Shown piece after piece: positions 1-60,000 of a stretch of 60,000 nucleotides of DNA; positions within the stretch are counted from its first letter, which is position 1, and every line of letters starts with the position of its first letter. Origin of the DNA: Amphiscolops sp. MND2022 (Eukaryota). The notes beneath the pieces are model-generated. The model was given only the letters and a program-made list of their open reading frames with translations. It did no database searches and was not told where the DNA came from. The position numbers and the translations under genes were made by a program. The DNA lies in NCBI GenBank assembly GCA_964187785.1, contig OZ076409.1, positions 39,248,001 to 39,308,000 on the forward strand, written 5' to 3'.

Positions 1-1344
1 AGTAATAGGGCTTTCTATCAGTAATAGAGTCTCAAAGAAAGCTGATATCTCGAGATATGGCACCGACTTGGGCCGGTCCTGGCTTGTTTGTAGTTGATTT
101 CGAAATTGACCCGTATCAACTAAAGCAACTAAAGCTGACTTTTACTATTGTTTTGTATTCGAAACTAGCACGATTAATACCGGAAAAAAATATCATTTTG
201 GACAATTGGTGTAGCTATTGATTACGTTATCGTAAATATTTAATACTGATTTCATGAGGCTGACTCGATGCCATACGGAAGAGCATTTGATTTCATGTAT
301 TGAATTGCCCGGAAGCCCTATTTATTCGGATGCGAATAGCTATATAGACCCTTTAAAACAACTCTCATAACTCTATGAAGTGTGTAACACTGCAAACTTT
401 TTTACATTGTACAGCGGTATTAAAAGTGAAAACTTGGTCAACATTACATGAATTATTATTTTTTATTTTTTCCATGAGGAGCAAAATGCTCGGCAAAACA
501 TTACCTCTTTCCTCGAGCAGCAAACCATTGGAAAACAGGCTGACAATTATCACAACGTAGTCAAAATTACGAGACACATCCCGATAAAGTGGATTTCGGT
601 CACGCAGCGTAATCTGTTAATTCAGTAAAAAGGTCAATCAGCGTAAGTTAGTCAAGACGGTCTATGCCTGGACAGTGTAGCTAGGTCAACGCGCGTAATG
701 AAAAATAGTGTAAAATATTCAAGGCGCGGAGTTAGTGAAAAGTGGAAGTTAGTCCAAAAATACACTTTTCCGTAATTCAGTCAAACTTTGACTAACTTCC
801 ACTTAATGCAAAAATAGCGATTTGCAATTCACAAAAAAGTGGAATGTGGTCAAGTTTGACTAACTTACACCATGTCTATATGCATTCAATATTCAGTGTT
901 CATTTTAAATCCTATTCATACCACTACATCGTAAAACAGTCAAATTAAACAATGATTCATTAAATAAATAGTTATTATTACCAAGCAGTACAGTACATAG
1001 TACGTATAAACCGCATTGCGCGTGTATTTTATCCATACATTTTACGTGCAAATAATCATATAAATATACATAGGATATACCTTGGAGCTACTAACTAGTA
1101 TCACTACCTTGTAGTACCAATTTTATCAAAGCAGCCCTCATCAATAGTTGCATTAACACTATCTTCAATTTTGGTCCCTGTCGTGAGCAAAGCTTGTGTC
1201 AGCGGAATGATTGATCAACGAGATGATGAACTGGGTTAATCTGGTCAAGGAATTTTGTGAAAGTACTATTGTAATGACTTATCAATGCGTGTAATGTACA
1301 CCTTATCACAAGTGTAAATCTTCCAAAAAAAAATATGCGCTCTG

Positions 1345-2553
1345 TGACAGAACGGGCGGACGTCTCTGGGTTAGGCACGTCACGATTGTTCTCTTCCCTA
1401 CTATTTGATAATCTGTCAGTAAGGGCTTTCACAATATTAGTAAGTTCTCCAATTTGGCGATTCATTTCCAAGAAACGTTGTTCAAATCTATGATTTTCGT
1501 GGTCCCTCTCTATCTCTCTCATGTCATTTTCGAATTCATTTCCCAAGACATTTTCACCGAAATGGTCAGCAACACTCATGTTGTCTTCGTTATCGGAATA
1601 ACTACTAGTTCCAGATTGCTCGATTCTACTTTCTCTGTTAAATCTCGATCGAGTATTTACCATGATTGAAAAGTTATATTTTTAAGCAGTTTGAATTATG
1701 AAATGTAAGTTTAAGAATCAGAACATTGTATAATGCTTGTTAAGGTAACGACTGGATTCTACCGTGGTAAAGTTCTAATTGTTGGATTTTTGAATTGTAC
1801 TAGCACCTTCAAACTCGTAATTACTCGTTAATCGCACTTGATTATTTGAGTCTCTTCTCAACTGGTCATTTGGTTAACCTGCTGTTAGCACCTCATGGTA
1901 CATTTCGTACGACTGGTCACTTCAGTCGTTGTTAATTACCACTTCGGTACTTCCACTCTATTATCACAGCAGTATGCATCATTTGCCTTGTAACTTCACA
2001 GCGCGTACTAATGATTGAAGTGCTGAATATAATTACTGCATTTGATCGTCGGTAATATTGCTCTAATTAGCACTGAATACAAATGGACGACTATTGATCG
2101 AAGTTGTTGCTGGTAATTTCGCAAAGTTTTGACTGATTGAATATTTATGAACTAAGCGATGCAAAATGACTATTGGTGAACTAAACGATGCTTTAGTAAT
2201 TGGACTATTGATGATTTACATATAAAAAACTGCATGTATGTTTAAGTAAAGGTACAACCGGATATGCCAGTCGTTTGTGTAAAGGTTTCATATATTGCAC
2301 ATAAAGTTTGTTGAATTCGACTATCTATTTTAGTCGTTATTGCTAAACAGGTGAAAGGAAAATATGTTCATGTAAAATGTGTCGAAGCACACTGGTAGTT
2401 TGTGATATTGGTGAATTGGGGTGACCACTGCATAGTACAGTCGTCCATTGTATGCATCTACATAAGCTTAAACTGTTTGTGTTTTGAATGTTTCAGTCGG
2501 TTGGTGGAGTCTTCATTCTTCAGTCGTTATACTTCATACCAACCGGTATGACA
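1345..2553 (-). repeat. 3' LTR of element 1
   Basis: Near-identical to 14830-16038 (about a dozen substitutions seen by eye); contains a copy of the gag N-terminus (ORF 1199-1663). Confidence 0.97.
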
Positions 2554-2565
2554 CTCCGCCTCTTT
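2554..2565 (-). other. Polypurine tract of element 1
   Basis: Minus strand AAAGAGGCGGAG immediately before the TGTCA start of the 3' LTR. Confidence 0.75.
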
Positions 2566-3383
2566 GAAAGGAAGTTGGCGGGAGCTCTGAACTAAAGCTG
2601 AGTGTTAATCGTCATTTAGGGTGGTTGATTAGCTCGGTGGCTGGAAGGTTGGGAAGGCAGGGGGGCAGGTAGCTGTCGTGTGTATTGGATGAAACGTTTC
2701 GTCAAGTAACGAGTGCGGTCGGTAGTCGTCGTTGAATGGAAGCAGTAAGTGGTTTACCATCGAGTAAGCGGAAGTAGCATCGGGCTGTGACGTCATGTGC
2801 ATCTTAGTGTAGAATAGTGGGAGTAGGTAGTGCTGAGTTGAATTCGGTATGCCACGTCATCCGGTCGTGCGCTTGATTAGAGAAAGTATTGTGTTAAGTA
2901 AATAGTAAAGGAGCGATAACCGCGGCAGTCGGCTCATTCTCGGAAGAGTAAACACATTTGATGCAGAGTCGTTAGCATCATTGCTGTCTAAACTTTTGTT
3001 GCTGTTCATTGCTGTTAATCTCCGTTAATTCTTTGATTATCGTTTATTGATTGTTGATTGTTCCCATTATTTTCTTTCTTGTTGCCCCTTCTCACCACTG
3101 CGTGTCTTCGAGGTTGGGATCGAATATGTTCTGGTCAGATAGGTTTTGTTCGATAAGTAGGGTAGAAAAAACGACTGCTGTGGTCAGAGGTAAATCGTCT
3201 CTGTTGATATTTCCGTGGATTGATTTTTGCATTCAGGACCATCTGTCGTGGTAACTTTTGACTACTAAGTAAGGCTAGTAATGCAAGAAAATGTAGTTGA
3301 TCAGGCCACATATTCGATTTCACCAGCACTGAATTGTTGAGTCGTCAATCGTCCCCTTTACGTAGTTTATTCCTTATCGTCGC

Positions 3384-6300
3384 ATGTCCGATCTGGGCGG
3401 TTCCTCCTTTGATCCTGATTTGTGGTCGTTGGTATCCTTAGCCGAACGAAGCTATCAGGATATTGAAGAAATGGCTTCGAGTATCGGGTCATTGTCTGAA
3501 GAAGCGTTGGCCACAGAAGCTGCGAATTTAAATCCGCCTTGCTGTCAGTTCGCTGGGCGGGTGACTTCGTCATCCCTGGGTGGTATGAGCAAGTTGCTAG
3601 ACCTTGCTCTATCTGAAGAATTCCGTGAGTATTATTTTCTGTATCATTTTCGTCGTCATTTGTCAGTGACTACTTTCTTTTGCTCGAGTCTTTTTCTTCC
3701 ATTTTTCCCGGATTTGTGCATTGGGAGTATGGGTGCTGCATCGTAGTGGTCCAGTCATTTGTAATTCTTTTGGGCGCTAGTGTATTCTGGGGGGTATCGT
3801 GGTGAGATGGTTGTTTCATTGATTTTTTTTACTTGGGTCGTAGGCGACGTGGATGTGTCGACCTTGCTGGAGTACATCCGTGCTTTCCCGCAGAGGTGTG
3901 GTCAAACAAGTGAGGCTCCTCCAGCTGTTTTGGGCGAGCAAGTGCATCAGTTGATGGAATCTCAATTAGGTTAGTAGCACGTTCGTTCTTCTGGTTTAAC
4001 ACTCCTGTAGGTTCGCGTAACATGTACGACCTTGGTGTGTTGTGTGTCGCCGTAGAGTTAGCTTCAGTTGGTTAGGGAATTAATCAATTTGCGATAATCT
4101 AGAATGTCAGGTTGACTTTAGGTGTCGAGGACTGTGCCGTCTTGTCCTTGGACGATCTTCTGGGTCGTGTAGAGGCCCGAATGGAAAAAAGCGTTCGGGA
4201 GTTGACCAAAGCTATTCTGGAGTCTTCTTTGGGGGAACTCGGGACTGTTGGGGCTCTTCGTGTTGATGAGTTCTGGCACACTTTCAAGACTGCGCTGCAA
4301 GAGGTCATCGTGAAACAGCGTGTGGATGGGACGTCTCGTGAGTTCACTCCTTCCGTTGAGTTGTCTTCTGTGGACTTGGCCAGCCACGGTACCGTTCCTG
4401 TGCTCAGTGTCTCCGGGACCAGCTCTCACGTGCCAACTGTGTTCGGTGGGCCTGGTTCAGTCGCTGCAGTTGAGGATCCTGTTGTCGGGACGTCCGCAGC
4501 TCCAAGACCTGGTAACTATTCTCAAGATCACATGCAATGTTGTACTAATTTGGGGGTTTAAGCTTAAGTGTTAAGACTATCTAATCTTTTATCGTTTTGG
4601 AAGGTAGTGTAGGTACTAGTGTGGTTTTTCGCGTTTTTCTATGATAACAGAGGTAGTGATTGGGAGAGACAGGTCAGATATTTCTTATACGTTCTTTGGG
4701 TGTGACTTTTCGGTGTGTGTTTTTAGTGAGGAAGAAGAGGCTCAACACGTTGAAGCCATCCTATTTCGTGTCGAACGTGGTTGGGCTGTTTGTTGGCTTT
4801 CCGCGACACAAACGTGTCATTGACGGGTTTGCACGTTGTCTCATTTGCCGTGTGGACCTAAGTATCGCGGGTCGTGGCCTCCAGACTCTGTGGGGGCATT
4901 GGAAGGGTGCGGAACACACCCGTCTAGAGCAAGAGTTCCGCATCATGACGCAACGTCCGCTGTTGGACAAATCGTGTCGGCCCGTTTCCGCCGAGGAAGA
5001 CACGCGGATACGCATTGATCGAATGGTGGAGCCTCCAGTCTATTTAGAGTCGCCAATCAGTTTGTCTCTCGAGGAGCGCGTGGCTCTTGAACGTGAAGTG
5101 GAGGAGGAGGGTTCTCGTCCGGTCTTGCCCGATGGAAGTGCTGCTTATCTGTGGCTGTGTTTCTTTTTGAACTGTTTTGGGGCAGTCACTGGATTTCAGT
5201 CACTGATGCGACTCATGGATGGGTGGACTGGCAGTTTGCTGGGCGAAATGAACTTTGTAGCCCGAAGTCTTACCGTTCCGAAATGTCAGGTACTATAGTT
5301 TTTTGTGCATGTACTATATATGCTAATGTTTTTCTGGGGGGGTATTTTTCTAGTTTTACGTATTTGTTACATGTGCTAGGACTTGTATGTTACATGGTGT
5401 GATGTGTGTTTGGTTGATGGATGGTCTATGTTGTTTCGTGTTGTTTAGAGCTTGTTGTTGTACGGGGTATACCCGTACATCATGGAGAAACTGGGCAGCC
5501 TCGTGCAAGCAGGCAATCAAGTGGGGCTACGTGTTTATTTCGACGGGAATTGGGAATTTCTGGCGGGTCGACTGTCATTTTGTTGACGACGTGGACTTGC
5601 GGACGGTGATCCTTGTGACATGGCCTGTTTGCGATCGCTGGAAAGAAGATCTGATTCGGCTAACTGTGACTGTATTGTCTTGTCTGGAGCCGTTGCCTAA
5701 CATTTGTAGTGTGGTAGTGGACACCCACGTCTCTGTCGGACGGTCTTTGGCTCATTTTGGACCTACTGGCACTTCCGTTGTGATGCGATTTTACGACGTG
5801 CAGTGGTTGCAGCGCAGCATCCGGCAGCAGTTTCGGCAACGAATTGGAGGTCTCGATCCCTACAATGTTTTAGAGTTCCTAAAATATCGTCTGTCGAGCG
5901 TAGTCAATGGATCGGCCTTCGACAGAATGCCTTTGCTACGTCAGGTACTTTCTTGTGGTATAAGTGTTATAGATGTGTAATATCTAAGGTGTGTTAACTT
6001 TGTTTAGCGTGTGTATAAATTAAACCTATGATTGTAGCAGTAGGGCTAGGGTGTTCGGTCGTTTTCTGCTTTTTGTCTCATGGATCGAGGTGCAAATGTC
6101 GCTATTCTATTTGCAGTACGTGCGCAGTGACGACTTGGCTCTACCGCAATTGGCTGCTGTGTGTGGGGAACTTGTCGAACGATGGGACGATCTGGCTGTT
6201 TACTTCGGCAATGAATGCGGTGGTTCCATGGTGGAGTTGAGATCGATCCCTAGTTTGAGTGTCGTCATCTTCAATGACCGTTTGGCTCGACCGCAGATGG

Positions 6301-7189
6301 CCATGTTGAGATGGTTGCTAGATGAAGGTGAGTATAATTCAGTAGTTTGATGCTCTTTTTTTTTCTTTTTTTTTCAAACGGAAAGACTGTGAAGCAATTT
6401 GGTCCCTTCATCATCATTTTCATTTTTTTTGTGTAGGTTTTTTCGTTACGGGTGGGGGTCTATTTAGGGTGAATCCTCACTGATGTCGGTTGGGTTTGTT
6501 TGTTTTAGTAGTGGCGTCCTTCCCTCGAGGGTGTACCTATAGTCGGGACCGTGACCTGTGCTTTGAAGTAGAGTTTGTTTCTTTCTTACGACGGGGTCAC
6601 TGCTCTCTCCCAAGGACAGTTGCTGTCCAGTATGAACTTGGTGCGAAGCTGGACGAGTGCTGGGGTGATCGGCGGCGCGAGAAAATTAATGGCCGGGTTC
6701 CTACGTCACTGTGAGACAACGGACATGCAGGTTTCGCGATTGACAGACCCAGAAAGAGGGAGACCCTGGGATCAGCTGCTGAAAGTTGGAGTCGAAGACG
6801 TGTTGTCCCGGTGCTATCAGGTATTCCATGAGGGGACTGTCGAGTCAGCAGGGATCTCCGCGGACGACTACCGGTCTGCAGTGTGTGCACAGTTAAAGAG
6901 CGGTGCCGACGGTGCTAAAGTACAGATCAAAATCCGTTCCCGGAAACTTACGTCTCGTGGTTCTGTTGTTCCGTTTTCCGTCGACGATGATGAGCCGTTG
7001 AGTCGACGTGTCGTCCGGGGTAAAACTCCAAAAGCGCAAAAGGATGTCGGTTTGCCTTCTACCTCACGTGGCAGTAAAGGCAAGAAAGCAACAACGCGTG
7101 CCAAGTCTAAGTCTACCAAGGCGACTAAGAGAGTTGTAAAGCGGAACTTGTCAAGAGTCCTGATGAGTGAGTCCTCGGAGGAGTACTAG
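3384..7189 (+). pseudogene. Antisense spliced cargo gene of element 1, hAT-transposase-like, about 899 aa if repaired; predicted exons 3384-3624, 3844-3969, 4122-4511, 4727-5289, 5449-5944, 6117-6327, 6509-7189
   Basis: Phase-compatible GT..AG introns join consecutive + ORFs; zinc finger ARCLICRVDLSIAGRGLQTLWGHWKGAEH; helix ELVERWDDLAVYF; aligns with the element 2 gene; two frameshifts (7-bp duplication 5545-5558, G-run near 6594). Confidence 0.75.
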
Positions 7190-8678
7190 TGCGTTTGAGA
7201 AGACTATTTGTTGAGCAAATTCGCTGAGACTACATTTTTGGACTTCTTTTTAATACTTATTTTTGTGTTTGTAGTGATTTCATATCGTATTACATGGCTT
7301 TTTGATTTTGTCTTGAGCGCTGTATCATTGTTCTTCTTTCGCTGCTGATTTGTAATTTTTTCATGTTGATTGCTGATTTGGCTGTCATTGTTAGTCCCGG
7401 AACGGGTACATTTGATTTTGCATTTTACTGGCTTGCATGTATTGTCGTTATTACTCTTGATTTGTGACAGTTGTTTTATAGATTTTAGTTACATGGCTTG
7501 ATACATCTTGCATGTGTCTCTCTTGTTTATCTCGTTGACACCGTAGCGTTTAAGTGTGTCTAGAAGAAGAAATACAATTTTGACCTCGATTTTTCTTTTG
7601 TCGTAGTTAGAGGTTTGCATGTTGGATGTTGTTTCATGTATTTTGCATGAGGTTATTTATCTAAGTCGACGTCATCATTGTTGATGTGTGTTGTTATTTT
7701 TCTTGAGCTTTTGACTTGTTACCTCATGGTAATTGCTATAGTGAACGGAAGGCGGACTAAATTCTTAAGGCGTGTTGGTATTGGGCAGCTAGTTTGTAAG
7801 TAGGACCGCGAACTCCTTAAATCTTTTACTGTGGCGAGTCGATGCGTACGCATTGTTGGTCTAATTTAAGGGGTCGGGCGTTCATTTTCGTCGTTTTGGT
7901 GAATACGTATCTTCACCTTCATGGTCATATTTTTTTTCTCAGTTTATTGTTCGATTTATTGTAAGGTGAATTGCCGTCGCAACCACCCATTCAAAACTAA
8001 CACTGAATCCAGTTGCTAAAGAGCAACCTTCATCTGTATGGTGACGACCAACCACACAAGCACGTTTTTGACGACGCACCCACACAGCCAGCACTATGAT
8101 TTCAAGGTTAATTGTGTGGGGCTTCATTGCGTGGTCCTAACGTTAGCGAGGCAGCAGATCGTTCCTGTTAGTTCGTTGATCGTTTTGGGAACGTTATTTG
8201 CGTTCACGTTTCGTTAATTTCGCTAGGATCGTCTCGTATTTGGAGTATTTTACTCCGACTGTGGCTATGGTGATTTTGGCATGAATTGAATAAATTATCT
8301 CGCGTTAATTTACATGGTACATGTATTTCCGCATCGCATTTTCCGTGACGACTGGTGTCTGTGGTCGTTGCGTTTCCGTTCGTTCATTATTAATGGCAGT
8401 TAGTGCTCAGCGTTTGCGCTGTTCAAGTAGTGTAGCCTGAAATGAATGGTCGTTTTAATTGCTGTTGAGTGGCTAGTGTTCTTGCGTGTCGCAATTGTAA
8501 ATCAATTGCCTGCACGATCTAGGCTCATGACTGCCATGACTGCTATTAGCAGTCGTTAGTGATGTCTTCTATTTTGATTAAGCTAACGAAAGTAATGGAA
8601 TTTCATGTTTGGTGTGCTAAAGAAAATTATAGTTTGTTGTGTTGTGTAGCACTTTTGCGTGGAGCGTTTTTATGACTC

Positions 8679-11600
8679 TCAGTTGGAGTGGTTGTTTTGC
8701 ACCAATTTTCGTAATACAGGTTTTGCTTGGAGTTCGTGAACGAGGAAGTCTCGATAAGTCTTCGGTGTAGGTTGCGCACGTAGGTTGTAACGGGTAGTGT
8801 TATTGCGCGACGTTACCGTTGCTTCGTCGTTGTTGTGTGGCAGCTCGTTCTGGTGGGTTGCAGTTTGATCGGGTTCGGCCCGATTTTCGTCCTCTAAGTG
8901 AGTACTGACAACAGGGTCGTCAGTCGGTGGCACAAATGTGTGAGGAGAGCTTTCAGGTATAGGTTGTGTCATTTGTCGGTCCGATGACCTTTGAGCTTGG
9001 TCGTAGTATATGATACCATGTTCAGTGTCGAGTTCTTCATGAGGCGGCAGTGCAGGCGTTCGCTCAAAATGGATCGTCTGAGGTACATGGTCGTTAAATA
9101 GATCCTGGTCGTCGAACGCTTCTGGGTCGGCATAGAAGAGATTTGGATCTTCTTCGATGTCGTGTATGGGTGCGTTCGGGATGAAAGGTCGTAAACGCAT
9201 CCTATGAACGCACTGTGTACGGGAAGTGCCGATTTTTCTCACTATGTAGTTGAAGTTAGTTAAGACTTTTACTACTTTGAAAGGGCCTTCCTATTTAAAA
9301 TGGTTGAATGCAATTTTGTCGGACTGGTCAGTGATTTTCGGGTTGAGAAGGAAAACAAAGTCATTAACCTTTAAAGGTGATGCCTGGGCTTTACGGTCGT
9401 AGTACCTTTTGTACTTGTGGTAAGCCTGGAGTATGTTGTCGTTTACTTGTTTGTACTTTTCGTTCACTTGGTCAACCAATTTCGTCAAATCAGTGTCATG
9501 TGTACGGCTTTGCAGGGGGTTGCTGAACTTAAGGTCTAAGGCGTTGAACGGGACTCTACCATGAAACACTTCGCTCGGAGTACACTTTAGTGATTGGTGG
9601 TAAGTCGTGTTATGAGCCATAACTGCCAAGTTAACGTACTTGTCCCATTGCGGAGAGTCAGCTGCAACATTGATTTTCAGTATCTGTTTTAGCTTTTGGT
9701 GGGAACGTTCAACCATTCCTATGGTCTGTGCATGTTTTACAGTTGTGTGTTCGATTTGAATTCCGGCAGTTTTCATTAGTTCGGTCATGATGCTTGATGT
9801 GAACGCCGTGCCTTTGTCAGTGATGATGGTCTTAGGCACGTAGGCGTGACGGGTAAAGATTTGCAACAGTGCATTGACTACTGATTTTGTGTCTGGTTTG
9901 CGGATCGGGATCGCGAACAGATAGCGCGAGAAGTAATCGCACGCCGTCAGGATGTGCGTATATCCATTTGAGCAGGTCAGTTCGCCTACTAGGTCGATTT
10001 CTAGTATGTCTTCAGGACCGTTGCAAGGGTCGTAGATTTTTTCAAGCGGTGGGATTAGGCGTTTTGTGTTGAAAGGTTTAGCTTTTAGACAGTCTGTGCA
10101 GTTACTAACAAATTTTGAAACGTGATCGCTAAGGTTAGGTATGTAACAACGCTTGCGGAGTTCTACCAACATTTTGGTTGCCCCAGAGTGTCCCTGCATG
10201 GGGTCGCCATGCATCGTCCTGATTATGGGCAATGTAGTTTCTGGAGGTACTACAATTTGTTTAAATAGAACTCTGCCAGTGTTATCAAAAAACTTCCTGT
10301 ACAAGACCTTGTTGACTACTTCAAGACGTTTTCTGTTTTTTACTAGTTTTTGGAAGAAGGTACTGGCAAAGTTTACGTGGTTAGGGAGGGGTTCGTCGTT
10401 AACTAAGACTCTTATCATTTTTTGAACGTCTTGGTTACTTAGTTGTGCTTGGATTATTTGTGAATCCCCTTGCGGGCATACCTGGTTTACCGTGTTGGTG
10501 TGCTGTCTTCGGGTAAACTTCGTCAGCATGATTGAGGGGGTTCCGTCTGTCAACACTGGTTCGAGGTGACGACTGATGATCTGGATCATTCTGGTACGGT
10601 CGTCGTCGGGTTGGTCCTGGGTGTTCGCGAGTGAATGCAGTAGTGATTGCATTTGGCTGAGGGCATCATGGGTGTTGGTTGTCTCAGGTCCGTCCTGCTC
10701 CGGGGTGTCAGCTGGAGTATTGTGTTGTGGTTGATCAGGGTCGTAGTCTTCTTCATCGTCGTCCTGCTTCGGGGTTTTTGCTGCTAAGTCAATCTCGATG
10801 TAATGGACGGGGATCTGGTCGTTCAGTTTCAGGTGGATCCTATCCTCAGGGTTAATGTCTAGCCTGGACAGGTAGTCAGCAGCTGGGTTTTCCACACCTG
10901 GCACGTGGGCTAGTACGAAGTCAAATTGCAGTGCTTGGTCGCAATGATTCCACAATTTCGGTGGGATTCGCTTTGATTGGAAGAAGCGGGTTAGCGCTTT
11001 ATTGTCTGTCATCACGATGGTGGGCTTCTTTACTCCCCATAAAATGTGGGCGAACTCATCGAAGGCGAAATGCATGGCTAGGAACTCCTTCGCATACATA
11101 GTCAGTGACATTTGGCCTTCCGTGAATCGTTGGGACCCGAAAGCAACAGGTGCGTACGTCTTCTTCTTGTCGTCGTTGCTTTCAGTGTAGTCCTCGATAA
11201 GCAGCACGTACCCTGCTGCATGTTCGCTGGCGTCACACATGATGACGAGTTGCTTGTCGGGTAGTGGTAGTCGAAGTGACAGTTTCGCAGCTCGTGCTAG
11301 ATTTTCGTTGATGTCGAAAATTGCGTCCTTGTGTACCTGCATCATTGCGAACTTGACATCTTTTTGTAGTAGCTTGTACAGTGGGACGAGTTTCTCGGCC
11401 AATTTCGGGATGTATTGCCTGTAGAATTGCACAAATCCAATGTAGCGCTGGAGTGATTTGACTGATGTTGGTAATTTGAAGTTTTTGAGGAAGTCGTCAA
11501 TCCGGTCTGCAAGGGGTGCGATGCCTTTGGTTGTTCTGCTTCGTCCCAAGAATTCGATTTTCGGGTGTCCAAAGGCGCACTTTGACATCGAGAGTTTCAG

Positions 11601-13622
11601 TCCTGCCTTCTGTATCTGCTGAAACACTGCTTCGATGTTGGCACCCAGTTCGTCCACGTTGTGTGCAGCGACTCCAATGTCGTCAACGTATTGTGCACAT
11701 TTGTCTGCTTTTACTAGTGCATCAAGGTACTCTCGGATTGTGCTGTTGAATGCTGACAGTGATCTGTTCAATCCTTGAGCAAGACGAAGGTATGCAAATG
11801 TCCTGCTGCCAAAATTAAATGCAAGAAGCTGGATTGACTGTTCGTCGGCCATCTGAAGACAGTGGTAAGCTTGCGAACAGTCGAGCTTACAAACGTACTT
11901 CTTGCCAGCCATGTGTTGAGCGGCGTCTGCTATCGTCGTGACCGGGTGATTGTGCTGGTTGTAGTCGTTCTTGAGGAGGTGGTTGATGCGTCTCAAGTCG
12001 ACTAGGATTCGCAATTTTCCATTGGGCTTCCGCTGGGCAAATATCGGGAACGAGTATTTGCTGTATGGAAGTGTGGTGATGATGCCGTATTCTTGCATCA
12101 GAGCCAATTCGACGAGGAGGTCGTCCTTCAGGTTAGTCGGGGTCGGTAGGCTCTGTGCGTACACCGGGTCATCATGCTTGGGTGTCAATTTGATTTTGAA
12201 ATCTGTGTTGATGCCTATGTCAAGGCGGTGACGTGCAAAAATCGTGTGGTATTTGACCAACAGTGCTTCAATCCTTTGTTGCTCTTGTTCGGTGAGGATT
12301 GAGTTGTCCCAGCTGAAATTCTTCAGGAACGCCCGTCGTTGGTCGTCGTCACGTGTGGGGTCGAGTTTCTCAGCTTCTCGGAGTTGGATGATTTCATCGT
12401 AAATTCGGCGTTCAATTTTATTCAGTTTATCAGGGTCGTCACATGTATCGGGTGTGGGGTACCATCGTTTGTCCTTGTTTGCATCTGGTTCCTGGAACAA
12501 CTGGTTGATCACGTTCTTGGCCTCATCTGGAAACTTCGAAATGAGGGTCAGTTGCTCGTTTGTCATTGGTTGGACGTTCTTCGCTTGGTTTGGGGTTAGA
12601 ATGCGGAAAACTGCGACTGTTGTGTGTTGGGGTATTGTTATTGTGTGGTCCAAGTAATTGGTGATTTGGACATGGCTCTGCTGGTCGTTTATTTCGGACA
12701 TCGATGGGGATACCAGCAGTTCCGTCTTCCGTTCGAATGCTGGGAACGCTTCCACCGTGCCTGTTACATGGCCGATGTCCTTTTCTGCTACCACTGGGAT
12801 GAAGACTTGTTGTTGCGGTGGTATGGTTGTCTTCTGTAATGCTCTGAGTTCCAACATTTGCAATTTGAACTTTCCATTTTGTGGTCTCAACTGGAGGGTG
12901 ATTTCTGGGAATTTGACAATGTTGTTTGCGAGGTCTAGTGTTACTGAATATTTTTTGAAAAATGACATTCCGATCAAAATGTTTCCCATTGTCGGCAAAA
13001 TCATAAATGTTTCCTCGAACACTTTTCCTCCGATAAAGAATCGAAGGAGGACTTGTTTCCGGACTGGGACTATGCTTCCATTGGCAATTTGGACTTTGAA
13101 GTCCGGGGCTGGGTATTCTTCAAGTTGAGCTGCTGGGTGGGCTTGCAATATCCGGCGTAGTTCATTTTCCGACATTGCACTTTGGATAGCACCTGTGTCC
13201 AGTAGCCCTTGGTTTTCGTATGCTCTGAATTGGAGAGGGACGTAGAGCATTTTGTTTCTCTTGTCTAGTTGTAATGTTGCACTGAGGGGTTTGATAGCCA
13301 TTGTTTTAGTGTTATTTGACGACTTCGTTTGTGATGGGTTGTTTTTGTCCCTTGTTTCCGTCTGAGTAGTCCGTGTAATGGGTGGTGAGTCCTTTGCAGT
13401 ACAGTCCTTTGTTGTACACGTGGGGTCATCTCCAACTAGTGTGAGTATGTGGTAGTTGTTGGGTGATACCTTGTGTACGTAGTATTTTTTGGAGTGTTTA
13501 GACCGATTGCCAGAATGCTGCCGACATTCCGACGTCTGAGACTTCGAGTCATAGTAGTGTTTAGTTTGTGGTCGTTTGCGCGCACTGGTAGTCTGGTTGT
13601 GTTGAGGATGACGTGGCTTTAC
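8679..13622 (-). CDS. pol: Pol polyprotein of element 1 (protease, RT, RNase H, integrase); one in-frame TAG at 9291-9293
   Basis: LLDTGA protease; YVDD RT; CDAS...KEFLA...TDN...ADYLSR RNase H; H-H-C-C zinc finger and DDE integrase; NHFK*EGPF continues in frame into ORF 8679-9242; frame open back to the gag end. Confidence 0.95.
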
Positions 13623-15148
13623 AAGTTTTTTGAATTCTGGTTGAATTCTTCGTTGTAATCCTCGTCGTAACAGTCATTATGTACTTCGGTTTGGTTGGTC
13701 TCACTTGTTGCTTGTGATACCTGGTATTGTGGTTGTTGTCGTGAGTTTTGGGATTGTCGGAAATCTCGTCGGAACTCACGATTCTCCGTTGTGGACTGTT
13801 TTTGATAAGGTACATTCTGGTATGCTGATGCACCTGGGACTCGGTTTCTGCAGTCTCGTGCAGAGTGTCCAACTTTGCCACAGATTTGGCACACTAGCTT
13901 CGAGTTGTATCGGGGTTTGTCAGTCTGAGGCTGCTGGTTGTTATTGTCCTGTTGGGTGCGTTGGTAAGTTTTTGTGTGGATTCCGTTTGCTTCGTCCCGG
14001 AGGCGTTTTCGGCAGTCAATCCACTTATGTCCAACAATGTTGCAGTATCTGCAGTTGCCTTCAAATTTTCGTTTGACCTCTTTGTTGGTGGCAGTTGTTT
14101 GTTGGTTGGTTGGCTGCTTCGCGGGGTAATTCTGGATGTTGTTCAGAGGTTGCATCCCTGCAGGGGTGGGTAGCAGTTGTGCATATTGGCAACGTCTTTG
14201 CACGAAAGTCTTAATTTCCTCGCTGGTCGCATCGTGCTTTCCTGCCATTGCCAGCTCATTCTGGATTTGTATGGGTAATTTGGCAAACAGGAATGTTTCA
14301 GCTATGTCATTGGCTTTGTCACCATACGCCTGTTTTGCTAATTTTTTGAATTTTGTTAGAAAATCGGCAAATGACTCCGTTGTTGGGTCGTACCTCATTT
14401 GATCGAATTTGTACTTCGATACTTCTTTGAGGTCTTCTTTGGCGTATTCCTTGCTGAATGCCTGGAGGATTTCGGTGAGTGTTGTTTCGGTCGTTATCTT
14501 CAGAGTTTGCCAGAAATCGATGGCGTCATCTCTGAGGAGGCTTTGGAAATAATTCAATTTCTGCTCTTCCGTCAGTTTGTGCATATGTGGCCGGAGATGG
14601 TTTTTGAGCAAGTGTTCGAACTCATTGTACTTTTCTCGGTTGCCACGGAATAGAGGGACTTGTGTTTGGAGTATTTTGGGCTGGATCACTCCATCGGTCA
14701 TTGTTGTTCTGAGGTGCTGTATTTCGGTCATGACTTCTCCCATTTGTGGATCAAGTAATGAATGTGGAGTCCTTCTTGGTGGTTGCGTGTTGGGTGTAGG
14801 TGGTGGGTTCGCCAGGACTCCTGTCACCATGTCAGAACGGGCGGACGTCTCTGGGTTAGGCACGTCACGATTGTTCCCTTCCCTACTATTTGATAATCTG
14901 TCAGTAAGGGCTTTCACAATACTAATAAGTTCTCCAATTTGGCGATTCATTTCCAAGAAACGTTGTTCAAATCTATGATTTTCGTGGTCCCTCTCTATCT
15001 CTCTCATGTCATTTTCGAACTCATTTCCCAAGACATTTTCACCGAAATGGTCAGCAACACTCATGTTGTCTTCGTTATAGGAATAACTACTAGTTCCAGA
15101 TTGCTCGATTCTACTTTCTCTGTTAAATCTCGATCGAGTATTTACCAT
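13619..15148 (-). CDS. gag: Gag of element 1 (509 aa), starting inside the 5' LTR
   Basis: Capsid-like region followed by two CCHC knuckles, CRYCNIVGHKWIDC and CQICGKVGHSARDC. Confidence 0.93.
   Translation of the reverse strand: MVNTRSRFNRESRIEQSGTSSYSYNEDNMSVADHFGENVLGNEFENDMREIERDHENHRFEQRFLEMNRQIGELISIVKALTDRLSNSREGNNRDVPNPETSARSDMVTGVLANPPPTPNTQPPRRTPHSLLDPQMGEVMTEIQHLRTTMTDGVIQPKILQTQVPLFRGNREKYNEFEHLLKNHLRPHMHKLTEEQKLNYFQSLLRDDAIDFWQTLKITTETTLTEILQAFSKEYAKEDLKEVSKYKFDQMRYDPTTESFADFLTKFKKLAKQAYGDKANDIAETFLFAKLPIQIQNELAMAGKHDATSEEIKTFVQRRCQYAQLLPTPAGMQPLNNIQNYPAKQPTNQQTTATNKEVKRKFEGNCRYCNIVGHKWIDCRKRLRDEANGIHTKTYQRTQQDNNNQQPQTDKPRYNSKLVCQICGKVGHSARDCRNRVPGASAYQNVPYQKQSTTENREFRRDFRQSQNSRQQPQYQVSQATSETNQTEVHNDCYDEDYNEEFNQNSKNL
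13625..13631 (-). other. Putative -1 ribosomal frameshift heptamer A AAA AAC
   Basis: Lies two codons before the gag stop; the -1 frame is open through to the pol ATG at 13301. Confidence 0.7.
14818..14829 (-). other. Primer-binding site of element 1 (TGGTGACAGGAG)
   Basis: Directly after the 5' LTR, begins TGG (complement of tRNA CCA); identical 12-mer in element 2. Confidence 0.85.
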
Positions 15149-16038
15149 GATTGAAAAGTTATATTTTTAAGCAGTTTGAATTATGAAATGTAAGTTTAAG
15201 AATCAGAATATTGTATAATGCTTGTTAAGGTAACGACTGGATTCTACCGTGGTAAAGTTCTAATTGTTGGATTTTTGAATTGTACTAGCACCTTCAAACT
15301 CGTAATTACTCGTTAATCGCACTTGATTATTTGAGTCTCTTCTCAACTGGTCATTTGGTTAACCTGCTGTTAGCACCTCATGGTACATTTCGTACGACTG
15401 GTCACTTCAGTCGTTGTTAATTACCACTTCGGTACTTCCACTCTATTATCACAGCAGTATGCATCATTTGCCTTGTAACTTCACAGCGCGTACTAATGAT
15501 TGAAGTGCTGAATATAATTACTGCATTTGATCGTCGGTAATATTGCTCTAATTAGCACTGAATACAAATGGACGACTATTGATCGAAGTCGTTGCTGGTA
15601 ATTTCGCAAAGTTTTGGCTGATTGAATATTTATGAACTAAGCGATGCAAAATGACTATTGGTGAACTAAACGATGCTTTAGTAATTGGACTTTTGATGAT
15701 TTAAATATAAAAAACTGCATGTATGTTTAAGTAAAGGTACAACCGGATATGCCAGTCGTTTGTGTAAAGGTTTCATATATTGCACATAAAGTTTGTTGAA
15801 TTCGACTATCTATTTTAGTCGTTATTGCTAAACAGGTGAAAGGAAAATATGTTCATGTAAAATGTGTCGAAGCACACTGGTAGTTTGTGATATTGGTGAA
15901 TTGGGGTGACGACTGCATAGTACAGTCGTCCATTGTATGCATCTACATAAGCTTAAACTGTTTGTGTTTTGAATGTTTCAGTCGGTTGGTGGAGTCTTCA
16001 TTCTTCAGTCGTTATACTTCATACCAACCGGTATGACA
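14830..16038 (-). repeat. 5' LTR of element 1
   Basis: Direct repeat of 1345-2553, TGTCA...TGACA termini. Confidence 0.97.
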
Positions 16039-16232
16039 CTCTGATTGGACAAAAATCGAACAAGCAGGATCCTGCTAGTTCGCTACCGGGATGTGTCTCG
16101 TAATGAACTGACACAGCCACTTGATTAACCTATTTTCTAACCAAAAATTTGTACTTTAAAACTGCAAACCTTATCACAATACACCTTATTTGAGAAGTTT
16201 TACCATGATTTTCTGTATTCGATTCAAAAGCC

Positions 16233-16386
16233 TTTTGAAACCTTAAAGACTCTCCTTTTTTGATTCCGCAAAACTTACTTTTCAGCAGCTTCCTCAGGAT
16301 TCTGAAAATTTTGAAAATTTCCTGAGGAAGCTGCTGAAAAATAAGTTTTGCGGAATCAAAAAATTAGGGTCTTTAAGGTTTCAAAA
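16233..16386. repeat. Near-perfect inverted repeat (arms about 67 bp, loop about 20 bp)
   Basis: TTTTGAAACCTTAAAGAC...CTTCCTCAGGA mirrored by TCCTGAGGAAG...GTCTTTAAGGTTTCAAAA. Confidence 0.85.
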
Positions 16387-19303
16387 ATTTCAGAATCACA
16401 GTATTTTTTCTACGACCGGATGATAGATTTCATTCAGGCGCAAGAGTAAAAAGACTCTACTCTCTGTAAAAAATTGCTTCATGTTTCTAGGCATTGTGCC
16501 TCTACATTGGAGGTTGTATTACCTGATAATCCAATGAAAAGTTACCTCGATTAGTAATGTAACCGCAATCGAAGGAGCATTTGGATCAATGGCTTTCTTG
16601 CCTCAGGCTGAAAAAAAAACAAGAATGCAGCAAAAAATCCTGCTGTATTCTTCACAGAGTTTCTCAGACAAGTTTGCGCTGTTTTCATGTATTCTCAAGT
16701 ACCTTAAGTATTTCTCACAGTACCATTTTTATTAGAGATTTGCAGGCAAAATTGCCTGCGGTTTCAGGTAATTTTGTCCAAGATATTTTTACAGTGTACT
16801 ACCAAACTACCATTGAATATTAAATAATTCATTATCCCAATTCCGTATACGAATTTCGTTCTCAGTAAAACTATTTCCGCCTGTTTCAATAAGAAATTGG
16901 TAAATCAGAGAACTATTTCTAAATTTTAGCTTACAAATAGTTTCCGGTTCTAAAAAACTGCTTTTGGCAAATTGAATAAAATGAAACCTAACCAAAGTAT
17001 GAATAAACTGCGATACATAGGGCACTCAGTATGAACAAAAAAGGCGTGAACACACAGTTCAGTCTATCCACCCAGTCTCCAGAGTAGCAAAAGCGAGGAG
17101 TTGAGATTGTGTCCAGAAACATAATCTCTTTCTTCTTTGATCTCAGATATAAACTCTAAAAACCAACATTTACGAACTCAGTCAAATTTGAGTTATCTTT
17201 TCTGACGCTCAATCTGTTGATAATACAAGCTATTTTCTATATACGCTACTTACAATATATCATTCTGCCTAAATTATATCTTGTTTTACTGCTGAGTTGT
17301 TATCTCAAATATAAACATACCTGCAACCATAGGGCCAAAAGCAGGGAGCAACACTAACTAACCGCAAGAAAAGAACCGAATGAAGAGTGCATATGGTACA
17401 AGTGCTCTAAGTAAGTATCGGGGATACTCGACCTTCGCCAAAACCCATAACTCAATGGGTGACCCGTGCCAGTGGAAAGAAGTTTTGATTGAAGAATGAT
17501 TGTGATACTTTTACAAAGGAAGAAAAAATAAGCTTAAAATATCAGAACAGTCGCCAACTGATATAGCAGAAATCAATTTCGCCAAAGGAGCTCCAATCAT
17601 TTTCATGCTAGACTATGGTCAAGAAATTATTGTTTTTGTTATCTTCATCCATTTGATTGATAAATTAATTGCACATATTTGGCCAAAGTGGAAAAAATGC
17701 TTTTTCAAAAAAATTATGTTTTCAGCTTTTGTCATTTTTAATTTCCATCCCTAATTCATCGACGCGAGAAACTTCGTTATCGGAGAATTTGCTGCAATGT
17801 CATAAATTTTAGTCGTATTGCCCGAAACAAATATTCGTGGTCGGAAGCTTTGTCGATATTCCCGATAAGAAATCTGCCTGATGTCCGCTAACTTAACTAG
17901 TCAAAAGTGATAGTGACTCAATTGTATAGATTCTTCATTGAAATCACGCCCTAAAAAGAAGCATAACATAATTGTTCTGTATTAGTATCAATAGGAATTA
18001 ACGTGCCAAGAAGTGCATAGATCGAAGCCTCGCTTACAATAAAAAAAAACATTTTTCCTAATAGTTAATAAATCACTTTTCAAAACCTCACAGTGCCAAA
18101 AACACAAACGAAGGACTTTAAGGGGGGTATAAATTTTTTCTAGCCAAAAACAGGGAGAAATCAAAACGAGAATCTTTTGTGAGTAGAAACATTTTTTTAA
18201 AAAACCGTCAAAAAAAACCTCAGAAACTTTGAAAAACGAATTGGAACGTGAAGAAAAACAAAAATGCTACCATTTGAATCAACTTGGTTTCTTCAGATCT
18301 TAACTGTAATGATGACCTTGTAAAGAACTTTCGTGATCACTGCAATAATGGCTGCAATAATAACAAAGAAGTACGAAAAAGATTATGATCGTGTCCTTTT
18401 GTTTCATTAGGCTTTTATTGAAAAGAAATAGCTCTATAATCCCGCAAAATTATTCCCTCAAAGAGACTTCAGCGTATGTCACGTGATCTACAAACTCTTT
18501 ACATTTCAGGTTAGAAAAACAAATTGTCTTAGGGGCAGAAATATGAAAATGAAGACTAGAAGAATTGTACAAGATTGTTCAGAGATGAAAACGTTGCTGC
18601 ACCTCGCATACCAGTTGTGGAATAAATTATCATGGTTTGGTGAGTGATAAAGTTTTTCACTGTTCAACTCCATAATGCCGAACGTACCAAAACGTTCTCG
18701 TGATAAAGTTTGTCCTGATATGTGCCCAAAACTCGTTCTCGAACGCTTCAAAACAGGAGCTCTAGAAGCATATAGCAAATTGGTATTCGATGCAAATCTC
18801 TGTGGTTCCTATTGAAGACAAAAGTAATGTCGTCCGAAGACTGTATTTTCTAACGACTGTATTCCGGTAAACCAACCAACTGCAAATGAATTCTGAAACC
18901 AGATTCATGATATTGATGTTAGCAGGTATGTGAATACATATTTACTACAATCTTCATTTTCTAGAACTGAGTTAGAGTTGAAGTCAAATAACCTCTAATA
19001 CAGTTCCAGTTTTTACATGGCCCAAGATGTAACACATAATATGCATGAAAATGGAGAGACGCATAAGTACTTCAGACCACCAATGCTTGTAAGCGTTGAA
19101 TATAATTCCTGATTCGTCAGTTATGGAGTGCTTCGAGACAATGGTGACAAATTTGAAGACAATAAAATTGTAGTCCTTAAAAAGTTTGAGTGAACTTACA
19201 TTGGCGCCGATAGTCAACGCTAAGAAGCAAAGCAGTTTGAAATTGTCCTTTAAATAATTTAGTAACCAATCACATTCCGGAATCACATTGTAACCAATCA
19301 CAA

Positions 19304-19830
19304 CCCAGTGTAAAAACTCTTGCAACTCTTGATAAGAATCTTGGATATTCCTGAATTTCTTGGTAAGAATCTTGCCAAGATTCTTACCAAGAAATCCACG
19401 AATTTGCAAGATCTTGCAAGATCGTGCCAAGAAATTCAAGAGATGAACTAACAAAAGTGAATGAAAACAAACAAAAACCGACGCCAACTGCAGCTTGATC
19501 AGCGTACCTCTTATGCCGCAGCTTTTCGCGCTACCAACCAAGCTATCACGTTCTGAAATTCACTACTTTGTGTTGTCCTATATTCAATACTTCAAAGAAT
19601 GATAGTGTAGCTGGTAGTGCGAACAACAGCAAAATACTTGTAAACAAAATTGATGTTTGTTTTTTTATTCATTCTCTTGACACTCTTGATAAGACTCTTA
19701 CCAAGAATACTATCAAGAAATTCAAGAGGTTTGTGTGAAGCAAGAATAAACAAGATCTTATCAAGAGTTTCAAGAGTAAACGGGAATATGTAAGAATATG
19801 CAAGATCTTGACAAGAGTTTTTTCACTGGG
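19304..19830. mobile_element. MITE with CCCAGTG termini
   Basis: TIRs CCCAGTGTAAAAACTCTTG / CAAGAGTTTTTTCACTGGG; many internal CAAGA/TCTTG subterminal repeats; possible AA 2-bp TSD. Confidence 0.8.
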
Positions 19831-21759
19831 AACGAAGAATGGCACGCTGAAAATCCATGACCAAACTTTTGGTACTTGGTCAATAGGAAGGATGTCAGCT
19901 TGTAAAAGACTCCAACAATTACTCTAGAAATACATTTAAAATTCTAGACTTTTACAAGAGATAATTCAGTAGCATATTTTCTTGCGTGATTTTGTAACTG
20001 AACGTCAAAACTGTAATGTATTCTGAGATGATTGTTTCGATCGAAAAGTAGGCAAGAGAACAAAAAGAAAGCCAATTTCCGAATCTGGATGACTGACCTC
20101 TTTGGTTGAAGGTGACCTCTGTGGGATTGATGAGAGTTTTCTTAATTAAGAAAAAAAAAACATTTTTGGGCTGTGCCCACTTTTTAAGAAACTTTTTCTG
20201 TTCATTAGTTGTTTGATGTTTTCAGTTTATAAAACCTGTTTTCTGAGCACATGGGGTCACACCGTTGGGTGATTTCTGCACTGTGCGACTTTCTGCGAAA
20301 AATTTTAAGAAAAAATTACAATATCGGGTTTTGTGATAATTTTAGTTATTGAAAAGTCTTTTATTTACCTTAAAACGTCCCCCTTATAACAGTATACTGA
20401 AATCGATGAAATTCCTCCTCTTGTGTAAAATGCTCCTCTTGTGTAAATTATCAATCCAATGTTGCACTTTTTCGAAACTCACTGCCATTTCTCGAAAAGA
20501 AAGTTCTGAAAATGTTTTAAAAAACATTCATACGAGTGTGCCAATATGCAAGAATTGCCAATGACTTACACCCTGTTCGTTTTGTTTATACAAGTGAAAT
20601 TTTTTGTCAGAACTTCTCAAGGAAAAAAACACAACTCTATTTACAAAACGCAATTTATTTGAACGAATCATAAATCTATACAAAGGAACAGAAAACAGAT
20701 AACTGTATTTTCCTCCAAAAAAATTTAGAGTTTAAAAAACAAACAGTTCTTTTTGTTTATGCAAATTCATTTGCTATTGGTAAAAACGATTTTTTTCCAA
20801 AATTCGCCAAATACAATTACCAAAAAGTAATTGTTACAGCGACTATATAAAGAATCCGAATCAGTTCTTTATATAGTCACCGTCCAGGCGTATCACTTTC
20901 AATAATCTTTCATCATTTGAGGAGGTCAGTTTTTTTAATTAAGTTTGGGTCAATTTTCTTAGCAGCATTGACAATAGTTCTCCACAGATCGCCCTTTGAA
21001 TGAAACTGCTTGTTTTCCGCATAAACATTTCTCTTGATGATACCCCAAAAGTTTTCAATGGGATTTAAATCCGGTCATGCTGGTAGCCAGTTCATTATTC
21101 GTGACACAAAATTACCAATACTCGCCAGATATGATATTGAAATTTTTGCAGCATGCGAAGGTGCATTGGGTAGGCCGTGGTACCATAGTTCAAAATTTTG
21201 CCGTAAGAAAAGTTGGTAGGTTTTGGAATCCATTTTAACCCTTTCACGGACCCTAAATGGTCCTACTACTTTGTTATACACAATACCGGCCCAAAACATT
21301 ACTCCACTGCCACCTTGCTGGCGACGTCGCCTACGTGGACTTTCAGTTGCGGTATGCAGCCACCCTCTACAGAAGCCATCTTGTCCAACTAATGTGGCCC
21401 GATCAGGGATACCAATTAATAAAACCAATTACCAATTACCAACCCAATTGATTGTACGATTTTGACCCAATTAGCAATTACCAATTACTGAGAATAAAAA
21501 ACCAAATTACCCGATCCCAATTAGTTGTCAACTTTATCCAAAAACCAATTAGTTTTAAAGGTGCGGAGTTTCAAACCCAGTTATCCGATTTTGATTGGCA
21601 TTATAACAGAATTCATAGAAATCGAATTTTACCGATATTCATACATCTTTTTGTCACCCTAGCTTCTGCCAACGCGCTTCATCATTTTTCTTTCATTTTT
21701 CTATCATGTTTTATTTTTTATTAGAAAAGCAAATTGCAAAATATATTTTAAGTTCAGCG

Positions 21760-23723
21760 ATGAGTTCGGATATCGAATCAGACGTTACGGACCCTGGAGA
21801 TGAGTTTCAAATCATTGAGCAACATGATTCTGAACGTTGGAAACTTATTCGAGGAAACAGCCAGGTGTACAGTCACTTTTATGTTGAATTTGTGGATGGC
21901 ATCAAAACTGATAAGCGAAAATGTATAAAATGCTCTGCTATTGAGAGTGCTAATTTTGGTACATCATCAATGAAGACACACAGGGAAAAATGCTTGAAAC
22001 GTCAAACGAGTGATCCGACGCAAGGCAAATTGAAACATGCAAAGGCTCCGAAAATTGCAGATCCAAAGCATACGCAAGGACTAAATGACGCTGCACGACT
22101 TGTCTACGAAGACAATTTTCCCATTACAAGTGTAGCCTCATCAGCTGTATTGAAACAGTGGGCCAAACGGTTGGGATATGGTGAATTGCATTACTCTGAA
22201 ATCAATCAACGGATGACTGAAATCTATCAGCAAATTGTTGCAAATATTACGACGTTGCTGTCTTCGCGCAAGAATCAAGACGTCATATGTTTGAGTTTTG
22301 ACAAGTGGAAGGCTATTGATAGCACTAAATTTATTGGTGGATATCTCTACTAGAAGTATCTCCAAGAAGTACGAATAGAGATACTCGTGACTGGTACCAA
22401 AAATGAAGCATGTCATTAAAAAATGGGAGATTGTGATGACCTGGCAGTTTGTTCAAAACTGGTACTAAACTGAAAAATCTAAAAATTTTGTGTGATATTG
22501 GTGTGATTGTCTGAATCATTTTGAATTAATATACGAAAAGTAGTGCATAATATTATGTTTGTTCAGTCTACCACTTGAATTTAATTAAAGGAGAGATGCC
22601 GCGTATCGCGTCAAGCATAAAGTCGTGGAATCCAGGAAATTTATGATTTCTGCAATCTGATTGGTTCATTTCGCAAAACTTACGTTTTTGTGGAATCCGG
22701 GACACCGCTGCATGCCGACAGTTCGTACAGCTAAGCATTTGTTACTGGAATCCACGACTAAATCCGTGGAATCCGGGACAAATGACGTAATTTGCCAATT
22801 TTGCACGGTTAAAGGTATGGTCGTGGAATCCGAGGTATTGAACGCACTATGTTGCGCTTTGAGCAAATAAGGCTTGCCTGTGCACTCTAATGTACTTCAA
22901 GGCTGAGAAAATTTGCCTCAGGGTTGATGAATTGTACAGGCCCGTGCCCCGCTGAACGAATTATTGAGCAACTGGATCGCCGATTGTCCATATTCAATTT
23001 GTCTCTTTCCGATATTGGTGTATTTGTAACTGACATGGGATCGGATGTGCAGAAAGTTGCTCGTGTGGCAAACAAATTTACGTTTCCTTGCCTCTGCCAT
23101 GTGGTCAATTTGATTGTCAAGGATTTCATGCTGAAAACTGGGGCTGACATCCCAGACGATGATGAACTTGAATTTGAAGCAGATGGAGCAGACCCAGAGG
23201 AAGCAGAAATTACTGATGTGGTTATACGAGTCAAACGCGAAGTTAGACGAGTTAGACATAGAATTGATATGGAAACAAGATTGACCAAGGCACAGGAGGT
23301 AAAGAATGGAAAAGGGTTCGCCCTGAAGCTAATTCAGGATAATGCAACACGATGGAATTCGACCCTTGACATGTTGGAACGTTTTCTAAACCTGAGAGAT
23401 TTTATTGCAATTGCAGTCGATGGGATTGACAATTTCAATTGGGACGCATTAACGGAACTTGTAGACCTTCTTTCACCTCTGGTGATCATCAGTACGTGCC
23501 TAAGAAAATGGCCTATGCTGCCTTTAAAAAGGCTAGTAAATCGGATAACGATTTCGATTTCTTTGAAGCGTTGGAGAACTTCGTTCCTGCAGCAGTCGAT
23601 TCTGAGAGATTATTTTCATGGGGTCGAATCTCGAAAAATTATTTACGAAACCGAATGTCTCCCGAGAACCATTCGCGCAATGTGTTCATATATAAAAACA
23701 AATCATTCCATTGTTTTGTTTGA
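21760..23723 (+). pseudogene. hAT transposase, interrupted by an insertion and frameshifted
   Basis: BED finger (CIKC...H...C), LSFDKW, VTDMGS, CLCH, TRWNS; SERLFS in a shifted frame. Confidence 0.9.
22351..22893. mobile_element. About 540-bp non-coding insertion within the hAT transposase
   Basis: Separates GGYLY from YFKAEKFASGL; contains five TGGAATCC repeats; boundaries approximate. Confidence 0.55.
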
Positions 23724-25891
23724 ATCGAATTTGTTTGCCATTGAATTGTTTTCCATTGAATTTGTTTTCCCAGTGAAATATGGTACTAACTAACAGTCAT
23801 TAAATTGTTATAGCCACTTACTTCTTTGCCAATTCTACAGGTCACGGCAATACCAATCACTAAACCCAATTATCATACTGGATTTGACCCAATTACTGAC
23901 CCAATTATCGCATTTGTTACCAATCCCAATTACCAATTAATATACCGGCAACCCAATTACAATTATTGGCTCACCAATTAATTGGTATCCCTGGGCCCGA
24001 CATTCATCAGTAAATATATCTCGTCGGAAATCTAGTTTGATGCATTGTTTCGCCCATGCTACACGTTTTGATGTATGCACTTCAGACAGAGGAGGTTGGC
24101 GAACTGGTTGAACTGTTTTTCCAATTGCTGATAGAATTTTACATCTAAGTGTCGGACCACAGTTTTGGATGCCAGCTTCACAAAATAATTTTCCTCTGGT
24201 TGATAACGGATTTTGCTTCAATTTTCGTACCAAAATTGACTTGCTCCTTTTGGTAACTTTCCAAATTTCCTGTCTCCCATTTGTACGAACTTTGGTAGAG
24301 TTGTTGATGATCTGGCTTGACGTCTTTGACTTATTGCAAATTTGATATTCCTTTCCCAAGTGAACGAACATTTTCATCTTTTTCAGACAATGTCAAATCT
24401 TGTTTTTTGCCCATAGTAAAATTTTCTGATGGTATAACTTCAATAATGGTTGAAATAAATGTTCATAAATTAAAGTTGCTTAAACAAAACGAACACTTAG
24501 AATTTCATTTTATAAAAATTCGTTTCCTGCTTTTTAATTAAAACACGTGAAAACAATTTCATGCTACGTTTCAAAAACAATTAAGCATTCAAGATGTGTT
24601 TCGATATGTTGAACTTTTTCAATACACACTGAAGCTACATTTCTATTTTCAGTGACACTTGCATAAACAGAACGAACGTACTGTATTTACCATCATGCAA
24701 AAATGCCTGTTGTGTACTCTTTTAACAGGGCTATATATACTATTCTTACTAAAGTTGGTGTTTCGATGGAACGTTGAAGCAGCGAACAGGATTGGATCCC
24801 AATTAATTATAGCATTCATTACAATTCATACCATTCGATTGAAATCATGAATCAATCATATCTATAAGACAGAGTTTGTGACCTCATTTCGAATGTTTGT
24901 GGTTGCGAAGATCTCGGAACTGTCCAGACAGTTCTCTGGTAAGGTTCAACGGAACCTAGAGAAATCTGAGGTCGCTCTGGTATTTCTTTCGAAGATGCAC
25001 ACATTTGGTTTTTGGAGGGTACTGGTGGCGATGTTTCGGTTAGTGCTGGTACTTCTTCCTTTTCTGCCGACCCATTGCGAAGGTGATACAATTGAATCAC
25101 TGAAATCAGCCAACAACCTTGATCAGTTATTCTTATGATACAAAACTGTTGATACATTTGCGATAAATCTCTCGTTTCCAGTCTCTGGTTCTGATCAGAA
25201 CAGTCCACTGAATCTTTCAAATTCGATTAGTTTTTCTACGAAACTGTGTCTCAATTTCTTTGGCGTCAATATTAACTGCTTTCTTTTGGATCGAACTAAG
25301 TCATGTTCAAAATGCTATATACTAAATGCTATGATCTCGCATTGAGACTCATCGTTTTCGAAAATACAAACAAAAACAGTAAATAAACATTAATTTTTAA
25401 TCCAGTGGTTCATCGATTGACGATTGGAACTACAGGATATTGATGTGGCGAAAACTAGTCATGTCAAAAAAACAAACTGTATGTCATTCGAAACATGTGC
25501 TCCGTTAATGGTTCACTGACAGAATAAATTCAAAAACAACCTCTAGAAACGTCTTCAAGGAAGTTTTCACCAGGAAATTTCTGGACCTCGACGGAAAAAT
25601 GCTTCGATACTTCATTTGTTTCATGCATTTTGTGATAAACTTATTGTGTAGCCTAATTGTTGTGATAAACTTATTAAACAGAGAAGTACTGTTTGATTTG
25701 ATTTGTCCGATTACACTGGAAATCACTGTGAGGCCTGGAAATCACTGTGACAACTGGGGCTGGACGGTCAACACTCTCGGGTCTCTGGGCGATTCTGTTG
25801 GTCTACCTCAACAATTCTCAAATTAAGTTAGTCCATTCCAAATTTTCTGACCTTTCGGATCATCTATTCATATCATCTCATACATTCATTT

Positions 25892-26491
25892 ATGGTATTT
25901 ATAATCGGTGCCAGCTCTCTGGACCGTACCCTTAATTCTATCCCCTATCGGCAACAAAAACTCTTCAGACGTTGCTGTTACTCTCTGCCTGGACTGAGTT
26001 TCAATAACAACGCCAAAAACAGCCTTAAAGTTTTACAGAACCTTCTAAATCGTGGAATTCTTAGCAGAAGTAGAGATTTGATTATCTGGCACGACATAAT
26101 CAATAACTCTATCTCGGCACATAGAAGCAACAACAACCAACCCTGTACGACTAGCCAACTGATTGAAATCCTTTCACAGTGGCAAGCTAGAATCAAAGCT
26201 ATAGTTTACTGTCAGCGCTCTGGTACTGTGAACATCCGAAAGAAACTTTTTGGAACTGGCATAGTTATAATTGATGCAAAAACTAAATTGATTTCACATC
26301 GCAAACAGAAAGACGCTTTTATTCTGAGCGAGCTAAAAAGAATTCACCCGAAAGTAGACCTAGAATACAATCTACTGTCAACAGTTTGGAGAAACAGAAG
26401 TTTTTTGTCCAAATTCAAGCCCGAGAAAAAGAATAGAAAAAAGCCATCGAAAAAGAAACGGAAGAAAATAAAACAGAGAAAGCAAAGTTAA
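25892..26491 (+). CDS. Divergent SGNH/GDSL-esterase-like protein with a lysine-rich tail (199 aa)
   Basis: VFIIGASSL (block I-like), SLPG (block II-like), IIWHDIINNS (block III-like); intact ORF 80 bp upstream of ORF1. Confidence 0.55.
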   Translation: MVFIIGASSLDRTLNSIPYRQQKLFRRCCYSLPGLSFNNNAKNSLKVLQNLLNRGILSRSRDLIIWHDIINNSISAHRSNNNQPCTTSQLIEILSQWQARIKAIVYCQRSGTVNIRKKLFGTGIVIIDAKTKLISHRKQKDAFILSELKRIHPKVDLEYNLLSTVWRNRSFLSKFKPEKKNRKKPSKKKRKKIKQRKQS

Positions 26492-26571
26492 CAGGTTGGT
26501 AAATTGTTTCTGTTGGGACTTCAAAAACCTTTGTTGGTTAGGAGGCCTGATCGAGACAGTTATCCAGCCTC

Positions 26572-27771
26572 ATGGGTCACAAATCTCGAAACCAGTCTAC
26601 CCCGGAAGGCTGCTGCCCTCATTGCAAGAAACAAGTTGAGGATACTGAAAAAGACTCCATTTGTTGCAATGGGTGCGAGGTGTGGTGGCACGGTTCCTGT
26701 GGAGGCATCGAAGTGAAAGACATACCAATACTTTCAAAATACGCATCTGTACATTGGTACTGTACCAAATGTGAAGAAAAACGCTTGCAAGGAAAATCAT
26801 CAAACGTATGGAAAGCACTAAATCAAATAAATCACAGACAGAAAAAAGACAACGAAACACGAAAACAAGAAACGCAACTAATCGAATCGATGAAAAAAGA
26901 TTTGCTCACCATCAAATTGAAACTGGATAATCCGGAGCGAACTACAAGCAGCTACGCAACCGTGGCTAAAACAGAACCACCCGACCGTATGGTCGATCCC
27001 AAAGAAGAAGTTGGTAATGTGAACAAACAGCGCTCACCACGGGATCCAAACAAGATTTTGATAATAACTTGTAAACAGAAGTTTAGAGACAGTATTGAAA
27101 TCAAGAGGACGTTTGCAAAACTTTTTCCGCTAAAGAAGTTAATCTATGCATTCACTACTGCTCGAGGTAACACACACATGGAATTCCTCACAGTGGAAGA
27201 GGCCGATAATGTCTTGAAATCCTGGAACCCTGAATTCTTTGGAGGAGAATCAATTGCGCGGAAAGCAAATGATAAAACGAATGAACATAGCGCTCTCATT
27301 AGAGGGGTACCCCTAGAACTTGATAACAATGAAATCGAGCAACATCTTGACAACAATTTTCCCGGTGTAAAAGCAAGACGATTCGTCAAAGCGGACAAAA
27401 CAGCTTTGCAAACAGTGAAACTATCACTTCCTTCGAAACTGCTGTATGACAAGGCCACATCAGACGGCATATTCCTGGATGCTCTTTTTTATCAACCCGT
27501 CGAGTTCGTACAACAAGGCATAAGAATCATTCGATGCTACAAATGCCAGAAGTTTGGCCACATGAGCAGTAACTGTCATTCAAGGGAATCTTGCAAACAT
27601 TGCGCCGAGGAACATAGCGTCGCCAAATGTACCAACAAAGACAAACCAGCTAAGTGTAGCAACTGCAAAGGTAACCACGAGGCTGATGATACTAATTGTC
27701 CGACATACATCAAGCAAATTCGTACAGTCCATGAAGCTCGCGGAATACCCATACCCGTAAAAAATGGATGA
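26572..27771 (+). CDS. LINE ORF1 (PHD finger, coiled coil, three CCHC knuckles)
   Basis: CPHC...CNGC...HGSC...WYCTKC PHD; CYKCQKFGHMSSNC, CKHCAEEHSVAKC, CSNCKGNH...C. Confidence 0.9.
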   Translation: MGHKSRNQSTPEGCCPHCKKQVEDTEKDSICCNGCEVWWHGSCGGIEVKDIPILSKYASVHWYCTKCEEKRLQGKSSNVWKALNQINHRQKKDNETRKQETQLIESMKKDLLTIKLKLDNPERTTSSYATVAKTEPPDRMVDPKEEVGNVNKQRSPRDPNKILIITCKQKFRDSIEIKRTFAKLFPLKKLIYAFTTARGNTHMEFLTVEEADNVLKSWNPEFFGGESIARKANDKTNEHSALIRGVPLELDNNEIEQHLDNNFPGVKARRFVKADKTALQTVKLSLPSKLLYDKATSDGIFLDALFYQPVEFVQQGIRIIRCYKCQKFGHMSSNCHSRESCKHCAEEHSVAKCTNKDKPAKCSNCKGNHEADDTNCPTYIKQIRTVHEARGIPIPVKNG

Positions 27772-30700
27772 ACGAAAACTGACCTTCTTGCAAATAAACA
27801 TCTGCGGACTAAGTGAACACTCTAAAATTGCATTAAATCATTATGTACATGAGAAAAATCCCGATGTGGTGTTCTTGAACGAAACGAAAGCCAATTTACC
27901 TCGGCATTTTTTGAACAACTACAACGCTATTTGTGAACACAAACATGGCTTGGGTGGAGTGGCAATACTACTGAAAGAAGAAATTCCGTACGCCAGACGG
28001 TCAGAATTAGAGGAGAACTCAGTAGACAACATAGTGATAACAATAGTGTCAAATGGTTTGAAATTGGTCGTTTCAACAGCCTATGTACAACCAGAGAACT
28101 TAGATGGAGTCAAGAACATAATGAAGGTTTTGGAAAACTGTAAGAAATTGGTTGATGACAACAAAATAAATGGTTGCATATTCTTCGGAGACCTGAACGC
28201 TCGTCATCAATACTGGGGTGATACGATGAGTAACCGTTTAGGAGAAGAGACGGTCAAAATTGTGGATACATACAGCATACTCAACAATGGTGAACCTACT
28301 TTCATTTCAACAAACGGTTCCAGTGTAATTGAACTATGTCTCATCTACGGACCAATTGTCAGTAACTACGAACATAATCTAGCAACAGATGAGTATGTTG
28401 AACTCATCACTGGAGCACCAAACAGAGGTCATCTGCCAGTTCTAGTTGATTTTGCTGTGTCCACTGAAAAATTAAAAACTAAGAAGTTGTGGATGGAGAA
28501 AGCAAATTGGAAGCTTTGGACAGATTATGTTGAGACTGGTATTGGTGAAATCGATCTGAATGACAACAACTCCACTACTCAGTGGAAAACGTTCTTGAAC
28601 CTTCTACTGGATGCGTCGGAAAAATATATTCCCTCGAAAACTATTTCTAGACACAGCAAACCTTTTTGGAATTCTGAATTAACGAAATCTAGTGAAGAGC
28701 TGAGACATCTGAGAAGAAAATTCAAATATTGTTCGAACTACATAAATGGTGAAAAACTGGCCAGAGCTAAAGAGAATTTCAAGAAACAACTATCCGGTAG
28801 TGCGTCTATATGGATGAGTTGCTTCCTCAGCAATCTTGGGCATAAAAGAGGCAGAGACTTTTGGGCATCATATAAAAGTTTACTCAACAAGAAGAAAAAG
28901 AAGAAAGAAGAGGTTGGGCTAATAAGAAACAAGACTGGTGAACTTCTTTACACAAAAAGCGAAATTTGTACACAATTTGAAACAACCTTTTTCTCCGGTC
29001 AACATCTCTCCAAACAATCTTACGACGAAATGTTCTTTGAACATGTCGAACAGGAGAGTCAGAGTGCCCGACAGCAGCGATGAACACGAAAATGGTCTCT
29101 TTCTCGATCCACTCAATATGGAAGAGCAATCGCGAACACGTAAATACTAGGTCTTTCGATACCGACGGCATACACCTGTCAATGATCAAAAACATGGGAT
29201 ACAAAGCTCGAGAACTGCTTCTGCAAATTTTCAACAACTGCTGGGAGACTGCGTCATGGCCATGGAAAGAAACGCGAGTAATTTTCATCCGTAAGCCGAA
29301 TAAAGAGAGATACGACGACTGTTCATCTTACCGACCGTTGTCGATTTCCAGCCACTTTGGTAAACTCCTTGAACGAATTTTGGCCGGTAGAATTAACAAA
29401 TACCTCGACTTGCACAATATAATTGGTCAAGAACAAGAAGGATTCAGAACGAAAAGAAATACTGTGCGATCACTGTACAGGCTTCATCTATCGCTGGAAC
29501 GAGCTAAAGCCTCAAAACATCCTACAGCCTTGCTTAATATAGACTTGGAAAAAGCTGTCGACAGCGTCTGGATAAGCGGACTCCTCTACAAACTACGGAA
29601 CTACAACATAGCTGGCAGAATGTTTCGAATTTTGGAGGCTTTCTTGAGAAACCGAAATGTCTTTATTGAATTAGGGGAAAATAAATCTCACACTTTTGTT
29701 GTTAACATGGGGGTACCACAAGGGGGCGTGCTTTCTCCGCTACTTTTCATCATATTTCTCAATGACTTCCTGATAAACGAAAACTGCTCATTCAAATTCG
29801 CGGACGACAGCTCAATTGTAGTCACCGGTGAAAACACAGACGATCTGACGCGAAAACTTGGGTCTGTCCTTGTGCTGGAGTGGAGAGATGGTGTTCAACC
29901 TGGAGAATGGTGGTCAACGGCGGGAAGACTGAAATTATCCTTTTCAATTGTGAAGCAAGTGACATTAAAGCCCCTGTGCTAAGTGGTGATCCCTGCCAAA
30001 TCAAGAGCTTCACTAAATCACTCGGTATGGTAATTGACAATCAGTTAACATACCGACAACATGCAGAAGCAACAGCTGAAAAAGCAAACCGAAAGTGGAA
30101 CACCATATCTAGCTTATGTAACAACAAATGGAGCCTCACATTCCTACATTGATTCTTCTGTACAAGACAACAATTCTTCCCATACTTCTATATGCCTCCC
30201 CGATCTGGTTCGAAAGAAATCGCAGCAGCATGCAAAAGGTACAAAATACTTTCATCAGAAACGGTTTTCAATCGTAGCTATTCGCCAAATATCGAAAGTT
30301 GTCAAGTGTTACTGGGAGTACCACCTATTGATATTTTGAGTAGGAGCATCAACATCAAGTCCTCATAAAAGTCAAATTTGCAAATGATCTTCTCACAGCG
30401 GCCATGATTCGGTATTACGACAAAAAAGTGTTGCTAATCTTTTAGAGAGTCATCTTAGAAGATTTTCCAAACTTGTAAACAATGACAGCAGGTTTTACAC
30501 GGTGGATAAAATCAACCATTTCATCGAACGCATGTGGAGACGTAGATGGTCAGCTTCGGACAACAACTCGTTCCTCAAATGTTATACTGTGACGACACCG
30601 TCCTACAATCTCTTTACCCCATTTTTAAACCATTCAAAATACGAAGCAAACAAGATCTGTGAACTTGTTTTGGGAAATTCCTTCTCTTTATCTGATTACG

Positions 30701-30936
30701 CCTGGAAAATGAGTAAAAAAGCATCACCGTTATGTGACTGTGGAGCTTCAGAAGAAACTGCTGTACACTATTTCCTAAATTGCAAAGTTTACAACGAATT
30801 CAGACCTGAGAAAATTGATAAGTTGAACCTACTGTGTAAAGACGACTGCGACGAAATGGAAAAGTTTATATTGGAAACGAAGAAGCTAAACAAGGACGAA
30901 GAAGTCGGAAACTATCCAACTAGTGGACTAAATTAA
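27764..30936 (+). pseudogene. LINE ORF2 (AP endonuclease, RT, C-terminal CCHC) with several frameshifts
   Basis: QINICG, LNET, GDLNA, NNGEPTF; YRPLS, QEGFR, GVPQGGVLSPLLF, FADD; CDCG...ETAVHYFLNC. Confidence 0.9.
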
Positions 30937-31542
30937 TTGATGAAGAAGAGAGTTGAAAACTTGTGAACTGACAAACATCCTCCCGCAAATAGGGGTTTTT
31001 AGAACATATATATATATATATATATCGTCAGACCACAGCTCACTCTGTATGTACCACTTTTTGCGCACTGTGCACTTTTACCAAAAGTACTTAGTATTTG
31101 ATTTTGAACGCCAAAGCCTCTAAAAACCATTCCAAAGCAGAAGGCCCCCCTTTCCTATTTTTTTCGAAAATTTTTAAATGTCTCCAAAGGGTCCCCTTTC
31201 AACTTTTTTCATTGTTTGCAACAGAATGGAGTTTCAAAAAACCCGAAGGGTCCCCCTTTTTTGCAATTTTAAAAAAATTGCGCCTTTTGAGCCTTAGATA
31301 TAGCGCCGTCTTGTTGGATTTTGTTGCAAAATGTATATAAAGGCTGTCGAAGTTCCATGTTATAAGCTAGAACATGTATACATCATAACGTGGCTTCTTC
31401 GGCGCACTTCAGGCTCCTATCTACCACAACAGTCAGACATGTAACAGCAGGCTTCAACCAGCAAAAAAAACTACTAGGACTGTCAAAACGCAATATCCAA
31501 GCAGTAATTCAGAAGGTACTTCTCTATGGACATCGGAAGAAA

Positions 31543-31742
31543 NNNNNNNNNNNNNNNNNNNNNNNNNNNNNNNNNNNNNNNNNNNNNNNNNNNNNNNNNN
31601 NNNNNNNNNNNNNNNNNNNNNNNNNNNNNNNNNNNNNNNNNNNNNNNNNNNNNNNNNNNNNNNNNNNNNNNNNNNNNNNNNNNNNNNNNNNNNNNNNNNN
31701 NNNNNNNNNNNNNNNNNNNNNNNNNNNNNNNNNNNNNNNNNN
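31543..31742. other. Assembly gap (200 N)
   Basis: Run of N. Confidence 1.
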
Positions 31743-32095
31743 AAAAGCTACTACTGAATCCACTTCAGTAAGCCTTGAGACGTCTTTAACTGAAAACAAT
31801 CAGGTTGAAAACCTTGTAGCTGGACCTAACAAAAATCCAAGAATACATCTCGAAAATCTGGTCGAAGTGAAATCGTCACTCAGAAAGGAGATTATGTCTG
31901 ACCACACTAAAATATTAGCTGAAAATCAAAAGGAAATGCTGAAACTGATAGCCTCAACCAATAAAACGCCTGTTAGTGCCCAAAACTTCGAAAACACTGA
32001 TTCTGAGCCTGAAAATATTTTTCCTACAAATAAATCAACACCAATCAGACCAAAAACGACTACTTAAAAAACAACACCGGTAAATAGTCGTTACA
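31743..32095 (+). repeat. Probable 3' part of an LTR of a related family, carrying a gag N-terminal ORF
   Basis: Gag-N-like coiled-coil ORF (SSLRKEIMSD...AENQKEML) continues past one stop to ...AGTCGTTACA, where coding character ends; 5' part lost in the gap. Confidence 0.45.
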
Positions 32096-32547
32096 AATAT
32101 GGTATGTGGTCTGACATAAAACTAGCAACTGTAAGAGTTGTGCTTTTTTTATAAACACCTCCGACAACTAAAAACTTTTTTCATTAGTACAGTATTTTTG
32201 TCAATCAACCAAGAAATAGCTGTCACGAAATAAACCGCAAAAGTGTGGGAGTCAATCTCAAGTTATTTACTGGTTCAAAATTGACTTTGATGACTTCAAA
32301 CTTAAGTTCGGAACGTTTATCATTGCTCGATGTTTTGCCACGCACGTTCGGGCTTCAAGTCAGCAGTGTATATACTAAACCATTTTCGAAATTTTTGAAA
32401 TATTGATTCAATCAATTGAAACTGCGTAAGAAAATATCCATTCAGAAAGTTCATTCTTACAATAACGTTCATTCGTCCACTAATTCAATTTATTACACTT
32501 TTTCTGAATGATCAACCTGTCGAGAAAAATTACAAATAAATACATAC

Positions 32548-32671
32548 CAAAATACTGGTAAACTGTCAGAAATAAAGCAGTTGAAATGAAGAAAAAGGGT
32601 GTCAGTACATAGTTCAATCGGTCGACCCAGTCCCCGAAGTAAAAACTGTAAGAAGTAGCTAAGAATTTCAT
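32548..32671 (-). CDS. Innexin-like first coding exon (host gene or pseudogene fragment)
   Basis: GDWVDRLNYVLT...(TM1)...YQYFG matches the innexin N-terminal D..DRLNY...QY.G pattern; ends at a G|GTATGT donor; downstream exons not found. Confidence 0.6.
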
Positions 32672-32951
32672 GCTTCTAACTTATTAAGTCAGCGAAAAAA
32701 CTCGAATGTAACAGGTAATTGACGATACTCCACATGTCTGTTGTTCTGCGTAGTATTAATTTGCTTATCAGTGATATCAGTTCAGAATTGCTGAAATGGC
32801 AGGATACATTTTTTTCTCTGTTTTTCAGAGCTCTCATGGGATAAAAGACCATGCAAGTACAAAATATCGACAGATGGTGGATGTTCTATGACAACAAAAA
32901 CAATTTTCGAATAGTAAACATAACTTTTTACATATATAACTTGTTCCCAAT

Positions 32952-34656
32952 TGTCGTGAGCATTGCGAAATGCGTGGTCACATTGCTCATTAATCAAAGT
33001 CGTTCTAGTCCTTGTATTTTGCTGAACTTCGGAATGATTTTCCGGTCTCTCAACTGGGACCTCCCATCCCCTTCTAGTCTCACGGCCCGATCCGGCCATT
33101 AAGGCGTTTTGAATCTGAGGCAATACTTGACTATTTATAGCTTCATTAATGGCCCTTTGGATCTGTGAGCTAACATTATTGAACATGTCATCCATCTCTC
33201 TTGAGATCCTAGAGTTTAGTTCACTTGACAACCTGTTTATCTCAGCTTGAGAATCTAGGCTTGCTGAGTTATGGCCATAACCGGCACTTGTCCCAATTCC
33301 AAGATTTTCATTTTCTGAATGAAGATTTGTTTCCTCATCTTCCAAATTATTACTTACAATACTATTTTGTCTTCTAATGGAGGTCCCGTTAAGGCTGTTA
33401 TCCCTCCCTGATCCGTTGAAATGATTCTCGCCTAGCATAATATCTAGATTTTCAATGTCTGAGAGAATTTCTAATCCTCTAGATCTTCTTGCCTTCTTTT
33501 GTTTTCTAGTGGTAGGCATCAAGATCGAACCGAGTTGAAATATTGAATTCGTAAACTCAGAAAATTAACAGTGTAACCGTTTTGATGTTTACTAACATGA
33601 ATCAAAATGAAATTGTGTCTTCCCCAAGCGGGGTAATAGTATATATACCGCACGGGGAATGACAAGCACATTCTTTACATGATTAGCAAATCACTTGATT
33701 CCATACCTCACAGGGAAATCCCCGACTAATACATTTTTTAGGGGACAACTTAGGAACGGAATTTACAGACCGTTTATCTAAATACCAACATCAAACAACA
33801 TGTCGGCTAGCATCGTGACAATTATGGTGTAAACAAACTTCACTGCTTACATATTTTACAACTATGCAAGGTGCAGGCACGTGCCGACACACGTTCATTT
33901 CATAGCATCTTCATAAATGGAATGCATTACGGAATTCTAATAATGCAGCTGTATTCTCAAAGCGCTATTTTCAATGTACGCCCGAACAGGGACTAAGTCC
34001 ATAACATGTACAGCACGAATAAGGGGGCATGGAAAAGAGGTTAAATTATCCCCTTTTGTTAGGCAAGCAACAAGATTATTTAAACTACAAATGCGTATTA
34101 AATAGCTCCGGATAAATATTGGCTCATTTAAACAACAAAGGAAATATTATATCAGAATAGGCCGAAACCGGCCACTTGACTAAAGGGCCATTATTAGAAT
34201 AGTACCGTTCAGGCAATAGGCCTTATCCAGCCATTATAAACAAAGCATTTATAATTAGCAACAGGGGAGTGCTGTGATTGGTCAGCGGCCGTACCGAAAG
34301 TCACATCGCCGAGAAGGGACGTTTTCTCACTTGAACACGTTTCCTTCTCGCGATTAACTTGCTTTTGCACTTTACCGCTTTTCACTACAAATTAACACAT
34401 CGTTATACTGCACAGTATCTACATTCTAGTACAACATCCCAATTTGGATTTTCCAAATTGTAATTTAACAGACTAATATAATGCACCAATATATAAAATA
34501 CATCCGATTAACTAGAAAGTTGACAAAAATAATGATCCAATAACTATAAGTTTTAGTCAAAAGAGTTTTAAAATGTTGGAAGTGTACCTGGAGCGATATC
34601 TTGGCCCACTGCTGTAGTCGTTATAGGAGTTCCGTCACAGGCGGCAGCCTGCGACA
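32952..34656 (-). repeat. 3' LTR of element 2
   Basis: Direct repeat of 47202-48906; only two differences noticed. Confidence 0.97.
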
Positions 34657-35347
34657 CTGCGGGTGTTATAAATAAAAAGGCCCCAGCATTCAAACCGTTC
34701 ATATAGGCGTCTCTCCTAATCTGTGTTATGTACTCTGGTTCATCCCGTGATTTGGTCCTTGACACGTACCAGTCGACTTTCTCTCTTTTGATGGCATCTG
34801 CTGAACGTCCGCACACCATGCAGCCCGTGTATAAGCTTTCGCTGACATTTTCGTACGGCAACGTGTTTTGCACGTGATATGACGCGTGAAATCCACCCAT
34901 AGCATACGGCACAATAGGAGTATCTAGGCTCGGTCCCCTCTCGTGAGGTGGGGGAGACATGGGAGATTCTGCCACTGGTATGATGGTATTGCAGATTTCA
35001 ATTCTTGATTTGGTAGACCTTTTCGGCGGGGCATAACACATTTCATGGTCGAAATACTTCGGGCCCAATTTCGGGGTTACATTTGCTTTGGAGCAACTTG
35101 GACCGTCTTCTTCATTGTCGTCTTCGGGCTCTTCTACAGTCATAATTCTTCCCCCAATAAGCATCGGGCTGGCAGTCACCTCTTTCTCAATTCTGGAAAT
35201 CAGCTTTTCAGTATCGGTAGAACAATCGGTCTCCCATTCTGAAGCTTCGCTTTCGTCGCTAGATAGGTAGATCACTGATTCTCCAGACACGTCCGAGTCT
35301 GATTCTTCCAAGTCGAAGAGTCTCTTAGCCAGATTGAATTTATTCAT
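34568..35347 (-). CDS. Extra sense-strand ORF of element 2 (259 aa, unknown function) ending inside the 3' LTR
   Basis: Intact ATG-TAA ORF; acidic N-terminus, CMVC motif; last 89 nt are LTR sequence. Confidence 0.7.
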   Translation of the reverse strand: MNKFNLAKRLFDLEESDSDVSGESVIYLSSDESEASEWETDCSTDTEKLISRIEKEVTASPMLIGGRIMTVEEPEDDNEEDGPSCSKANVTPKLGPKYFDHEMCYAPPKRSTKSRIEICNTIIPVAESPMSPPPHERGPSLDTPIVPYAMGGFHASYHVQNTLPYENVSESLYTGCMVCGRSADAIKREKVDWYVSRTKSRDEPEYITQIRRDAYMNGLNAGAFLFITPAVSQAAACDGTPITTTAVGQDIAPGTLPTF

Positions 35348-35698
35348 TATGAATTTTTTAGCTATTTTGATGAGGATTGAGGCAACTGGTTAGAAGTAAG
35401 ATTCTGAGCTGAATGAATTTATCAGTCTCGGGGTTTTAGCCGAGACGGGCCTTTTCCGAAGTTTCCAATTCGGCGGGAGAAACTTAGGTTGATCATCTCG
35501 ATTCGATGTAAACTTTTATGAATGGAATTCTCAAATGAGCTTACGGCCTTTATTAATTGGTGTTTTACCCCTCATCTCAACAAGCATCAAAGGGGGTGTG
35601 AATAACTCTCAAGTTGTTGACATCAAATATTTCTCTTTCGAGTGGGTAATTAACAACCTGCCTTACAGCAATTAGCGGCGCACGACAAGAAAACTTCC

Positions 35699-36360
35699 CA
35701 AGATGGCTTTAGCCAATCAGAATTAGGCTCTGATAAATTGAAAAATTAAATAATAAAATGGCGAAAATAATAAACCAAAAAATAATTCAAAATGGCGGAT
35801 TTTTAACTAGAAATAACTAAGGAAACTGAACGAAAACAATAGGGTGTAACTGGTCAAACGGCCGGAATAGGCCACTAACTAAGTAGGTCGTAGATAACAA
35901 GGTTTTGTACACTTCGCTGGCAGACTCCATGTACAGAATAAATATGTAAATAATCCCGTAATATTAGTCTGGTAATAATCTTCAGCCACGAACTCCAACT
36001 TCTAATTCTATTACCCCATTTCAATTCCAACTCAATTCCAATTATTTTTCATTTGTAATTTTAATCTTCATCTCCATCTTCATCCTCATTGTCCGCTTTG
36101 TCTTTGTGCCTGTTTCGGACCTTGCCCTGCTTCATCTCCGAGCTCTTCTAATTCCCTTCTTCAACAACGTCCGGATTGGGACTTCGTCCAAAAGGCGCTT
36201 CCAACAGAATGTCTTCAAATACAGGTTGGTTTGATTTCCTTCTATTTTGAACTAGTTCAACTTGATCAGGGTTGAATTTGTTCACAAACTGCTTCCTGTC
36301 TCCACTAGTGAACGCGTGATAAAATCGTTTCACTCAAATTTTCAAAGCACTTCCGGAAGT
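35699..36360. promoter_or_regulatory. Candidate bidirectional promoter between the two accessory genes
   Basis: YY1-like CAAGATGGC, AAAATGGCG and CAAAATGGCGG; AGCCAATCAG CCAAT box; ETS-like ACTTCCGGAAGT just before the 36377 ATG. Confidence 0.45.
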
Positions 36361-36376
36361 TTTCTAATGCGGCGTA

Positions 36377-39300
36377 ATGGATTTCTTTCAAGGAAGCTTA
36401 CCGCCAAATTTCATCCCTTTCTGTTTAGATAACCAGAATCTTGATGAACAACAAGTTCAAACCAGCAACGCAACTGACAATTCTGCTGGGGCTTTTCAAC
36501 GCCCAGTCCCCATTTCCATGTCCGGATATGTTCCTGGGATCAATCCTTCACCGCCTCCTTTTCCTCCGATAAGGACGTTCCTCTCTCAAATGCAACAGTT
36601 GGCCGCTGATTCCCTTTTTAGCAATGAAAGTAACGTTGACGTCACAGCGTATGCAGATGAGATGGTACAACGGATGGAGACTTCGCAGGGGTTAATTGGT
36701 ACAGAACCTGCCAATCTTGAAGAAGAAGAGCCGTCTCTGGCACAAAGCCCAGTTGTCCAAGACGTGGGTCGCGAACCCGTTCAAGTGAGGGCCAGTACTC
36801 CTACCCCACTCGAACAGTCAGGAACAGAAGTCGTTAGCACTTCACAACTTGTGTCTTCGCTGTCAATCGTGCCACAATCACAGTCTGGCTTCCCTGAGCT
36901 GCGCGTTCTTCAGGACCAGACACAAGAGATGTCTGAGGCTTCCTTTTTGCAGTCTGAGGGGAATGTCTCTTCTTCAGTCGCAGAACCTCCTCCACTTCCT
37001 GGGGGAAGAGACCAAACCGAGGACATTGGCGAGTCTAGTGATGTCAATCCAGCTTCAGAAAACGCCAGTCAAGTAGAATATCCCGCACTATACGTCGTTA
37101 ACCCATTCGACTTGGCACAGCAATCAGAGACTGGAGGGGAATCGAGCTCGGAAACTCACGATCCAGGCCAACCGAGCACGTCCAGGGCTGGCCAACCAGG
37201 TCAAAGTGATGTTTTGCGAGATTTGTCAGGGCGAAGTCGAGCCACCTTGAAACAGTACTTTGAGACTGAGGACCCTTACACCTTCCCGGTCGGACAAAGA
37301 GTGGTTGCGTTCACTGAGCCACAAGTTTACCACCTGCTCCGAGTTTTAACTGATGAGGCCATTAGCATGACCTGCTCAACTATGGAGAGGATGGTGATTG
37401 GAGCTGTCAAAGGTACGCCCGCAACTACTCCTTCAAGGACAGACAAATTCCGGACCCGGGCCCGCTCATTCACACCTGACCCCAATACATCTGTCATATC
37501 TGATTCTGAAGGGACTTCGGCCGAATATGGACTAGGATCTGAGTCACGAGCTGACACGAGTCTGTCCCAAGACGTCAGCGGTTTCCTTGATCCCAATGAG
37601 AGCGACAGTGCTACCGAAATGGCTCTCATCAATCAGGCTCTCGGAATTGCAGATTCCAGGGGATCTCCACAAACTCCTCAGCCAACACAGCCGCAAGATT
37701 CTTCTGAGGAGGGAACTGGGACAGGGGAAAAAGATAGCCTCGATATTGCCCTCTCTGAAATCCGGAATGGGACATCCACCCAAAGGTCCCGGAAAGGCAC
37801 CGCAGCTGCTAAATCAGCTAAAGCGAAAAAGACTTCTCGGCGAGGTGTGCCCATGAGAGAAGAGTTCCTCTCTAAAATCAAGTGGACGAGATCTTTCATC
37901 TCTGGACCTTCTGATCCCTTGCACAATCCATATATGGTATGGTGCCATATGTGTAAGAAGAACTTCAGTGTGAAAACAAAAGGCGCCGTTGAGATCCTAC
38001 GCCATCACAGGACTGAAAAACATCTACGTCGGGACCAGAGATGGAGGTACGAGCACCTCAAAACAGTAGATCACGTATCTGGAAAAGTACAACATCGTGT
38101 CAGGGGGAGGAATGGCAAGATCCTCAGCAAGAAAGAACTCGCTGATGAGTTGCCCAAATTTATACACACAGAGCTCGTCGACGCTGGGGAAAGAAATCCG
38201 TTTTATGAGGATTACCTTCAAGGCCACACTACTGCTCCCATCTCTCCACAGTCTCGATTGCGCACGCAGATATGTCTCTTGGGCGACTTTGTTCAGAGTT
38301 CAGGAGATCTGGGACTGCTTCGAAAATTGTGGGCAAGAGTTGGAAGTTATACTGAGTTTCGAACAGCCTTCCAGGACTTCAATTGGAATGAAGACCACAT
38401 CATGGTAAGATTTCTCAGATGTTTTCCAAAAGGTTGAGCTAGGGGGTAGAGAAGGACCGGGAAAGTGACGACATGTTGTCCATCTAATTTTGTTCCGTTT
38501 CAGGCCATCTTCCAACACGTCTTCAACTGTCTAATGGGGGACATAGCTGACCAGGTCTCCGCCTCCCAGCATTTCGGCGTTGAATTTGAGAAGAGAGGGG
38601 CCAACCGCCACATGTCTCTGCGATTCTGGAAAGGGACGAAACTCTGCCGGGTGTTCATCTGCAGAAGTAGTCTTGCTGGCGCTGGACTGACCGAGGAACT
38701 GGGCTCCCTAGCACGGCTGCTGTCCGTTGTGTCGACTGCTCCTGACGTAGTTGCCATCTCAGGTTGCGCTGTGGACCTGATCAGGACTGTGGACCAACAC
38801 CCATCTTACCCGCGAGGAGTGCAGAGCTGCTTTCGCTTTGAGTTGCTTGATCTGCGCACACTGATGCATAAGAAGAGTTACAGTGTGTTTGGCAACATCG
38901 ACATGTTTTCAGTCCTCCAAAGCCTCTTAGTCTCACTTGGAGGAAGTTTGTCTGAAGACTGGGTCACAGAGTCCCCTGATCTTGTCCGGGTGAGTCTAGT
39001 TTGTATATTTGATTTACATTACACTGGTGGGGAGGTGGTAAGCAGTCTCAGTTGAGATTTCAACCCTGAGGATTACTTTGTTTAGGCAATCACCACCTGC
39101 AAATTGGAAGTAGAGAAGATTCCTGAGCTTTGCCGGATTTTGTCAAAGAAGTGGAAAACAATCCTCCGCTACCTCACAATCCACTCACCACGTCAAGAGA
39201 ACCAGGGCGTGCACAACAAGGTTATGGACTTCAAATGGCATTTCCTTTACATAAAGAAAATGTTGTAGTTGCTCATCTTGCATTGTCGTTGGTGGGTAAG

Positions 39301-40649
39301 TCCAAAGGTGTTCACTCTGCTTCTTTCCTAGGTCCAGAGCTTCGAATGGTCCCTCATTGTGGACGACTTCTTTGCAGTCAAATTGGAGTTTTTCCAACGA
39401 TTGGTCAACGATTGTGAGTATTCTTAATCCACCAAGGTCCCTTTGGTCCGTTGTCCTTATAAGGATCGTTGATTTGTGAATTTCAGATGTCATCAGCTTC
39501 GCCACCCATTTGAGTCAGAGACGTGATGCCTCCTTCTTCCTTTGCGGCGAGGTCTGCAAATACATCAACCGCCTCTGCTCTCGTATCTTTCAGCCTGATA
39601 CCGTGCCACTGGAGAATGCCTGGTTCTTATTGATGGATTTCCAGATGAACCAGGGCAAGTTCATGGAAGACGAGGACTTTCTGGTGCGTCTCAAGATCTC
39701 TGGCAAAGTCACTTCGGCGAGTAACCTGAAAGCAGCTGGCCTCCACTTTAACAAGAAGTCGAGTAAGGCAGCCATCAGTAAGACCGCTGATCAGGCCAAG
39801 TCAGATTTTGTGGCGAGCGCCAGAAGTTACGTCAAGTTCCTGTTGTCACAAGTCCTCCAGCATACCGAACTCAGTTCTGATCTCATCAAAGGGTTGGCAG
39901 CGTTCGACCCATACATCCTCTTCAAAAGACCAGTGGAAGTTGCCCTACGACATTTTGATTGCTTGTACTCCACGTTCCAGTTGCGTTTCTGGGTCTCCGA
40001 GTTCAATGAGTCAGCCTGCCGAGACGAGTACGTAGCCCTATTGGACTACCTCAGGAACAACCATTCCGCTGAATTTAGTGCTGCCAATGATTCCCCTGAT
40101 CTCATTGATTTCTTCATGAGTTTGGAATTCCTTCAGTCTCGAGATCATCTTTGTTATTTGTTCAAGCTAAGCTGCCTTTGTATAACAACTGTCAGTCCTG
40201 AGTATCCTCCCGTTTCCTTTGGAAGAATCAATGCAGCCATGCTTCAGTCTCGTTTGGTAGACGTGATTTTACCCTGCCAGAGTTATTTATCTTCTGATCC
40301 TGATTCCTTGTTGGCCTGCTGCACTGAATCCCAGCTTGAGAGGTTCCAGCAGTTGTCTTCTACTTTCGGGCAATCCGCTTTCGCTGCCGATTATGACCCT
40401 TGGCCTTTTGTAGACGGTTTTGGTCGAACTGCTATCTACAAGTCCCTTGTCGCTTCCCACCGTTCTGTGCTCTCTGGGTCAGAATTCCAGTTCCGTAGTC
40501 CCACTCTTGCTGATACTTCTTCCGTCAAAGATGCTCCTGCCTACAGACTGCCTAGTGACAGTAAGAGAAGACGAATGGAGAGGGCCGTTTCTCGTTCTAC
40601 GGCTTCATCTGTTGGCGACGAATCCTCAGCTAGTAGCCCTAAAGACTAA
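36377..40649 (+). CDS. Antisense spliced cargo gene of element 2, hAT-transposase-like, about 1297 aa; predicted exons 36377-38404, 38504-38989, 39086-39220, 39332-39413, 39487-40649
   Basis: Four 73-111-bp GT-AG introns give one uninterrupted 3894-nt ORF; zinc finger VWCHMCKKNFSVKTKGAVEILRHHRTEKH; RNase-H-like strands; RILSKKWKTILRYL helix; C-terminal HLCYLFKLSCLC helix. Confidence 0.82.
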
Positions 40650-40880
40650 ATGTACATATGTATATATGTACTCTCAAACTGTAAACTTTGTTGATTTCTT
40701 TGTTAGATAATTTCTGCATTTCTGTTTCCTTTGCCCCGTATTTATTCTTCTGAAGGGGTTTTGTTGGCTGTCCCTATTATTTATTCAAAAGATTCGCTTT
40801 GGGACTAAAAGATAAAAGATAGAAAGAGAAAAAGGGCAAAACAATTCAGGGCTAGTTTCCTGAATCGAATTTAATTTTCT

Positions 40881-43800
40881 CTAGTATCTATAGTCTTCTG
40901 AGTAGTTCGGGTTGGGGTTAGGCCTGAGGTTATATTTTCCTCCTCTAGGGCTCAGGCTTTCATTTCTAGTATCGTTTTCAGATATTTCGGGCACGATAAT
41001 ATCATCCCCCCTGCTAGGAGAATTTTGTAGGTCAGTATCATTTGTTGAATTGTTCTCTGAAATGATCTTGTCTTTTTTGAGGTCATTTCCTGTATTCGGC
41101 GAATGTGTTTCGTTAGCGTTCGGTATTCCGGCCTCGTTCGGCCAATCAGATTCCTCATTCGATGCTTCTTCGGTGACGTCATTACTTGTCGTTACGTCGT
41201 GACGTAAGCGGCCATTCTGGCTGTGCACCGCGTTGTCATTATTCGTTGCTTCTCGCGTGATTATATAATCCGCGTTATTGTCGTTTGCGTCATTGTTAAT
41301 TTCTGCCGTACTCGGCTGTTCGCCATTCGGGAAATTAGTCGGAATAGGCTCGTTGCCTCGCGTAACCAGCTGCTCACCAAAGTCGGTTTCCCACGTTATG
41401 ACGTATAAGTCATCTTGTGGAATGACAATTTCTTCGTCTGGCTGTAGCCGTTGTTCTCGGAAATTGTCCTCAAGCGGTTGATTGGGAACAAACTTTTTCA
41501 GGCGAATTCGATGCAAAATCTGAGTTTTATTTGTATTAATCCGTCGTACGATGTAATTTTCATTTGGTAAGACTTTCTGGACTACAAATGGTCCAACCCA
41601 ACGATAATCGCGGAATGGGATTTTCGATCCTTGATGATCCGCTTTCGGCTGTAAGACAAAACAGAATTCATTCTCCTTCAATGGAGCAGCTTTTGCTTTG
41701 CGGTCATAATATTCCTTGTCTTTGATATATGACTGCATAATATTTTGCTTCGTTTTGTCTATTAGGGTTTTCGTCCTGTTCTGGATTTCTTCAGCAAATT
41801 CGGTTGTAGGGCTGATCTTTTCGTTTGGATTATTTCCAAGCTTGTGATCTAGAATATTGTAGGGAATTCGGCCATGGAATACCCTCGTTGGTTCACAACC
41901 GATGCTGGCATGGTAACTGGTATTATGATTAAGCACTGCTAATGGCAAATATTTGTGCCATTGTCGGCGGTATTCTCCACATGCCATTTTGAGATTTGTC
42001 TTTAAGGAGGCATGGGTCCGCTCCAATTTCCCAATTGTTTGCGGGTGTTTCGTTGTCGCACATTTGAGTGTAATTCCCAAAACTTGCGTGACTTCCGTAA
42101 TAATTGTAGAAGTAAATGCAGTACCTTTATCAGTGATAAGCGTTGTTGGTAAGTACGCATGTTTTGTCATGATATCAATGAGCGCTTTTGCTACATTGAT
42201 CGCTGATGCATCCGTAAGTGGATAGGCAAACAAATATCTAGAAAATACATCAATTGCCGTTAGGACGTTTTCATATCCTCCACTTGGGGGAAGATTCGGC
42301 AATAGGTCAATTTGCATGGCGTCTTCAGGTCCAAGGTCCCATTCGGGCAAATTTAGTAGTTCAGGCGTGATCGTTGCATTAGGGACTCTTTTGTCTCTGG
42401 CGCATTGTTCACACCCTTCTACCCATTTTTTGACGTGTTTAGCCATGTTAGGGTAGTAATACCGTTGTCTAATGTCCTGCAACATTTTTGAAATCCCGGG
42501 ATGTTTATGCGCTGTCCCGTGAAGGGATTGAAGCAATTCCCGGAGTAAGTGTTGCGGGAGTAAAATTTGATGGTATTTCACATTCCCTGTTTCGTCAAAA
42601 TATTGCCTCGTCAGGATTTCGTCCTTGAGTACAATTCGTTCCAGATTGTTTGCGTAGTGTCTATATCGGGCATCCTGTTGCAGTATGTTTTCCGAATAGT
42701 CTTCATGAAGGAGTTTCGCCCTCAATTGTTGTAATACTGCGTCCTTGGACTGTTCAATAATAATTTGGTTAGTTTTCTTCAGTCGGACTTGTATGTCTAG
42801 TTGTTGTTTCACTAGGTTCGTTGACAGAGTTTCTATTGTAATAGTGGGCTCATCAGTCATTGGGTTTTTCCTGATTGCTTCTTTTCTTGCCCAATAATGT
42901 TCCTCTGTCTCGTCGTCATCATTCGTATAGAATATCTGCTCTTCCTGTGATACCCCCGCAGATTGGACATTTATCTCAATGGGTAATGTTTGCACATCTT
43001 CCCGGATTTTCATGACCAATTTGTCCTTCGGGTCTGCCTCCAATCGGGACAGATAATCTGCGGCTGTATTTTGTGCCCCCGGAATATGCGCTATGACGAA
43101 ATTAAACTGAATCACATAATCACACGCATTCCAGAGTGCTGGGGGTATAATTTTCGTCTGGAAAAATCTTGTTACAGCCTTATTGTCAGTAAGGATTATG
43201 ACCGGTTTGGGCGTACCCCAAAATATATGCCCAAATTCTTTGAATGCAAAGTAAATTGCTAGGAACTCCTTGGCGTATATTGACATCTTGATTTGAGCTG
43301 GGGTGAAGGTTTTTGAGCCATATGCCACCGGTGCATAGGATTTTCGAAGAGAAGTAAATTTCTGGTTTGGGTCATCTTCTATGAGTACTGCATACCCAGC
43401 TGCACCAAAACTTGCATCAGTCATTAGTGCAATCTGCTTGTTTGGAATGGGTTGTTGTAAGGCCAAGTCGCAGCATTTGTCGAGTGCTTTATTGATTTCT
43501 TCAAATTGTTGGACTAATTCTTTCGATACTAGGATCTTTTCGTCACTTTTCAGCATCTTGTAGAATGGGGCAAGGCGTTCTGAGAGTCTTGGGACATAGT
43601 TTCTATAGTAATTCAAGAATCCCAAATAACGTTGTAAAGCCTTTTTCGACTTCGGGAATTTGGTCTTTTCCAGAAAGTTTTGAACGTTTTGCTTTTGGGG
43701 TTTAACGCCTTGTGGAGTAATTGTTCGTCCAAGAAAATCAATTTCTTTGGCACCAAAATGACATTTGTGCATGGTTAACTTAAGGCCTGCTTCCTGTATG

Positions 43801-46080
43801 CATTTGAATGTTGCTCTCAGGTTCGTCATGAGGTGGTCGACATCATTGGCTGCGATGCCGATATCGTCCACGTACTGGGCACATTGATCCGCTTTAATGA
43901 CCTTGTCGAGGTATTCCCTCATGAAACTCGAGAATGCGGATAGTGACCGACTAAGGCCTTGTGCCAAACGTCTGTACGCAAATGTACGACTGGCAAAATT
44001 GAAAGCCAACATTTCGATTGAACGTTGGTCGGCCATTGGTAGGCAGTGATATGCCTGAGAACAATCCAATTTGCAAAAGAGTTTCTTGCCTGCCATGTGT
44101 TGGGCAGCATCAACCAGGGTGCTAACAGGATGGTTATTGTTAATGTAATCATCAGAGATTAGGTTGTTGATTTTTCTCAAGTCAACCAAAAGTCGTAGCT
44201 TCCCGTTTGGCTTCTTTTGGGCAAATATTGGGCTTGCATACTTTGAGAACGGTAGTGTAGTTATGATGCCATATTTGTGTAACATGGCCAATTCGACTAG
44301 AATATCCTCCTTCAGGTTAATAGGCGCTGGAAGACTTTGACTATAGGCTGGGGAATCGTCCTTGGGCGTCAATTTGACTTTGAATTCCTCATTCATGCCT
44401 ATATCAAACCGGTGTCGAGCAAATATATCGTGGAATTCTACTAATAGTTCCTCTATTTTCTCCTGCTCTTCAGTATTGAGGGTAGAATCTCTCCAATCAA
44501 AATTTTCTAGGAATTTGGCGCGCGATTCTTCGTCTTTCGTGGGGTCGAGTGTCTCCAGTTCCTGTAAGGCCTGTAATTCTCGGAGGATTCGTTTCTGGAT
44601 GGGTGTATGTTCCTCAGGATTTCCAGGATTCTCTGGGGTCGGGAACCAATAGTTTTCAGAATTTTGCGGGTTTTTGTTGGTCTTGATGAGACTGCTGACA
44701 TAGTGGGCTGCTTGCTCTTGGTCATTTTGTAAAAGGTGCCAGGTTGATGCCGGGTCTACCGGTTTGACGTATTTCATTTGTTCTGGGGTCATGACTGAGA
44801 AACTAGCAATATGGAGTCCCTTTTTAAGTTTATAAGGGTGATCTGTGAAGTTATTCACTGGTATCATTATATTGCCGTCATGCAAGGTGACCAAGGCTGG
44901 ACAGAATGTGATATCACCTTCTTCATGGAGAAGGTCGCTTGGTTGTAAGATCCCCGTGACAGCATTCTCAGGGTACAATAGGGAATTGGTCCTAATTAGG
45001 ACTCTGTCATTTGGCGGAATGGTGATCTCATTAGGGTTGAGAATCGGCTCTAATACATTTGAGTATTTGTGATCAGCTGTTTTGAGCTGCATCGAAAAGA
45101 ACGGGAAGTTCAGTATCCCTTGTCTCATGTCCAAGACTGTATGATTTCTCTGAAGGAACATTAGTCCAATGATCGGACCCGTCAGATGTTCCATGACTAT
45201 AAATATTTCATGAAATTCAATGTCGCCAACTTCAAATTTAAGTTCTATAGTACTTTTGGGCGTTTCCAGCTGCCCATTAGCGACCATGATCTGGAAATTC
45301 GGTGGCGGACCTTCTCGGATAACAGATTGTGGAGATAAGAGACGAATTTTCCGGTGGTCCATTTCTGGAATTGCACTGGACTGAGCTCCAGTGTCAATGA
45401 GTCCATCTATGGTCAACTCCCCAAAGTCCATGGGGAAGTACAACATGCGCTTCTTGCATTTGAGGTTGATGTTGGTCGACAAGGGTATACAGTCTGGTTC
45501 ACCGTCTCTGGTGATTAGGACGTTCTGGAACTGCTTCTCGTCTAATAGTGATTGTGGTGTAGATTCAGAGTTGTCCTCATGGGCCTCGGTCCCCAATGGG
45601 TTCGGGAACACTGGGTGATTCGTGCCATCATTCATCTGCCAGTTTTCAACTAGTGCTCTGGTCTTTTTATTGTGGGTATTTGGAGGGTTCTCGTGGACTG
45701 TTCTGTTGTAGTGCTCGATGTCGTCTAAGACATATTGGAATTGTAGTAGTTCCTGGTTGTAGATCTCTGAGTCCCAATAGGGATCTCTGCCATAATCTGG
45801 ATCTATGTAGGTAGGATTGTAATTGTCAACCAGGGGAATGGGCCTGAATCGGGTAGTGAAGGTAGTAGTGTAATCAGGATCCCAAACAGGAATTGGTTTT
45901 TGGAACAAATGGGTATTGTTATATGTAATGGTTACTGCTTTGTCCATCTGTTGCTGCCAGACAACAGAGGGGTAGCCCATCAATTGTTGGTTATATTGGT
46001 GGAAAGTTTTTATTGGAGGATCCGACCTGATGTATTGGATACGGATATGAGTTCGTTGTATTGGAGTCGTGGCGAAGTTA
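40881..46080 (-). CDS. pol: Pol polyprotein of element 2 (uninterrupted)
   Basis: LIDTGA, YVDD, TDAS...ADYLSR, HHCC and DDE integrase, VGPF motif. Confidence 0.96.
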
Positions 46081-47769
46081 GTTTTTTGACTCATCATTGG
46101 AAGATGAGGCCTGCGAATTGGAAGATGTTGTTCTATTTTGTGGTTTCTGCGCCTTTGAGTTGGGTTTACTATCATTGGCGTCATCTGGTCTGGTGCGTTT
46201 AGGTTTAAGATGCACACCGGCGCCTTGCCAACATCTTTCCTCGGGGTGGTTCTTTTTACCACAAGTACCACACTCCGGATACGTCTTTTTCTGAGTCTGT
46301 TTGCCTTGTTGGGCATCTTTTTCTTTTTTCTTCTTCAACTTTTCGCAGTCTTTGACCATATGGCCCTTCTCCTTGCAATAGTTGCAAGTGATATCTGACA
46401 TTTGCCTAGTAGTTAGAGGAGTCTTGGATTTTGTCGAGGAGGTCATTGTGGCCATTGGTAGGTCGTCTGATTCCTCTAGTGCATTGAGTTCTAATTCTCT
46501 CTCTAAATGAGCAACTATTTCGTCATAAGAGCCATTTTCTAGTCTGGCCATGTTGACATACCGTTTCAGTTTTGGTGGCAGCTTTGCGTAGAGCAAGCTG
46601 TCAATCATTTTCTGCGCGTGATCTCCAAATGCTTTTTCTGCCCCTTGATTTAATTCTTCAAGGAAATCTGGTAGTTTCATCGTATTGGGATCAAAGACCA
46701 GGCGATGCCATTTATGTTTGGCAGTCGCTTGTGATTCGGGCTTGACGTATTTTCGTCTGAATATTACCAATACATCTTCTAAAGTCTGTCTATTGCTCGA
46801 AATGATGTTCCGGAAAGTTTGGAGAGCGTTCTTCCTCAGCAGTGAGTGGAAGTGATTTATTTTCATCTGTTCCGTCATTTCCGGTTGCATCTTGATCATC
46901 GTGTGGAACAGGTCCTCAAACAGCTCGAATTTTTCGCTCTTGCCATCAAAAGTCATTGTGTTCGAGTTGACTGGGCGTATAGTGAGTTGTTGGGCTGTCG
47001 GCCTATTCTGCATCGTTGTCAAGACATCTGCTAGTCGAGTAATAGGGTCAGTTTGAGCAGCCGGAGCATTTCTCTCTTGCGCTGGGGTCGTCGTGTCAAG
47101 GTTGATGTCCTCATAGGACTTGTCGAGATGGTTTCTGGATGAGACTCGTCCCGTGAGGAACTCAGGAACTTGAGGTGGAGATTCGTTGTCTCCTGTCACC
47201 ATGTCGTGAGCATTGCGAAATGCGTGGTCACATTGCTCATTAATCAAAGTCGTTCTAGTCCTTGTATTTTGCTGAACTTCGGAATGATTTTCCGGTCTCT
47301 CAACTGGGACCTCCCATCCCCTTCTAGTCTCACGGCCCGATCCGGCCATTAAGGCGTTTTGAATCTGAGGCAATACTTGACTATTTATAGCTTCATTAAT
47401 GGCCCTTTGGATCTATGAGCTAACATTATTGAACATGTCATCCATCTCTCTTGAGATCCTAGAGTTTAGTTCACTTGACAACCTGTTTATCTCAGCTTGA
47501 GAATCTAGGCTTGCTGAGTTATGGCCATAACCGGCACTTGTCCCAATTCCAAGATTTTCATTTTCTGAATGAAGATTTGTTTCCTCATCTTCCAAATTAT
47601 TACTTACAATACTATTTTGTCTTCTAATGGAGGTCCCGTTAAGGCTGTTATCCCTCCCTGATCCGTTGAAATGATTCTCGCCTAGCATAATATCTAGATT
47701 TTCAATGTCTGAGAGAATTTCTAATCCTCTAGATCTTCTTGCCTTCTTTTGTTTTCTAGTGGTAGGCAT
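46078..47769 (-). CDS. gag: Gag of element 2, starting in the 5' LTR; nonsense codon at 47413-47415
   Basis: CNYCKEKGHMVKDC and CGTCGKKNHPEERC knuckles; the 3' LTR copy has CAG where the 5' LTR has TAG. Confidence 0.92.
47190..47201 (-). other. Primer-binding site of element 2 (TGGTGACAGGAG)
   Basis: Adjacent to the 5' LTR; same 12-mer as element 1. Confidence 0.85.
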
Positions 47770-48906
47770 CAAGATCGAACCGAGTTGAAATATTGAATTC
47801 GTAAACTCAGAAAATTAACAGTGTAACCGTTTTGATGTTTACTAACATGAATCAAAATGAAATTGTGTCTTCCCCAAGCGGGGTAATAGTATATATACCG
47901 CACGGGGAATGACAAGCACATTCTTTACATGATTAGCAAATCACTTGATTCCATACCTCACAGGGAAATCCCCGACTAATACATTTTTTAGGGGACAACT
48001 TAGGAACGGAATTTACAGACCGTTTATCTAAATACCAACATCAAACAACATGTCGGCTAGCATCGTGACAATTATGGTGTAAACAAACTTCACTGCTTAC
48101 ATATTTTACAACTATGCAAGGTGCAGGCACGTGCCGACACACGTTCATTTCATAGCATCTTCATAAATGGAATGCATTACGGAATTCTAATAATGCAGCT
48201 GTATTCTCAAAGCGCTATTTTCAATGTACGCCCGAACAGGGACTAAGTCCATAACATGTACAGCACGAATAAGGGGGCATGGAAAAGAGGTTAAATTATC
48301 CCCTTTTGTTAGGCAAGCAACAAGATTATTTAAACTACAAATGCGTATTAAATAGCTCCGGATAAATATTGGCTCATTTAAACAACAAAGGAAATATTAT
48401 ATCAGAATAGGCCGAAACCGGCCACTTGACTAAAGGGCCATTATTAGAATAGTACCGTTCAGGCAATAGGCCTTATCCGGCCATTATAAACAAAGCATTT
48501 ATAATTAGCAACAGGGGAGTGCTGTGATTGGTCAGCGGCCGTACCGAAAGTCACATCGCCGAGAAGGGACGTTTTCTCACTTGAACACGTTTCCTTCTCG
48601 CGATTAACTTGCTTTTGCACTTTACCGCTTTTCACTACAAATTAACACATCGTTATACTGCACAGTATCTACATTCTAGTACAACATCCCAATTTGGATT
48701 TTCCAAATTGTAATTTAACAGACTAATATAATGCACCAATATATAAAATACATCCGATTAACTAGAAAGTTGACAAAAATAATGATCCAATAACTATAAG
48801 TTTTAGTCAAAAGAGTTTTAAAATGTTGGAAGTGTACCTGGAGCGATATCTTGGCCCACTGCTGTAGTCGTTATAGGAGTTCCGTCACAGGCGGCAGCCT
48901 GCGACA
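47202..48906 (-). repeat. 5' LTR of element 2
   Basis: Direct repeat of 32952-34656. Confidence 0.97.
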
Positions 48907-49479
48907 CCAATAGTTAGTAAGAAGCTATGATTGTAATTCATTCGAATTTGGTGACAATTTTCACGGTGAATTTCATATTAGTTTTGAAAAACACGGCATT
49001 TCAAACCTGTGGACAAAAGGAAATTTGTTTGAATTCAAGTAACAGTAATCACAATTTCCAGTTATAATTTTCCAGATAATCAACATCAGCAGTATAAAGA
49101 GGAAAAATTTCAGTAGAGATAATTTGGATTAAAAAGATTCCAGAAGCGGATCTTTTCAATGGGAGAGCGAGCAATTGCCAGAATTTAGACCTTTCGAAAT
49201 TCATCGTTCATCGCAGTTCCGTGTAGCCCATAAATGGCCATCGATCCGTATTTGAGATCGAAATTCTCAGCGATGACTATGAGTCGATGAGGCACCGAGA
49301 GAGCATCGAAGGCCCATCGATGGTTTCTAAAAATTTGATAACAAAATTAGAACAAAATTAACTGAAACAATAGGATATCCACTGATCGGCCTAAAACCTT
49401 ACTTGTTTCTCTGGTGATTCGTTCAAACGACCATGAAACTATGATTTTTCGTCTCTATTTGCTGCGCGAATACGACACA

Positions 49480-50900
49480 TTCTAGCAACAGTTTGCACAA
49501 AAGTTTGTTTGCGGAAGAGGTGTCATATGTCTGTCCATCTTGTTATAAAAATTCAATAAAATTAGCATTGTCACCTTTTGAAGCTGATGCCCCTGAATGC
49601 GATTCACTGGAAAGCAAGTCTTTTTTCTCCTATTTTTCACATCTGAACGGGTCCCAAATTGAGTTTGCAATTCTCAAAAACTGCTTGGGTGTCTGCGAAG
49701 CATTCCTCCCATACCATCACATAGTCTACAAGTCTTCGACCAACACCTACGCGTTTGCTTGGAACACAGAATAAGTCGTCCCATCACTGTTCCCCAATGG
49801 CATTTAGCTCTCCTTCCGACCTTTAATGGGGTTTGTGTCTGCGATGTGCCTCAAAAACGCGAATACCTGTCTGTTTAGCATCCCGAATAGCAACCTGGCA
49901 AAACGTCGCGGCTATTACTGGACCTCTGCTTAACGCCAGAAATAGCCAAGATTTGAGAAAAGCAACAGAGGATTTCTCAGAACAAGTTCCCGATTTTGAC
50001 CTGGAAGTACATTGGGTTGTAGAGCGTGGGCTCCAAAAACGTTTCAATTTCAGCTACAAAATGAAACAACAATTAGGGTCATTCTTCAAACAGTCAGACG
50101 CTCTCACATGCGCTAACACACAGTCGTTCACATTACCACATGCTACGGACTACCTGTTTGCAAAGCAATCAAGAAACCTTGGAATAAAATTTACAAACTC
50201 GAAATTTCGCATTACGCTGTGCCGACAACTCTGAGTACAAATTTTTGACCAAACTCGAACAAGCATTGCCTGTAACACAACCCTTATGAACACCTTCAGC
50301 GATCATGCCCTAAGTTGTTCTATTTGTCAACGTAGCTCTGCATAATGACACCAAAGACCTTGTTTCTTATGCTAGCAGATCAGCTGGTTTTTCACCTGTC
50401 CTGGAATCTTAGGGCCTATCAGAGTCTAGTCGTCAACACCCCGGGGATATCTTTATCCCAAACTGGGCGCACGGGTCACCAGCTGCTGTATACGTAATCC
50501 TAGCCTGTGCACTGCAATCTAACATCATTACCAGAGCAGCGGAAGAAATAGAGTACGCGTGCAAGTTGGCTGAAGAGGGGAAGTTCGCTGCCTCGGCTGA
50601 GCTTTGCCACCAAAACGGCTTTGAATTTATACCCTAGCCTTAGAAACAAGTGGCGTATTCGGCTCTAGTGCGACTTCGTTGTTGACAGTGCTGGCCGAAC
50701 GATGCGTGGACAGCAACATGCGAGACCATGCAGCAGAAAAAAATGAACTTTTCAACGCACCATCGTGGCCGTGCACAAGTCGAACGCAAACATGGTTCAG
50801 TCACGAGATCCGATCAGAGAGCTTGAAGCTGTTAATCTACGGTTTTGCTCAGAGAATCAACCTTGTTGAGGTAGAAAAAGAATCCGCAGATTGATTTTCC
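49480..50900 (+). pseudogene. Degenerate 3' fragment of a CRE-like non-LTR retrotransposon (RT thumb, CCHC, restriction-like endonuclease)
   Basis: Pieces across frames: ILKNCLG, QWHLALLP, DHALSC, PGDIFIPNW, AEEGKF...C...GFEFIPLALETSGVFG; boundaries approximate. Confidence 0.65.
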
Positions 50901-51865
50901 GTCTTACGTTCCCAATATTCTTCCTTTTTGGAATTGTTATTTAGAATTGATCTTTAACATAAACACCCGTGGTCTATCCAGTTGCTTTACGATGCAGTGG
51001 GTTCCTTCTGTGTTCTGCTTGTGCCGGACTAGCCGTGATACCAACCCATTTATGATTGTCGTCAACTTTGGGCGTGGTACTTCGCAGCAACCCCATCCTG
51101 TCTGAAATACTGTGTTGAAGTGTACATGCAAAATGACCCTGCAAGTCACAGCTGAACCGAATATCACAACGTTAACGCTTTGGAGAGTAACACGTGTCGT
51201 GTGCTTTTCGCTTCAGTCTGCATATCAATTGCATTCAAAACTACTGGTTGAGCATAAGTAAATTGTCGAATCATTGAATTTTAAATTAGATTTCATTTTT
51301 TTTGTGATTTTGTTTTTGATTTTAATTTTGTATTTTAAATGCAAATAATATGTAAATAGTAGGGATTGTTCATAAAAGCTTCTGATACATTATTAAGAAT
51401 GTATTTTTCACATTATTCAGTTGTTTCGATACTTCGACTTCATCCGTGAGATGAACAAACACTGTACTCTTATTCCTCACAACACAAAACTGTCTGGCGT
51501 GGTCTTGAGAGCCTATTCGAAATTTCATTACGGTTCCGTCAAGTTGTAATTTGTCAAACTAAAGGCAAAGTGAATGTTTCGTAAGGGTTCAGCTAGTGTC
51601 TTTTCTTGACAGAAGCGATCGAACGCCGGTTTATGAGTAACAACTAGGTCCGTCGTAATTTATCATGCAGAGACGAAAGCGAAGGAGGCACCGAACGTAC
51701 GTATGCTCAACGTTTATTTTCATGTGAGATGAACATTTTTTGGGATTTATTCCAAATTCTATTATTTTTTATTTCTTTTTTTTTCAATTGCGTTTGGCTT
51801 CAGAGAAGATTCTGCGCTGCATTCAACCAAAAGACTAATGTGATGCATTTTAACGTCTGTTGCCA

Positions 51866-51910
51866 AAGGAAAGGAAAGGAAAGGAAAGGAAAGGAAAGGA
51901 AAGGAAAGGA
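51866..51910. repeat. (GGAAA)n microsatellite, probably the 3' tail of the adjacent minus-strand LINE
   Basis: About nine GGAAA units just downstream of the ORF2 remnant. Confidence 0.85.
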
Positions 51911-54760
51911 AGTTTATTCGGCTGCATACTCGAAAAGATACAATTTCATCTCATGTTATTGAAGAAATTCCACATTTACATCCAGCCAGGAGAGAGGATG
52001 AGCTTAAGCAGCTGTGACTGTGTTTGAGCTGTGCTCCTTTTCGGTAAGTGAACTGGTATTAAATCGTAGTCTTTCAACCAATTATATGCCTTTCCCAATC
52101 TGTTGTCCACTGATTTGGCTCGGGTAACTGTTCGACAATAAGTTAAGGGTAAACCTTTCTCTTTCGATGTCGTATTATATTGGCAACGTCCGAGTCCATC
52201 TTGAAAACAAAGTGGTGATTCAGATTTTAGCTGTTTGAATATTTCTCTGCAAACTTCCACAACGTATAGCTCAAATACCGTTAGTATATTATTCTTCTCG
52301 AAAAATTGTTCGATAATCGTTTTTTTTTCGTTTTTTTGGCACTGCCATAGACAAGCAAACCATATGTGATGATTGATCTAGCAAACGAGCTATAGAAGTT
52401 AAGAAGGCATTTAACGGGATACATATCTCTGACTTTGTATATCATACCACTGAAATTATTCAATTTTTTGTAACATGTTCAATATGATCACGAAAAGTGA
52501 GTTTACTGTCTAAGTAAACTCCTAAGAATTTAGCTGAATCCTTTATTGGAAGCTTCTGTCCGAGTAGAGTCAATTGGGTCCTATTATGTAAACTAAAGTT
52601 CATATCCTCACATTTGGAAGTATCAAGCCACAGTTTATTAAACAAAAACCAATTGCTAGCCTTGTCTAAATCGGGCTGTAGCAATGATTCCGTTCGCTTC
52701 CCTGATTTAAAGATTGAGGCGTTGTCAGCAAAAATAGCAACCTTTTGGTGTTTTGAGCATAGCTTGCTAAATCGTTGATGTAAACAAGGAAAAGGAACGG
52801 CCCGAGAATAGATCCTTGAGGAACGCCGGTTGAAATCGGTTGATACTCTGTCTTCTTTTGATTGACTTCCACAAATTGCCATCTATTACTCAAGTAATAT
52901 CTATTCAATCCGTAATATGTCCCTCTAAATCTGTACGAGTACAGTTTGTTATTCAGTACCGTATGCTCCAACGAATCGAATGCTTTCTTCAACTTCAAAA
53001 AGCAAGCTTGACCAGAGCTTTTTTTGTTCATTTCTTCTCGCATATAGTCTGTGACACTAGTGATGGCATTCACACATGAACGTTTAGCTCGAAATCCAAA
53101 TTTCATAAGAGAGAATAGTTTATTGGTATTGAAGAAACCCACCGTTCTAGAATAGAGAAGTTTTTCAAACAGTGAATTGAGAATAGCAACTTATTGAGAA
53201 TAGCAAACTAATAGGTCGATAGTTTTCTGGACCCTCTCGCTCGCCCTTTTTGAATATTGGTACAACATTGGCTACTTTGAGGAAACTTGGAAACTTTTGC
53301 GTATCTATACACCTTTAAATGCTTTCACTATGTATTTCGCAACTATGGGGGAGCGGCATTTTAACATTTCGTTGCTAATGCCATCATGACCATAATTTTT
53401 TTGTTCTTTATAGGTCGAATGATTTTCGAGACCTTAGTTTCATCAGTATTTGATAAACTTTAACCCGTAAAAGTTACAAACAATGTTCAATCAATGGTTT
53501 GAAACCATTGATTGGACATTGTTTGAAACTTTTACGGGTTTGTCGTGTAACGGGACTTTTGTTGACAAAACAGAACCAATGGTTGCAGAAAATTCATTCA
53601 ATTTTCGATATCTGGAACTTCAGGTTGCTTTCGATTTTTTGATAGATGATTTTCGTGACTTTTCAAATGGTTCTGCTCGATGGATTGGGTCTAAATTTTT
53701 TGAACTTGCAGTCTCTCTTGGCATTTTGTATTAATGCTGTATCCACGTGTTTTGTACTTTTTGTTATTGTTCTCATTAGGCGACTTTGTCCAGTTTTGAA
53801 ACAGTTGATTTCGTTTAGTAATGGCATTTTTTTGTATTGGTTATCCAATCAGTAGGACTTTCCTTCGTTTTGATTTCTGTTACAGAAGCAAAACGCTCAA
53901 TGCAATCCAGTATACATCTCAAAATTTGTTCGGTATATTTCAAGTTGTTTCCATCTAGCTTCATTAACCGTTGTTCCAGGATAAACAGAAATTTTAGAGC
54001 ATTGTCGCCTTTATTGCTTTCCAGGTTCCTTGTTCGAACTTTGATGTGTCTAGTTGCTGTTGCTAAGTATTTCGCCTAGTACCGGCATAATGAAAACTCA
54101 TTGTGGTTTTTTCAGTTTCATGGACAGTCTGGTTACTAGAAATGTAATGATCTAGACATGTTGTTGATGTTGGTGTAACTCGTGTTGGCTCACTGTTTTG
54201 CCTCCTGAAGTTGTAGACCAAAAGTAAACTTTCGTATTTGATTTTATCTGCTGAGTCTTTTATAGTATCGATGTTAAAGTCTCCGAATTTAATAGTGTCA
54301 TGTTTGAGACGTCTTAAAATTGAAGCAGCAGTTCGAATTCCGGAAGAAATCTAGTGAGCTTATTTGCTTGCGGTCTGTACACGACACAAAAAATTCTAAA
54401 AATTGAATTCCCGAAATCTATTTCAATAATTTCACGCTCGATGTCAGTATCGTACTCAATCGGCAAGTATTTCAAAGTTTCATGCACGTAAAATGTTAGT
54501 AATTTTTTTGTACTCTTTTTGCGGTTTCAATTCATTTGGATGGTGACTAGCGATGCAATATTCTTTGTGGTGTTCTAATTTTTCGCCGGTGGTTTTCAAG
54601 TGTTCAGTGTCCGATTTTGTTAGCCAGGTTTCCGTCAGTTCAGTAATTTTTGGATTTTGAGAATTTGATTCAAGCTCAACCACTAGCTCGTCATGATGGC
54701 ATCGGAGTGATTAAGTATTTAGTCCTAACAAAAAATCCCAATTTTGACAAAAACTTTTAT
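51911..54760 (-). pseudogene. Degenerate CR1/L2-like LINE ORF2 (endonuclease and RT)
   Basis: LTETWL; YRPIS-like; FGFR...LKKAFD; GVPQGSILGPFLFLVYINDL; FADN; KFLGVYLDSKLTF; many stops and frameshifts. Confidence 0.85.
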
Positions 54761-55278
54761 GTTTTAATTGATTTTGCAACATTGAACTGAAAGAGTTTTA
54801 TTGTTTGATATCGGATTGTTTTGCATTCAATAGTGGTTAAAGTTGTTTGGTTTTGTAATTGCGTGCTTTGAAAAATGACGTATTTGTATATGTTATCCTA
54901 TTATAAGACCAATGACCGCAAAACACTCTAGTCATTGTCCTCCGTTGACTGTTCTGCAGATTTGTCATCTTGACGAGGAGCTTTCTGTTGTATACATTCT
55001 TCCCCAGGTGAAGTTCGTAATCTCTTCAAGTCATTGTCAAATGCTTTTTTTCCAAAGGGACTTTTTCCACCGAGAAAAAATGTACAGTGGTTCTTTGAAT
55101 TTTCTCTATGTATACTTTTTTAATAAGAGTTTTTTCTTTGAGTAAAAAAGCCCATCTATCACAATGACTATATTTTTTCATCAGATAACAGAATAGCGGA
55201 CACTTTTTACAGAAACTACTGAAACTACAAACTACTGTACCGGCCAAGACTGGCCTGTAAAATCATTTAAAGTAGTGC

Positions 55279-56723
55279 TGTCACAGCCTAGAGAATGTGT
55301 AGGATCCGCTGTGCAACGTTAAAGGCAAATGGTTCAACCCGTCTACTAGCATTCATTCAAAACTTACTAATTCGCCGAACTTGTGTCATGCAATTTCTTT
55401 CATAATATTTTAACGTTACTGGTGATGAAATTTGATCGATATTAATGTTGAAAAAATTCTATCATTGAGGTTAGTTTGTAAACAAACACATGTATAGTGC
55501 AAGTCAATCATTCATTTCATACGCTGTGTTATTCTGCGTATGCAGCTATGGAATGAACAAACTATACACACACTTTGTACAAGAATAAAGCACATTAAAC
55601 TCAAACATTCAACCAAGCTCCCGTACTAGGTTTGCAGCATACTGCGGAATAGTTTCTTTCCTCTGGTAAATCGTAAATGATTTTTGCAGTTTGACTCATA
55701 TGTATTCCCTACTACTTCTCCGACTCTGTGTAATGCGTGAGAAAGGTGACTCTTACTGTATGTTACAGCCATTTCATTGATGGCCTGTATTAACGGTATA
55801 GAATAAGCAACAACCAATCATAAGGCAGTATAATACGTAATGTAAAATACTATTTTTATAACTAGTGAAATAACGGGATGCTATTTTTAGAAAATGACGT
55901 CGGGATGAAATTTAAAAAAGGTATTGTCATTTTACTAAAAATGAAAAACTTATCAAAAGGAAAGCTAGAAAAATACTAAAAAGATCATTCTTCCAAAAAC
56001 CGTCATACAAGCCAGACCAACTTTTCTGACTTCTTGAAATCAACTAATTGCAGTTTATTCTTGTCTAAATTTTCACTTCATCCCTGGTAATTCGGAACTA
56101 TGAAACTTCTCCAGCTTGGTTTTCAACTCTATCTTATTTCTTTCTCAATATAATTGAAACTCGTCTCTCCATCAGAACATGTTGGGAAAACATTTTCTTG
56201 GTCTCTCCAGGAAAAACTCCCTCACAAGAGAGAAGCAGAAGCATCGCAAGGTAATGAAACTATGATAGAAACCCTTAGTGTTTTTGATAATGTTAAATCA
56301 GTTAGGAACAGGGAAACAGGTTTAATTGATCCTACACAAAACGAGAATGAGATGCATATGTGGACACAAAGAGTAACTGATAACACAAAGAGAGAAATGG
56401 CGGGACTAAGAAAGGAGATGAATCAAAAACTAGAGATGAAAAAGATGATGAGAGAAGTGAAAATCAGTAGAAGAACGCAACCAGTTTCAAACAGAAAAAA
56501 TAACGATAAAACTACATCAAGAAGAGAAACACCATAAGCAACGATGACGGTGAACTAAACGCATCTAATACCGAAAATCAAGAAGACAGAATAAGGGATA
56601 ATCCCTTCAAGCCATCAGAAACAATTGAACTTAGGGTACCAATTCAACCAATTTCTATCCAAAATCTTGACTTAGACGATACAGTAATCATAAACGAAGA
56701 CCGTACAGGAGATGATTATCACA
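55279..56723 (+). repeat. Probable solo LTR (1445 bp) with an embedded gag N-terminal ORF
   Basis: TGTCACA...TATCACA ends; flanks AGTGC / GGTGC (5-bp TSD, one mismatch); coiled-coil ORF pieces at 56154-56723 run to the terminal CA (...RTGDDYH). Confidence 0.6.
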
Positions 56724-57402
56724 GGTGCAAAAAGTCCCCTCTCATTTTTTTCTTTTCCAACGTATTGTACAAAACCGAACAAGACTGGAGGGTTCCTTTT
56801 CTACTTCTTGGCACTATCTTTTCTCGAAAAACTTTCAATGTCTCCAAAGGGACCCCCTTAAAATTTTTAAAACTATTTTGCAACAGAGTGGCTGTTAAAA
56901 AATCCCAAATGGTCCCGTTCAACAGTTTTTGGAATCGTGAGAGTTTTCAAAAGTCTCATTTTTGGTCTGAAAATAGGTTTCCTCATTTTTTTCAAACCTG
57001 CTCGAACTTCGGAGGTTCAAAAAACTTGCGCCATATCCCAAGTTTCGACGTTATATCCGAACTTTATTGTGTTTTACTAAGGAAGGAGGGTGCGGAAGTT
57101 TGAGAAAAAGGCCCCATTTGTCCCAGCACGCTATATCGGAAACTTCGACGTTATATCCGAACTATAGTACGTTTTACTGAGGAAGGTTCGCATTTGTGCG
57201 CAAAAAAGGAGGAAGGTGCGCAAAAAAGCGTTCGCATTTGTCTCAGCACGCTACATCTTAACTTAGGAAGCGTTTTCCAAGCGCGAAAAGCACCCTTTGG
57301 GTGTTTTGAAACTGTTTTCTGGGTTTTTCATAAAAACGTCCTGGGCGTGTTTTGCGCTGTTTGAGCCTTAGGTATAGCGCCTTTAGACGTTCCCGTCTTG
57401 TT
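56724..57402 (+). repeat. Non-autonomous interspersed repeat, related to 31030-31315
   Basis: Shared blocks TGTCTCCAAAGGG.CCCC and GAGCCTTAG.TATAGCGCC...GTCTTGTT; internal duplication TTCGACGTTATATCCGAACT. Confidence 0.6.
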
Positions 57403-60000
57403 ATACCTTGCTTTGATGTAAACATAACTTGAACTAGTTTGAACTAGTTCTCAGATCTGTAGTGGATTGGTTTAGTTAGGTCCTCGTTACTTTTTCGCCG
57501 TGAACTAAGTGTGGGGTTAAAGTGTCCGATTTCGTTTTGCAGTTTACAAACAAAAAATGTCACAACTCATACCTATTACAATTCAAATTTTTATCGACTA
57601 CTTTCAATTTCATTTACAGTTACAAGCTAGAAAAAATCAACTCAAACCTTGGTGAACTAGCTTACTCAACACTCCTTTCAGATGAGGGACTTTGAATTTG
57701 TATAAAATCAGCTTTTTCACTAGGTTGCTTTTGTCCCAAGCGAGTTTCCTAAAACAAACTATAACGCAGAGATGAAAATATAAAAGGCACACCTTCAACG
57801 TCGAGTTGCAAATGTAAACGAATTGCAATGGGAAATTTATTCGAAAGTACTTTAGATATTGCCACGATATTACAATAAATGGTCAAAACAATTACATTCC
57901 AATGCTAGTCGTTTTAAGCGTACTTATAAAACTGGGGCTGAGAATTTGTTTCAAGAGCTGTTTCTTCCTGTGAATAAGTCAGATAAGCTCTCGGAGTAGA
58001 TGATAATATTCTTTGGTGGACTGATCCGAGCCCAACTGCGGTGCTAGGACTTTCAGCTGTGGACTGCCTAACGGGAGGACCCTCGGAAAATTCCGGAGAT
58101 GAATCAGTTTCTATCGACTTTTTCATCTCAGTTGTGCTGCTACTATAAATTCGATACAACTCTTCAGCTGAAACAAAACTTTTTCTTGGTACTCTATATT
58201 CGTTGAGTTTTTTGTTTGACACTTGCTTACGATTTAGATTTCGTTATTCAACTTTGAACAATCAACTGTTGCGGATTTTACTCTGGCTTCTGTTTGCCAA
58301 AAGAAAATACTGCTAGCCAAAGTATAACTGATATCCAAAAGGTTTTGGCTCAAAATAGGCGTTTTACAGAATTTTTTCTCAAAACTATTTCCACTTGAAC
58401 GACAAAAGACTCTCAGGAATTCATGATCTGTGTTAATGAAAAAACTTTTACAGAGCATCTGAAATTTTACAAATTCTCGTTGAAGAAATTCAACATGCTT
58501 TGGAACTCTAGCAAACTTCACATAACATTCTTCGGCTGGTTATCACGACAAAATATTATCGGAAAGCGAAAACAATATTGAAAAAGTGAAAAGTCTCGTA
58601 CTTTAAACCCGTGAGAAAAATTCGTTATTTAATGATTTTGCACAACTGATGCGCACTTTTATGAGCCCAGGAACACTAGATTGCCTCAGGGAGTAAGAAT
58701 ATGAATTTTTGAATTCTCAATTATTTGCACCAGGTGACAGAACCGATTGAAGTACGATATAGATCAAAACGCGTGGTTCAAAAGAGTGATCATTTAAATC
58801 TAATATCCAAAAATGTCTACAAAAAGTTCAGTTGATTCCATCTACATATCACGAACTCCTATTATGCATTGTTTGGAGGGAACTGTTTGGAGGAAAACGA
58901 TCTTCAACTTGAAATTGAGCTGACATTTATACTAACTTTCGATCATATGTTTCTGCAAAACAACAAAGTGTCGAATTTCGACTCCTCTCAAATCAATTTA
59001 ACGTTGATTTACTTTCGAAGGAGACCACCAGCACTGAACAACTCAAGGTGGAAAAGTACAGAGACAAGTGACCTTGCTATGCAAAGTTGGGTCATATTCT
59101 AATTCAGTTGCCATGACAATTTCAACACAAAATTGCATAGAAACAGCTCAATTTGCACCATGTCATCTATTTCCCCCCAGGTACACCTTGTTGGGAATAT
59201 CCCCCCAACACGAAACAGATTTTGTTCTTGAATAAAAATATTTCACTAATAAGAGAATGTTATATGAACGTAGATACTTAAAGGATTGCTTCCACAACTG
59301 TTTGGACCCTTCAGGCAAAAACTACCATGAATTTTGGATAGTATTGTCCAAAATAGCAGAAATTTGTTTGTAACAAGCTAAATTTGTATGAAAGGCCCCT
59401 ATTTCAACGCAAATTTTGTCCGCTAAAATATCTATTGAGCTACTTGTAACTGACAGTCATTGTAATGGACAAAAATATGTCGACATCAATTATTTTATTG
59501 GACCAAAATTTCAACGCAAACGATGTCGACATAATGGTTATTGAACCTCCTGCCTTATTTCCCCCGCCGCAAATTGTAGCTGAGCTAAACTCTTGAAGAG
59601 TTGACAAAACTGGTTTAGCTGATAACACTGTAATTCAGTCACACCATGTGGCAAATGGTCACTCTCACTTTTTTGATTGATGCACTTTCTGTTTGTGAAC
59701 AACATTATGATGAAGTGTTCAACGACCTGTTTCTTTTTGACAAAATCTAGATTAGCAAATGTTCGAGAATGCACTCTCTCACCCCCCCCTTCCCCAGTTG
59801 ACAGGTAAATCAACACAGGTTTACAGTTGCTTATGGTTTAACTAAAATGTACATAATGTGTATCAGAGTGTACGTGGTTACTGTATGTTTGATTTTGTAA
59901 GTATGTAAAGATGAGCACCGGTAATAAACATGCAGGTGATTCCAACTTTGGCAAGTTTCTTTAAATGTATTGTAACTCCAAGTTTATGCCTTTCGGCTCA

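What the first reader, a model, noticed from the sequence alone, without database searches (positions are those of the whole stretch)
5289..6600. Intron positions and phases conserved between the cargo genes of two diverged elements
Three introns fall at equivalent aligned sites: VPKCQ|SLLLYGV vs EDHIM|AIFQHV (phase 0); MPLLRQ|YVRSDDLALPQL vs SPDLVR|AITTCKLEVEKI (phase 0); and LLDE|VVASF...RD...E vs LVND|YVISF...RD...E (phase 1, both with GTGAGT donors). The proteins are much more diverged than the two Pols and the LTRs show no similarity I can see. This implies one ancient capture, vertical inheritance within the retrotransposon lineage, selection on splicing, and rapid protein evolution. Element 2 has one intron not in element 1; element 1 has three extra 5' introns, suggesting intron gain or loss inside a retroelement.
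Basis: partly seen in the sequence, partly recalled or inferred. Interest (0 to 1): 0.85.

Follow-up and report, generated by a model that had tools for sequence, protein, structure and literature searches.

The report
Retrotransposons carry dead DNA-transposase gene backwards
A large family of retrotransposons carries, on the opposite strand, a conserved gene whose predicted intron positions are shared even between barely similar members, and whose product is likely a disabled DNA-transposon (hAT) enzyme that would serve as a DNA-binding regulator of the element.

Summary
Observation confirmed. Two Ty3/gypsy-type elements carry a multi-exon gene between pol and the 3' LTR, antisense to gag-pol. 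The genes are homologous (18% identity, E 5e-7). Two predicted introns align exactly and one within a codon, all in the same phase. GT/AG sites are kept across families down to about 33% identity, and two lineages lack single introns precisely. The window's element-1 copy is itself broken (frameshift, ~575-bp deletion). New here: the product has an invariant BED-like zinc finger, and two separately folded exons each rank Hermes (hAT) transposase first of 48,161 chains (Z 5.3, 5.8; weak singly). No DDE triad survives. 'Rapid protein evolution' is mostly wrong: dN/dS is about 0.07, and old cargo alleles are exchanged onto near-identical pols. Introns likely persist because they lie antisense to the packaged RNA. 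Best reading: a captured, catalytically dead hAT-type transposase acting as a DNA-binding accessory protein (function untested; no RNA data). Antisense extra ORFs are known in plants; I found no report of a spliced, hAT-derived one.

The parts
1345..2553 (-). Element 1 3' LTR (1209 bp; holds the first ~110 gag codons)
   Evidence: 12 mismatches to the 5' LTR; 5-bp target duplication at 1340-1344 and 16039-16043
3384..3624 (+). Element 1 cargo exon 1 (predicted), phase-1 GTGAGT donor
   Evidence: homologous frame and donor in sister families
3844..3969 (+). Element 1 cargo exon 2 (predicted)
   Evidence: AG/GT kept in most sister families examined
4122..4511 (+). Element 1 cargo exon 3 (predicted)
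4727..5289 (+). Element 1 cargo exon 4, with C-x2-C-x16-H-x5-H finger at 4837-4917
5290..5448 (+). Shared intron 1, phase 0 (one codon off its element-2 partner)
5449..5944 (+). Element 1 cargo exon 5 (RNase H-like core by homology); frameshifted in this copy
5945..6116 (+). Shared intron 2, phase 0, exact register
6117..6327 (+). Element 1 cargo exon 6 (equals element-2 exons 3+4)
6328..6508 (+). Shared intron 3, phase 1, exact register
6509..7189 (+). Element 1 last exon; about 575 bp missing relative to sisters
8679..13673 (-). Element 1 pol (PR-RT-RH-IN), in-frame stop at 9291
13619..15166 (-). Element 1 gag, starting inside the 5' LTR
14830..16038 (-). Element 1 5' LTR
32952..34656 (-). 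Element 2 3' LTR (1705 bp)
   Evidence: 2 mismatches; 5-bp target duplication at 32947-32951 and 48907-48911
34568..35389 (-). Element 2 extra sense-strand ORF (orfX), divergent from the cargo and running into the LTR
   Evidence: 28-73% identical homologues in sister families; no Pfam hit
36377..38404 (+). Element 2 cargo exon 1: long low-complexity N-terminus, then the zinc finger at 37943-38023
38405..38503 (+). Shared intron 1, phase 0
38504..38989 (+). Element 2 exon 2: predicted helix, three strands, helix; aligns to Hermes 153-246
38990..39085 (+). Shared intron 2, phase 0
39086..39220 (+). Element 2 exon 3
39221..39331 (+). Element-2-clade intron, phase 0; precisely absent in L142 and in the element-1 clade
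39332..39413 (+). Element 2 exon 4
39414..39486 (+). Shared intron 3, phase 1; precisely absent in L129-L132 and L144
39487..40649 (+). Element 2 last exon: predicted helical; residues 130-237 align to Hermes 426-567
40881..46334 (-). Element 2 pol (PR-RT-RH-IN)
46078..47412 (-). Element 2 gag frame, continuing from inside the 5' LTR
47202..48906 (-). Element 2 5' LTR

Best explanation
These Ty3/gypsy-type retrotransposons carry an antisense, predicted multi-intron gene under purifying selection that is likely a catalytically dead hAT-type transposase, likely captured once by an ancestor, and that would act as a sequence-specific DNA-binding accessory protein on the element's own LTR region. 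SHOWN: position, orientation, homology, shared junctions, selection, zinc finger, module exchange. INFERRED: (1) a hAT transposon or hAT-derived host gene landed between pol and the 3' LTR on the opposite strand; (2) its introns read backwards in the packaged genomic RNA, so they are never spliced out in replication, while the gene's own transcript from the promoter next to the 3' LTR needs them spliced; (3) rare recombination with the reverse-transcribed spliced message gave the precise intron absences; (4) template switching moves U3-promoter-cargo blocks between gag-pol backbones, so the cargo looks fast though it is mainly older; (5) the protein keeps DNA binding and oligomer parts, has lost cutting, and boosts or shields element expression. 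Odds: hAT origin about 0.75; dead enzyme if so about 0.9; LTR-directed regulator about 0.45.
For: Antisense pol downstream in 55 of 63 ten-kb loci, same-strand pol in 0. C-x2-C-x16-H-x5-H invariant in 25 of 25 rows from both clades; weak zf-BED hits in 6 of 25. Two models from separate exons each rank Hermes 8edg_A first of 48,161 chains, in gene order: Z 5.8, rmsd 3.1, 85 aligned and Z 5.3, rmsd 3.7, 86 aligned; six Hermes entries top the second look, range 153-246. Atlas leads: hAT dimer domain, FAM200/GTF2IRD2, DUF4371, ZBED5, KIAA0543. No acidic column shared by both clades at the three catalytic positions. dN/dS 0.049-0.149. L135 vs L168: LTR middle, orfX and cargo 40-72% DNA identity, gag head 84-91%, pol mostly 95-98%. 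Sense-oriented introns are lost in retrotransposition (PMC2923131 passages).
Against: Both Z-scores are under 8 and tied within 1 with unrelated folds (glucokinase 5.4, MarR 5.0); models are low confidence (pLDDT 58, 52). Foldseek gave nothing at E<=0.001. No Pfam hAT family hit any exon or any of 48 relatives. Profiles did not match the genome's own Ac-like hAT frames beyond one finger hit. Atlas recognition scores were below its threshold. Cargo and LTR are not always linked: L084 vs L138 share orfX at 88-94% with cargo near 55%. Expression and binding are untested. Mosaic copies could partly be mis-assembled repeats.
Confidence: 0.5

Rival explanations
1. Same hAT-derived dead protein, but it works at integration: it tethers or targets the integration complex, or imports it into the nucleus.
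For: Zinc finger and basic C-terminal tails; nuclear-import and integration roles are proposed for plant antisense ORFs (PMC7264820).
Against: Cargo alleles about 63% identical sit on 98% identical integrases, and 74% identical ones on identical integrases, so no tight co-evolution with integrase.
Confidence: 0.2
2. It is a counter-defence or exclusion protein kept diverse by balancing selection: it neutralises a host silencing factor or blocks competing elements.
For: Deeply diverged, selected alleles persist and swap onto one pol pool; pol-less copies keep the gene open; anti-silencing use of captured domains is speculated for MULE elements (PMC5418596 passage).
Against: No pair with dN/dS near or above 1 among 17 usable pairs; site-wise selection was not tested; no host partner known.
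Confidence: 0.15
3. The gene is not of hAT origin: it is an unrelated zinc-finger gene, and the Hermes matches are common folds.
For: Low Z-scores and no significant sequence-level match.
Against: The same target ranks first for two independent models in collinear ranges, and the Atlas gives the same clan from two different exons.
Confidence: 0.1
4. Two related hAT genes with the same ancestral introns were captured independently by the element-1 and element-2 clades.
For: N-terminal regions, 5' introns, LTRs and orfX differ wholly between clades; no intermediate family was sampled.
Against: Same site, same orientation, same loss of catalytic residues; no free hAT of this type was found in the genome (incomplete tests).
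Confidence: 0.12

Closest known systems
Antisense additional ORFs between pol and 3' LTR (aORF-3R): maize Grande gene23, rice RIRE2, Silene Retand, bean PvRetro13, Botrytis Boty (PMC7264820, parts 1-2 of 3 read; PMC11963269 passages)
   Same: Ty3/gypsy host, same position and orientation, present in most copies, conserved, predicted nuclear DNA-binding role; Retand ORFs carry a domain named Transposase_28.
   Different: No TRP28, PMD or SMC hit here. Those papers say the origin is unknown and TE similarity is lacking, and call for a look at spliced antisense transcripts; the word intron does not occur in PMC11963269. Here there are 4-6 predicted introns, a near full-length hAT-like layout and allele swapping.
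hAT transposases (Hermes; ZBED5/FAM200/ZNF862-type leads)
   Same: Order of parts: finger, RNase H-like strands, helical insertion, C-terminal helices.
   Different: D180/D248/E572 and R318-W319 (numbers from PMC6027215 passage) not jointly kept; no terminal inverted repeats seen; moves inside an LTR element.
Plant mobile domain shared by Gypsy elements and MULE transposases (PMC5418596 passages)
   Same: A domain shared between a DNA transposon superfamily and gypsy extra ORFs, linked to silencing.
   Different: There the authors infer capture by MULEs from host genes, and the domain is not the transposase; here the transposase body itself appears to be the cargo.
Extra ORFs of animal LTR elements: bdelloid ORF3 (PMC5408684 passages), planarian Burro (PMC6431247 passages)
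   Same: Non-env accessory genes in gypsy-like elements.
   Different: Those encode esterase, exonuclease, env-like or apoptosis domains; the passages seen mention no antisense intron-bearing transposase derivative.

Membership tests
Ty3/gypsy LTR retrotransposon | gag then PR-RT-RH-IN order | tested here: met
   both elements
Ty3/gypsy LTR retrotransposon | TG...CA LTRs with short target duplication | tested here: met
   5-bp duplications; one LTR end of element 1 carries a substitution
Ty3/gypsy LTR retrotransposon | placement in a named clade by RT tree | not tested
   no reference RT set held
antisense aORF-3R class | ORF between pol and 3' LTR, antisense, in most copies | tested here: met
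   55 of 63 loci antisense, 0 same-strand; loci were chosen by cargo, so cargo-less copies were not counted
antisense aORF-3R class | conserved under selection | tested here: met
   dN/dS median 0.072, 17 pairs
antisense aORF-3R class | own antisense transcript | not testable with these tools
   no RNA holder listed
Retand TRP28 / PMD aORFs | PF04195 or plant mobile domain | tested here: not met
   no such Pfam hit
hAT transposase | N-terminal BED-type finger | tested here: met
   invariant C2H2 spacing in 25 of 25; zf-BED only weak, best E 0.026
hAT transposase | RNase H-like fold split by a helical insertion | tested here: inconclusive
   Hermes first twice but Z 5.3 and 5.8, tied with other folds
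hAT transposase | DDE triad | tested here: not met
   strand-1 Glu only in the element-2 clade (17 of 31 rows), Asp after strand 4 only in some element-1 rows, third position mostly non-acidic; position mapping inferred from structural ranges
hAT transposase | RW motif | tested here: inconclusive
   Trp153 in 17 of 17 element-2-clade rows, not preceded by Arg, absent in 14 element-1 rows; equivalence inferred
hAT transposase | C-terminal dimer domain PF05699 | tested here: inconclusive
   no hmmscan hit; Atlas lead 0.93 on a cluster with 60% PF05699
hAT transposon | terminal inverted repeats and 8-bp duplication around the gene | tested here: not met
   only short imperfect pairs among the 25 longest shown of 35 and 54
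env-like ORF3 | same sense as gag-pol | tested here: not met

The most novel reading that the evidence does not exclude
An LTR retrotransposon lineage domesticated a whole DNA-transposon gene, introns included, as its own sequence-specific regulator. The dead transposase and its U3 binding region form a swappable specificity cassette, kept as many old alleles that circulate over a shared gag-pol pool, in the way envelope genes circulate among retroviruses.
Probability: 0.3. Interest if true: 0.88.

Novelty: new variant of a known kind. Interest (0 to 1): 0.72.

Why it matters
The origin and role of antisense extra ORFs in LTR retrotransposons is an open question (PMC7264820). This family gives a traceable origin (class II enzyme inside a class I element), a clear reason introns survive reverse transcription, natural precise intron losses, and many alleles on near-identical pols that make specificity testable. 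The family is large: first-look candidates were 5535 and 721 (not copy numbers), and 398 representative proteins at the 50% level include relatives with no close match in this genome.

Tried and rejected
Longer spliced relatives: none; one search returned 202 proteins, the 120 listed being single-exon frames without names. Pfam on exons and relatives: no hAT family. PDB by sequence: polyubiquitin hits rejected as summed repeats (nearly all with 0 passing stretches); nothing useful. Foldseek: nothing at E<=0.001. DUF4371 in the genome: 0 matches, controls silent too. Cargo profiles against 464 frames from 30 hAT loci plus the window's hAT: only a finger hit, E 1.2e-4. Metagenome scan: none; viral scan: one weak locus L194, not examined. 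No tRNA gene in the window. A candidate exon 4011-4070 was dropped because 3969/4122 join in phase without it. My first reading of a frameshift in exon 4727-5289 was wrong; it is open in phase 1. Earlier scan notes: none. The host group was not established by any search. Supplements were not read; bioRxiv supplements are closed and element lists there could bear on novelty.

Full report
ANATOMY. The window (G000:C1:39248001-39308000; 1.07-Gb assembly) holds two LTR elements on the minus strand. Element 1 spans 1345-16038 (LTRs 1209 bp, 12 mismatches) and element 2 spans 32952-48906 (LTRs 1705 bp, 2 mismatches); each has a 5-bp target duplication. Both have gag and PR-RT-RH-IN. Between pol and the 3' LTR each has a gene on the plus strand, antisense to gag-pol: seven predicted exons in element 1, five in element 2.

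OBSERVATION. The quoted junctions and phases are real. The window's element-1 copy is broken: a 496-nt exon against 489 in sisters, about 575 bp missing from the last exon, a stop in pol. I therefore used sister copies. L061 against window element 2 gives blastp E 5.3e-7 at 18% identity; 10 of 10 pairs exceed all 200 shuffles; family profiles give probability 94%. To avoid circularity I compared exon sets without joining them: the four positional pairs score E 6.5e-6 to 2.6e-4 or better, the other 16 pairs E>=0.02. Introns 2 and 3 are in exact register; intron 1 is one codon off. Random placement would give this about 7e-8 of the time.

ARE THE INTRONS REAL? No RNA run was listed, so evidence is comparative. 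With decayed copies included the element-1 figures fall to 33 of 46, 39 of 42, 31 of 40. Exon lengths are fixed while introns run 64-491 nt. Five loci (L129-L132, L144) lack shared intron 3 precisely, and L142 lacks the element-2 intron precisely; these natural joins match the predicted junctions to the base. Database proteins P0030, P0090, P0149 also run through intron 3 and P0071 through the element-2 intron; P0030 and P0149 have no close match in G000, and whether they come from DNA or RNA is unknown.

WHY INTRONS SURVIVE. An antisense pol lies downstream in 55 of 63 ten-kb loci, a same-strand pol in none; 8 lack pol within the stretch. Introns in the sense of the element transcript are lost on retrotransposition (PMC2923131, passages); antisense ones would not be seen by the spliceosome in the packaged RNA (inference). 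So retention needs no special device; conservation of the sites shows the gene's own transcript matters.

WHAT THE PROTEIN IS. A C-x2-C-x16-H-x5-H finger is invariant in 25 of 25 rows. The next exon folds (pLDDT 58) as helix, three strands, helix and ranks Hermes transposase first of 48,161 chains, Z 5.8, rmsd 3.1, 85 aligned, Hermes 153-246. The last exon (pLDDT 52) also ranks Hermes first, Z 5.3, rmsd 3.7, 86 aligned, Hermes 426-567. Each score alone is weak and tied with unrelated folds; the weight comes from the same target twice, in gene order. I had guessed hAT from recalled motifs before these searches. Atlas features point to the same clan from two exons, below its recognition threshold. 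Against: Pfam, Foldseek, PDB sequence search and the genome's Ac-like hAT frames give no significant match. Active hAT enzymes need D180, D248, R318, W319, E572 (PMC6027215, passage). The element-2 clade keeps a Glu in strand 1 and a Trp; some element-1 rows keep an Asp after strand 4; the serine-Glu-Arg-Phe motif seen in the genome's hAT frames is matched by Pro-rich, mostly non-acidic columns. No clade has the triad, so the enzyme is likely dead. No terminal inverted repeats flank the gene.

EVOLUTION. Element 1 against 2: RT 69%, RNase H 53%, integrase 43%, protease 32%, gag 28%, cargo 18%. Of 64 loci, 29 had open integrase core and cargo exons, giving 208 pairs. In pairs with usable dS the cargo dN/dS is 0.072 (17 pairs) and integrase 0.037 (94 pairs): about twofold relaxed, still strongly purifying. 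Five pairs have integrase pS under 0.10 with cargo pS over 0.60, for example L075/L160 (integrase identical, cargo 74%); three pairs show the reverse. Trees agree on major clades and conflict within them (AU p 1e-7, 6e-4). Sliding identity places switches at the pol 3' end and in the LTR near the gag head (L135/L168, L133/L170), though L084/L138 switch between orfX and cargo. So the cargo is mainly older than the pols it rides on; exchange by template switching is the likely cause (inference); mis-assembly is not excluded, though two patterns recur on separate contigs (L168 and L169; L075 and L076).

MECHANISM. Most likely a nuclear DNA-binding accessory protein acting on the element's LTR region (about 0.45), then an integration aid (0.2) or counter-defence (0.15). 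None is tested.

KNOWN WORK. Antisense ORFs at this position are described for plant and fungal gypsy elements, with origin unknown (PMC7264820, parts 1-2 of 3 read; PMC11963269 passages). PMD links Gypsy and MULE (PMC5418596 passages). Animal extra ORFs: PMC5408684, PMC6431247, PMC8220671, and orchid AlkB PMC9289625 (passages). Eight topic searches (listings only, beyond the papers named) showed no spliced hAT-derived gene inside an LTR element; the library lacks most subscription papers and Repbase, so this is limited.

VERDICT. Observation confirmed, interpretation partly revised, and the cargo given a likely identity. New variant of a known kind; interest 0.72.

Noticed in passing
L158, L159, L195-L197 (G000:C2:77.96 Mb, C12:55.26 Mb, C4:23.34 Mb, C7:43.37 Mb, C6:6.23 Mb): A pol-less family keeps an open cargo gene with all junctions; four of five copies also hold a second, convergent cargo gene of another family (internally deleted in three). 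Three copies are 98% identical over about 9 kb. How it spreads is unexplained.
   Followed up: partly
window 14830-15166 and 47202-47412: In both elements gag begins inside the LTR, and the TGG primer-site-like sequence right after the LTR lies within the gag frame, the same 10 bases in both.
   Followed up: no
window 34568-35389: orfX, a sense-strand ORF with a CxxC motif, divergent from the cargo and overlapping the LTR start; homologues 28-73% identical across the element-2 clade, none seen in the element-1 clade.
   Followed up: partly
window 34657-34690: No purine-rich tract precedes the element-2 3' LTR, whereas element 1 has one at 2554-2565.
   Followed up: no
window 36209-36376: A short ATG frame with a GT donor-like site and several short motifs upstream of the element-2 cargo start are kept across diverged families; possibly a 5' untranslated intron or upstream ORF.
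   Followed up: partly
window 6509-6512: Tandem AG acceptors at the last exon in the element-1 subfamily; distant families match the first.
   Followed up: yes
G000:C6:4698289-4704098 (L058): Three matches to the element-1 core exon spaced 2737 bp apart, a tandem amplification of part of the cargo.
   Followed up: no
window 21619-23793: Broken Ac-like hAT transposase frames between the two elements; not a close relative of the cargo.
   Followed up: partly
window 25832-30936: LINE-like element: PHD and zinc-knuckle ORF, endonuclease and RT in shifted frames, preceded by a 219-aa frame with no family hit.
   Followed up: no
window 16233-16386 and 31543-31742: A 67-bp inverted repeat, and a 200-base N gap inside a gag-head-like frame.
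   Followed up: no

What the first reader, a model, noticed from the sequence alone, without database searches (positions are those of the whole stretch)
14818..15148. Gag starts deep inside the LTR and reads through the PBS
About 106 codons (element 1) and about 190 codons (element 2) of gag lie within the 5' LTR. The junction CA|TGGTGACAGGAG encodes D-M-V-T-G in both elements, so the LTR end and PBS are under coding constraint and also create an in-frame second ATG (possible long and short Gag isoforms). Ty1 gag also starts in the LTR, but by far fewer codons. The LTR-encoded parts are acidic and coiled-coil-like.
Basis: partly seen in the sequence, partly recalled or inferred. Interest (0 to 1): 0.7.

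Follow-up and report, generated by a model that had tools for sequence, protein, structure and literature searches.

The report
Gag domain encoded inside the LTR
In a large family of retrovirus-like jumping genes, the first 100-190 amino acids of the particle protein Gag, including a conserved helix, are encoded inside the terminal repeat itself, an extreme form of a layout known from yeast Ty1 that leaves every stray repeat carrying the start of a protein with no stop of its own.

Summary
Two young Ty3/gypsy elements start gag 319 nt (E1, 106 codons) and 568 nt (E2, 189 codons) inside the 5' LTR and read through CA|PBS. Gag relatives down to about 40% identity keep the layout. In a distant subfamily, 118 of 120 short ORFs match Gag up to the junction Asp and then turn into unrelated sequence, always via an A-starting codon, so the LTR ends there too. 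The LTR-coded part holds a long amphipathic helix whose hydrophobic heptad survives at 10-35% identity; its linkers look near-neutral. D-M-V-T-G is best read as forced by the LTR end and PBS. The junction ATG is the 5th or 6th in-frame Met, so two isoforms are unsupported. No RNA data were available, so the transcription start and translation are inferred. Ty1 is the precedent (at most about 31 codons); this scan noted tiny coding LTRs in microsporidia before. New variant of a known kind; interest 0.55.

The parts
14830..16038 (-). E1 5' LTR, 1209 bp, TG...CA ends
14830..15148 (-). LTR-coded part of E1 gag: 106 codons plus the A of the junction ATG
14885..15022 (-). E1 Gag residues 43-88: predicted long helix (pLDDT about 90 over residues 61-80) with a conserved hydrophobic heptad at 60-81
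14818..14829 (-). E1 primer-binding site (12 nt shared with E2), abutting the LTR and read as part of M-V-T-G
13619..15148 (-). E1 gag, 509 aa: LTR-coded N-terminus, capsid (Retrotrans_gag/DUF1759), two zinc-knuckle motifs
8679..13673 (-). E1 pol (PR-RT-RH-IN), in the -1 frame at an A-AAA-AAC site; broken by one stop at 9291-9293 near the integrase C-terminus
1345..2553 (-). E1 3' LTR
1199..1663 (-). 3'-LTR-derived ORF of E1: 106 Gag codons plus 48 codons running into flanking DNA
16039..16043 (.). E1 target-site duplication (other copy 1340-1344)
47202..48906 (-). E2 5' LTR, 1705 bp
47202..47769 (-). LTR-coded part of E2 gag, 189 codons, broken in this copy by a stop at 47413-47415
47344..47505 (-). 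E2-type Gag residues 89-142: predicted long amphipathic helix (model of relative P0122, pLDDT 58-72)
47190..47201 (-). E2 primer-binding site
46078..47769 (-). E2 gag frame, 563 codons
40881..46334 (-). E2 pol (PR-RT-RH-IN), lying in the +1 frame relative to gag
32952..34656 (-). E2 3' LTR
32782..33519 (-). 3'-LTR-derived ORF of E2: 189 Gag codons plus 56 codons running into flanking DNA
48907..48911 (.). E2 target-site duplication (other copy 32947-32951)

Best explanation
A Ty3/gypsy lineage in which R-U5 doubles as the first 100-195 codons of gag. SHOWN: the open frame from the LTR ATG through the LTR end and PBS; the same junction across subfamilies; selection on a long amphipathic helix inside the LTR-coded part. 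INFERRED: transcription starts in the LTR a short way upstream of this ATG; the genomic RNA is translated from it into one Gag (basic or Ser/Thr-rich tip, disordered linker, helix, linker crossing att and PBS, capsid, two zinc knuckles); the helix is the usual metaviral N-terminal region and probably helps Gag associate with itself or with a partner. Minus-strand strong-stop DNA must then be at least 320-570 nt plus the leader, and it copies these codons into both LTRs in every cycle. D-M-V-T-G is the reading forced by the terminal GACA and the tRNA-templated PBS, tolerated because it lies in a flexible linker. A by-product is that every 3' or solo LTR carries the ATG and 100-190 codons with no stop, running into whatever DNA follows.
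For: E1-type Gags (120 listed of 164, plus E1): 98 of 121 carry the junction motif with coding sequence ahead of it, 75 of them 100 aa or more; 4 begin at the junction Met; 19 lack the junction. E2-type (120 listed of 2295): Asp before the junction in 120, D|MVTG in 113, start MPTTRK in 107, 189 or 195 upstream residues in 105. Short ORFs of a subfamily whose LTR-coded part is 11-17% identical to E1's (120 listed of 538): 118 diverge right after the Asp (97% identity in the 20 residues before, 7% after); the next residue is of the A-starting codon class in 118 of 118, against 28 of 118 one position later, chance about 1e-43. Heptad positions 60, 64, 67, 71, 74, 77, 78, 81 are hydrophobic in 11, 10, 13, 13, 13, 13, 13, 13 of 13 N-termini at 10-35% identity, most positions between them in 0-2 of 13. 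Helix substitutions are conservative: mean BLOSUM62 +0.41 (95% CI 0.00 to 0.84) against a neutral -0.29 to -0.43 in the E1 subfamily. Of 203 relatives with 95 aa or more upstream, 144 begin M-x-x-T-R, a motif shared by E1 and E2, though the count is dominated by close E2 relatives. No ATG lies in the 205 nt ahead of the E1 start (P about 0.025).
Against: No RNA, ribosome or peptide data; all database proteins are gene-caller predictions, and the searches return open frames by design. No DNA of relatives was found, so dN/dS was not computed. Over the whole LTR-coded part the substitution spectrum overlaps the neutral range (E2 -0.38 against -0.33 to -0.52; E1 -0.24, CI -0.45 to -0.03, against -0.34 to -0.55), the linkers look neutral, the E2 helix interval (-0.14 to 0.62) touches the neutral value at high transition bias, and the blocks were chosen after seeing the identity profile. 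E1-type and E2-type N-termini show no profile similarity (probability 0.5%). No AATAAA or ATTAAA in either LTR, and E1 has no TATA consensus; E2's ATG has a weak context and an out-of-frame ATG 79 nt upstream. E2's own copy has a stop.
Confidence: 0.85

Rival explanations
1. Two Gag forms: a long one from the LTR ATG and a short, functional one from the junction ATG, made by an internal transcription start, splicing or leaky scanning.
For: The junction ATG has G at -3 and +4 in both elements, and E2's first ATG has a weak context. The Met is nearly invariant. 4 of 121 and 11 of 145 database proteins are called from it. Ty1 makes a short Gag from an internal RNA (PMC13709905, passages).
Against: The Met follows automatically from CA|TGG, and only two of three frames are open there. 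7 and 15 ATGs precede it, against leaky scanning. An RNA starting just ahead of it is not indicated by any data. Calls from that Met are expected in copies whose LTR part is damaged.
Confidence: 0.12
2. Gag really starts at or after the junction; the upstream frame is open by chance or is shaped by DNA/RNA signals in U5 rather than by protein function.
For: Overall identity of the LTR-coded part is low (24-28% among 12 E1-type representatives); linkers evolve near-neutrally; no Pfam family and no Atlas hit; one of two copies here has a stop; E2's R-U5 folds slightly better than shuffles (z -2.0 on 20 shuffles).
Against: Open-frame chance 0.0015 and 5e-6; the frame is open from a start-anchored Met in subfamilies down to 10% identity; a 3-4 residue hydrophobic periodicity survives while the letters change; E1's R-U5 folds no better than shuffles (z +1.2).
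Confidence: 0.03

Closest known systems
Ty1 of Saccharomyces cerevisiae (Ty1/copia, Pseudoviridae)
   Same: PBS lies inside the GAG frame (PMC4974528, passages), so GAG starts in the LTR and reads through its end.
   Different: The Ty1 PBS is at nt 94-104 of the RNA, which caps the LTR-coded part at about 31 codons (about 13, recalled). Here it is about 100-195 codons with a selected helix. Other superfamily: IN follows RT-RH here.
Ty3/gypsy (Metaviridae) Gag N-terminal regions; Arc, RTL/SIRH and PNMA as domesticated examples
   Same: N-terminal regions of active metaviruses are variable in length and predicted as single long helices plus disorder (PMC10516033, passages), which is the anatomy seen here. 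The capsid's best fold matches are dArc1/Arc/PNMA2, at Foldseek E 0.002-0.05, above the 0.001 mark.
   Different: The passages read do not place such regions inside the LTR; in Ty3 the 5' PBS segment is adjacent to the 5' UTR. No sequence relative of this N-terminus was found outside the lineage.
Ty1 p22/p18 copy-number control
   Same: A Gag fragment made by the element itself could poison particle assembly (PMC13709905, passages); a model for the LTR-only fragments here.
   Different: p22 is the C-terminal half from an internal RNA; the fragments here would be N-terminal, from 3' or solo LTRs, with random tails. Nothing shows that they are made.
Coding LTR ends in retroviruses and plants (MMTV sag, HIV nef, foamy bel, CRM integrase tails); recalled, from no call
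   Same: Protein-coding sequence overlaps an LTR.
   Different: Those overlap U3 of the 3' LTR; here the start of gag occupies the R-U5 end of the 5' LTR and crosses the PBS.

Membership tests
Ty3/gypsy (Metaviridae) | Direct LTRs with TG...CA ends and a short target-site duplication | tested here: met
   1209 and 1705 bp LTRs, 5-bp TSDs
Ty3/gypsy (Metaviridae) | pol order PR-RT-RH-IN | tested here: met
   Pfam order in both elements; best solved relative Ty3 Gag-Pol, E 2.7e-41
Ty3/gypsy (Metaviridae) | Gag with capsid and zinc knuckle | tested here: met
   DUF1759, Retrotrans_gag, zf-CCHC; Arc-like capsid fold, weak E-values
Ty3/gypsy (Metaviridae) | PBS next to the 5' LTR, complementary to a host tRNA 3' end | tested here: inconclusive
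   TGG-starting 12-mer shared by both elements; the residue after M-V-T-G has a G-starting codon in 189 of 195 relatives. No tRNA gene in the window, no genome held. A likeness to tRNA-Leu ends is recalled only.
Ty3/gypsy (Metaviridae) | Polypurine tract before the 3' LTR | tested here: inconclusive
   Purine-rich 12-mer in E1; none in E2, where an ORF runs into the LTR
Named Ty3/gypsy clade (Mag, Micropia/Mdg3, Tor and others) | RT phylogeny with named references | not testable with these tools
Ty1/copia (Pseudoviridae) | IN before RT | tested here: not met
Ty1-type layout (works-like claim) | gag start inside the 5' LTR with the PBS inside the frame | tested here: met
   Ty1 layout
Ty1-type layout (works-like claim) | Transcription start upstream of the LTR ATG, translation from it | not testable with these tools
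   No RNA run was listed
Env-bearing metaviruses (errantivirus-like) | Sense env ORF between pol and the 3' LTR | tested here: inconclusive
   About 6 kb of extra sequence with mostly antisense ORFs; no Pfam family at E 0.01

The most novel reading that the evidence does not exclude
The LTR of this lineage is a portable gene start: promoter, ATG and a helical Gag domain with no stop codon. Its many 3' and solo LTRs (538 clusters of such short ORFs for E1-type N-termini alone) are expressed as helix-plus-random-tail peptides that bind Gag and limit the element in proportion to copy number, a counterpart of Ty1 p22 supplied by the LTR, and they offer the host a ready-made N-terminus for new genes at every insertion.
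Probability: 0.12. Interest if true: 0.82.

Novelty: new variant of a known kind. Interest (0 to 1): 0.55.

Why it matters
It breaks the usual rule that the LTR is non-coding and gag begins after the PBS, and by an entire selected domain rather than a few codons, across a large and abundant lineage. It implies a long strong-stop DNA and an R-U5 that must serve integration, polyadenylation and protein coding at once. Annotation that looks for ORFs only between LTRs would cut 20-35% off these Gags, and gene callers turn 3' and solo LTRs into many false 'orphan' proteins, as seen in the database here. If the LTR-only fragments are expressed, the lineage is a natural test of self-restriction and of gene birth from LTRs.

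Tried and rejected
RNA evidence: no RNA holder was listed; this says nothing about expression. Whole genome: none held. DNA of relatives with P0122 as query: no match in viral contigs, 1 weak zinc-knuckle-region hit among 90 stretches in metagenome contigs (not used), 0 of 17 in genome contigs; so no dN/dS. The source names and taxa of the clusters could not be looked up, so the host is not identified; a recalled likeness to acoel-flatworm elements prompted one paper search (listing only) that gave nothing relevant. Two-copy fold of E1 residues 40-95: no answer, score 0.02 against a mark of 0.32, no evidence either way. Foldseek of both Gag models: nothing at E 0.001 or better. Pfam on the 13 N-termini gave scattered weak coiled-coil-type families, none in more than 3 of 13. 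Atlas on residues 1-189: no usable hit. Long tails of the LTR-derived ORFs (mean 34 codons) looked like selection, but weighting by cluster members gives 20, about what random flank gives; rejected. More LTR-LTR differences in E1's coding part (6 of 319 against 6 of 890) is not significant (P 0.09); 5 of the 6 are non-synonymous, as expected after insertion. Late starts within the LTR part (19 of 120) are not more common than early ends in a like-sized C-terminal stretch (40 of 120), a rough count on a ragged alignment. RNA folding gave no consistent signal. Promoter and poly(A) motif scan: inconclusive. Precedent searches: searches found 0 papers; one each (listing and abstract start only, not read further); one (10.1101/2022.12.06.519325, passages read, no gag-in-LTR case); one search gave only unrelated primer matches.

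Full report
LAYOUT. The window is eukaryotic in character and no genome is held. It contains two full-length LTR elements on the minus strand. E1 spans 1345-16038 with 1209-bp LTRs (12 differences) and E2 spans 32952-48906 with 1705-bp LTRs (2 differences); both have TG...CA ends and 5-bp target-site duplications. Both encode Gag with capsid and zinc knuckles and pol in the order PR-RT-RH-IN; the closest solved relative of E1 pol is Ty3 Gag-Pol (E 2.7e-41). They are Ty3/gypsy elements whose Gags are 26% identical over the capsid region.

THE OBSERVATION. E1's gag ATG (15148) lies 319 nt inside the 5' LTR: 106 codons, then GAC-A|TG-GTG-ACA-GGA, with the LTR ending on the A of the Met codon. E2's ATG (47769) lies 568 nt inside: 189 codons and the same junction. 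The chance of such open frames is 0.0015 and 5e-6. E2's 5' LTR has a stop at codon 119, one of its two LTR differences; the 3' LTR and 120 of 120 listed relatives are open there, so it is a lesion of this copy. The junction ATG is the 5th (E1) or 6th (E2) in-frame Met, behind 7 or 15 ATGs in all. The acidic bias is clear only in E1.

THE LAYOUT IS LINEAGE-WIDE. Of 121 E1-type Gags (120 listed of 164 hits, plus E1; down to about 40% identity), 98 have the junction motif with coding sequence ahead of it, 75 of these with 100 aa or more; 4 begin at the junction Met and 19 lack it. Of 120 listed E2-type Gags (2295 hits), all have Asp before the junction, 113 read D|MVTG, 107 start MPTTRK and 105 have 189 or 195 upstream residues. 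Among 145 new representatives of 50% clusters, 33 show the motif with 5-193 upstream residues (one, P0392, is a false match), 11 begin at it and 101, mostly fragments, lack it. Protein motifs alone do not show where the LTR ends, so I searched for the ORFs that 3' and solo LTRs should produce. A profile of 13 N-termini gave 538 short proteins; the 120 listed all belong to one subfamily whose LTR-coded part is 11-17% identical to E1's. 118 of them match Gag up to the Asp (97% identity over the last 20 residues) and then become unrelated (7%); the script counted 119, but P0284 continues as Gag, so I moved it. The first residue after the Asp is T, N, S, I, K, R or M in 118 of 118, the set reachable from an A-starting codon, against 28 of 118 one position later; chance is about 1e-43. 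The repeat therefore ends in GAC-A in that subfamily too.

IS THE LTR-CODED PART A REAL PROTEIN REGION? It diverges fast: 24-28% among 12 E1-type representatives, against 66% for the capsid and 26% for the linker after the PBS. Within it, AlphaFold2 predicts one long helix in each type (E1 residues 43-88, pLDDT about 90 at its core; E2-type 89-142, pLDDT 58-72) amid low-confidence sequence. Across 13 N-termini at 10-35% identity, positions 60, 64, 67, 71, 74, 77, 78 and 81 are hydrophobic in 10-13 of 13, with most positions between them in 0-2; the E2-type helix has the same 3-4 spacing in 19-20 of 20 closer relatives. Substitutions in the helix are more conservative than an analytic neutral model: +0.41 (CI 0.00 to 0.84) against -0.29 to -0.43 for 7 E1-subfamily sequences, and +0.26 (-0.14 to 0.62) against -0.13 to -0.31 for 12 E2-type sequences. 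Against this: the linkers and the LTR-coded part as a whole overlap the neutral range, the blocks were picked after seeing the identity profile, and the searches return only open frames. The start is anchored: 144 of 203 long N-termini begin M-x-x-T-R and 29 have an L-R-S/N-G-K/R motif near the start (redundant E2 relatives weigh heavily). E1-type and E2-type N-termini are not detectably homologous, so common descent of the helix is not shown even though the junction is shared. This anatomy, one long helix plus disorder, is what PMC10516033 reports for metaviral Gag N-termini in general (passages). The protein is ordinary; its position in the LTR is not.

THE JUNCTION PEPTIDE. M-V-T-G is invariant among the 12 representatives while both neighbours are about 25% identical. 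One of the three frames over CA|TGGTGA is closed by TGA, so a read-through has only two options. The residue after M-V-T-G has a G-starting codon in 189 of 195 relatives and the next one varies, which fits a nucleotide constraint of about 12 nt. From established knowledge of reverse transcription, the LTR end is fixed by integrase and the PBS is recopied from the tRNA. The peptide and its Met are thus best read as consequences of those signals. A short isoform is not excluded but has nothing for it beyond a good Kozak context.

MECHANISM. Shown: frame, junction, lineage-wide layout, selected helix. Inferred: the transcription start lies upstream of the ATG (E1 has an AT-rich, ATG-free 205 nt ahead of it; E2 has TATATA at -128 and initiator-like sites near -91, consensus matches only), so R-U5 is at least 320-570 nt and coding, and minus-strand strong-stop DNA is at least that long (scheme of reverse transcription as in PMC6894440, passages). 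Neither LTR holds AATAAA or ATTAAA, so the R-U5 border is unknown. Each cycle copies the Gag N-terminus into both LTRs, leaving 3' and solo LTRs with a stop-less ORF; in this window these are 1199-1663 and 32782-33519. Their tails in the database look random (member-weighted mean 20 codons). Whether they are transcribed into the flank depends on the unknown poly(A) site.

COMPARISON AND NOVELTY. In Ty1 the PBS lies within GAG at nt 94-104 of the RNA (PMC4974528, passages), so at most about 31 codons are LTR-coded; in Ty3 the 5' PBS segment adjoins the 5' UTR (same passages). Ty1 also restricts itself with a Gag fragment (PMC13709905, passages), the model for the novel case. Two earlier notes of this scan describe gag starts in very short LTRs of microsporidian elements (unchecked). 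Six searches for a published Ty3/gypsy case found none, but they match exact phrases in an open-access library only; subscription papers, Repbase-type entries and supplements were not seen and may describe such elements. PMC8121366 (passages) says mammalian Arc needs its N-terminal domain for large oligomers, which is an analogy only. Verdict: a real, conserved and unusually deep coding LTR; a new variant of a known layout; expression untested; interest 0.55.

Noticed in passing
window 34568-35347 (-): E2 has a 259-aa sense ORF with no Pfam match whose last 29 codons lie in the start of the 3' LTR, and no purine tract precedes that LTR; both ends of the E2 LTR may be coding.
   Followed up: partly
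window 36377-40649 (+) and 3366-7189 (+): Both elements carry about 6 kb between pol and the 3' LTR with antisense ORFs (E2: 686, 201, 389 aa; E1 fragmented). Both hold a C2H2-like motif that aligns weakly (9 of 35 identical, E 0.001); no Pfam match at E 0.01 and no solved relative for the two largest. Possibly a lineage-wide antisense accessory gene.
   Followed up: partly
window 46078-46334 and 13619-13673: Both gags end at an A-AAA-AAC slippery site; E1 pol is in the -1 frame, E2 pol in the +1 frame with the -1 frame closing after about 23 codons. A lesion of the copy or another expression route.
   Followed up: no
proteins P0369, P0393, P0505: Distant Gag relatives carry two or three tandem H-M/V-V/M-T-G/E motifs, suggesting duplicated LTR-end/PBS junctions within the frame.
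   Followed up: no
proteins P0242-P0361: The two residues after the LTR end are skewed (T, N, S, I; then H, G, D, Y, E), which hints at a target-site preference. P0242 looks like two LTR-coded parts in tandem.
   Followed up: no
window 25832-29982 (+): Fragmented LINE-like element: PHD/CCHC ORF, endonuclease and RT.
   Followed up: no
window 21619-23793 (+), 16233-16386, 19327-19421, 53462-53540: Two ORFs without Pfam match that look by eye like DNA-transposase remnants (recalled likeness to hAT), and three short palindromic repeats, one 190 nt from the E1 5' end.
   Followed up: no
window 31543-31742: Run of 200 N (assembly gap).
   Followed up: no

What the first reader, a model, noticed from the sequence alone, without database searches (positions are those of the whole stretch)
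36377..40649. Gypsy retrotransposons carrying an intron-containing antisense gene derived from a hAT transposase
Seen: between pol and the 3' LTR, element 2 encodes on the opposite strand a five-exon gene that splices with canonical GT-AG sites into one open 1297-aa frame. Element 1 has a homolog at the same location (3384-7189). Established: a W...CxxC-x11-H-x5-H finger followed by hydrophobic strands, an R.L..W..L..Y[FL] helix and a C-terminal L.KL..C helix is the layout of hAT / ZNF862-type transposases. Inference: the catalytic hallmarks (first Asp, CxxH, TRW, ERxFS), all visible in the true hAT at 21760-23723, are eroded. The protein may therefore be a DNA-binding accessory factor (regulator, targeting or anti-silencing) domesticated by the retrotransposon rather than by the host. 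Antisense orientation would explain why introns survive reverse transcription. Antisense extra ORFs are known in plant Tat/Retand elements, but I know of no spliced hAT-derived one in an animal Gypsy.
Basis: partly seen in the sequence, partly recalled or inferred. Interest (0 to 1): 0.95.

Follow-up and report, generated by a model that had tools for sequence, protein, structure and literature searches.

The report
Spliced antisense gene in Gypsy retrotransposon
A young, highly repeated Gypsy-type retrotransposon carries a real five-exon gene on the strand opposite its own genes; it encodes a large zinc-finger protein that is kept by strong selection and weakly resembles a disabled hAT DNA-transposase, so one kind of jumping gene may have tamed another.

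Summary
Element 2 is an intact LTR retrotransposon on the minus strand. Its LTRs are 1705 bp with 2 differences, and it has a 5-bp duplication, gag, and pol in the order PR-RT-RH-IN. Between pol and the 3' LTR, five plus-strand exons with GT-AG borders join into an open 1297-codon frame.

The gene is real and belongs to the element:
- 11 of 11 fetched copies from three subfamilies have it beside pol.
- Between the most distant subfamilies the introns have decayed to 44-71% identity, against 67-88% for the exons.
- 94 of 96 splice dinucleotides are kept.
- dN/dS is 0.04-0.10 in the folded parts.

Element 1 (pol 42% identical) carries a gene that is detectably related only around the zinc finger. 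The function is inferred to be a DNA-binding accessory factor. No RNA data could be obtained. I rate it a new variant of the known antisense accessory genes of plant and fungal Gypsy elements.

The parts
32952..34656 (-). 3' LTR of element 2 (1705 bp, TG..CA); 5-bp target duplication CCAAT at 32947-32951
   Evidence: self-BLAST; ends, duplication and 2 differences in 1705 between the LTRs
47202..48906 (-). 5' LTR of element 2; duplication CCAAT at 48907-48911; primer-binding site TGGTGACAGGAG just inside (read on the minus strand)
46078..47412 (-). gag frame (stop to stop) with a zinc knuckle and a weak DUF1759 match
   Evidence: Pfam zf-CCHC E 0.0022, DUF1759 E 1.1e-5
40881..46334 (-). pol frame, 1817 aa: protease, reverse transcriptase, RNase H, integrase
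   Evidence: Pfam RVT_1 1e-22, RT_RNaseH 1.3e-15, Integrase_H2C2 1e-16, rve 1.2e-10
36377..38404 (+). Exon 1 of the antisense gene (aa 1-676). It holds a mostly low-complexity N-terminal part with one conserved block (aa 283-358, nt 37223-37450), a basic stretch (37787-37846), the C2H2 finger (37940-38023) and about 125 conserved residues after it.
   Evidence: dN/dS 0.13-0.22 (aa 1-480) and 0.05-0.06 (aa 481-676)
38405..38503 (+). intron 1 (99 nt, GT..AG)
   Evidence: 46-57% identical to the distant subfamily copies, against 71-77% for the flanking exons
38504..38989 (+). Exon 2 (aa 677-838). Predicted strand-strand-strand-helix-strand order, the part that would be the RNase H-like core if the protein is hAT-derived.
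   Evidence: dN/dS 0.04-0.10; AF2 model of low confidence, pLDDT 39.7
38990..39085 (+). intron 2 (96 nt)
39086..39220 (+). exon 3 (aa 839-883)
39221..39331 (+). intron 3 (111 nt)
   Evidence: 44-49% identical to the distant subfamily copies
39332..39413 (+). exon 4 (82 nt)
39414..39486 (+). intron 4 (73 nt)
39487..40649 (+). Exon 5 (aa 911-1297). An all-helical domain (model residues 11-235 at pLDDT about 90), then a disordered tail with KRRR (from 40563) and the stop codon.
35913..35999 (+). Blocks conserved in all 12 copies upstream of the gene: TTCGCTGGCAGACTCCATGTACAG, an A/T-rich TATA-like run, and CTTCAGCCACGAACTCCAAC. Candidate internal promoter of the antisense gene (inferred).
   Evidence: alignment of 12 copies from three subfamilies; coordinates
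36349..36372 (+). ACTTCCGGAAGTTTTCTAATGCGG, invariant in 12 of 12 copies, 5-28 nt before the ATG. The palindrome CTTCCGGAAG resembles an ETS site (recalled, not tested).
34568..35389 (-). ORFx, a further conserved frame (273 aa, acidic and Ser-rich start). It is in the sense of the element, head to head with the antisense gene, and runs into the 3' LTR.
   Evidence: at least 141 scored genomic matches at 70-100% identity, 131 of 141 without a stop; no Pfam family
1345..16038 (-). Element 1, a second family of the same clade. LTRs 1345-2553 and 14830-16038 (12 differences in 1209), duplication CTCTG, the same primer-binding site, pol 42% identical to that of element 2.
4660..5298 (+). Zinc-finger frame of element 1's antisense gene (finger at 4837-4917), the only part with a detectable relation to the gene of element 2.
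   Evidence: at least 150 scored genomic matches at 60-100% identity, 128 of 150 without a stop; BLASTP E 2e-6 to P0353; hhalign E 6.6e-4

Best explanation
Element 2 is a young, autonomous Ty3/Gypsy-type LTR retrotransposon, and the related element 1 is another. Besides gag and pol, element 2 carries an accessory gene of its own. The gene sits between pol and the 3' LTR and is read from the opposite strand, probably from an internal promoter. It has four spliceosomal introns. These survive retrotransposition because they lie in the wrong orientation in the element's genomic RNA.

The gene encodes a 1297-aa protein with these parts in order:
- a long disordered N-terminal part;
- basic, nuclear-localisation-like stretches;
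- a BED-like C2H2 zinc finger;
- a roughly 700-aa body whose layout, and the weak structural likeness of its last domain to Hermes, suggest descent from a hAT-superfamily transposase that no longer shows the DDE, CxxH or ERxFS motifs.

I think it most likely works as a sequence-specific DNA-binding factor that serves the element. My first choice is a regulator of the element's own transcription or chromatin state, as host-domesticated hAT/BED proteins do.

Shown: the gene is real, it is spliced by sequence criteria, it is co-inherited with the element, and it is under strong purifying selection. Inferred: the hAT ancestry (my odds are about 0.6), the loss of catalysis, the nuclear DNA-binding role and the regulatory mechanism.
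For: Gene model and splice sites.

The gene is part of the element:
- 11 of 11 fetched copies have it next to pol on the other strand. The copies were picked from the 106 scored matches: one at 99%, three at about 87% and seven at about 78% identity.
- No flanking inverted repeats.
- The element is intact, with 5-bp duplications.

The introns are real:
- Against the seven copies of the distant subfamily they are 44-71% identical, while the exons are 67-88%.
- 94 of 96 GT/AG dinucleotides are kept.
- A protein from another assembly (P0374) reads through an intron of another length at the same place.

Selection: dN/dS is 0.04-0.10 for exons 1C, 2 and 5 and 0.13-0.22 for the N-terminal part, with dS from 0.7 to saturated.

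Size and diversity of the family:
- At least 106 genomic matches, 96 without a stop.
- 184 and 174 database relatives.
- 649 clusters at 50% identity with E<=1e-3.

hAT likeness:
- ESM Atlas, exon 5: 23 of 30 hits in Dimer_Tnp_hAT clusters, scores 0.92.
- ESM Atlas, finger to exon 2: DUF659, DUF4371, ZBED1_RNase-like and zf-BED clusters at 0.79-0.83.
- The predicted secondary structure of exon 2 runs helix, three strands, helix, strand, strand, helix, which is the order of an RNase H-like core (low confidence).

Conserved non-coding blocks lie upstream of the ATG.
Against: - No sequence-based method links the protein to hAT. Pfam is negative at E up to 10, apart from zf-BED at E 4.1 in 1 of 24 members. 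PDB profile searches are negative. hhalign against hAT C-terminal alignments from this genome, and against the window's own hAT remnant, gives probabilities of 0.7% or less.
- Foldseek finds nothing for the exon-5 model (best E 1.2).
- The ESM scores are leads only. The recognition value of exon 5 was 1885, below the 2300 that most known families reach.
- The exon-2 model has pLDDT 39.7, and its fold searches are uninformative.
- No RNA run could be listed, so splicing and expression are not shown by reads.
- Nothing tests DNA binding or any effect on the element.
Confidence: 0.55

Rival explanations
1. The gene is equally real and element-borne, but the protein is not hAT-derived. It is a lineage-specific zinc-finger protein of unknown ancestry, and the likeness to hAT is the common look of a C2H2 finger followed by a helical domain.
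Against: Three separate weak signals agree, and in the right order along the protein: the N-terminal part looks like the hAT finger and RNase-like families, and the C-terminal part looks like the hAT dimerisation region and the C-terminal half of Hermes. Hermes is the only long match (about 180 residues, against 45-90 for most other rows) and ranks first in two searches with two different entries. The window's own true hAT remnant is also missed by Pfam at E<=1, so a Pfam blank is weak evidence.
Confidence: 0.3
2. The protein is an integration-targeting or tethering factor. Its dead-transposase DNA-binding body would recognise particular DNA or chromatin and hold the element's integrase complex there. 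It would not act as a transcription regulator.
For: The gene is the most diverged module between subfamilies: exon 5 is 73-86% identical in DNA where pol RT-RH is 88-91%. That would fit a specificity determinant. Its place next to the integrase end of pol, and its strong selection, fit a role in the replication cycle. All of this is inference only.
Against: No test of binding to integrase was run. I did not look for an insertion-site preference. The 5-bp duplications (CCAAT, CTCTG) show nothing in common.
Confidence: 0.2
3. The protein is still an active nuclease or transposase with non-canonical catalytic residues, and it gives the element a second, DNA-based way to move or to process its DNA.
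For: Acidic residues are conserved where the strands of the presumed core lie: invariant E27 and D81, and nearly invariant E29 and D91, of exon 2. dN/dS is as low as for an enzyme.
Against: No recognisable DDE, CxxH or ERxFS motifs where a hAT alignment by eye would put them (against the true hAT). The copies are bounded by LTRs with 5-bp duplications, not by inverted repeats with 8-bp duplications.
Confidence: 0.05
4. The gene is a passenger. It is either a hAT-like DNA transposon or a host gene that once landed in one Gypsy copy and has since been copied passively.
For: Nested insertions are common in this window. For example, a hAT remnant lies inside a Tc1-like remnant.
Against: - No terminal inverted repeats or 8-bp duplication around it.
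- It is present at the same place in 11 of 11 copies from three subfamilies, and a distant relative of its finger exon is at the same place in element 1, whose pol is only 42% identical.
- A dN/dS of 0.04-0.10 at saturated dS cannot arise by passive copying.
Confidence: 0.03

Closest known systems
brtn, the additional antisense gene of Boty-like Ty3/Gypsy elements of Botrytis cinerea (Zhao et al. 2011, Virology 417:248). I saw this only as a reference in PMC7264820 and in earlier notes of this scan; the paper itself was not read.
   Same: An extra gene between pol and the 3' LTR of a Gypsy element, read from the opposite strand. Earlier notes of this scan describe spliced, cysteine-rich antisense genes at this place in fungal chromoviruses.
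   Different: The host is a fungus. By those notes the protein is small, a six-cysteine cluster plus a helix. Here the protein is 1297 aa from five exons, with a C2H2 BED-like finger and a hAT-like body. No sequence relation was tested.
Antisense additional ORFs (aORF-3R) of plant Gypsy lineages: Tat, Retand, Grande, RIRE2 (Vicient and Casacuberta 2020, PMC7264820, section 7 read; Retand 2025, PMC11963269, search listing only)
   Same: The same position and orientation, function unknown. The review says some of these proteins are nuclear and proposes a regulatory role like that of retroviral accessory proteins.
   Different: Plant elements. The review states that no clear similarity to other proteins is known, apart from an SMC domain and a 'transposase 28' domain in Retand ORF4. 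It mentions no introns: 'intron' occurs 0 times in its text. Here there are four conserved introns and a hAT-like layout.
Host-domesticated hAT transposases with BED fingers (ZBED family, DAYSLEEPER and the like; recalled, no call)
   Same: A finger followed by a hAT-type body that has lost catalytic motifs and serves as a DNA-binding regulator. This is what the protein here would work like.
   Different: Those are single-copy host genes kept by host-level selection. This gene is multi-copy (at least 106 scored matches), sits inside a retrotransposon and is kept by selection on the element. Membership of hAT is not established here.
Sense-strand ORF3s of animal LTR retrotransposons, e.g. env-like, GDSL esterase, DEDDy exonuclease in bdelloid rotifers (PMC5408684; abstract and passages read)
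   Same: Animal LTR elements that capture extra genes of varied origin downstream of pol.
   Different: Those lie downstream of pol, and the paper says ORF3s are typically expressed from spliced messages. The word 'antisense' occurs once in that paper (on small RNAs) and 'intron' not at all. None is transposase-like.
Antisense genes of retroviruses such as HBZ of HTLV-1 (recalled, no call)
   Same: A regulator encoded on the minus strand near the 3' LTR, partly spliced, acting on the element's own transcription.
   Different: HBZ is a small bZIP protein of an exogenous vertebrate retrovirus. No sequence or fold relation is expected.

Membership tests
Ty3/Gypsy (Metaviridae) LTR retrotransposon | Two LTRs with TG..CA ends and a short target duplication | tested here: met
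   1705-bp LTRs with 2 differences, TG..CA ends, 5-bp CCAAT duplication. Element 1: 1209-bp LTRs, CTCTG.
Ty3/Gypsy (Metaviridae) LTR retrotransposon | pol domain order PR-RT-RNase H-IN with Gypsy-type RNase H and an H2C2 integrase finger | tested here: met
   Pfam positions 302-396 (PR), 707-872 (RT), 941-1062 (RH), 1260-1431 (IN); the same order in element 1.
Ty3/Gypsy (Metaviridae) LTR retrotransposon | RT groups with Gypsy rather than Bel/Pao or retroviruses in a tree | not tested
   No reference RT set was at hand. Gag gives a weak DUF1759 match (E 1.1e-5), a family I recall from Bel/Pao gag, so the clade is left open.
hAT transposase superfamily | Significant sequence or profile match to hAT families (Dimer_Tnp_hAT, the RNase-like N-terminal families) | tested here: not met
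   Pfam negative for all exons and for 36, 38 and 24 family members. hhalign probability 0.7% or less against hAT alignments of this genome and the window's hAT. Caveat: the window's own hAT remnant is also missed by Pfam.
hAT transposase superfamily | RNase H-like catalytic core interrupted by a large helical insertion domain (the Hermes fold) | tested here: inconclusive
hAT transposase superfamily | DDE triad with CxxH and the C-terminal ERxFS block | tested here: inconclusive
   None of these motifs is seen in the translations, whereas the true hAT at 21619-23793 shows them. Without a reliable alignment the equivalent positions cannot be fixed.
hAT transposase superfamily | Terminal inverted repeats and an 8-bp target duplication around the unit | tested here: not met
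   No inverted pair brackets 36377-40649. This is expected if the protein is a domesticated derivative and not a transposon.
BED-type zinc finger | C-x2-C, a long spacer, H-x3-5-H, with a profile match | tested here: inconclusive
   The spacing C-x2-C-x16-H-H-x4-H fits. Pfam zf-BED reaches only E 4.1 in 1 of 24 members, while Zn_ribbon_19 is the commoner weak hit (16 of 24, best E 0.014).
Antisense additional ORF of LTR retrotransposons (aORF-3R class) | A conserved coding frame between pol and the 3' LTR on the opposite strand, shared by copies of the family | tested here: met

The most novel reading that the evidence does not exclude
A whole clade of animal Gypsy retrotransposons has tamed a hAT DNA-transposase for its own use. 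It keeps the gene, with introns and its own promoter, as a catalytically dead, sequence-specific DNA-binding factor. This gene is the fastest-diverging, recombining module of the element and sets subfamily-specific recognition, either of the element's own control region or of integration targets. That would be domestication of one mobile element by another rather than by the host.
Probability: 0.4. Interest if true: 0.85.

Novelty: new variant of a known kind. Interest (0 to 1): 0.72.

Why it matters
Transposase domestication is known as something hosts do. A retrotransposon that keeps a transposase-like DNA-binding protein under selection would show that mobile elements recruit each other's parts. 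It would also give a handle on what antisense accessory genes of LTR elements do, which the plant review calls unclear (PMC7264820, section 7).

The case is unusually tractable:
- The genome holds many young, intact copies in several diverged subfamilies, each with its own version of the protein.
- Binding sites, specificity and the effect on transcription or integration could therefore be compared within one genome.

It also matters for annotation. Gene finders will call thousands of such five-exon 'genes' as host genes.

Tried and rejected
- RNA evidence: the look-up of sequencing runs listed no RNA holder for 36300-40700. No RNA holder was listed, which says nothing on expression.
After that, later genome searches were run with loci=0. 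As a result full-length hAT references and copies of element 1 and of ORFx could not be fetched.
- Longer annotated proteins: none scored among 4320 candidates, so no spliced full-length protein was available to fold.
- Folding: the spliced protein cannot be handed to the fold tool, so single exons were folded. An alignment that mixed exon-1 and exon-2 pieces was misaligned and dropped (A4 and A6).
- Sequence searches against solved structures with profiles A1, A2 and A4 gave nothing but a chance-level CBX5 row, E 0.79.
- hhalign of the exon-2, exon-1C and exon-5 profiles against element 1's other frames gave nothing. Protein comparison A7 against 5354-5980 was uninformative, because the long row set the columns.
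- Element 1 gene model: a heuristic GT-AG path search found a 7-intron, 784-aa open path, but only with relaxed thresholds. It is unverified and could be chance.
- Homodimer test of the exon-5 domain with complex prediction: the queue was full, and the hand-ins were not sent on. The job was never queued.
- Tandem repeats in the LTR and upstream region, sought as possible binding arrays: only two trivial rows. The bacterial promoter scan is irrelevant here.
- Earlier notes of this scan: none for this genome or this protein.
- Literature: five full-text searches found no report of a hAT-like or spliced antisense gene in an animal Gypsy element. The library lacks most subscription journals and Repbase.
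Full report
**What is there**

The window holds two intact LTR retrotransposons on the minus strand.

Element 2:
- It spans 32952-48906, with 1705-bp LTRs that differ at 2 positions.
- It has TG..CA ends, a 5-bp target duplication (CCAAT) and the primer-binding site TGGTGACAGGAG.
- Its gag frame is at 47412..46078.
- Its 1817-aa pol frame, at 46334..40881, gives Pfam matches in the order protease, reverse transcriptase, RNase H, integrase.

Element 1:
- It spans 1345-16038, with 1209-bp LTRs that differ at 12 positions and the duplication CTCTG.
- It has the same primer-binding site and a pol that is 42% identical over 1344 aa.
- The two elements share no DNA similarity detectable by BLASTN.

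**The observation**

On the plus strand between pol and the 3' LTR of element 2 lie five exons: 36377-38404, 38504-38989, 39086-39220, 39332-39413 and 39487-40649.
- Each is bordered by GT..AG with a pyrimidine-rich acceptor.
- Together they make 3894 nt, which is 1297 codons and a stop.
- Left unspliced, each frame runs into a stop in the next intron, in this copy and in all 11 others examined.
- One correction: the finger is C-x2-C-x16-H-H-x4-H (aa 523-549), not x11.

**Is it a real gene of the element?**

Yes, on four counts.

1. Abundance and intactness. The last exon has at least 106 scored matches in the 1.07-Gb genome, out of 7921 first-look candidates. They fall into groups at about 99, 87 and 78% protein identity, and 96 of 106 have no stop.

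2. Linkage. I fetched 11 of these copies: one at 99%, three at about 87% and seven at about 78%. All 11 have the whole gene lying tail to tail with pol on the other strand. No inverted repeats bracket the gene.

3. Introns behave as introns.
   - Against the seven distant copies the four introns are 44-71% identical in DNA, while the exons are 67-88%.
   - 94 of 96 GT/AG dinucleotides are kept.
   - A database protein from another assembly (P0374) reads through an intron of different length at exactly the exon 1/2 junction.

4. Selection.
   - Between subfamilies, dN/dS is 0.05-0.06 for the finger region, 0.04-0.10 for exon 2 and 0.04-0.09 for exon 5.
   - It is 0.13-0.22 for the disordered N-terminal 480 aa.
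   - Synonymous sites run from 0.7 to saturation.
   - Pol of the same copies has dN 0.01-0.05 and dS 0.1-1.4.

The family is also large outside this genome's close copies:
- 184 and 174 relatives in the 5.8-billion-protein set;
- 649 clusters at 50% identity with E<=1e-3;
- all are unnamed single-exon frames without Pfam domains.

**Surroundings**

Upstream of the ATG several blocks are invariant or nearly so in all 12 copies, although the sequence between them has diverged beyond alignment:
- 35913-35954 (with an A/T-rich, TATA-like run) and 35980-35999;
- a possible 5'-UTR donor at about 36224/36225;
- ACTTCCGGAAGTTTTCTAATGCGG at 36349-36372.

I read these as an internal promoter and leader for the antisense gene. 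This is inference.

Head to head with the gene lies a further frame in the sense of the element, ORFx (35389..34568, 273 aa).
- It is also conserved: at least 141 scored matches at 70-100% identity, 131 of them without a stop.
- It matches no Pfam family.

**Element 1**

Its plus-strand frame 4660-5298 carries a similar finger (4837-4917). It is conserved in at least 150 scored copies at 60-100% identity, 128 without a stop.

It is related to the finger region of the element 2 family:
- BLASTP to P0353 gives 25% identity over 134 aa, E 2e-6 for the single comparison.
- phmmer hits only the exon-1 family among 393 stored proteins, best E 7.8e-4.
- hhalign gives E 6.6e-4.

The other frames of element 1 give no signal with tblastn, HMMs or hhalign. 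A spliced open path exists, but only under relaxed rules, and it is unverified. So the 'homolog at the same location' is supported for one exon only. Even so, an antisense finger gene seems to be ancestral to a clade whose pol genes are 42% identical.

**What is the protein?**

Sequence methods are silent:
- no Pfam family for any exon, or for 36, 38 and 24 family members, even at lax thresholds;
- no PDB sequence match;
- no hhalign match to hAT C-terminal alignments that I built from this genome's own hAT copies, or to the degraded hAT in the window.

As a caution on those blanks, that degraded hAT plainly shows LSFDKW, CLCH, ATRWNS and SERLFS, yet it is also missed by Pfam at E<=1.

Three weaker lines point to hAT, and they agree in order along the protein:
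- ESM-Atlas look-alikes of exon 5 are mostly clusters carrying Dimer_Tnp_hAT (23 of 30 hits, 0.92), and one cluster carries FAM200-GTF2IRD2-like.
- Look-alikes of the finger-to-exon-2 part are clusters with DUF659, DUF4371, ZBED1_RNase-like and zf-BED at 0.79-0.83.

Exon 2 should hold the RNase H-like strands. Folded alone it reached only pLDDT 39.7. Its secondary-structure order (helix, three strands, helix, strand, strand, helix) fits, but the fold searches are meaningless.

By eye, exon 2 and the C-terminal helices line up with hAT blocks, with the catalytic D, CxxH and ERxFS replaced. That is a resemblance, not a test.

I put hAT descent at about 0.6.

**How it probably works**

- Introns persist because the genomic RNA that is reverse-transcribed is the complement of the gene's pre-mRNA, so the spliceosome does not see them. 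This follows from the established replication mode of LTR elements.
- The protein has basic stretches before the finger and a KRRR tail, a finger and a conserved globular body.
- By analogy with host-domesticated hAT/BED proteins (recalled), I take it to be a nuclear, sequence-specific DNA-binding factor that serves the element. Most likely it regulates the element's own transcription or chromatin.
- Integration targeting is the main rival.

In favour of some specificity role:
- The gene is the most diverged module between subfamilies: exon 5 is 73-86% identical in DNA where RT-RH is 88-91%.
- The copies are mosaics. For example, L038 and L039 are 96-97% identical to L031 and L032 in the protease region but 73-74% in the gene.

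So cargo and pol trees will not be congruent within this genome, through recombination rather than repeated capture.

**Comparison with what is known**

- Antisense extra genes between pol and the 3' LTR are known in plant Tat, Retand and Grande elements. The review I read says they have no clear similarity to known proteins and an unknown, possibly regulatory, role (PMC7264820, section 7).
- They are also known in fungal Boty elements (brtn). I saw that reference only in a reference list. Earlier notes of this scan describe spliced cysteine-rich antisense genes in fungal chromoviruses.
- The extra genes of animal LTR elements that I could find are ORF3s downstream of pol, which that paper says are typically expressed from spliced messages (bdelloid rotifers, PMC5408684).
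- Five full-text searches found no hAT-like or spliced antisense gene in an animal Gypsy element. The library lacks most subscription journals and Repbase, so this absence is soft.
- The host looks like an animal: a LINE with PHD, endonuclease and RT frames, Tc1-like and hAT remnants, and short GT-AG introns. I did not establish this.

**Verdict**

This is a real and well-conserved accessory gene of a retrotransposon, a new variant of a known kind. hAT ancestry is plausible but unproven, and the function is untested.

Noticed in passing
window 34568-35389 (-): ORFx is a 273-aa frame in the sense of element 2, just before and running into the 3' LTR, head to head with the antisense gene. It has at least 141 scored genomic matches at 70-100% identity, 131 of them without a stop. 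It matches no Pfam family. Its start is acidic and Ser-rich (…VIYLSSDESE…). It may be a second accessory gene, perhaps expressed from a spliced sense message. Element 1 has no room for it (about 830 nt).
   Followed up: partly
L031-L041 against window 36377-45800: The copies are recombination mosaics. L038 and L039 are 96-97% identical to L031 and L032 in the protease region, 97% identical to L034 in RT-RH, and only 73-74% and 82% identical to them in the antisense gene. The accessory gene is the most diverged module of the element.
   Followed up: partly
window 35701-35800: Three A(A/G)ATGGC(G) motifs within 100 bp lie in the region between ORFx and the antisense gene. The last is kept in the five copies that reach that far (L037-L041). 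They look like YY1-type sites (recalled), which would suit a divergent promoter.
   Followed up: no
window 21075-24392: A degraded, frame-shifted hAT (21619-23793, +) shows LSFDKW, CLCH, ATRWNS and SERLFS. It lies between two pieces of a Tc1/mariner-like transposase on the minus strand (21075-21428 and 23937-24392; HTH_Tnp_Tc3_2 E 1.4e-4), so it looks like a nested insertion. Pfam misses this hAT at E<=1.
   Followed up: partly
window 25832-32067 (+): A non-LTR retrotransposon with frames for a PHD finger (26551-27771), an endonuclease (27761-29083) and a reverse transcriptase (29041-29982). It ends near the 3' LTR of element 2.
   Followed up: no
window 9288-9293 (-): Pol of element 1 is split by one in-frame stop. 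The frames 13673..9291 and 9290..8679 abut, and the second continues the integrase C-terminus. So this copy has either a nonsense mutation or a read-through site.
   Followed up: no
window 47160-47201 and 14790-14829 (-): Both elements share the primer-binding site TGGTGACAGGAG, although pol is only 42% identical and the LTRs are unrelated. I did not identify the tRNA.
   Followed up: no
exon 5, aa about 1200-1240 (window about 40360-40480): The conserved block YDPW..VD.FGR..IY..L gave a chance-level match (E 0.79) to the end of the chromodomain of CBX5 in the PDB profile search. This is probably noise.
   Followed up: no
window 38405-39331: Introns 1-3 are each a multiple of three (99, 96, 111 nt), yet all carry in-frame stops in the 12 copies checked. 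In another assembly one natural frame (P0374) reads through intron 1.
   Followed up: partly
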